Assembly (NCBI GenBank): GCA_012841735.1
Contig: DUUE01000078.1
Location: 1-27,107 of the forward strand
Origin: Bacillota bacterium
Lineage (GTDB): Bacteria > Bacillota > Dethiobacteria > Dethiobacterales > Dethiobacteraceae
Direction: 5' to 3'
Length of the DNA: 27,107 nucleotides
Part shown: piece by piece, positions 1 through 27,107 of the stretch
Numbering within the stretch: the stretch's first letter is position 1
How the letters are laid out: the number at the start of each line of letters is the position of its first letter
Position numbers and translations under genes: made by a program
Notes under the pieces: model-generated
Databases searched by the model: none
What the model was told of the DNA's origin: nothing
Seen by the model: the letters and a program-made list of their open reading frames with translations, nothing else

Positions 1-60
1 AATTACTGGCTTTTTAACACTTTTGCCAAAGAATTTTTGCCCACTGCTAACTATGGACTG

Positions 61-126
61 TTAGTGAAAATGCAAACCAAGGATCGTCCAAGGTTTGCAT
101 TTTCTAAGACTTTGTCTACAGTCTGA
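61..126. mobile_element. Probable right end of an IS1182-like element or derived MITE (rest outside window)
   Basis: Perfect 13-bp inverted repeat GAAAATGCAAACC (66-78)/GGTTTGCATTTTC (92-104), then GACTTTGTCTACAGTCTGA (108-126), which resembles IS1182-type terminal repeats as I recall them (reads DFVYSL). No transposase in window. Confidence 0.4.
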
Positions 127-142
127 CCCGCCTCCGGCGGGT
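126..142. terminator. GC-rich hairpin downstream of the LysM gene
   Basis: ACCCGCC-TCC-GGCGGGT perfect 7-bp stem, 13 nt past the LysM stop. T-rich tail only on the + strand side. Confidence 0.5.
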
Positions 143-155
143 TTGCCTTTACTTC

Positions 156-347
156 TTATTCCTGCGGCAGCGGCAGACAGATGAATGTGCCTACCTGTAA
201 ATTTTGCGGGTCCAGCCCCGGGTTCAAAGCCAGAATGCCCTCCACAGTCACGCCCTGTTCCCTGGCAATTGCGAATAAAGTATCACCGGGGGCAATCTCC
301 AAAAAAAGTCCCGTGGGGCAGGCCGGCAGTCCTTCGTCCATGCCCAT
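156..347 (-). CDS. Small single-LysM peptidoglycan-binding protein (spore coat/cortex-type)
   Basis: LEIAPGDTLFAIAREQGVTVEGILALNPGLDPQNLQVGTFICLP is a LysM motif; strong RBS AGGAGGTG upstream. Confidence 0.85.
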   Translation of the reverse strand: MGMDEGLPACPTGLFLEIAPGDTLFAIAREQGVTVEGILALNPGLDPQNLQVGTFICLPLPQE

Positions 348-366
348 GAATCACACCTCCTGTACC

Positions 367-394
367 ATCCTATTCGGGACGGCGGAGAATGTGC
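367..394 (-). promoter_or_regulatory. Candidate mother-cell sporulation (sigmaE/sigmaK-like) promoter for the LysM gene
   Basis: Minus strand GCACATT-N13-AATAGGAT resembles kCATAtt/cATAcanT, but spacing is about 1 nt short and both boxes have mismatches. Confidence 0.25.
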
Positions 395-1417
395 TTACTG
401 CCCGTCGGGAAAGAGTGAAACTGCGATTTTTACCAGTTCCTGCAGTGACAACACACCCGAGAGGACAAAATCCCTGCCGTCGGCGGACCAGAACAGGGAG
501 GCCAGGTTATCCTGTGCGTTTTGCTGGTAAATGCCCGTGTTCCTGCCGATGACCACTTCCCGGCTGCGGCTGCCCGCAAAAAGCCCCGTCTCATTTGCAG
601 GCGCCTGGATAAAGGTAAAGGGCACATCTCCCCGGAAGACACAAATCAGCTGTTCCCTGCCGGCTTCCAGCACGCGGGAAATGGCATGCAGTTTGGTCCC
701 CCCGGGCAGGTAGGCGGGCAGGTATACAGGCCCCGGCCAGCCTTTTTTTGCTTCTTCCAGGGTAAGGGGCGCGATCTCGCAGTAAGCCCCCACTTTGCCT
801 GCGCCGTCGGGGGTGAAAGTAAAAAGATCGGGGGAGAAATCAGGATTAAGCTCGCTTTTTTTAACTTTTACCCGGCAGAGAAGTTTTTCCTCCAGGGACA
901 ATTCCATCTGCTCGGGCAGGTATGATTTCCGGTTCAGCCACAGGCTGACAGTTTCGCCGGCCAGCGGCCCGGGATAATCTACCCGGTAAACAGCCCCGCC
1001 GTTCAATTCCGCTTCGCCCCGGAAAGTAAAGCTTTCCGCCTCCAGCAGCTGCTGCAGGTAGCCGTAAAGCAGGAAAGGTGCGGCATTTTCCCTCGTTGTT
1101 TCCGTTATCTCCAGGCGGTAGTAGTCTCCCAGTGACGGCTGGTAGACCCAGATCTGACGGCCGTCACAAATAAAGATTTGGCTCTCCTCTCCCGCCTCCA
1201 CTTCCACGCGCCAGCGCGAAGGGAAAGCATGCCACTGTTTGACACTGTACACCTGCACGCTTTCATCGGTGAATATTTCCACGTTGCACTCTGCAGTATA
1301 ACCGTCCAGTTTTGCCAGCCTGCGCTCTATCTGCGGCAGCAGTTTTTCTCCCGTTACGGCACAGCCCACAGGCAAAAGCAGCATCACCAGCAGGACAGCC
1401 AGCATTTTTCGGGACAA
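395..1417 (-). CDS. LolA-like fold lipoprotein, YdcC/DUF4367 type
   Basis: Signal peptide with lipobox (LLLPVG-C), LolA-like stretch (RWRVEV...IFICDGRQIWVYQP), C-terminal 'PVYLPAYLPGG...ASLFWSADGRDFVLSG'. Start moved to TTG at 1417 (purine-rich RBS). Confidence 0.75.
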   Translation of the reverse strand: MSRKMLAVLLVMLLLPVGCAVTGEKLLPQIERRLAKLDGYTAECNVEIFTDESVQVYSVKQWHAFPSRWRVEVEAGEESQIFICDGRQIWVYQPSLGDYYRLEITETTRENAAPFLLYGYLQQLLEAESFTFRGEAELNGGAVYRVDYPGPLAGETVSLWLNRKSYLPEQMELSLEEKLLCRVKVKKSELNPDFSPDLFTFTPDGAGKVGAYCEIAPLTLEEAKKGWPGPVYLPAYLPGGTKLHAISRVLEAGREQLICVFRGDVPFTFIQAPANETGLFAGSRSREVVIGRNTGIYQQNAQDNLASLFWSADGRDFVLSGVLSLQELVKIAVSLFPDGQ

Positions 1418-1479
1418 ACTTCTCTCCCCTTTTTCCCATGATTGCATCCAGCCGGCGGGCGGCTGTGCAACCTGCCGGC

Positions 1480-1926
1480 TTACACCATTGTTCTGATCAG
1501 ATCATGACGGCTGACAATCCCGAGCAGGCGGCCTTCTGCATCCAGCACAGGCAGGCGGTTCACCTTTTTTTCCACCATCATGGCGGCGGCATCCTCCGGT
1601 GTGGCCTCACTGCCGACAGTATGGACCGGTGCGGTCATTATTTCCCCCACGCTGGTTGCCGCTATTTTTTTCAGGCCGTCAAAAAAATGTTGCGGGCTTT
1701 CCAGAAAGATAACGCCGCCCAGGATTTCCGTAAAAGCCGGGACACGCAGTTTCCGCTCCCGTGCCACCAGGTCACCTTCCGTGATCATGCCAATAACACG
1801 GTTTTCCCGGTCAATAACCGGGAGGCCGCTGATCCGGTGCTCTGCCAGCAGGCGCGCAGCCTCCGCAATGGTTGTATCTGCCGTCACGGTTATCACGTCT
1901 CTGGTCATAACCTCGCTGATTTTCAT
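1480..1926 (-). CDS. CBS domain pair protein
   Basis: Two CBS motifs (ISGLPVIDRENRVIGMITEGDL; VNRLPVLDAEGRLLGIVSRHDL); ATGA overlap with the nnr stop. Confidence 0.93.
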   Translation of the reverse strand: MKISEVMTRDVITVTADTTIAEAARLLAEHRISGLPVIDRENRVIGMITEGDLVARERKLRVPAFTEILGGVIFLESPQHFFDGLKKIAATSVGEIMTAPVHTVGSEATPEDAAAMMVEKKVNRLPVLDAEGRLLGIVSRHDLIRTMV

Positions 1927-3485
1927 GCGCCAAAATCCCTCTCTTCATATGTATTGGCCTGCAAGGCCAGATATGCCTGGGAAAGATGACGGACCACATC
2001 GCCGGCCAAAAGCGACCGTTCCCCTACTTTTGCCGCCGCCAGATCGCCCGCCAGGCCATGCAGGAAAACAGCCAGACGGGCGGCGGAAACAGGATCCAGT
2101 CCCTGGGCCAAAAGCGCCGCCAGCAGGCCGGTCAGGACGTCACCGCTGCCGGCGGTGGCGAGGCCGCTGTTGCCCGTGGTGTTTATGGCTATTGTACCGT
2201 CGGGCTCCGCCACAATTGTATGCGCTCCCTTGAGGACCACAGTGGCATGAAAACGCCTGGCAAGCTTGCGGGCACTGCCCGGCCTGTCCGCTTGGATGTC
2301 TTTCGTTTTCTGCCCCAGCAGACGTGCCGCCTCGCCGGGATGAGGAGTGATAACAACGGGCGCCGTGCGCCGTGCCAGAACAGACGGCATGCCGGCCAGA
2401 AGATTAAGCCCGTCCGCGTCAATCACCAGCGGCAGGGGGCATTCGGTAACAATGTCATTTAAAAGGGATTGCAGTTCCGTGGCCTGTGTCCAGCCCGGCC
2501 CCACGGCCACGGCATGACAGGCCGCCCAGCGTTCTCTGAGCAAGGCGGCAGACTCGGGCAGCAGGCTGCCCTCCGCAGCTTCCGGCAGGGCAACGGTGAT
2601 GGCTTCCGGCACCCGGGCTGCCAGCACGGTGCGGATACACGCGGGTACCGCCGCATACAGCAGGCCGCAGCCGCCGCGCAGTGCCGCACGGGCCGCCAAA
2701 ACGGCCGCCCCGGACATGCCGGCCGAGCCGGCAACCAGGAGTACGGTCCCGAAGGTGCCTTTATGGCTGTCCGCCGGTCTGTCCACAAGCAGCGGCCGCA
2801 CCACATCCGGCGTCAGCACACAGTTTTTCAGCCCGGCAAGCAAAGCCTGCGGTATACCGATATCCGCCACGGTGAGGCGGCCGGTGCACTCCGCCCCGGG
2901 ATAAAGATAGTGACCATATTTGGGCAGGGCAAAAGTAACAGTTTCCACGGCCCGGACTGCCGCCCCCATGCTGAGGCCGGTGTCGGCATTAATGCCGGAA
3001 GGAATATCCACCGCCACTACAGGCGCCGGGCTGTTGTTTACGGCCGTAATAATATCCCTGTAAAAAGCGTCCAGTTCGCGGGAAAGGCCGGTGCCGAACA
3101 GGGCGTCCACTATGAGATCTGTGCGCGCCAGCTCCGCCGCAAAAGTCTTGCGGCCTTCTTCTGTGCAGAGGCACAGCACCGGCAGTTGCAGCTTGCGCAG
3201 CATCTGCAGGTTTTGCAGCGCATCTCCGCCGTACTCCTCATCGGGGGCCACAGTAAAAACAGTGACTCTTTTCTCCCGGCACAGCTGCCTGGCCACGACA
3301 AAGCCGTCCCCGCCGTTATTGCCCTTTCCGGCCACAACTGTGAGGTTCGGCCCTGTGTTTAGCGCCCGGATGCGTTCCGCCACCCGCAGGCCGGCATTTT
3401 CCATCAGGATTATGCCGGGAATGCCGTAGTCCCTGATGGTACAGCCATCAAGCTTACGCATTTCTGCCGCAGTAACCAGCCGCAC
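1923..3485 (-). CDS. nnr: Bifunctional NAD(P)H-hydrate epimerase/dehydratase
   Basis: YjeF-N motifs (LMENAG, GKGNNGGDG, DALFGTG, AVDIPSG) and YjeF-C motifs (HKGTFG, VIDADGL, TPHPGE, LATAGSGDVLTG). Start set at GTG 3485 after RBS AAAGGAG. Confidence 0.95.
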   Translation of the reverse strand: MRLVTAAEMRKLDGCTIRDYGIPGIILMENAGLRVAERIRALNTGPNLTVVAGKGNNGGDGFVVARQLCREKRVTVFTVAPDEEYGGDALQNLQMLRKLQLPVLCLCTEEGRKTFAAELARTDLIVDALFGTGLSRELDAFYRDIITAVNNSPAPVVAVDIPSGINADTGLSMGAAVRAVETVTFALPKYGHYLYPGAECTGRLTVADIGIPQALLAGLKNCVLTPDVVRPLLVDRPADSHKGTFGTVLLVAGSAGMSGAAVLAARAALRGGCGLLYAAVPACIRTVLAARVPEAITVALPEAAEGSLLPESAALLRERWAACHAVAVGPGWTQATELQSLLNDIVTECPLPLVIDADGLNLLAGMPSVLARRTAPVVITPHPGEAARLLGQKTKDIQADRPGSARKLARRFHATVVLKGAHTIVAEPDGTIAINTTGNSGLATAGSGDVLTGLLAALLAQGLDPVSAARLAVFLHGLAGDLAAAKVGERSLLAGDVVRHLSQAYLALQANTYEERDFGA

Positions 3486-3516
3486 TCTACCCACTCCTTT
3501 CGTCAGTGCGCAGGGG

Positions 3517-3900
3517 CTATGCTTCCTGCTGCGCCTTCCGGCTGCGGTAGTCTTCAATGGCCCGTTTTAAGGCGTCGGCCGCCAGATTGGAACAGTGCAT
3601 TTTGGGCTCCGGCAGGCCGCCCAGTTCCTCGGCCACCTGTTTGTTGCTTATTTCCCAGGCTTCGACCAGTGTTTTTCCCTTCACCATTTCTGTAATGGCA
3701 CTGCTGGTGGCGATGGCGGCACCGCAGCCAAAAGTGCGGAATTTTATGTCCTCAATAACTTCCTGGTCGTTGACTTTCAGGTAGATACGCATGATATCCC
3801 CGCACTTCATATTGCCAACTTCGCCGATACCGTCCGCATTTTCAATCTCCCCCACATTGCGCGGGTTCATGAAATGGTCCATCACTTTTTCACTGTACAT
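3517..3900 (-). CDS. iscU: Fe-S cluster assembly scaffold IscU/NifU-N
   Basis: YSEKVMDHFMNPRNVG, CGD, FGCGAAIA, KMHCS: three conserved Cys. ATG 3900 has better RBS spacing than 3909. Confidence 0.95.
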   Translation of the reverse strand: MYSEKVMDHFMNPRNVGEIENADGIGEVGNMKCGDIMRIYLKVNDQEVIEDIKFRTFGCGAAIATSSAITEMVKGKTLVEAWEISNKQVAEELGGLPEPKMHCSNLAADALKRAIEDYRSRKAQQEA

Positions 3901-3917
3901 TGTTTTCATCCCCCTGC

Positions 3918-5081
3918 TTATTCTTTACCCGCATAGACAGGCGACATGGCCCGCAGGCGCGCTACAATCCCCGGCATGACAGACAAAACATAGTCTATCT
4001 CTTCTTCCCTGTTGTAAGCACTCAGTGTCAGGCGCAACGAGCCGTGCGCCGTCTGGTGATCCAGCCCCATGGCCATAAGTACATGGGACGGATCCAGCGA
4101 ACCTGAAGTGCAGGCGGAACCGCTGGAAACGGCAATCCCTTTCAGGTCGAGACTTAAAATCATGGATTCCCCTTCCACATACTGCACAGATATATTCACA
4201 TTGCCCGGCAGCCTTTTTTCCGGATGGCCGTTCAGTCTGGTATCCGGTATGGCCAAAAGTCCTGCCATCAGCTTGTCGCGCATGGCTTTAATACGGCTTA
4301 CCTTGGCCTCCATGTCAGTGGTGGCCAGTTCAATGGCTCTGCCCAGGCCCACAATGCCGGCCACATTTTCCGTGCCCGGCCGCAGCTTACGTTCCTGGGC
4401 GCCGCCAAAACTGAATACTTTAAGTTTTGTCCCCTTGCGCACGTAGAGGGCGCCGACCCCTTTGGGTCCATGGAATTTATGGGCGGAAAGGGAAAGCAGG
4501 TCAACCTGCAGCTCATCAACGTTTACAGGCAGGACACCGATGGCCTGCACCGCATCGGTATGGAAAATCACACCGCGTTCCCGGCAGATTTGCCCGATTT
4601 CCGCCACAGGCATAATTGTTCCCACTTCATTATTGGCCATCATGACGGAAACAAGTATGGTCTCGTCAGTAATGGCGTCCGCCACATCCCGGGGGGATAC
4701 CATGCCGTATGCGTCCACCGGCAGGAGCGTAACCCTGAAACCTTCCGCCTCCAGCGCTTTGCAGGCATCAAGCACCGCATGGTGTTCCACGGCTGTGGTG
4801 ATAAGATGACGGCCCTTGTTCTGCAGGGCGCGGGCTACGCCGCGAATGGCAATATTGTCGGCTTCAGTGGCGCCCGAAGTAAAAATAATTTCCCGTGGTT
4901 CGGCCCCCAGGGCGGCTGCAGTTTTTTCCCGTGCCTCTTCCACTGCTTTGCGTGCCTCGCGGCCAAATGAATGAATGCTGGAGGGATTGCCGTAAATGGC
5001 GGTCAGATACGGTTGCATGGCCACAAAAACCTCATCATGCATTCTTGTTGTCGCCGCATTGTCCAGATAAACCTTCTGCAT
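3918..5081 (-). CDS. iscS: Cysteine desulfurase IscS/NifS (class I)
   Basis: YLDNAATT, FTSGATE, HTDAVQ, PLP lysine SAHKFHGPKG, catalytic SSGSACTS. Confidence 0.96.
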   Translation of the reverse strand: MQKVYLDNAATTRMHDEVFVAMQPYLTAIYGNPSSIHSFGREARKAVEEAREKTAAALGAEPREIIFTSGATEADNIAIRGVARALQNKGRHLITTAVEHHAVLDACKALEAEGFRVTLLPVDAYGMVSPRDVADAITDETILVSVMMANNEVGTIMPVAEIGQICRERGVIFHTDAVQAIGVLPVNVDELQVDLLSLSAHKFHGPKGVGALYVRKGTKLKVFSFGGAQERKLRPGTENVAGIVGLGRAIELATTDMEAKVSRIKAMRDKLMAGLLAIPDTRLNGHPEKRLPGNVNISVQYVEGESMILSLDLKGIAVSSGSACTSGSLDPSHVLMAMGLDHQTAHGSLRLTLSAYNREEEIDYVLSVMPGIVARLRAMSPVYAGKE

Positions 5082-5516
5082 TTAACTGTCCTCCTCGTTT
5101 GTCTCCCGTGACATCATGATGACATCGGCCAGGGTTATCTCATCAAGCACTTCCGACATTGTGTCCCGCAGCTTTTCCCAGATACCGCGCGTCAGGCATA
5201 TGTTTTTACGTTTGCAGGAACTGTCATTGCCTTCGGCAACGCAGTCCACCGGGGCAATGGGGCCTTCCAGGGTGCGCACAATATCGCCCACCTTTATTTT
5301 TTCCGGCGGGTGCGCCAGGGTATAACCGCCTTTGGCTCCTCTGACCGAAGTGATCAGGCCTGCCCGTCGCAGCGGCAGGAAAATTTGTTCCAGGAATTGA
5401 TACGAGATGCCTTCCCTCGCGGCAATCTCGCGCAGCGGGATGGGACCGGCACGGAAATTCAATGCCAGTATTGCCATGGCACGAACACCATATTCACCCT
5501 TGGCAGTGATTTTCAT
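5082..5516 (-). CDS. iscR: Rrf2-family regulator with three Cys, IscR-type
   Basis: MKITAKGEYG, ITSVRGAKGGYTL and the C-x8-C-x5-C cluster (DCVAEGNDSSCKRKNIC); first gene before iscSU. Start set at ATG 5516. Confidence 0.85.
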   Translation of the reverse strand: MKITAKGEYGVRAMAILALNFRAGPIPLREIAAREGISYQFLEQIFLPLRRAGLITSVRGAKGGYTLAHPPEKIKVGDIVRTLEGPIAPVDCVAEGNDSSCKRKNICLTRGIWEKLRDTMSEVLDEITLADVIMMSRETNEEDS

Positions 5517-5528
5517 GTTATCACCAGC

Positions 5529-5553
5529 AATCCCGATTGTTTTGGTCGGCATT
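5529..5553 (-). promoter_or_regulatory. Type-1 IscR operator
   Basis: AATGCCGACCAAAACAATCGGGATT matches the 19-nt core of ATASYYGACTRWWWYAGTCRRSTAT with 2 mismatches; lies between the -10 and the iscR RBS. Confidence 0.7.
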
Positions 5554-5559
5554 TTCTTT

Positions 5560-5588
5560 AGCGTAACAGGAAAAAGCCCCTCCGTCAA
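5560..5588 (-). promoter_or_regulatory. sigmaA promoter for iscRSU
   Basis: TTGACG (5588-5583) - 17 nt - TACGCT (5565-5560). Confidence 0.6.
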
Positions 5589-5594
5589 GGGGGC
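5571..5594 (-). terminator. Intrinsic terminator after acpS
   Basis: Minus strand GCCCC...GGGGC stem followed by TTTTT. Confidence 0.6.
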
Positions 5595-5616
5595 GGGAGG
5601 AGTTTCTTTTTACAGT

Positions 5617-6021
5617 TTAATGTTTTTGTAAGACCAGTGCCGCAGCCGAAGCCACGGCATACTCCCGGCTGTGGCTCAGCGACAGCGCCACGGGGGACAG
5701 GGAAAGCTTTTCTGCCCGTTTTGCCGCTTTGCCGGAGAGGTGCACCACCGGTTCTCCCCCGGGCAAAGAGAGTATTTCCACTTCAGTCCAGTTCAGGCTG
5801 CCTATCCCCAGTCCCAGCAGTTTAAACACAGCTTCCTTGGCGGCAAAGCGGGCCGCCAGGTGCCGGGCGGCATTGTCTCTCGCCGCCAGCTGTTCCTGTT
5901 CCCGTGCCGTAAAGAGGCGCTGCAAAAACTGTCGGGGGCGCCTGCCAAATGCCCGGGCAACCCGGTCAATTTCAATAATATCCACCCCGCAGCGCACCGC
6001 CGCCCTGTTTTCCCGGTTCAT
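5617..6021 (-). CDS. acpS: Holo-[acyl-carrier-protein] synthase
   Basis: GVDIIEIDRV, LAARFAAKEAVFK, LSLSHSREYAVA; start at ATG 6021 after AGGAG. Confidence 0.95.
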   Translation of the reverse strand: MNRENRAAVRCGVDIIEIDRVARAFGRRPRQFLQRLFTAREQEQLAARDNAARHLAARFAAKEAVFKLLGLGIGSLNWTEVEILSLPGGEPVVHLSGKAAKRAEKLSLSPVALSLSHSREYAVASAAALVLQKH

Positions 6022-6034
6022 GCTCCTGCCGCCT

Positions 6035-6745
6035 TTACAAAACTGTTTCAAATTTATAGCCGATGCCCCAGACAGTCCGTAAGTATGTTGGATTGGCCGG
6101 GTCTTTCTCTATTTTTTCCCGGATACGCCGGATTAAAACTGTTACCGTGCCCGTATCACCGAAATATTCGTTTCCCCACACCAGATCAAGCAACTGATCC
6201 CGGCTGTAGACCACACCGGGATTATTGGCCAGCACCCACAGCAGGTCAAATTCTTTCGCTGTCAGGTAAACATCTTTGCCGTTCAGTTTCACTTCCCGCG
6301 TTTTACTGTTAATATAGAGGCGCCCGTCATCAAATGTTCCCTGCCGGAGACGGGGAGCAAGCTCCTCGCCGGCGACACGGCGCAGGACGGCCTTAACACG
6401 CAGCGCCAGCTCCGAAGGGCTGAAAGGTTTGGTTACATAGTCATCCACCCCCAGGTTGAAGCCCAGGGCTTTGTCTTCCAACTCGTCCTTGGCGGAAAGA
6501 ATAATAACCGGTGTATTGTCCCCCCTGCTGCGCAGTGCCCGGCAGACTTCAAAGCCGTCCATTTCCGGCATCATTAAGTCAAGCACAATTAAATCCGGAC
6601 GCTCCTCCTCCACTTTCTGGACGGCTTCCAGCCCGTCCGCCGCATGGATCACCTTGTAAGCGTCCTTCCGCAGGCTCTGTTCGACAATGCGCCGGATTTT
6701 CGGCTCATCATCCACAACCAGGATCTTTGTCATTTTACTGCTCAT
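6035..6745 (-). CDS. OmpR/PhoB-family response regulator
   Basis: REC (ILVVDDE, LDLMMPEMDG, DDYVTKPFS) plus winged helix (LTAKEFDLL, IRRIREKIEKDP, TVWGIGYKF). Start overlaps the kinase stop. Confidence 0.95.
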   Translation of the reverse strand: MSSKMTKILVVDDEPKIRRIVEQSLRKDAYKVIHAADGLEAVQKVEEERPDLIVLDLMMPEMDGFEVCRALRSRGDNTPVIILSAKDELEDKALGFNLGVDDYVTKPFSPSELALRVKAVLRRVAGEELAPRLRQGTFDDGRLYINSKTREVKLNGKDVYLTAKEFDLLWVLANNPGVVYSRDQLLDLVWGNEYFGDTGTVTVLIRRIREKIEKDPANPTYLRTVWGIGYKFETVL

Positions 6746-8411
6746 GCTCCTGTCCTCCTTTGCCGGCAAAAGGCAAGTAAATGTAGAATTCGGTACCCCC
6801 GTCCACTTCACTGGACACGCCTACGCGGCCGCCCTGCAACTCGGCCAGCGTTTTCACCAGGGCCAGTCCCAGTCCGGTGCCGCTGCGGCGCCTGCGGGTG
6901 GAACTGTCTCCCTGGCGGAAACGTTCAAAAATGTGGGGCAAAAATTCCGGGGCTATGCCTTCGCCGTTATCTTTGACGGTTATAACGGCAAAATCGTCTT
7001 CCGCTGCCGCCGATACATGGATCTCGCCCCCGTCTTTGGAAAATTTAATGGCATTGGAAATGAGGTTAAAGATCATCTGGCGGATGCGTTCCGGATCCCC
7101 GTACACCAACGGCAGGTTAACCGGGTGAACATGCAGAGTAACATTATTTTGGTAAGCAATAGCCGACATGGTCCGCCGTACCACACGGAAAATATCATTC
7201 AGATCCACCTGTTCCCTCTCCAGGCGCAGGTGACCTGCATCATATTTGGCCATGTCCAGGATATCGCTGATTAGCATCATCAGCTGTTGGGAACTTGTTT
7301 TGATATCCATCAGGTTTTCCCGCTGCTCCTCATTGAGGGGGCCGGGGATCTCATCCAGGAGCAGTTCGGAAAAAGCCACAATGGAGGTAAGGGGTGTTTT
7401 CAGCTCATGGGTAATGGTGGCCATAAACTCGCTTTTCAGACGGTTATTCTCGGAAAGTTTCTGGTTCAGCTGTGACAGGATCTTTTGGCCTTCCTTCAGG
7501 CGCAGATTGGCCACTTCCAGTTCCCTGGTGCGTGTTCTGACTTTACGCTCCATATTCTGGTATAAATCTTTAAATTTCGCCAACATGGCGGAAAATTCCT
7601 GCGCCAGGGTGGCAACTTCCCCGTAGGCGGGCACATCGGCAAAGGATACGTCCAAATTGCCGCTGCCCGCTTGTACCGCCCTGTCCTTGAGCTCCTGCAG
7701 GGGCCGGACTACCAGGCGACCTGTGATTAAAAGCACTGCAGTCAGGATCGCCAGCCCGAGAAGGGAGCTGAAAAGCAGCAGGCTGAAACGGTTCTGACGC
7801 ACCGCAGCCAGGCTGTCCGCCATGGGAATGGTCACACTGATTGCTCCGGCCAGATCACCGACTTGAAAGCCTTCTTTGGGAAAACCGGCCACATCACTAT
7901 CCCCCGCGGGCATGCCGTGGCAATCCAGGCAGTTTTCCTCCGCAAACAGCGGCACAATATGGCGGTAGACCGGCTCCCCGTTCAATTCGGCGGTGCTGTA
8001 TACATGCACTAAAGTGGGGTCGTCTGCAAACTGCAGCAGCGCATCACGTTCAAACCCATCGGGGGCATTTTCCGGGTTGCGGACCTGAAGCCTGGTTTGC
8101 TTGATGCTGTAGTCTGTCCGCTCAGCCAGGATGTCGCCCACCCCTTTGCCCACCCTTGCCGGGTTCAGGTGCTTAAATTCAAAATTGCCTTCACTGTTAT
8201 AATTAATCCAGTCCTGCTGGGAGGCAATATAAGAGCGCACTGCAATAAACTGTTCCGTAATTACTTCCGCCTGGGTGTGCAGCTTGTCCAGTTCACTGTT
8301 ATAGTAAAACCTGCTGCTGACAACATAATCCAGGAGAAGCAGGGCAATAAACAAAAGGCTGATGATAAAAAAATACCGTCCACCCAGGGTATTACGCCGC
8401 GGCAAATACAT
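6735..8411 (-). CDS. Membrane sensor histidine kinase with extracytoplasmic heme-c domain (DUF3365/Tll0287-like), HAMP, HisKA, HATPase
   Basis: Two hydrophobic segments flank a domain with RNPENAPDGFE, CLDCH and GDLAGAISVTIP; H-box THELKTPL; N, G1, F and G2 boxes present. Confidence 0.9.
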   Translation of the reverse strand: MYLPRRNTLGGRYFFIISLLFIALLLLDYVVSSRFYYNSELDKLHTQAEVITEQFIAVRSYIASQQDWINYNSEGNFEFKHLNPARVGKGVGDILAERTDYSIKQTRLQVRNPENAPDGFERDALLQFADDPTLVHVYSTAELNGEPVYRHIVPLFAEENCLDCHGMPAGDSDVAGFPKEGFQVGDLAGAISVTIPMADSLAAVRQNRFSLLLFSSLLGLAILTAVLLITGRLVVRPLQELKDRAVQAGSGNLDVSFADVPAYGEVATLAQEFSAMLAKFKDLYQNMERKVRTRTRELEVANLRLKEGQKILSQLNQKLSENNRLKSEFMATITHELKTPLTSIVAFSELLLDEIPGPLNEEQRENLMDIKTSSQQLMMLISDILDMAKYDAGHLRLEREQVDLNDIFRVVRRTMSAIAYQNNVTLHVHPVNLPLVYGDPERIRQMIFNLISNAIKFSKDGGEIHVSAAAEDDFAVITVKDNGEGIAPEFLPHIFERFRQGDSSTRRRRSGTGLGLALVKTLAELQGGRVGVSSEVDGGTEFYIYLPFAGKGGQEHEQ

Positions 8412-8490
8412 AATGAAAAAACCACCTTTGTCTGGTCACCACAGTTTCTGTGGTTTTCGACAGAAGTGGCAGAAAATCCTTTTTAGTGCC

Positions 8491-8510
8491 AAAACAGGCT
8501 GCCCTGTTTA
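8491..8510 (-). terminator. Weak terminator-like hairpin overlapping the lipoprotein stop
   Basis: AAACAGG-GCAG-CCTGTTT(T) on the minus strand. Confidence 0.4.
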
Positions 8511-9473
8511 GCGTACTTCTATTTTTTTGCACAAACTGTCCGGCAGCTTTTCTTCTTCGTAGTAGAGGGTAACATTGGCATAAGCCAGGGAAGGATTGTT
8601 TTTGTTTACCCCGAAAAGATCCAGCCGTTCTTTCAGCACATCTACCAGCTCATTGATGAACGCACCCATTCTGTTGAGCAGCGCCATCTCGCCGTCTGTC
8701 AGTCTGCCCTGAAAAACGGCGCTGTAAACAAGCTCCAGGTGCAGCGGGTTGCCCAGTTCATCGGTCTGGTAGTTCAGGTTCACGCTTGCCTGCGTTGACT
8801 CCGCCTCCGTTTTTGCCCGGTCCCTGTCAGGCAGTGCCAGGCTGATACTGTAAGCAAATGATTGCGGCAGCGGTTCCAGAGTCCGTTCAATCACCAGGCT
8901 GCCCGCCACGTCAGCCATGCCCGCTTCCACCTCTTCAATTGCCGCCACCAGTGCTTCGGGGTTTTTGTCAATCACATAGAATTCATGCAGCCGCGACACC
9001 GCACCGAGACGTTTTAGCGCAACCAGGGAAATACGCTGCTCCTCCTCAACAGCGGCGGGATAAGCTTCCTGTTCCCAGGAACAGTGAACATTGTCACTTA
9101 CATAGGTGTTTTCCGGCAATAACAGTTTCTCGGGCGTCACCTTCATCAGGTACTCCCTGGCTTCTCCGGCCGATGTGAAAGTACGGGGAAGCTCCGCCTC
9201 CCTGACATACTCTTCCACCGCATCTCCCGCCGCCCCGTAAGCGACAAAACGGCGGAAAAATATTTTATTCCCGCCTGTCAGGCCTTCTTCCAGCAAGACG
9301 CTATAAGGAAAGCCGGGAACAGGAACAAAATCAATATCCGCCAAACGTGTAACTTTATCATCTTCCAAAATATCCAGCTCGGCATCCTGGGGTGGCAGGT
9401 TGTTCAGCTCCAGGGCGGCGCACCCGGTTAATGCCGGCAGTATTAACAGCAAGATAAGAAAAAATTTTTTCAT
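8508..9473 (-). CDS. Lipoprotein of unknown function
   Basis: MKKFFLILLLILPALTG-C signal peptide II/lipobox; RBS AGAAGGAG; acidic mature part with no motif I recognise. Confidence 0.75.
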   Translation of the reverse strand: MKKFFLILLLILPALTGCAALELNNLPPQDAELDILEDDKVTRLADIDFVPVPGFPYSVLLEEGLTGGNKIFFRRFVAYGAAGDAVEEYVREAELPRTFTSAGEAREYLMKVTPEKLLLPENTYVSDNVHCSWEQEAYPAAVEEEQRISLVALKRLGAVSRLHEFYVIDKNPEALVAAIEEVEAGMADVAGSLVIERTLEPLPQSFAYSISLALPDRDRAKTEAESTQASVNLNYQTDELGNPLHLELVYSAVFQGRLTDGEMALLNRMGAFINELVDVLKERLDLFGVNKNNPSLAYANVTLYYEEEKLPDSLCKKIEVR

Positions 9474-9513
9474 CTCAGGCTCCTTCTGCCAAGTCACAGA
9501 GAGTGGTATTTTC

Positions 9514-9522
9514 ATCATAACA
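9514..9522 (-). promoter_or_regulatory. Extended -10 element (TG-T-TATGAT) for the lipoprotein gene
   Basis: Minus strand TGTTATGAT about 40 nt upstream of the start; no good -35. Confidence 0.4.
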
Positions 9523-9573
9523 GATTAAGAATCGTGTTATGTTACTGTTTATTTACAGAATTCGCCCAAGCAA

Positions 9574-10647
9574 TTAATTTTTCTTAATATTTACGGCGGC
9601 CACTCCCAGCCCCATGACCAGCCTGCGCAGCACAGGATGATACATAAAGGGAAGTTTTATGTTTTTCAGCAGGATCTGGCGGCGCAGGCCGGCTGTTTCC
9701 CGGCGGTAACGCTCCGCAAAGCCGTCAAGCCCGTCTTCCATGCTTTTGGCGCAGGCAAGCGCACTGCGAAAAGCAAAACTGAATCCTTCCGCCGAACTGG
9801 GGCTGATCCAGCCTGCCGCCTCGCCGATGAGAGCGGCCCCGCCGCCCGCAGCCGGGAAACGCGGCACACAACGCGGGCGGGCTATAAAAGCCCCTTCCCT
9901 TTTAAGGCATTCATTCAGCCGGTAACCATAGGCGGCAAGTCTTTGCTTCAACTCGCCGAAAGCAACGGCGGCACTCCTGCCGGGCGCCAGGGCGGCCCCC
10001 AGAATAAGCGTCTCCCCTTTGGGAATAGTCCACCCGTAAAAATCGGTAATCCGGGGATCAAAAAAGACTGAAAAATATGGAGGTGCCGCCTGCGCCGGAA
10101 ACCATTCCTGCATAGCCGCATAAAACTTTTGTTCAGTCCCCCCGGCAAAAAGTTTTCTGCCCACCAGGGACAGGGCTCCGTCTGCACCGACAATGCACCG
10201 TGCATTGGCTGTGCACCTTTCCCCTGCCCGTATAAACTGCAGCCTGTAAAAGCTGCCTTCCCGGCGTACATCTTTCACTACGGCAGGGCAGCAGACATCC
10301 ACCGTGTCCGGAATTAATGACACCAGCCAGCGGTCAAATTTTTCCCGGTCCATATTGAGGTAAAAACGCTGGTAATAACGCTCCTGTCCACTCTGCAAAT
10401 CTATGGTGCGCACAACAAAAAGCTGCGGCCCCACCAGCACATCCTTGGGCAGGGCAAGTCCCATCATGCCCAGGGTCTTCTGGGCATCGGGAGCCAAAAG
10501 TCCCCCGCAGCATTTGCGTGCCGGGGTGCTGCCGGCCGGCCGCAACAGGTCCCGCCGGTCGAGGAGCAAAATACGACGGCGGCGTCCCAGCAGCCTGGCC
10601 AGCGTGGCTCCCGCCGGTCCGCCACCCACAATGGCAAGATCATACAT
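9574..10647 (-). CDS. FAD-dependent oxidoreductase, geranylgeranyl-reductase superfamily, CbrA/YidS-like
   Basis: YDLAIVGGGPAG Rossmann motif; CGGLLAPDAQ, PQLFVVRTID, YQRFYLNMDREKFDRW and LIGEAAGWISPSSAEG closely follow E. coli CbrA as I recall it. Start ATG 10647. Confidence 0.85.
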   Translation of the reverse strand: MYDLAIVGGGPAGATLARLLGRRRRILLLDRRDLLRPAGSTPARKCCGGLLAPDAQKTLGMMGLALPKDVLVGPQLFVVRTIDLQSGQERYYQRFYLNMDREKFDRWLVSLIPDTVDVCCPAVVKDVRREGSFYRLQFIRAGERCTANARCIVGADGALSLVGRKLFAGGTEQKFYAAMQEWFPAQAAPPYFSVFFDPRITDFYGWTIPKGETLILGAALAPGRSAAVAFGELKQRLAAYGYRLNECLKREGAFIARPRCVPRFPAAGGGAALIGEAAGWISPSSAEGFSFAFRSALACAKSMEDGLDGFAERYRRETAGLRRQILLKNIKLPFMYHPVLRRLVMGLGVAAVNIKKN

Positions 10648-11341
10648 CCCCCGGCATCCCCCCTGTATTTTCCTGCTGTCCCTGCGACAGCCCCACCAGA
10701 AGCGCCTCCAATTCCGCCACTGTCCGCACCAGGTGGTCAGGTTTTTCGGCGACAAGTTCTCCTTCATCGCCATAGCCGTACAGGACGGCAACCGGTTTTA
10801 TCCCGTTTTCCCGGGCGGCAATAATATCATATTTACGGTCTCCCACCATCACCGCCTGTGCCCGCTCCGCCTCCGGTATGCACCCCAGCACTTGCGCCAC
10901 AATGTCGGTTTTAACCGGTATCCTGCCGTCATCCCGGGCACCGGCCACTGCGGTGAAATAAGGTGTAAGCCCCATGTGTTGCAGCACCTTTTCCGCCATG
11001 GAAGCAAGTTTCAGCGTCGCCACATACAGACGGCATCCTGTGGCCTGCAGTTTTTCCAGCATACCGGTAATTCCCGGGTATACTCTGTTTTCATACAGGC
11101 CAACCTGCAGGTGATGTTTCCGGTAAACACGGACGGCCTCTTCAGCCTGTCTGCTGTCGAAGCCGCAGACAACCTGGAAAGATTCCACCAGAGGCGGGCC
11201 GATAAAGACCCGGCAGGAATCTGCATCAAGCTCCTCGCTGCCAAAATGCTGCAGGGTATGGTTGAGAGAATGCAAAATGCCCTGTGCCGGGTCTGTCAGC
11301 GTACCGTCCAGATCAAAAAGAAAATGTTTATACAAAAACAA
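10640..11341 (-). CDS. HAD-superfamily hydrolase (phosphoglycolate phosphatase/5'-nucleotidase-like)
   Basis: Motif I FDLDGTLTD, motif II VAT, motif IV MVGDRKYD; TTG start after GGGAG. Confidence 0.92.
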   Translation of the reverse strand: MFLYKHFLFDLDGTLTDPAQGILHSLNHTLQHFGSEELDADSCRVFIGPPLVESFQVVCGFDSRQAEEAVRVYRKHHLQVGLYENRVYPGITGMLEKLQATGCRLYVATLKLASMAEKVLQHMGLTPYFTAVAGARDDGRIPVKTDIVAQVLGCIPEAERAQAVMVGDRKYDIIAARENGIKPVAVLYGYGDEGELVAEKPDHLVRTVAELEALLVGLSQGQQENTGGMPGDV

Positions 11342-11355
11342 TCACTCCCGCCCGT

Positions 11356-12504
11356 TCATTCGTGCCTGCCGCCCGTTGGTTCCGGTCCGAAATACTGGTA
11401 AAAGTGGCATTCAATCCTGCCGTTATACAACTTTCTTTTTTTTGCCGCCGGGCGGCCAAAAAGCCGCTCAAAGCCTTTATGCGATGTAAGGACAAAACAG
11501 GACCAGGTGGGCAGCTGCTCACGGAGCAACCTGCCCAGTTCCCGGTAGATTTTTTCCGCTTCCCGTACTTCACCCAGCCGTTCACCGTAAGGCGGGTTGC
11601 ACAGCAGGCAACCGTATTCGAAACGGGAGCGGAAAGCGGAAAAAGGCAGGCGCTGAAAATGGATCACGTTCTCCAGGCCCGCCCGGCGGGCATGGTGGCG
11701 TGCCAGGCGCAGCACTTTTTCATCAATGTCGGTGCCCAGAATACGCACTTTCCTCTCCCGGCGGGCAACTTCTTCCGCCTCCTGCCGGGCAAGACGCCAC
11801 AGGCGTTCAGGTATGCGCGACCAGTTTTCCGCGCTGAAACGGCGCCTGCCGCCGGGGGCGATATTCAAAGCCAGCAGTGCCGCCTCAATGGGTATGGTTC
11901 CCGAACCGCAAAACGGGTCGGCCAGCACTCGCTCCGGCGGCCACTTGCTCAAACGCACCAGGGCAGCCGCCAGCGTTTCCCGGAGCGGGGCGGCGGCTGC
12001 CAGCTCCCGGTAACCGCGCTTGTGCAGACCGGCGCCGCTTGTGTCAAGTGTCAGTGTAGCCCTGTCTTTCAGGAGGGCAACTTCTATTTTATAGCTTGCG
12101 CCGTTTTCGGGAAACCAGTTCCGGTGGTAAGCCTGTTTCATTTTCTCCACCACGGCTTTTTTCACAATGGCCTGGCAGTCCGGCACGCTGAAGAGCTTGG
12201 ATTTGACGGCTTTGCCGGTGACGGGGAAAGCGGCGTCGGCCGGCAGCCACTCCGGCCACGGCAAAGCTTTTGTCCCCTCAAAAAGTTCGTCAAAAGTACG
12301 GGCCTCAAACTCCCCCACCTTTACCAGCACCCTGTCGGCGGAACGCAGCCAGAGGTTGGTCCGGCAGATGGCTTCCTCATCGCCGTAAAAAGTAACACGG
12401 CCGTTTTCCACCATTTGTTCTTTATATCCCAGCTCTTTCAGTTCAGCGGCCACCACGGCCTCCAGGCCGAAAGCGGCGGTAGCAATCAGTTCAATTTTTG
12501 CCAT
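11356..12504 (-). CDS. rlmL: THUMP-domain class I SAM RNA methyltransferase (RlmL/YpsC-like, 23S rRNA m2G2445)
   Basis: LIATAAFGLEAVV, GLHKRGYR, APLRETLAAAL, DPFCGSGTIPIEAA, CNPPYGERL. Confidence 0.88.
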   Translation of the reverse strand: MAKIELIATAAFGLEAVVAAELKELGYKEQMVENGRVTFYGDEEAICRTNLWLRSADRVLVKVGEFEARTFDELFEGTKALPWPEWLPADAAFPVTGKAVKSKLFSVPDCQAIVKKAVVEKMKQAYHRNWFPENGASYKIEVALLKDRATLTLDTSGAGLHKRGYRELAAAAPLRETLAAALVRLSKWPPERVLADPFCGSGTIPIEAALLALNIAPGGRRRFSAENWSRIPERLWRLARQEAEEVARRERKVRILGTDIDEKVLRLARHHARRAGLENVIHFQRLPFSAFRSRFEYGCLLCNPPYGERLGEVREAEKIYRELGRLLREQLPTWSCFVLTSHKGFERLFGRPAAKKRKLYNGRIECHFYQYFGPEPTGGRHE

Positions 12505-12611
12505 GCATGTCTCCTTACTCTGATACGGTAATTGCCGGCAGCCGGCGCCTGCCGGCCCGGGCAGGGAAAAAGCTTGTCCGCCAGGGGCGGGTGGGAAAAT
12601 TGCAGGGTGTT

Positions 12612-12992
12612 CTAGCCTGACCCCAAGGCTTTTTCTACTGCTTTGAGGATTACTTTGCTGCTGTAGGTGGCGCCGGAAATTGTGTCTACCTGCAGCGACT
12701 GTTCTGCAATAATGCGGTCGGTTATTTTTTCCCCCGCCGCACCCCTGCCGTGGTCATGCCGCTGGATGTCAATAGCCGTAATTTTCCCGCCGGCCACAGT
12801 CACTGTCAGTTCCACACCAATGGGGCCGGCTTGTATGCTGCCGGGGTAAACCCCGTCGGCAACCTGCCCGGGGTTAATTTCACCAATCTCCATCATTTGG
12901 ATACCCCTGATGCCCCGCCAGAAAGCAATTGCCGCGCCACCGGCAAACAGCACAACCAGCGCCAGTAAAACAGGCAATACTTTTTTTCTCAT
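12612..12992 (-). CDS. Membrane-anchored FMN-binding domain protein (flavinylation substrate)
   Basis: N-terminal hydrophobic anchor; GGKITAIDI and C-terminal VDTISGATYSS flavinylation motif. Confidence 0.88.
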   Translation of the reverse strand: MRKKVLPVLLALVVLFAGGAAIAFWRGIRGIQMMEIGEINPGQVADGVYPGSIQAGPIGVELTVTVAGGKITAIDIQRHDHGRGAAGEKITDRIIAEQSLQVDTISGATYSSKVILKAVEKALGSG

Positions 12993-13085
12993 CTTGCAGC
13001 GCCTCCTCCGCTTACTCCCGTTTAAAAATACCAGCTCTTACCTGCTATCCCGCAGGCTGCTTCTGGCAACTGAGAACAGGAAGTT

Positions 13086-13565
13086 CTAACCTGACCCCCC
13101 GAAGAGAGCGGCGCTGAGCCTGTCTATCCCGGCCCGCGAAATATTTTCCACAGTCCGGTCTACCCCTGCAATTTTTTTCACTATGGCCCGTTCAAGGAAA
13201 TTCATTTTTTCAAAATAATAGGCATACCCCAGGTGTTCAACAGCTCTGGCGGCGGCAAGCAACTCTGCGGGAAACGCGGCCTGCAGCTGTGCTGCCACAG
13301 CGGCTGCATTGGCACAGCAGAGAAAAAGGCCCACCTTTTTTTCCAGGAGCTGTGAAAGGTATGCCCGGCAAAAAGTTGCCGTTTCTTTCTGTATTTTCCC
13401 CATGCGGATGGAGCCGCCTATAATCACAGTATCATAACCGGACGGGTCCGCCTGGCATTTCTGCAGGTTGGCCAGTGTAATCCCGCCGGGTGCCTGGGCT
13501 GCCAGCATTTCGGCACATTTCTGCGTACACCCGTGCCTGCCGGCATAAACAATGAGTGTCTTCAC
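13086..13565 (-). CDS. Flavodoxin-domain protein (Flavodoxin_5/HemG-like)
   Basis: KTLIVYAGRHGCTQKCAE, YDTVIIGGSIRMG, KKVGLFLC, MNFLERAIVKK; GTG start at 13565. Confidence 0.85.
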   Translation of the reverse strand: MKTLIVYAGRHGCTQKCAEMLAAQAPGGITLANLQKCQADPSGYDTVIIGGSIRMGKIQKETATFCRAYLSQLLEKKVGLFLCCANAAAVAAQLQAAFPAELLAAARAVEHLGYAYYFEKMNFLERAIVKKIAGVDRTVENISRAGIDRLSAALFGGSG

Positions 13566-13682
13566 CGCTCTCACCCCAAAAGATAATATTAACCGGATAT
13601 TTATTGTAACATTGTTACCACGGGAACACAATATTTCTCCTGCGCTGCCGCAAATAACCGGCGGCAGTTTGCCCGGGGACGC

Positions 13683-13710
13683 AAAAACGCAGGGAAATCC
13701 TGCGTTTTTT
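13683..13710. terminator. Bidirectional intrinsic terminator ending the chemosensory operon
   Basis: AAAAACGCAGG-GAAAT-CCTGCGTTTTT perfect 11-bp repeat with T tracts on both strands, about 45 nt after the HD-GYP stop. Confidence 0.85.
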
Positions 13711-13754
13711 GGCAAATCTGTATTTACCTCTGAAACAGACTGCTGCCCGTTTTG

Positions 13755-14810
13755 TTACAGCATTTTTACAATGCGGATGTTTTTTTCCCTGGCCAGGTCT
13801 ATTATTCCCGCTTTGGTTCTGACAACGGGGCTGGCGGTATCATGCGGGGGGATATAAAGGATTTTTCCTTTTTCACCCGTATTGAAAAGCACTTCCGCCC
13901 CTACATAATAAGTAACAATATTTTTCAGGAAAGTCAAAAGGACCAGCGGATCAAACATTTTCATGCCCACAGTGCTGAACAACTCAAAGGCGGCAAAGGG
14001 CGTCAGACTGTCTTTATACGGGCGGGGAGTGATCATGGCATCGTAAACGTCGGCTACAGCCACAATCCTGGCATAAATGTTGATAAAATGCGGGCCGGCC
14101 TGGTAGGGATAACCGGAACAGTCTATACGCTCATGGTGCAGGAGTGCCACCCGTTTCACATCTTCATCCAGTTGATCTGTCCCGGACAACATTTCATAGC
14201 CAAACACAGTATGTTTCTTTATTTCCTCGTATTCTTCCCTGGTCAGGATGGTCTGCTTGTTGAGAATATGGGCAGGTATCCGGACTTTGCCGATATCGTG
14301 CAGCAGAGCGCTCTGAATCAGTTTTTCAATTTCACCGGAAGAAAGTTTCAGCCATTTGCCTGTCAGCATGGCATAAAAAGCCGTGTTTAAACTGTGGGCA
14401 TATGTATGCTCATCAATGTTTTGCAGCGTGCAGAGAGACTGTACTACCAGTTCTGTTTCCTGGATTTTGCTGTGGACAAAAGTGGAGACTTGGGACAGTT
14501 GTTCTACATCCAGCTTGTTTCCTGCAGCCAGGCTTGTAATTATTTCTTTCAAGTCACTGTGAGATGCGCCGTATTGCCGGTGAAATTCGGACTGTTTCGG
14601 GTTTTTCTGCAGGGAAGCAAAGAAAGGCGGGCCGTCTTCATATTCATACACAAAAACTTCCCGGACCCCGATTTCAATCAGTTTTTCCTGGATATACGGA
14701 TTGATTACCGTATCTTTTACCAGCATTTTAACACCGTTGTCAGCAATAATGTCATGTGCCAGGACATCTCCTGCCATGCAGTCAAAAATGGAAATTTTTC
14801 TTTTTTTCAA
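13755..14810 (-). CDS. HD-GYP c-di-GMP phosphodiesterase
   Basis: TYAHSLN, LLHDIGK, HHERIDCSGYP, IVAVADVYDAM; clostridial-type N-terminal domain; TTG start after AGGAGG. Confidence 0.92.
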   Translation of the reverse strand: MKKRKISIFDCMAGDVLAHDIIADNGVKMLVKDTVINPYIQEKLIEIGVREVFVYEYEDGPPFFASLQKNPKQSEFHRQYGASHSDLKEIITSLAAGNKLDVEQLSQVSTFVHSKIQETELVVQSLCTLQNIDEHTYAHSLNTAFYAMLTGKWLKLSSGEIEKLIQSALLHDIGKVRIPAHILNKQTILTREEYEEIKKHTVFGYEMLSGTDQLDEDVKRVALLHHERIDCSGYPYQAGPHFINIYARIVAVADVYDAMITPRPYKDSLTPFAAFELFSTVGMKMFDPLVLLTFLKNIVTYYVGAEVLFNTGEKGKILYIPPHDTASPVVRTKAGIIDLAREKNIRIVKML

Positions 14811-14850
14811 GGGATACTCTCCTCCTGCTGCCGCTTCTCAGGCGGACAGA

Positions 14851-15249
14851 TTACACCGGTACCAACTCCAGCTCTTCCAGCATTTCAGCAAATTTTTCCG
14901 TATCAATGGGTTTGGCTGCATAGGCATTGCAGCCCAGGGCAAATGCTTCCTTGACATGGTCCGTCGCCGCCAGTGCGGTAGTCATAATAATGATAACACT
15001 TTCTGCAGGCGGGATATTATTCTGTCTTTCCAGGTCCCGTATCGCCTTCAGTACTTTCACACCGTCAACTTTCGGCATCATGATGTCCAGGCAGATGAGA
15101 TCATACGGGTCATTGTCCTTCATGGCCATTACGTAGGCGTCAATTGCTTCCAGGCCGTCCACCACCTGGTCGCATTCACCGTAGCGGGAGAGAAATTTAC
15201 TTAAGAATTTCCTGCTGGCAGGATCGTCTTCTGCGATTAAAATTCTCAT
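14851..15249 (-). CDS. Single-domain response regulator (CheY-like)
   Basis: ILIAEDD, CLDIMMPKVDG, MTTAL, YAAKPI; ATGA overlap with the hybrid kinase. Confidence 0.92.
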   Translation of the reverse strand: MRILIAEDDPASRKFLSKFLSRYGECDQVVDGLEAIDAYVMAMKDNDPYDLICLDIMMPKVDGVKVLKAIRDLERQNNIPPAESVIIIMTTALAATDHVKEAFALGCNAYAAKPIDTEKFAEMLEELELVPV

Positions 15250-17165
15250 GCACCTTCCCCCCTGTTGTCCAATACTTTTTTATAAGTTGCAAACAGATCC
15301 TGGAACCGGGAGAGCAGGGTATCTATCTCTTTGCTGTTGCCTCTCCGTGCCGCCAGTTCTATTTTAAACATGGCATATTTCAGTTCTTCGGCATCCACGG
15401 CAAAAAACAAATCTTTCATTTTATGGGCATACAGCTCCGTACGTTCAAGGTCACAAACGGCGCAGGCGGCCTGCAGCTCCGCCAAAAGTGCTTCCAGCTC
15501 CGGCAGGTGCGCGGCCAGTTCTGTATTTTCCCCCGCTTCTTGCTCCGTCACAACCAGTTCCCCGTCGGCATTCAGGTGCACACGGCCGCGAAAGGCGGCC
15601 TGTCTCCCGGCGCTGAGCACTTTGTCCACCATCTCATACAGTTCTTCCATGCGGACCGGTTTGGGCAGGTATTCGTCCATTCCCAGCGACAGGAAGCGTT
15701 CCCTGTCACCCTGCAGAGCAAAAGCTGTAAGGGCCACAATGGGAGTATGCCTGCCCCCCTTTTCCCGTTCACGGATTCTGGCGGCAGCTTCAATACCGTC
15801 CATCCGGGGCATCTGGATATCCATCAGAATCAAATCGTAGGCTTTGGTGGCATGCATGGCCAGCGCCTCTGTCCCGTTGGCGGCCACATCCACCCGGTGC
15901 CCCCGCTCTTTGAGCAGGCGTGCCACTACCTCCTGGTTGACGCGGTCGTCTTCCACCACCAGGATAGTCCGCGGGCGTGACACCCCGGGCCGCGTGGCAG
16001 GTGCCGGTTCCGTGGGGAGGGAACTTTCTTGTGCCGGCAGAAAAGGCAGGCTGAAAGCAAAAGTACTGCCCACACCCGGCTCGCTGTGTGCCCAGATGCT
16101 GCCGCCCATTTTTTCCACCAGCTGCCTGCTGATTACCAGCCCCAGGCCTGTACCGCCGAATTTCCGCGTGGTCGAACTGTCAACCTGGCTGAAACTGCGA
16201 AAAAGTTTTCCCATCATCTGCGGTTCAATGCCGATCCCCGTATCGGTAACGGCAAACTGCAGGTGCACCTTGCCGTTTACTTCACCGCTTTTATGCACAG
16301 AGAGACTCACATATCCCTCCTGGGTAAATTTAATGGCGTTATGCACCAGGTTGTCAATGACCTGACGCAGGCGTGTCGGATCCCCCGTCAGAAAGTTCGG
16401 GACGTCCATACCCACCTGCTTCCGGAGCTTCAGGCCTTTCTTTTTGGCACTGACCCCATGGGTTTTCATAATTTCCCCGAGCAGCTCCTGCAGGCTGAAA
16501 GGCACTTTTTCAATTTTCATTTTCCCTGCTTCGATTTTGGAAAAATCCAGAATATCGTTAATGATTAAAAGCAGCGAATCGGCACATTTCTTGGCCGTGA
16601 GCAGGTTGTCCCGCTGTTCACTGTTCAGGGGTGTCAGCAGGGTCAGGTCGATCATGCCGATAATGCCGTTGATGGGAGTGCGGATTTCATGGCTCATATT
16701 GGCCAGGAATTCACTTTTAGCCCTGTTGGCGGCCTCCGCCGCCTCTTTTGCTTTCAGGATCTGCTCTTCCGCCTTTTTCTGCCGGGAGATATCACGAAAA
16801 ACAATGACGGCGCCGTTCAGTTCACCCCGGGCATCACGTACGGAAGCGCAGCTGGCTGACAGGTATTTCCCCGTACCGTCCCGGCAGCGCAGCATGGTTC
16901 CGTGCTGCAGTCCCATGGGTTCCCGGGCTGCCATGATTTCTGCCAGCGGCAGCGGCAGAGGTGCATTTGTTTCGGCGTGATACAGGGAAAAGACAGCGGA
17001 CAGCTCCCGCCCCAGCGCCTCTTTTTGGCGCCAGCCGGTGATCAGTTCTGCAGAACTGTTCATGTAGTTGATTATCCCGCGGATATCAGAAACAATTACG
17101 CCGTCGCCCAGACAATTAATAATAGCTTTCATGCGGCCATAATCAACTGCTTGTGCTTCCGCCAT
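15246..17165 (-). CDS. Cytoplasmic hybrid histidine kinase (PAS-HisKA-HATPase-REC-HPt-like)
   Basis: PAS at the N-terminus, FLANMSHEIRTP, NAIKFT, DTGIGI, GGTGLGL, REC (LVVEDD, LMDIQMPRMDG, YLPKP), C-terminal helical segment with AHKMK; no TM segment. Confidence 0.92.
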   Translation of the reverse strand: MAEAQAVDYGRMKAIINCLGDGVIVSDIRGIINYMNSSAELITGWRQKEALGRELSAVFSLYHAETNAPLPLPLAEIMAAREPMGLQHGTMLRCRDGTGKYLSASCASVRDARGELNGAVIVFRDISRQKKAEEQILKAKEAAEAANRAKSEFLANMSHEIRTPINGIIGMIDLTLLTPLNSEQRDNLLTAKKCADSLLLIINDILDFSKIEAGKMKIEKVPFSLQELLGEIMKTHGVSAKKKGLKLRKQVGMDVPNFLTGDPTRLRQVIDNLVHNAIKFTQEGYVSLSVHKSGEVNGKVHLQFAVTDTGIGIEPQMMGKLFRSFSQVDSSTTRKFGGTGLGLVISRQLVEKMGGSIWAHSEPGVGSTFAFSLPFLPAQESSLPTEPAPATRPGVSRPRTILVVEDDRVNQEVVARLLKERGHRVDVAANGTEALAMHATKAYDLILMDIQMPRMDGIEAAARIREREKGGRHTPIVALTAFALQGDRERFLSLGMDEYLPKPVRMEELYEMVDKVLSAGRQAAFRGRVHLNADGELVVTEQEAGENTELAAHLPELEALLAELQAACAVCDLERTELYAHKMKDLFFAVDAEELKYAMFKIELAARRGNSKEIDTLLSRFQDLFATYKKVLDNRGEGA

Positions 17166-17179
17166 AGCTTCCCTCCCTT

Positions 17180-17650
17180 TCAGATTAAAATGGGTTGGGT
17201 AGTAATGGTAACATTACCGGTAGCCACATCCATTTCCACAGTACGGCTTACATCACCGCCCACTGCGGCGCTGCTCACCGTGAGGGACATGTCCGACAGC
17301 ACCCGCATTACCGCTGTCAGATTTTTTTTGCCGATGGCAAAATAATCTTTGCCGCGGGCGGAATCTGCCCCGCCATAAACACCCACCAGCAGTTCCGTGC
17401 GCCGGCAGCCGAATTCACGGCGCATCTTTTCCAGCAGGAGGGGAATTCCGGTGGAGGCATAATAAGCCGGGCGCTGTCCGGCGGCCTCATTATTGGGGGG
17501 TGAAGGCAGGGCAATATGGACCATGCCCGCCGCCCTGTGGAGCCTGCTGTAAGCTGTCACGGCCACACAGGAACCCAGGGCATAAGTTTTCAGTTTGGCG
17601 GCAGTTTCATTTGTGACCGCACATTCTCCGATGCCTACTGTGATTTGCAT
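17180..17650 (-). CDS. cheD: Chemoreceptor glutamine deamidase
   Basis: TYALGSCVAV, GMVHIALP, YGGA, IGKKN, VGGDVSRTV. Confidence 0.9.
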   Translation of the reverse strand: MQITVGIGECAVTNETAAKLKTYALGSCVAVTAYSRLHRAAGMVHIALPSPPNNEAAGQRPAYYASTGIPLLLEKMRREFGCRRTELLVGVYGGADSARGKDYFAIGKKNLTAVMRVLSDMSLTVSSAAVGGDVSRTVEMDVATGNVTITTQPILI

Positions 17651-17654
17651 GTGC

Positions 17655-18716
17655 TCACCTGCTCAAAACCTCCAGTAATAAATCGGGGATCTCGGAGAGC
17701 GAAGCCTGTTTCTCCACCGCTCCGATCTCATAAGCCACTTTGGGCATCCCATAAACCACACTGGACTGCTCGTCCTGCCCGATGGTCCGCGCCCCCCTGC
17801 GCCGCAGCTGCAGCATGCCCCTGGCACCGTCGGCCCCCATGCCTGTCAGGATTATACCCACCGCTTTGTCGCCGGCCACTGCGGCCACCGATTCAAAAAG
17901 GACATCCACGGAAGGACAGTGTCCGTTCACTTTTTCCCCGGCGGCCACTTCGGTGAGATAGCGTCTTCCCTGTTGTTTCAGCCGCAAATGCCGGTTTCCC
18001 GGTGCAATAAACACTTTACCCGCTTCCAGGACATCGCCGCTTTCCGCTTCCTTGACTGTAAAAGCAGTCTGCGCATTAAGGCGTTCCGCAAAAAGACGGG
18101 AAAAAACAGGCGGAATATGCTGGGCAATGAGGATGGCGGGAATATCTGCAGGCAAATGCTTCAGCAGATACGCAAGCGCCTCGGTGCCGCCGGTGGAAGA
18201 ACCGATGGCAATTACCTGCCGGCTGTATGTTGAAGTGCCGGGCGGGCTCTGCAGCTGCACCGCCTGTGCGGGTGCGCCTGCGACTCTGATTTTGCTGTTT
18301 GCCGCGATTTTGATTTTCACTGCCAGGTCGGCCAGAAAATGCTGTATATGCCGGCGGGAGGAAAGGTCCGGTTTGCTTAAAAACTCCACCGCCCCGGCGT
18401 TTAAGGCGTCAAAAACGGCCCCGCTGGTGGTGCTGATGACAATTACCGGCAGCGGGTACTGGGGCAGCAGCCGCCGGATAAACTCAATCCCGTTCATTTT
18501 GGGCATTTCAATATCACAGGTCATGACATCGGGACGATAAGCCAGAATTTTGTCCCTGGCATCATACGGGTCCATGGCAGTGGCCACAACTTCAATCTGG
18601 CTGTCCTGTGCCAATCCCCTCACAATAATTTCACGGAAAACAAGACTGTCATCAACGACTAAGACCTTAATTTTGCGCTGTGCTGTTGACATTGCGGCAC
18701 TCTCCCGACCTGTCAT
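17655..18716 (-). CDS. cheB: Chemotaxis methylesterase with REC domain
   Basis: REC (VLVVDDS, CDIEMPKMNG) and catalytic Ser/His/Asp motifs (GSSTGG, AQHIP, LTGMGADG). Start 18716 (ATGA overlap) or 18692. Confidence 0.96.
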   Translation of the reverse strand: MTGRESAAMSTAQRKIKVLVVDDSLVFREIIVRGLAQDSQIEVVATAMDPYDARDKILAYRPDVMTCDIEMPKMNGIEFIRRLLPQYPLPVIVISTTSGAVFDALNAGAVEFLSKPDLSSRRHIQHFLADLAVKIKIAANSKIRVAGAPAQAVQLQSPPGTSTYSRQVIAIGSSTGGTEALAYLLKHLPADIPAILIAQHIPPVFSRLFAERLNAQTAFTVKEAESGDVLEAGKVFIAPGNRHLRLKQQGRRYLTEVAAGEKVNGHCPSVDVLFESVAAVAGDKAVGIILTGMGADGARGMLQLRRRGARTIGQDEQSSVVYGMPKVAYEIGAVEKQASLSEIPDLLLEVLSR

Positions 18717-19546
18717 GTGCGTGTTATTTTTCTGTAGACGGCGGGCCGTACATATTGTAAAGACGTAGTTTCCCGGTTTAAGGATTCAGAATGGCCGATA
18801 AAAAGATAGCCGCCGTCCTCCAGGAGATGATCAAATTTGTTAACCAGCTCAATTTTGGTATCGTTATCAAAATAAATCATGACATTCCTGCAGAAAATCG
18901 TATGGAATTTGCGGCGGAACGGGAAAACTCGCTCCACCAGGTTGAATGTCCTGTAGATTACATTGTTTTTTATGCGGTCTTTAACGATAACATTGCCTGC
19001 GTCATACCGTTCAAAATAAGCGAGCTTCCAGGAGGCCGGCAGGGGTGCAATTCTTTCATTGCTGTAAACACCTTTGCGAGCAATCTCCAGCGCCTGCCGG
19101 GAAATATCCGTAGCCAGGATCCTGGTATCCCACAGTGCGGCCTCCGCCCCGAAAAATTCATCTATCACCATGGCCAGGGTATATGCTTCCTCGCCGGTGG
19201 AACAGGCGGCGCACCAGACACGCAGGTCACGGTCGGCAATGCGTTCCTTCAGGTAAGGCAGTACTTCATCACGAAAGAAGTAAAAATGATCCGCTTCCCG
19301 CATGAAAAATGTATGATTTGTCGTAATCCTGTTCAGGAGGTTAATGACGGCTTCCCCGGTGGTATCCGAGACCAGGTCGTCAATATATTCTGTGAACGAG
19401 CGGTAGTTTTTGGCTGCAAGCAGGTTGTGCAATCTGCCTGTGAGCAACGTCTTTTTTTCCGGTTTCAGGTAGATACCGTAATTGTCTTTAATGAAAGCTG
19501 CCAGTCTCTGAAATTCTTTGTCGGTTATATTTCTTAAGCTTTCCAT
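18713..19546 (-). CDS. cheR: Chemotaxis methyltransferase
   Basis: ITTNHTFFMRE, WCAACSTGEEAYT, ILATDIS, IFCRNVMIYF, GHSESL. Confidence 0.96.
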   Translation of the reverse strand: MESLRNITDKEFQRLAAFIKDNYGIYLKPEKKTLLTGRLHNLLAAKNYRSFTEYIDDLVSDTTGEAVINLLNRITTNHTFFMREADHFYFFRDEVLPYLKERIADRDLRVWCAACSTGEEAYTLAMVIDEFFGAEAALWDTRILATDISRQALEIARKGVYSNERIAPLPASWKLAYFERYDAGNVIVKDRIKNNVIYRTFNLVERVFPFRRKFHTIFCRNVMIYFDNDTKIELVNKFDHLLEDGGYLFIGHSESLNRETTSLQYVRPAVYRKITRT

Positions 19547-19565
19547 CCCTGCACCACCTGCGGCC

Positions 19566-19595
19566 GGGGCCGTTCTGCCCCTGCCAAACGGCCCC
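19566..19595. other. Intercistronic GC-rich stem-loop between mcp and cheR
   Basis: GGGGCCGTT-N12-AACGGCCCC perfect 9-bp stem with no U tract. Confidence 0.6.
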
Positions 19596-19600
19596 TTGCT

Positions 19601-21445
19601 TTACGAGTATTTGCCGAACTCACTGTCACTGAGACTGTCCTTTGGCGCATTATCCTTGTCCGCGGCAAGGTTTTCGTCATCGGGCAGCCTGATTTCAGCA
19701 CCGGCGGCCGCCTCCTGCAGAACAGTCTTTTCCACATCCTCCGGTGCCGGTTCAGTCTCGCGCTGTTCTTCCGTCTGTACCTTTCTGCGCAGCAGCCGCC
19801 CGGCAAGTTTTTTCAGCCCTGCTTTTACCCCCCGTTTTTTCGTCTCGTCCGTCACAGCCTTCTCCCCGCTCACATCATCGGCTACGGCAGTCTCTCCGGC
19901 TTTCAGCGTAAAACGTGCCACCTGGTTTTTCAACAGTTCTGCCTGGCCTGACAACTCTTCGCTGGCGGCCGCCGTTTCCTCGGAAGTGGCGGAATTGCTC
20001 TGGGTGACGTCGGAAACAAGCACCACCCCGTCATTAATCTGGCTGATGGCGGAAGCCTGTTCATTGGAGGCCACCGCTATCCCGGCCATGATGTTGGCCA
20101 CTTCAGTAATTCCGCCAATGATTTTTTCCAGGGCTTCGGCCGTCTGGCCGGCAATACGCTTGCCTTCCGTAGCTTTTTGTTTGGACAGTTCAATCAGTTC
20201 GGCAGTTTCTTTGGCAGCATCGGCTGAGCGTGCCGCCAGGTTGCGCACCTCTTCCGCCACCACGGCGAAACCTTTTCCGTACTGGCCCGCCCTGGCAGCT
20301 TCAATGGCCGCATTCAGCGACAGGATATTTGTCTGGAAGGCGATTTCATCAATAACCCTGATAATGCGCGAAATATTGGCGGAGGAAATGTTGATCTCTT
20401 CCATGGCCATCAGCAGATCCTGCATCTCTGTATCTCCCTGCCGGGCATCGTTTTTGGCCGCATCGGCAACCTCACTGGCTTTGTTTGCATTTTCCGCATT
20501 TTGTTTTGTCTGGGTCAGCACCTCTTCCAGCGAGGCAGTCAGTTCTTCTATCGAACTGGCCTGTTCCGTCGCCCCCTGGGAAAGTTCCATACTGGAGTCG
20601 GACACCTGCTTGGCCCCGGAAGCAACCTGTTCGGCGGCAGTCCAGATATTGGTGAGGGCCAAATTCATATTATCGGTCATTTTCTTAAATGCGCCGGCCA
20701 GGATGCCCACTTCATCCTTGGTATCAATATCAATGGTTATATCGAGCCTGCCCTCCGCCAGGGAGTTGGCGGCTGCAACCAGTTTATTGATGGGCTTGCT
20801 GATATGACGGGAAATAATAAATCCCAAAACAACAGCCAGCGCGATGGCCACAAAGACCCAGGTCCGCAAAGTGTTTGCCACTACGGTCGCCTGCTCCCTG
20901 TTATTTGTCGCATTGGCCTCGGCATCAGCCAGTGCCATTTCCATCAGTTTCTGCAAAGCCACCTGCTGCACAAGAGCTGCCTGCTCCATTTCACCGTGCA
21001 GGAGCTCAATAGCTTCCGCATCATTGTTTTGTATGGCAAGATTAAATAATTTTTCCACCTCAATGTTATAAGCGGCTCTTTTCTTAATAAAATCATCAAA
21101 AGCCTGCTCGATAAGTCTTTGGTGCTTCAGTTTGCTGAATTCGGCAGCCAGGACTGTAATCTGGGCATTCCATTTATGGACATTGTCAAGGTGTTTTTTA
21201 ATCTCGTCATAATCTTCAGCCAGAATCATATCCCGTGCATCTGCATGCATCTGATTGAAGAGAGAGAGCATATTGGAAGCCTGGTAAATGGGCAGGGCCT
21301 GTTTTTCATAAACTTCGGCCACTCCTGCGGCAAGGTCGTTGATATTTTGCACTCCCAGATAGCCTACAAGGCCTGTGACGGCTGCCACCAGCAGGAAGCA
21401 AAACAGAATCTTGGTAAACAACCGGCGGTTTGTAAACAGTTTCAT
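19601..21445 (-). CDS. Methyl-accepting chemotaxis protein (TM-four-helix-bundle-type sensor-TM-HAMP-signalling domain)
   Basis: Two TM segments, HAMP ([20 protein letters not shown]), hairpin tip [37 protein letters not shown], long C-terminal tail ending EFGKYS. Confidence 0.96.
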
Positions 21446-21457
21446 TGCCTTCCCCTC

Positions 21458-21952
21458 CTACAATTGGGATAACTGTTCCACTTCATCGTCCGTCAGGATT
21501 TTATTGACATCCAGTATCAGCTTTACCTCTTCACCGACACTGGCAATTCCTTTAATATAGCGGTTGTAAGTTTTATTGATTTCCGGCGGATCCGCAATAT
21601 CTTCGTCAGGTATGGAGAGGACTTCGGCAACACTGTCCACAACCAGCCCCATGGTAATCCCGCTCATTTCCACAATAATCACACAGGTCCTGTCATTGTA
21701 ATGGCGGAAAGGTTTCCGGAAACGCAGCCGTACATCCATAATGGGAATAATGCGGCCGCGCAGATTAATGATCCCGCGAATATAGTCGGGTACTTCCGGT
21801 ACTTCCGTCAGCGGCTGGATACCAATGATCTCCGTCACATAACGCAGTTCAATGCCGTAGGAATCACTGCCGATTAAAAAAGTCAGGTATTTGCCCTGCA
21901 GTGTATCTTCTTCCTCCTCCTGATACCCCTGAAAACTGACATATTCGGCCAT
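21458..21952 (-). CDS. cheW: Chemotaxis coupling protein
   Basis: YLTFLIGSDSYGI, VPDYIRGIINLRGRIIPIMD, GLVVDSVAEV. Confidence 0.96.
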   Translation of the reverse strand: MAEYVSFQGYQEEEEDTLQGKYLTFLIGSDSYGIELRYVTEIIGIQPLTEVPEVPDYIRGIINLRGRIIPIMDVRLRFRKPFRHYNDRTCVIIVEMSGITMGLVVDSVAEVLSIPDEDIADPPEINKTYNRYIKGIASVGEEVKLILDVNKILTDDEVEQLSQL

Positions 21953-21990
21953 ATGCAAACTCCTTCCGCTTACTTACTCGTAACTGTGCG

Positions 21991-24042
21991 TTACGCCACA
22001 AAACCGCTCACATCAAGAATGAGGCTGATACTGCCGTCTCCCAGCAGGGTGCAGCCGCCAATGCCCCTGATTCTTCTGTTCTGCAGATAGCGGGGCAGGG
22101 CTTTCACCACCACTTCCTGCTGCCCGAGCAAATCGTCCACAAAGAGACAGAAAGGCTTGTCCTCATAATCCACCAGGATAAAGATACCATCCGCCAGGTC
22201 TGTTACTTCCGTCGGGATCCGGAAAAATTCATGCAGGCGGATAATGGGGTAACACTGGCCCCGGACCATGAGCATTTCATTCCCGTCAGTATCCGTCACC
22301 AGTTTATGGTTCTCCAGACGAACCGACTCTTTGATGGCACTGATGGGCAGGGTATAACGCGCCTGGCCCACATTCAGGTTCATGCCGTCAATGATGGCCA
22401 TGGTGAGCGGCAGTTTCAGCGTAAAAGTTGTCCCCTGGCCGCTCACACTGTCCACTGTGACGGAGCCGCCCACACTTTCCAGGTTATTCACCACCACATC
22501 CATGCCTACGCCCCGCCCGGAGAATTCCGTTATCTGCTCACTGGTGGAAAAACCGGGGAGAAAAATCAGCTGGAAGATCTCCTTGTCCGTCATGTCCGCC
22601 GCCGGCTTGGGCAGCAAATTGTTTTTTTGCGCCCGCCTGAGTATTTTATCCTTGTCAAGCCCTCTGCCGTCATCACGCACCATAATCAGCACATGGTTGC
22701 CCACATTGCGTGCTTCCAGTGTTACCGTCCCCGTCCTGTCCTTGCCGGCTGCCAGGCGTTCAGCCGTCGTTTCCAGTCCGTGGTCAATGGCGTTGCGGAT
22801 TAAATGCATCAACGGGTCGGAAATATGTTCAATAATGTTTTTGTCAACTTCCGTGTCCTCCCCAATTAACTGCAGCTTCACCTCTTTTTGCAATTTCTTG
22901 CCCATATCCCGCACAATGCGCTGCATTTTCAGGAAAGTATTGGCCAGCGGCACCATGCGCACAGACATGACCAGGTCCTGAATTTCACTGGTGATTTTAT
23001 GCAACTGCCTGGCCGCCTGCCGGAAATTTTCCAGTTCCAGCCCGGCCAAGTCCGGGTTCTGCACCACCATGGCTTCGGCAATCACCATTTCACCCACCAG
23101 GTCCATCAGCTTGTCCAGTTTGGCCACACTGACGCTGATTATGCCCTGGCCGGCTGTCGCCACGGCAGCTGTGTCCCGCCCCCTGGCCGTCTCCCCGTTT
23201 TCGCCGGATGCGGCGGCCGCCGTTTCCGCCTGCGTTTGGGGTGCCGCAGCACCGCTTTTGCGCGCGGCAAAGGCGGTCACATCCAGCTCCCGGAATTCCA
23301 GCCTTTCCAGGAACAGCACATCGTTAAAAAACTTACGCACCTCTTCCATGGGCCTTACGGTGAGCACGCCGACAGTAAAGCCGTGCTCGCGGATAAAGGC
23401 CGCCGTTTCATCATTCTCCAGGATATCGGCAGGATGGTAATACAGGTCGTCCACCAGCTCCTGCAGGTTGTGAATGACGCCGTACGCACGGATATTTTCC
23501 ATCTCACAGCCTTCCTCGTAATAGAGCACCGCCTCATATGCCGCCTGTTTCCCGGCAGGCCGTGCAGGCTGCCCGCCATCTGCGGCAGGTTGTGCGGCGG
23601 ACGCCTCCTGCTCCTCTTTTACATCGCCGTTGGCAACTTTTAACTCTGCAAGGAAGGCTGTGATCGCCGCCAGCAGTCCGGCTGCATCCCCGTCCGCCGG
23701 CTGCTTGTTTTGAATTTTATTCAGTTCAGCCTGGATAAAGTCAATGCCCGACAAGATGAGATCGGACAAAGCGGCGTAATCTGCCTGCTGCGGCTGTGCT
23801 TCACGCAGATAGTAAAACAAATCCTCCATCCTGTGGGCCAGGTCCGTCAGATTGGCCAGCATCATCATGGCGGCAGACCCTTTGATGGTATGCATGATGC
23901 GAAAAACTTCATTGACGGCGTCTGCGGAATAGCTGCCGGTCTTTTCGCTTTCCAGCACCACATTCTCCAGCTGTTCAATATTCTGCAGAGTCTCAAAAAC
24001 AAAAACTTCAAGCATGGAGTCGTTGATGTACTCATCAACCAT
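21991..24042 (-). CDS. cheA: Chemotaxis histidine kinase
   Basis: P1 FRIMHTIKGS, P2-like region, dimerisation KLDKLMDLVGE, P4 HLIRNAIDHG/GFST/SGRGVGMDVV, P5 CheW-like domain. Confidence 0.97.
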   Translation of the reverse strand: MVDEYINDSMLEVFVFETLQNIEQLENVVLESEKTGSYSADAVNEVFRIMHTIKGSAAMMMLANLTDLAHRMEDLFYYLREAQPQQADYAALSDLILSGIDFIQAELNKIQNKQPADGDAAGLLAAITAFLAELKVANGDVKEEQEASAAQPAADGGQPARPAGKQAAYEAVLYYEEGCEMENIRAYGVIHNLQELVDDLYYHPADILENDETAAFIREHGFTVGVLTVRPMEEVRKFFNDVLFLERLEFRELDVTAFAARKSGAAAPQTQAETAAAASGENGETARGRDTAAVATAGQGIISVSVAKLDKLMDLVGEMVIAEAMVVQNPDLAGLELENFRQAARQLHKITSEIQDLVMSVRMVPLANTFLKMQRIVRDMGKKLQKEVKLQLIGEDTEVDKNIIEHISDPLMHLIRNAIDHGLETTAERLAAGKDRTGTVTLEARNVGNHVLIMVRDDGRGLDKDKILRRAQKNNLLPKPAADMTDKEIFQLIFLPGFSTSEQITEFSGRGVGMDVVVNNLESVGGSVTVDSVSGQGTTFTLKLPLTMAIIDGMNLNVGQARYTLPISAIKESVRLENHKLVTDTDGNEMLMVRGQCYPIIRLHEFFRIPTEVTDLADGIFILVDYEDKPFCLFVDDLLGQQEVVVKALPRYLQNRRIRGIGGCTLLGDGSISLILDVSGFVA

Positions 24043-24061
24043 CCGGTTCCGCCTCCTTTCC

Positions 24062-24418
24062 TTACTGGATTTTCTGCAGTGTCTTGATTACATGGTCCTC
24101 TTTAAACGGCTTAATAATAAATGATTTGGCACCGCTTAAAATTGCATCCTTGACCATGTTTTCCTGACCCATGGCGGACACCATCACCACTTTCGCATTG
24201 GGATCCACTTTCATGATGGCCTTCAGCGCCTCCAGGCCGTTCATTTCCGGCATGGTAATATCAAGGGTGACGATATCCGGTTTGCACTCCAGGTATTTTT
24301 TTACCGCCGCCGCACCGTTTTCCGCTTCGCCCACAATTTCATAGCCGTGGTTCAAAAGCATATTTTTTATCGCCATCCTCATAAATGCAGCATCATCAAC
24401 GATTAAAACTCTTGCCAT
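24062..24418 (-). CDS. cheY: Chemotaxis response regulator (Bacillus-type sequence)
   Basis: MARVLIVDDAAFMRM, VTLDITMPEMNG, VSAMGQ, FIIKPF. Confidence 0.93.
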   Translation of the reverse strand: MARVLIVDDAAFMRMAIKNMLLNHGYEIVGEAENGAAAVKKYLECKPDIVTLDITMPEMNGLEALKAIMKVDPNAKVVMVSAMGQENMVKDAILSGAKSFIIKPFKEDHVIKTLQKIQ

Positions 24419-25026
24419 TTTCTCACTCTCTCTTCCCTTCTGTCAGTTATAAAAGAATTTAACAAGACTTGTAATGTGGATGCCACATAGTTTTTCAGGG
24501 AATAAGCATATTTCTGAAAACGCCATGTCAGACAGGCGGCATGAAAAAAGCCAAGAATAATTTCCGCTATTTGGGCGGCCGACAATTCGCAGGACAAAAG
24601 CCCGGCCTGCTGGGCTTTGGCGGCCAGGTCCCGGAGCGCCGTCAGGCGCCCGAAATAGATCTTTTTGATTTTCTCACGAAAATCGTCTTCACAGGCCAAC
24701 ACATCATACGACTGGGTGATTGCCGTTATCTGCGGGTAATTCTCATAATACTCGGCATAAGTTACTACATAATAAAAAATGGCCTGCAGGTAATCTTTCT
24801 GCTGCAGTGATGATGCGCTGATATCACTGTCATACTGGGCATAAAAATCAAGCACGGCATGCAGCAAATCCACTTTCTTCGGAAAATGCTTAAAGACAGC
24901 CGCTTCCGTAATGCCCTGCCTTTTGGCCACCTCCCTGGTCGAGATACCTTTAATGCCGTATTCATTGATTACATCAATGGTCGTCAATACGATCCTTTCT
25001 TTCCGGTGGAGAAATGAATAGCCCAT
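24403..25026 (-). CDS. TetR/AcrR-family transcriptional regulator
   Basis: N-terminal HTH GIKGISTREVAKRQGITEAAVFKHFPKK; 3' end overlaps the cheY start by 16 nt; RBS GGAGG. Confidence 0.92.
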   Translation of the reverse strand: MGYSFLHRKERIVLTTIDVINEYGIKGISTREVAKRQGITEAAVFKHFPKKVDLLHAVLDFYAQYDSDISASSLQQKDYLQAIFYYVVTYAEYYENYPQITAITQSYDVLACEDDFREKIKKIYFGRLTALRDLAAKAQQAGLLSCELSAAQIAEIILGFFHAACLTWRFQKYAYSLKNYVASTLQVLLNSFITDRREERVRKWQEF

Positions 25027-25040
25027 ATAACCTCCAAGTG

Positions 25041-25058
25041 AGTAAGCATTAACTTACT
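25041..25058. promoter_or_regulatory. Palindromic operator, probable TetR autoregulatory site
   Basis: AGTAAG-CATTAA-CTTACT between the sigma28 -10 box and the tetR RBS. Confidence 0.6.
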
Positions 25059-25062
25059 GTTT

Positions 25063-25089
25063 TTATCGGCACCAAAGGTTAAAACTTTA
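25063..25089 (-). promoter_or_regulatory. sigma28 (FliA/SigD) promoter for the tetR-che operon
   Basis: Minus strand TAAAGTTT (25089-25082) - 11 nt - GCCGATAA (25070-25063): exact match to the extended sigma28 consensus. Confidence 0.9.
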
Positions 25090-25123
25090 CCTTATACAGG
25101 GCAGTTTTTCTGCTTTTAGGCAG

Positions 25124-25147
25124 AAAAAAACCCGCTTTTGCGGGTTT
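25124..25147 (-). terminator. Intrinsic terminator after the HD hydrolase
   Basis: AAACCCGC-AAAA-GCGGGTTT followed by more T's on the minus strand, just after stop 25153. Confidence 0.85.
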
Positions 25148-25152
25148 ATGCG

Positions 25153-25731
25153 CTACAGTTCACCCTGAAGGCCGATCTCTGCGGCTACCGTCTGCATCCC
25201 CTTGATTGTTTCGGCAATAATTTCATCCAGTTCCATCCCCAGCAGCCGGGCGCCTTCGGCAATTACCTCCCTGTTCACGCCGGCGGCAAAGCCTTTCTGC
25301 TTCCATTTTTTCCTGACCGATTTTACTTCCGTATCCAGAATACTTTTACTGGGCCGCATCAGTGCGGTGGCGGCTATGAGCCCCGTCAGCTCGTCAATGG
25401 TATATAAAACTTTCTCCATACGCTCCACCGGCTCCACAGCGGAACATATTTTCCAGCCGTGACTGACAACCGCACGGATATAATCTTCCGGCCAGCCGTG
25501 CTCCTGCAGGATTTCGCCGGTTTTTGTGCAGTGCTCGTCCGGGTAACGTTCATAATCCAGGTCATGAATCAGCCCGATTACACCCCACTTTTCCACGTCT
25601 TCCTGAAAGAGGGCGGCAAAATGCCGCATGACCGCTTCCACGGCCAGGGCATGCTTAATGAGACTGTCATTCTTGTTATACTCTGTCAGCAGCCTGTAAG
25701 CTTCTTCCCTTGTCGGTACCTTTCCCTGCAT
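25153..25731 (-). CDS. HD-superfamily (HDIG-like) metal-dependent hydrolase
   Basis: IKHALAVE, GLIHDLDYE, AVVSHG, YTIDELTGLI; RBS GAGGTGAGG. Confidence 0.88.
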   Translation of the reverse strand: MQGKVPTREEAYRLLTEYNKNDSLIKHALAVEAVMRHFAALFQEDVEKWGVIGLIHDLDYERYPDEHCTKTGEILQEHGWPEDYIRAVVSHGWKICSAVEPVERMEKVLYTIDELTGLIAATALMRPSKSILDTEVKSVRKKWKQKGFAAGVNREVIAEGARLLGMELDEIIAETIKGMQTVAAEIGLQGEL

Positions 25732-25785
25732 TGGTAAAACCTCACCTCGGTTGTGTTTTTCCGCAGCCGGGCTGCAGTAATCATT

Positions 25786-25794
25786 ATTTTACCA
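25786..25794 (-). promoter_or_regulatory. Extended -10 element (TG-G-TAAAAT) for the HD hydrolase
   Basis: Minus strand TGGTAAAAT about 55 nt upstream of the start; weak -35 TTCCAT at 17 nt. Confidence 0.4.
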
Positions 25795-25824
25795 TTTCTC
25801 CCGCTTTGATGGAAACAGGAAAAA

Positions 25825-26580
25825 CTAACTTTTCACCGCCACAAATTCAAAGCGATAAGTGGTGATAAAATTTTCTCCAATAGGATACTGCGCCCGGCAG
25901 GCGGGGGATAGATTTTGCAGGATGCGGAAAATCTCCCGCTGCTGCGCAGGCCCCGCCCCCATCCGGTCGAACCACTCCGGCAGGTCATACTGCTGTTGCA
26001 GCAGCCGGTATTTCCGGAGGTCAAGGGGCAGTTCCCCCAGCAGTGCCAGCCACTGCCGCGGGGAATAGGAACAGTGATGGGAGCTGTCCCTGATCTTTTC
26101 CATTTTGTTTATTTCCCTTTCCGCCTCTTCCCCGTCGCAGACGGAACAATCCAGCATGTATAATTTGCCGCCCTTTTTCAGCACCCTGCACATTTCCTGC
26201 AGCGCTTTTCTGATGTTATAGAAATGGTGTGCCGCCAGCCGGCAGGCAACCAGATCAAACTGCCCGTCGGCAAAGGGCAGATTATGCACGTCACAAGCCT
26301 GAAAACTGATATTGTTTAAGCCCGATTTCCCGGCATTGACGGCCGCCTCCCGCAGCATTTCCCGGGTAATGTCAACGGCTGTCACACTTTTAACATGCGG
26401 CGCCAGCGCACAGGCAGTATGTCCGCCGCCCGTGGCCACATCGAGTGCCATGGCATTCTTCTCCGGCGCCAGCAGTTTCAGCATACGCTCCAGGTCGGCC
26501 TTGTTCCCGTGTGTCCTGCTCCTGCGGTAACCGGCCGCCCGTGCTCCGAAATTGCGCTGTACTTCCCTTTCATTGCCCAT
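25825..26580 (-). CDS. Class I SAM-dependent methyltransferase (YcgJ/UbiE-like)
   Basis: ALDVATGGGHTA, AVDITREML, DVHNLPFADGQFDLVACRLAAHHF, RVLKKGG. Confidence 0.9.
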   Translation of the reverse strand: MGNEREVQRNFGARAAGYRRSRTHGNKADLERMLKLLAPEKNAMALDVATGGGHTACALAPHVKSVTAVDITREMLREAAVNAGKSGLNNISFQACDVHNLPFADGQFDLVACRLAAHHFYNIRKALQEMCRVLKKGGKLYMLDCSVCDGEEAEREINKMEKIRDSSHHCSYSPRQWLALLGELPLDLRKYRLLQQQYDLPEWFDRMGAGPAQQREIFRILQNLSPACRAQYPIGENFITTYRFEFVAVKS

Positions 26581-26789
26581 CTTTTTTCCTCCGCTTCTTT
26601 TGTCCTGTCACTGCCTGTTTGCCCGCCTGAAATATCCAGACTTTCTCCACTGCCTGCCGTAACTCCTTTTCCGGCATACCAGCATGCAGGAAATTTTACG
26701 GAAACTTCATTTTTGTCCTGAAGGAGAAGCATACCGCCGGCGCGAACATATGATGTGACAGACAAAGCACTTATTGAAGGAGTAAGAAG

Positions 26790-27107
26790 ATGAAAAACCA
26801 GGCCGCAGTATACCAGACAACAACTGCAACAAAGAAAAAGCGCCGGCGGCTGCTGCCCCTGCTGGCCGTGCTCTTTGTCGCCGCCGCCGTTTTATATTTA
26901 TTTGACACGGGGGTCCTTTTAACTTTGGGCAAACCTGACAGCCCGCTGCCGGGCGACCCTGTTACGGAACCGCCGCAGGAGGAACCTGCCGATGCACCGC
27001 CGCCTGTGGAAGAGCCGCCGGCAGAAGACCCGCCGCCTGTGGCACAGGAGCCTGCCGGCGAAGAACCTCAGGGCACCCCGCCCCCCGGAGATGAACTTCC
27101 CGTGATA
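26790..27107 (+). CDS. Partial membrane-anchored protein with Pro/Glu-rich linker (runs off the window)
   Basis: RBS GAAGGAG, ATG 26790, 106 codons with no stop: MKNQAAVYQTTTATKKKRRRLLPLLAVLFVAAAVLYLF...PPPVEEPPAEDPPPVAQEPAGEE; absent from the ORF track because it has no stop. Confidence 0.8.
   Translation, partial: MKNQAAVYQTTTATKKKRRRLLPLLAVLFVAAAVLYLFDTGVLLTLGKPDSPLPGDPVTEPPQEEPADAPPPVEEPPAEDPPPVAQEPAGEEPQGTPPPGDELPVI

Follow-up and report, generated by a model that had tools for sequence, protein, structure and literature searches.

We consider it probable, if by no means secure, that an accessory chemosensory cassette replaced the flagellar che cluster of its family in this bacterium, became its sole flagellar chemotaxis system, and carries a side branch to c-di-GMP. 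The host is a relative of Dethiobacter in the Bacillota, flagellated and as yet uncultured, which comes from anaerobic digesters and is known from a metagenome-assembled genome (MAG) of 2.33 Mb, and the window is the whole 27,107-nt stretch of it that was analysed. Gene content, promoter, synteny, the pattern of gene loss and the recurrence of gene linkage are all observed directly; the phosphotransfer steps, the link from the single receiver to the HD-GYP protein and the PilZ brake are what we infer from them.

The replacement is read most clearly at the flagellar locus. Relatives in the family carry fliM-fliN-CheC-like-fliY-[cheW-mcp-cheA-cheY-cheC-cheD-cheB-cheR]-ACT-POR, whereas the syntenic site in this genome (G000) and in both congeners (G001 and G002, each on a single contig) reads fliY-cheY-ACT-POR; the ancestral cluster would thus have been deleted except for the cheY after fliM-fliN-fliY. 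All three genomes, fragmented MAGs of which the congeners' are 92-97% complete, encode one CheA each, and cheA, cheW, cheB and cheR are absent from the flagellar locus as reconstructed from contigs C38, C101 and C428. A syntenic site holding cheY alone, together with a single CheA, argues that the operon is, to judge from these fragmented MAGs, this bacterium's only chemotaxis system. The original prediction had instead taken it for an additional pathway, with a native F1 system alongside, and not for the organism's only che system; the single CheA of the three genomes and the lone cheY at the flagellar site speak against that placement. The retained flagellar-locus CheY, CheY(A), shows 93-96% identity within the genus and 75% to its counterpart in the relative G004, and the cassette's own CheY, CheY(B), is only 47-48% identical to CheY(A) but 61-73% identical to cassette CheYs from other genomes. 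In the CheA tree, a 100/100 branch separates the clade of the operon CheA from the flagellar-locus CheAs of the family, and in a sister genus (G003) the cassette genes cheA-W-mcp-R-B-D directly follow an ancestral-type cheY. With the exception of the HD-GYP gene, the operon genes retain 76-96% identity in the congeners.

The cassette itself is a run of 11 minus-strand genes, with domains called by Pfam: tetR-cheY-cheA-cheW-mcp-cheR-cheB-cheD-PAS hybrid kinase-REC-HD-GYP. It opens with a TetR-family repressor (24403-25026; TetR_N and a YsiA-like TetR_C_4), followed by CheY(B) with Asp53 (24062-24418), a CheA of P1 (His51)-P2-P3-P4-P5 layout (21991-24042; Hpt-P2-dimerisation-HATPase-CheW), CheW (21458-21958), a transmembrane chemoreceptor of heptad class 36H (19601-21445; 4HB-HAMP-MCPsignal), the methyltransferase CheR (18713-19546), the methylesterase CheB with REC and catalytic domains (17655-18716) and the receptor deamidase CheD (17180-17650). 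The tail comprises a cytoplasmic hybrid histidine kinase (15246-17165; PAS-HisKA-HATPase-REC, with His159, REC Asp449 and a 125-aa tail containing His581), a single-domain REC with Asp8/9, Asp55 and Lys113 (14851-15249), and a predicted stand-alone HD-GYP phosphodiesterase with intact motifs (13755-14810; HD 171-172, HHE 225-227, GYP 233-235). The junctions from tetR to the HD-GYP gene measure -16, 19, 32, 12, 54, -4, 4, 14, -4 and 40 nt, and the coordinates and domains agree with the 11 co-oriented genes, order and gaps of at most 54 nt originally described. The strong terminators placed on each side are likewise borne out, both as minus-strand hairpins with U-tracts: one in the terminator scan at 25128-25147 (-13.1 kcal/mol, z -3.4 against shuffles, then U7), at the end of an upstream HD-domain gene (25153-25731) and forming the upstream boundary, and one closing the operon at 13683-13709 (-16.5 kcal/mol, z -4.8 against shuffles, with a U-run). 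Gene spacing and boundary hairpins therefore favour a single, tightly packed, terminator-bounded unit. Folding against shuffles found no significant structure in the REC/HD-GYP gap, and in the mcp/cheR gap a GC hairpin that has no U-tail. In a public run, one contig of 1743 nt covers 13684-15426, that is, the HD-GYP gene, REC and the 3' end of the kinase gene. Pfam finds no cheC, cheX, cheZ or flagellar gene inside the 11-gene block, as had been noted from the outset, and the CheC-like and FliY genes of this genome lie at the flagellar locus.

The promoter sequence also ties the operon to the flagellum. The promoter TAAAGTTT-N11-GCCGATAA, read directly in the sequence (25063-25089, minus strand), is of the sigma28 (FliA/SigD) type and agrees with FliA sites that PMC4183435 lists for E. 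coli. Where chance would give about 0.9 copies of the strict sigma28 pattern, the genome contains 8, including those upstream of flgM and of flgN-flgK-flgL; fliA is present, scoring above its NCBIfam cut-off; and both boxes are kept in the two congeners while the spacer sequence varies. The exact sigma28 promoter originally reported is upheld on each of these counts. Downstream of it, over the expected transcription start, lies a palindrome, AGTAAG-N6-CTTACT (25041-25058, minus strand), that occurs once in the 2.33-Mb genome and is probably the TetR operator, and then a GGAGG (25031-25035, minus strand). Orthologues of the TetR (39-46% identity) are the first gene of the same cassette at seven other loci, and in every tetR-headed cluster examined GTAAG...TTAC-type sites adjoin the ribosome-binding site upstream. 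Four of those seven loci have a perfect TTGACA-N17-TATAAT and none has the sigma28 motif; the operator-like site is common to sigma28-type and sigma70-type loci. Conservation of both the gene and its putative operator supports TetR gating as first proposed. In this genus the cassette promoter would have switched to sigma28, bringing the cassette into the late flagellar regulon with flgM and flgN-K-L.

Elsewhere in Clostridia the cassette appears to be an accessory system, TetR-gated, often sigma70-driven, and one of three or four Che systems: with tetR and the hybrid kinase-REC pair it is found in Mobilitalea, Herbinix and other Lachnospiraceae-like MAGs, which encode 3-4 CheAs each. Among cassette loci CheD occurs in this family only, the G003 copy being 49% identical. 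The cytoplasmic part of the operon receptor (residues 11-262) aligns gap-free to E. coli Tsr 269-520 and, compared with T. maritima Tm1143, is 14 residues shorter over the matched span; a second receptor, on contig C316, aligns gap-free to it. CheB has Salmonella CheB as its closest solved relative (292 bits), and CheA is about equally distant from the CheAs of E. coli and T. maritima. F7 systems pair with 36H receptors (PMC9321776), and their ancestral order is cheY-cheA-cheW-aer2-cheR-cheD-cheB (PMC7184735), which the operon's order resembles, a likeness of gene order and receptor alignment.

The general pathway may then be outlined as follows. Upon completion of the hook-basal body, FliA would transcribe the operon, subject to a ligand-dependent veto by TetR bound to the palindrome over the start site, its C-domain being of the acyl-CoA-binding YsiA type. 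CheA would phosphorylate the retained, motor-type CheY(A), the cassette CheY(B), or both, to switch the motor, with receptor adaptation by CheR, CheB and CheD and phosphate removal by FliY and the CheC-like proteins of the flagellar locus. The kinase-REC-HD-GYP tail would be a side branch and not the main output of the operon: an internal cue may act on the PAS hybrid kinase, which would pass phosphate to the single REC directly or via its own REC and HPt-like tail, and in this species REC may tune the HD-GYP protein, lowering c-di-GMP and relieving a YcgR-like PilZ brake.

For this branch the evidence is mixed. Residues H139, H171, D172, H200, H225, H226, E227, GYP and D254 are invariant in the HD-GYP family, the model (pLDDT 90.7) matches best the active enzyme PmGH (4mcw), and the protein has no REC domain, its N- and C-terminal lobes being non-REC. 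The genomic link between the PAS hybrid kinase, the single REC and this HD-GYP family is supported, and the arrangement recurs in other Clostridia (L152, L153, L156 and partly L155), and six of the seven nearest HD-GYP homologues with context adjoin che, MCP or kinase-REC genes. A YcgR-like PilZNR-PilZ gene between flhG and fliA encodes a plausible c-di-GMP target, and the genome has 7 GGDEF, 2 EAL and 6 HD_5 matches. Both congeners, however, retain only remnants of the HD-GYP gene, with a common breakpoint, so c-di-GMP breakdown cannot be the operon's essential output and the branch seems dispensable, which weakens the output originally suggested. The proposed His-Asp-His-Asp relay is weakened too. 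AlphaFold models the kinase tail as four helices (pLDDT ~90) whose top fold matches are HPt proteins, with weak E-values, but its Pfam Hpt match (E 0.003) is below the cut-off, and at the position of His581 orthologues of 45-48% identity carry Ser or Asn.

Two independent systems may simply share one transcript, with che serving chemotaxis and a self-contained kinase-REC-HD-GYP module, exchanging no phosphate with CheA in either direction, co-expressed with late flagellar genes to keep c-di-GMP low in the manner of E. coli PdeH. We think this unlikely, though deserving of real weight: tetR-hybrid kinase-REC-HD-GYP stands without che core genes in L152, L156 has a second tetR-kinase-REC copy, and E. 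coli offers the precedent of a phosphodiesterase under sigma28 (PMC4183435). Against it, REC is kept in che cassettes lacking the hybrid kinase (cheB-REC in L133, cheB-REC-cheA in L138, cheW-REC in L135), and this distinct receiver family is 67-69% identical across genera compared with 50-56% for CheA, which argues that REC also talks to the Che core. Distinctly doubtful, to our minds, is a two-kinase cascade in which CheA would feed the kinase receiver, or REC would act as a shared phosphate sink, and the kinase would then determine how much REC-P there is, with REC-P the cassette's output in all lineages and HD-GYP and Dabb proteins its exchangeable partners downstream. The kinase-REC pair is indeed conserved behind cheB across genera and what follows REC differs, being an HD-GYP gene here and in L153/L156 and a Dabb gene in L125/L127/L133, and in Rhodospirillum centenum Che3, CheA3 phosphorylates the CheS3 receiver and CheY3 is phosphorylated only by CheS3 (PMC3868531); yet the CheS3 receivers are N-terminal and the kinase REC here C-terminal, Che3 governs cyst formation and has no TetR, sigma28 promoter or HD-GYP, and the motor in this genus would still need a CheA-to-CheY route. 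Highly improbable is a second pathway with an alternative cellular function, running from CheA or the hybrid kinase through REC, HPt and REC to HD-GYP beside a separate native motor system, which the multiple Che systems and sigma70 promoters of other Clostridia, the HD-GYP genes that in several lineages adjoin che or kinase-REC genes and the lack of flagellar genes in the block might suggest, but against which the one CheA, the vanished flagellar cluster, the promoter common to flgM and flgN, and an HD-GYP gene lost while its neighbours persist all speak.

Replacement of the flagellar che cluster by the cassette has parallels. We found no description of this full operon architecture in the literature, and F-class switches are reported in Campylobacterota (PMC9321776) and an F7 takeover of the F6 output in gamma- and beta-proteobacteria (Ortega et al. 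2020, PMC7184735). As in that takeover, the receptor is 36H, the order is cheY-cheA-cheW-mcp-cheR-(cheB/cheD), and an accessory system would have become the sole one, with the displaced flagellar system leaving its CheY behind; here, however, the host is a Bacillota, the displaced system has CheC and CheD and sits in the flagellar locus, CheZ and a STAS/phosphatase module are lacking, and the operon carries TetR, hybrid kinase, REC and HD-GYP in addition. The side branch recalls E. coli, where FliA drives the class 3 genes yhjH (pdeH) and ycgR (PMC4183435). Both have a c-di-GMP phosphodiesterase gene under a FliA promoter and encode a YcgR-type PilZ brake within the flagellar regulon, but PdeH is a stand-alone EAL protein with its own promoter, whereas the HD-GYP gene ends a che operon, after a kinase-receiver pair, and is lost in sister species. 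In Xanthomonas, RpfC, a membrane DSF sensor of HisKA-HATPase-REC-HPt build, feeds the REC-HD-GYP protein RpfG. Here too a hybrid kinase with REC and an HPt-like tail adjoins receiver and HD-GYP genes, but the sensory part is a cytoplasmic PAS domain, the HPt histidine varies among orthologues, and receiver and HD-GYP are separate proteins, the HD-GYP lobes being non-REC. Pseudomonas Wsp, a non-flagellar system in which a CheA-REC hybrid phosphorylates the REC-GGDEF cyclase WspR, likewise couples a chemosensory gene set to a c-di-GMP enzyme in the genome; in contrast, the operon described here has a canonical CheA and a phosphodiesterase, and would be the cell's only Che pathway.

The operon comprises eleven genes that run in one direction on the minus strand, from 25026 to 13755, and that encode, in order, TetR, CheY, CheA, CheW, a chemoreceptor (MCP), CheR, CheB, CheD, a hybrid kinase (15246-17165), a single receiver (REC; 14851-15249) and an HD-GYP protein (13755-14810); the ORF listing and Pfam thus bear out the content and order of the original prediction. 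Neighbouring genes overlap by up to 16 nt or are separated by up to 54 nt. The terminators expected on each side are present as well, as hairpins with U-runs that fold far better than their shuffles (z of -4.8 and -3.4). Within the operon, the only strong hairpin found by folding lies in the mcp/cheR gap (19547-19600; 54 nt, GC-rich, -27 kcal/mol, z -2.5). It lacks a U-tract, and may be an mRNA-stability or processing element dividing expression of the receptor from that of the adaptation enzymes. Terminator-like matches inside cheD and the kinase gene also lack U-tracts and were dismissed, while the REC/HD-GYP gap is unstructured and holds a ribosome-binding site. Because a contig from a public metagenome run spans 13684-15426 with one mismatch, the HD-GYP/REC/kinase junction is not an artefact of this MAG's assembly alone. 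By Pfam, CheA has all five domains and no REC, the chemoreceptor is of the 4HB-HAMP type, and the hybrid kinase is cytoplasmic, with a PAS-HisKA-HATPase-REC architecture and a 125-residue tail; the single receiver and the HD-GYP protein have 132 and 351 residues, respectively.

The operon is the only Che system of its genome (G000), a 2.33-Mb MAG in 466 contigs (92% complete, 6.4% contamination) whose contig C457 is the window. The CheA dimerisation-domain model has a single match here, as it does in each of two congeners, G001 and G002 (93% and 97% complete), and in most of the family's genomes. The flagellar locus of G000 was pieced together from three contigs: C38 (fliG ... flgE-motA-motB-fliL-fliP ... 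flhA-flhF), C101 (flhF-flhG, a YcgR-like PilZNR-PilZ gene, fliA, rod genes, fapA, fliM, fliN and a CheC-like gene) and C428 (the FliN-type C-terminus of fliY, cheY, an ACT-domain gene and POR). There is no cheA, cheW, cheB or cheR in this locus. Other genomes of the family, MAGs labelled Dethiobacter among them, have the order fliM-fliN-CheC-like-fliY-cheW-mcp-cheA-cheY-cheC-cheD-cheB-cheR-ACT-POR at this place; in G000, G001 and G002, cheY alone is left between fliY and ACT, on single contigs in both congeners. The ancestral cluster has therefore been deleted on both sides of its cheY, which members of the genus share at 93-96% identity and which matches that of the family at 75%. With a single CheA in the genome and the family's flagellar che cluster gone except for cheY, the idea of a second chemosensory pathway does not hold: the operon is the organism's only che system, the very outcome under which that idea was to be abandoned, though one out of the ordinary. 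Annotators should avoid calling the operon a "second" or "alternative" pathway in this organism.

In two other digester MAGs of the family (loci L162 and L163), UBA3936 has fliY-cheY-ACT-POR without a che cluster and AS10tlH2TH_59 appears to lack even cheY, so that the deletion reaches beyond one genus. Two nearly identical short MCP-signal proteins of 285 aa, on separate small contigs of G000 (C136 and C85), suggest strain heterogeneity or a duplication in the MAG.

To what class does the replacing system belong? The window receptor aligns without gaps to E. coli Tsr 269-520, and the matched span is 14 residues shorter than in the 44H receptor Tm1143, which makes it a 36H receptor; a second receptor, on contig C316, aligns gaplessly to it. 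CheA is equidistant from the E. coli and T. maritima CheAs, CheB is nearest that of Salmonella, and the CheR comparison favours neither side. The cluster lacks cheC, cheX and cheV, and its order, cheY-cheA-cheW-mcp-cheR-cheB-cheD, is that of the ancestral F7 system, cheY-cheA-cheW-mcp-cheR-cheD-cheB (PMC7184735), except that cheB and cheD have changed places; 36H receptors are linked to the F7 class (PMC9321776). We call the system F7-like, by which we mean an apparent resemblance in receptor class and gene order rather than a class assignment by class HMMs. For the family's flagellar-locus cluster we use "CheC/CheD-containing, F1-like", again without a class claim; an assignment of its receptor to 44H was dropped, as the length differences against Tsr and Tm1143 were inconsistent. 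In the CheA tree, a 100/100 branch splits the window type from the flagellar-locus type of the family. The order of lineages inside the window-type clade is not resolved, so the tree is silent on a horizontal or vertical origin of the genus's cassette (the tetR, che core, hybrid kinase and REC gene set). A Wsp-like (ACF) system, which combines a CheA-REC hybrid kinase and a REC-fused c-di-GMP enzyme with a separate flagellar system, can be set aside: here neither CheA nor the HD-GYP protein carries a REC, and the genome has no other CheA.

The exact sigma28 promoter predicted at the head of the operon stands. On the minus strand at 25089-25063, past the terminator of the preceding gene and upstream of tetR, lies TAAAGTTT-N11-GCCGATAA, with the boxes of the sigma28 pattern TAAA(GTTT)-N11/N15-GCCGATAA at the correct spacing; similar FliA sites in E. 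coli include those of flgMN and yhjH (PMC4183435). The strict pattern TAAA-N15-GCCGATA occurs eight times in the genome, against about 0.9 expected, and three of these matches precede flgM, flgN-flgK-flgL and the operon itself. Another, on contig C260, is followed only by a 53-aa ORF that matches no Pfam family. Four were discounted as promoters: long ORFs enclose three of them (C167 has two and C431 one), and that on C390 is followed by a transketolase-type gene whose profile match starts mid-domain. The two C167 motifs (locus L108, 2466 and 4367), near-identical and placed in the 3' parts of two paralogous ORFs of 533-589 aa without Pfam matches, are probably a coding repeat. A fliA gene is present (249.6 bits; cut-off 189.6), and both promoter boxes are kept in the two congeners, with a different spacer. 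Judged by these motifs, the operon promoter belongs to the flagellar regulon.

Four nucleotides past the -10 box begins a palindrome, AGTAAG-N6-CTTACT (25058-41), followed by GGAGG and ATG; it occurs once in the G000 genome and is kept in both congeners. TetR itself combines an N-terminal HTH with a ligand-binding C-domain (TetR_N, 38.5 bits; TetR_C_4, 30.7 bits), and related GTAAG...TTAC sites are kept in all tetR-headed loci of other genomes, directly upstream of the ribosome-binding site. The palindrome is thus a candidate TetR operator overlapping tetR's own promoter, as would suit an autorepressor.

The nearest CheAs outside the genus, at 50-56% identity, are those of Mobilitalea, Herbinix, Desulfosporosinus, Paenibacillus and further Bacillota MAGs. 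Several of these loci have the full frame tetR-cheY-cheA-cheW-mcp-cheR-cheB-(PAS)n hybrid kinase-REC; TetR there is 39-46% identical and the kinase 45-48%, and the single receiver stands out at 67-69%. The hybrid kinase used alone as a query returned generic hybrid kinases from many phyla at no more than 48% identity, and is uninformative on orthology. Since the genomes that share the frame have 3-4 CheAs each, and since a perfect TTGACA-N17-TATAAT occurs in four of the seven tetR-headed loci (OH_ MAGs and one Mobilitalea MAG), the cassette is normally accessory, sigma70-driven and TetR-gated. None of these seven loci outside the genus has the sigma28 motif; its gain, with the operator retained, is confined to the one genus in which no other Che system accompanies the cassette. 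In the sister genus (G003, contig C44; locus L027, 3095-15036), the cassette genes cheA-W-mcp-R-B-D stand directly behind an ancestral-type cheY in the flagellar locus, with an HD-GYP gene after them, an arrangement that suggests replacement in situ and not an operon of its own. A further genome of the family, G015, has both systems, and the series from G015 through G003 to this genus parallels the published takeover of F6 outputs by F7.

Whether the distal genes form a His-Asp-His-Asp relay, as originally proposed, turns on the kinase tail. Pfam scores it below the gathering threshold for Hpt (18.2 bits against a cut-off of 24.6, E 0.003), and a phmmer search against the PDB gave chance helical matches only. 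The tail is modelled as four helices (pLDDT about 90), and the 10 best PDB matches of the model, though weak (E 0.0045-0.055, TM 0.5-0.7), are all HPt proteins. His581 (YAHKMK) sits at the expected phospho-histidine position, and the helix that follows, FKIELAARRGN, is invariant. Because His581 is present in the three species of the genus and is replaced by Ser or Asn in orthologues of 45-48% identity (loci L125, L127 and L130), a relay, from kinase H159 by way of D449 and H581 to D55 of the REC, is possible in this species and yet is unlikely to be the conserved function of the tail. The single receiver has all phospho-acceptor residues and is also found inside che cassettes without a hybrid kinase (L133, L138 and L135), which suggests that it talks to the Che core as well.

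The HD-GYP protein retains its motifs (HD 171-172, HHE 225-227, GYP 233-235), which are invariant, as are the metal-binding residues, in a 40-sequence alignment. Its confident model matches in the catalytic core the active enzyme PmGH (4mcw; E 7e-10, 33% identity), and adds a small beta/alpha lobe (1-56) and a beta lobe (306-350) that are neither REC nor PAS. By motif and predicted fold, it is a putative c-di-GMP phosphodiesterase of the HD-GYP type. Pfam detects no REC domain in it even at E 10, and an RpfG-type response regulator (REC-HD-GYP) is ruled out by the missing N-terminal receiver. A complex prediction for REC and HD-GYP scored 0.00, below the mark, and bears neither for nor against binding. 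The family is large, clostridial and stand-alone, of roughly 347 residues (6374 hits scored). Six of the seven nearest homologues with usable context adjoin chemosensory or kinase-REC genes, so the genomic link originally proposed is recurrent; examples are tetR-kinase-REC-HD-GYP-MCP (L152), cheA-cheW-mcp-kinase-REC-REC-HPt-HD-GYP (L153) and cheA...cheB-kinase-REC-HD-GYP-tetR-kinase-REC (L156). In the two congeners, which are sisters in the CheA tree, only remnants of the HD-GYP gene are left (126 nt and 47 nt, with one common deletion breakpoint), and all other operon genes are kept at 76-96% identity. The phosphodiesterase is therefore accessory, and c-di-GMP breakdown, the output first proposed for the operon, is not its essential one.

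Elsewhere in the genome, 7 GGDEF, 2 EAL and 6 HD_5 matches supply the partners that a c-di-GMP circuit needs. The YcgR-like PilZNR-PilZ gene (C101:1401-2045, locus L121), in the flhG-fliA interval of the flagellar operon, is a candidate for a c-di-GMP-dependent motor brake.

How might these parts work together? FliA would transcribe the operon late in flagellar assembly, and TetR, bound at the start-site palindrome, would add a ligand-dependent veto. The sole CheA would phosphorylate the retained motor-type CheY, the cassette CheY or both, with FliY and the CheC-like proteins of the flagellar locus as likely phosphatases, and CheR, CheB and CheD would adapt the receptors. In parallel, the PAS kinase could report an internal cue to the single receiver, which in this species may tune the HD-GYP enzyme; c-di-GMP would then fall, and the YcgR-like brake, whose gene neighbours fliA, would be relieved. 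The sigma28-driven pdeH and ycgR of E. coli are an analogue of this last branch (PMC4183435).

In the ancestry of E. coli, one chemosensory class is inferred to have displaced another, with the old CheY surviving. We tentatively propose, as a possibility well short of probable, an independent replacement in Bacillota with its intermediates still to be seen: a sigma70-driven, TetR-gated 36H cassette came under sigma28 and took over the flagellum through the retained CheY, bringing with it a PAS kinase-receiver branch through which chemosensing is linked to c-di-GMP breakdown and to a YcgR-type motor brake, with in-situ replacement in G003 and decay of the HD-GYP gene in the congeners. A single family of uncultured anaerobes would then display the same process with several of its stages kept, namely the ancestral state in most of its genomes, both systems in G015, in-situ replacement in G003, and replacement with promoter rewiring in this genus. 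Such a series offers concrete sequences for testing how a foreign CheA fits a resident CheY and switch complex. It also points to a widespread, uncharacterised clostridial cassette of TetR, Che core, PAS hybrid kinase and highly conserved single receiver, often with HD-GYP, in which the receiver is a good candidate for the node joining chemoreceptor signalling and c-di-GMP. Our full-text literature searches turned up no account of either a TetR-headed che operon or a che/hybrid kinase/REC/HD-GYP layout in Clostridia. Among published systems, those that come closest are the F7/F6 takeover, R. centenum Che3, RpfC/RpfG, Wsp and PdeH/YcgR. Four features are new here: the cassette is the sole system, the ancestral cheY is retained, the promoter has changed from sigma70 to sigma28 while the TetR operator was kept, and the HD-GYP gene is being lost.

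Several smaller features accompany these loci. Lachnospiraceae-like cassettes have, after the single REC, a Dabb (stress-responsive A/B barrel) gene and not HD-GYP (L125 19540-19842, L127 19812-20153, L133 14630-14935). A stand-alone HPt-like gene lies between REC and HD-GYP in L153 (7614-7982), and a Spo0E-like small ORF between cheA and cheW in L156 (646-909). In the window, the HD-GYP gene is followed by a Flavodoxin_5 gene (13086-13715), as it also is on an unrelated metagenome contig (L157, 5820-6392) with the order cheR-cheB-HD-GYP-flavodoxin. The true start of the window flavodoxin is probably further in than the listed TTG at 13715, because that start would overlap the operon terminator. 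A histidine kinase that combines a HAMP with an extracytoplasmic domain resembling Tll0287 (DUF3365) is encoded at 6735-8411 and paired with a neighbouring regulator; it has no relation to the che operon.

Follow-up and report, generated by a model that had tools for sequence, protein, structure and literature searches.

We identify here an eleven-gene chemotaxis operon that is headed by a gene for a TetR-type regulator and that is probably a late, SigD/FliA-dependent transcription unit under negative autoregulation by its own first gene product. The operon lies on the minus strand of the window, i.e. the complete 27,107-nt stretch of DNA analyzed here, which represents contig DUUE01000078.1 of a metagenome-assembled genome (G000; 2.33 Mb in 466 contigs, 92% complete). 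To our knowledge, a sigma-28 promoter that is throttled by a repressor encoded on the same transcript has not been described before, and in the full-text literature searched no paper dealt with tetR heading a che operon or with SigD promoters that carry a TetR operator.

All features of the locus described in the following are located on the minus strand. A gene for an HD-domain protein (25153-25731) is followed by an intrinsic terminator (25147-25120; 8-bp stem with five G-C pairs, then a T-run), a counterpart of which was also found in the sister species by locus comparison and which is predicted to shield the che promoter from read-through. The promoter consists of the -35 box TAAAGTTT (25089-25082), an 11-nt spacer (25081-25071) and the -10 box GCCGATAA (25070-25063). 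Four nucleotides further on (AAAC) begins an inverted repeat made up of AGTAAG (25058-25053), the 6-nt spacer TTAATG and CTTACT (25046-25041), and another five nucleotides (CACTT) lead to the Shine-Dalgarno sequence GGAGG (25035-25031), which is kept in the orthologues; the distances of 4 and 5 nt given in the initial annotation are thus all correct. After TTAT (4 nt), tetR starts with the ATG at 25026 and encodes 207 amino acids up to the stop codon TAA at 24405-24403. It overlaps with cheY (118 amino acids; 24418-24062; Response_reg, 101 bits), and the remainder of the operon extends over 24042-13683 including the terminator at its end (13709-13683). According to Pfam assignments, tetR is followed by cheY, cheA, cheW, mcp (4HB), cheR, cheB, cheD and genes for a PAS hybrid kinase, a REC protein and an HD-GYP protein. 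Neighboring genes among these eleven overlap by up to 16 nt or are separated by up to 54 nt.

The reading of 25089-25063 as a sigma-28 promoter with agreement at all 16 consensus positions was confirmed by comparison with the published consensus TAAAGTTT-N11-GCCGATAA (PMC2859248), which is matched 16/16 with the 11-nt spacer. This is the sole match without mismatch in the entire 2.33 Mb of G000, where such a 16-base pattern would be expected by chance about 0.001 times, and no other match was present in the window with up to three mismatches allowed. In two sister species of the same genus, G001 and G002, which are represented by metagenome-assembled genomes as well, both boxes likewise agree 16/16 and are separated by 11-nt spacers unrelated to that of the window. 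The che promoter of the more distant relative G009 reads TAAAGATT-N12-GCCGATAG, and SigD-like promoters are also found at the orthologous che operons of five relatives from the same bacterial family that lack tetR at this position, e.g. TTAAGTTT-N11-GCCGATAA in G018.

The presence of fliA/sigD in the genome, for which the initial annotation had asked, could be established as well. A FliA/WhiG sigma factor is encoded on contig C101 (TIGR02479; 249.6 bits, cut-off 189.6), preceded by flhG-like and YcgR-like genes, and FlgM (PF04316) is encoded on C455. When G000 was scanned for late-gene promoters with the pattern TAAA-N15/16-GCCGATA, full matches to TAAA-N15-GCCGATA were obtained 32 nt upstream of flgM (TAAAGATT-N11-GCCGATAA) and 30 nt upstream of flgN-flgK (TAAAGATA-N11-GCCGATAA), and a site with one mismatch precedes flaG; flgM, flgN-flgK and flaG are textbook SigD targets. 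By all computational tests applied, the sigma-28 promoter of the che operon is real, and transcription would be expected to start about 7 nt past GCCGATAA, near 25056. An intergenic scan revealed no sigma-70-like promoter between the upstream terminator and tetR. A candidate RNA run contained 15% of the window's words but probably consists of DNA, and another run contained none.

Three minor observations concern promoter-like sequences. Inside the 3' end of tetR, just ahead of cheY, there is a weak match to a sigma-70 promoter (CTGACA-18-GAAAAT, the second hexamer being preceded by TG; 24446-24417, minus strand), which did not exceed the level expected by chance; were it functional, che would be expressed independently of TetR. 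On the minus strand of C164, TGAA-N15-GCCGATAA, a SigD-like site with one mismatch, is located 172 nt upstream of an open reading frame with an EAL-like-looking N-terminus. In the stretch from the upstream terminator to the -35 box of the che promoter there is a perfect 9-bp inverted repeat, TTTTTCTGC-N6-GCAGAAAAA (25105-25113 / 25120-25128). This palindrome is not kept in the sister species, where the A-rich block AGAAAAA alone is retained, which may represent an UP-like element.

The annotation of the first gene as tetR was borne out by both domains of its product, as the N-terminal helix-turn-helix scored 38.5 bits with Pfam TetR_N (cut-off 24) and the C-terminal, YsiA-like domain 30.7 bits with TetR_C_4 (cut-off 21). 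The protein thus has the architecture of the TetR/AcrR family, a helix-turn-helix joined to an all-helical C-terminal domain within about 200 amino acids. None of the models for named TetR subfamilies, including FadR, SlmA and ScbR, is matched above its curated cut-off. An assignment of the protein as an acyl-CoA-responsive regulator of the FadR/YsiA type was rejected (NF053878, 36.4 bits against a cut-off of 200; the TetR_C_4 match is generic), and so was membership in SlmA (NF007015, 36.7 bits against 120), which is by sequence the closest relative of solved structure (E 1e-9). The subfamily to which the protein belongs is small (41 clusters at E<=1e-30 in a set of 1.84 billion representatives), and a close paralogue was not found in G000. 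Throughout the subfamily the helix-turn-helix is nearly invariant, and in the C-terminal domain residues Y93, Y94, Y97, R127 and W168 are invariant. This pattern of aromatic residues and an arginine suggests a single conserved pocket rather than a multidrug pocket.

The same residues bear on the regulatory logic put forward in the initial annotation, a strict AND gate in which pre-existing TetR holds the promoter off, so that building the chemosensory array requires both active SigD and a small-molecule inducer. TetR proteins are generally ligand-responsive, and the conserved residues would be in line with an inducer. However, tetR is the first gene of the very operon that it would repress, and the only promoter found for it is the SigD promoter, so that the repressor cannot be there before induction. 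Moreover, no ligand class can be assigned, since the models of FadR, SlmA, ScbR and others score far below their cut-offs. We therefore consider the AND gate unlikely in its strict form. Since TetR would be produced from the very promoter that it represses, the arrangement would rather correspond to a pulse or set-point device, i.e. to negative autoregulation.

The overlap of tetR and cheY by 16 nt was also found as initially described, the stop codon of tetR (24405-24403) lying downstream of the cheY ATG at 24418. In the window TetR ends with a tail of 11 amino acids, whose codons read through the ribosome-binding site of cheY. Tails of 11-15 residues are present in TetR of the genus and of G009, and relatives of 195-198 amino acids lack the tail. 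As the ribosome-binding sequence AGAGAGAGTGAG is also kept before cheY in the TetR-less relatives, the overlap results from a TetR tail that is encoded by the conserved ribosome-binding region of cheY, and it suggests that translation of tetR and cheY may be coupled. As a side observation, cheY of G009 (L056, 3580-3932) is split into two pieces in different frames, indicating a frameshift or an assembly error.

For the AGTAAG-N6-CTTACT palindrome, which had been proposed as the operator of TetR, the analysis gave a more differentiated picture. We estimate that about 6-7 perfect inverted repeats of the 6-N6-6 type are expected per 27 kb for this single spacing, and the palindrome is one among five short inverted repeats within 181 bases. 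Since such repeats are common by chance, its significance derives solely from conservation and from the match to a family operator. Of 40 loci of the TetR subfamily, 27 contain the motif AGTAA-N4-TTACT with at most one mismatch in the 90 nt that precede tetR, compared to 0.9% of random 90-nt windows, and in all motif-bearing loci the motif ends 14-23 nt ahead of the ATG. The corresponding core in the window is AGTTA-ATGC-TTACT (25054-25041). It has the 5-N4-5 geometry conserved in the family, and the perfect 6-N6-6 repeat, found in G000 alone, is created by an additional AGTAA that is shifted four bases to the left relative to this core. The original proposal thus stands insofar as the palindrome lies within a conserved TetR-type operator, and does not stand for the exact 6-N6-6 repeat; as its spacing differs from the N4 geometry of the family, the register in which it would be bound is uncertain.

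Alignment within the genus defines the conserved unit as a 21-bp pseudo-palindrome, AGTAAGTTA-N4-TTACT(A/C)AC, whose central four nucleotides vary. In the window this putative operator reads AGTAAGTTA-ATGC-TTACTCAC (25058-25038) and spans the expected start site near 25056. Judged by comparison, the palindrome is part of a predicted TetR-type operator that is conserved over the start site, and the position of the motif, kept in the 27 of 40 loci, points to a palindromic operator at the regulated promoter. As a tentative sign of covariation at most, the types of helix-turn-helix (STRE or STK) and half-site (AGTAA or AGTGA) agree in six of nine cases, which are confined to one clade. The predicted operator of this TetR subfamily can now be read from sequence.

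A metagenome scan with the 21-bp pattern yielded 120 matches that are mostly due to chance. One of them is the flgB locus of a sister species, and three immediately precede genes for other TetR proteins whose helix-turn-helix is related. The latter sites, L175 (4697-4717), L192 (which has the same sequence as L175) and L150 (525-545), stem from unrelated organisms. Their TetR proteins are distant, being 27% identical along the whole sequence or 43% identical within the helix-turn-helix, and the genes head open reading frames that resemble efflux operons, judged by the sizes of the reading frames alone. A lone half-site TTACTAC was noted in L054 and L055 (G019 and G010) directly after TCCGATAT, past the -10 box of a TetR-less che promoter; it may be the remnant of a lost operator or due to chance.

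Because the element is placed at the extreme 5' end of the expected transcript, it might alternatively act as an RNA stem-loop that stabilizes the mRNA or tunes translation, without being a protein operator. A C-to-T change in the sister species that retains a G-U pair would fit to this explanation. However, the predicted fold is weak (-6 kcal/mol, z -0.85, with 33 of 200 shuffled sequences as good), the structures vary between species, and the Rfam search gave no match above noise, and an RNA element was rejected as the main explanation on these grounds. In addition, it is the sequence of the half-sites itself, beyond mere pairing, that is kept across distant genera, and the element also occurs far upstream of flgB as well as upstream of unrelated TetR genes. 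Taken together, a function of the palindrome in RNA appears most improbable to us.

The second copy of the operator is the basis for a possible extension of TetR control to the flagellar genes. Searching G000, G001 and G002 with the genus element AGTAAGTTA-N4-TTACTAAC (21 bp) and up to three mismatches, we found exactly two matches with two mismatches or fewer per genome, namely the site at tetR-che and a site upstream of flgB. In G001 and G002 both copies agree in 17/17 positions, i.e. with 0 mismatches, the flgB copy being AGTAAGTTA-GTGT-TTACTAAC. In G000 the outer-left half of the flgB copy is lost and the site reads AAGTTAGT-TTTT-ACTAACTT (C38, L049, 667-689), a perfect 8-N4-8 repeat that is predicted to form an 8-bp hairpin ahead of a T-run; owing to these features, a weak terminator activity is also conceivable. 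The copy is located in the 340-nt gap that separates the terminator of flaG from flgB, with which the main flagellar operon begins; a sigma-A promoter was not identified for flgB. The leader of flgB contains a c-di-GMP-I riboswitch (82.8 bits) with the aptamer at 835-922 and the terminator at 932-953 of L049.

As G000, G001 and G002 are closely related, their twin sites do not count as independent cases. In the TetR-less relatives the riboswitch of flgB is present, and the palindrome is absent at flgB as well as at the che operon. Five distant Clostridia with a TetR-led che operon showed no convincing operator upstream of flgB; the twin-site arrangement may be confined to one genus. The flgB locus of G009 was not found, and the three c-di-GMP riboswitches of this genome precede other genes.

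That AT-rich sequence has given rise to both copies by chance, or that the element is bound by another factor while TetR regulates something else, might be argued from the AT-richness of the element in a genome of 53% G+C. Against this explanation speaks the co-occurrence of the operator with the TetR subfamily in 27 of 40 loci, together with the lack of the palindrome at both che and flgB where TetR is missing. The identity of the two sites in G001 and in G002, neither of which has a further match with up to two mismatches genome-wide, and the lack of a close TetR paralogue in G000, point in the same direction. This alternative is in our view very unlikely, and the repressor probably links the expression of chemotaxis and flagellar genes. 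Furthermore, the motility genes are tied to c-di-GMP at several points, as shown by the riboswitch at flgB, the HD-GYP phosphodiesterase gene at the end of the che operon and the PilZ nature of the YcgR-like gene before fliA.

According to the autoregulatory model favored here, RNA polymerase containing sigma-28 would initiate near 25056, and TetR would be translated from the resulting transcript in coupling with cheY. TetR, presumably as a dimer, would then occupy the pseudo-palindrome (positions -2 to +19, approximately), thereby blocking initiation or promoter escape. Expression would require active SigD, i.e. the export of FlgM, and would subsequently be capped at a set-point that a ligand could raise. 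Chemotaxis proteins are needed in fixed ratios and only after the flagellum exists, and the strongest possible sigma-28 promoter throttled by a repressor from the same transcript would be a clean regulatory design. At the element upstream of the flgB operon, TetR would probably feed information on the expression of late genes back to the early flagellar operon, which presumably leads to sigD. In a broader version of the model, TetR made at the sigma-28 stage would bind the twin operators, and the resulting late-to-early loop would couple the dosage of the array to flagella and, via the HD-GYP protein, to c-di-GMP, and might answer a ligand conserved in the family. We regard this version as a serious possibility with the balance tipped slightly against it. 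If functional, the twin site at flgB would add a type of feedback that is new for the flagellar hierarchy of Firmicutes.

Class-3 chemotaxis genes are transcribed once FlgM frees sigma-28. The promoter in the window is of the same TAAAGTTT-N11-GCCGATAA type as those of the class-3 che operons of E. coli and Salmonella (motAB-cheAW, tar-tap-cheRBYZ) and of the late SigD genes in Bacillus and Clostridioides; for C. difficile, SigD promoters including that of flgM have been described (PMC3865298). In contrast to these operons, which neither encode a repressor nor have an operator at the start site, the operon in the window combines a perfect consensus with a TetR protein of its own. With regard to the repressor, a helix-turn-helix protein of about 200 amino acids and a palindromic operator over the start site are reminiscent of TetR/tetO, QacR/IR1 and AcrR, and the closest relatives of the window's TetR show the classical TetR-type layout behind TTGACA-N17-TATAAT. 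Unlike in the classical TetR systems, the promoter in the window would be read by sigma-28, tetR is the co-transcribed first gene and not divergent, the target is a chemosensory operon rather than an efflux or catabolic gene, and a second site is present at the flagellar operon.

The binding site SBS of SlmA, GTGAGTACTCAC (PMC3020112), has a GTGA-N4-TCAC layout that equals the layout of the family operator (AGTAA/AGTGA-N4-TTACT/TCACT). SlmA, however, is a gammaproteobacterial nucleoid-occlusion factor and not an operon repressor, and the window's TetR is not a member of this group. Additional regulators are known at both types of promoters considered here, as CRP acts at the sigma-28-dependent aer promoter, which it activates from -49.5 (PMC2859248), and RstA acts at the flgB promoter of C. 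difficile (PMC6414698). Sigma-28 promoters and clostridial flgB promoters can thus each carry the site of an extra regulator. RstA belongs to another protein family, however, and neither CRP nor RstA is encoded by the late operon that is regulated.

The linkage of this TetR subfamily to chemotaxis genes extends across the Clostridia. In a comparison set of 34 loci from genomes of other species, with TetR relatives of 34-88% identity, cheY, cheA or cheW directly follows tetR in 28 loci, and two more have a che context; the same tetR-che arrangement was found in four further assemblies. The TetR-led che-phosphorelay clusters of other Clostridia share the order tetR-cheY-cheA-cheW-mcp(4HB)-cheR-cheB-PAS hybrid kinase-REC with the window, as confirmed for the first genes in the 28 of 34 loci and through the PAS hybrid kinase and REC in Anaerocolumna, where the cluster is a second Che system. 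Whereas in the other Clostridia the TetR-led cluster is an extra Che system (two to three CheA per genome) under sigma-A control, it is the only Che system in the window's genome, under a sigma-28 promoter and with an HD-GYP gene at its end. G000 (as a 92% complete assembly), G001, G002 and G009 each encode a single CheA. Therefore, the cluster in the window is most likely the flagellar chemotaxis system, for which sigma-28 control is expected.

The statement of the initial annotation that TetR operators normally occur at sigma-A promoters is true for the window's own subfamily. Of 36 loci outside the window's bacterial family, 27 have a sigma-A promoter (TTGACA-N16-17-TATAAT) before tetR, with 12/12 matching positions in 19 loci and 11/12 in eight. 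The -10 box ends 28-52 nt ahead of the ATG, and the operator motif is positioned just downstream. From these comparisons, sigma-28 promoters at TetR-led che operons appear to be confined to the window's bacterial family. In a CheA tree rooted with the family's other CheA class, the sigma-28 lineages, two with tetR and several without, form a basal grade, whereas the crown is made up of the sigma-A-driven clusters led by tetR in other Clostridia. This topology suggests an ancestral TetR linkage with subsequent losses and a single exchange of the promoter class; since the root lies on a long branch, the direction of this exchange is uncertain. The swap of a sigma-A for a sigma-28 consensus, or the reverse, around a fixed operator and repressor represents modular rewiring as it occurs in nature, and synthetic circuits could be built after this model. 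The pairing of a promoter of maximal strength with an autorepressor is also unusually consistent among the sigma-A loci, as the nineteen 12/12 promoters in L015-L046 and L075-L080 all precede the operator.
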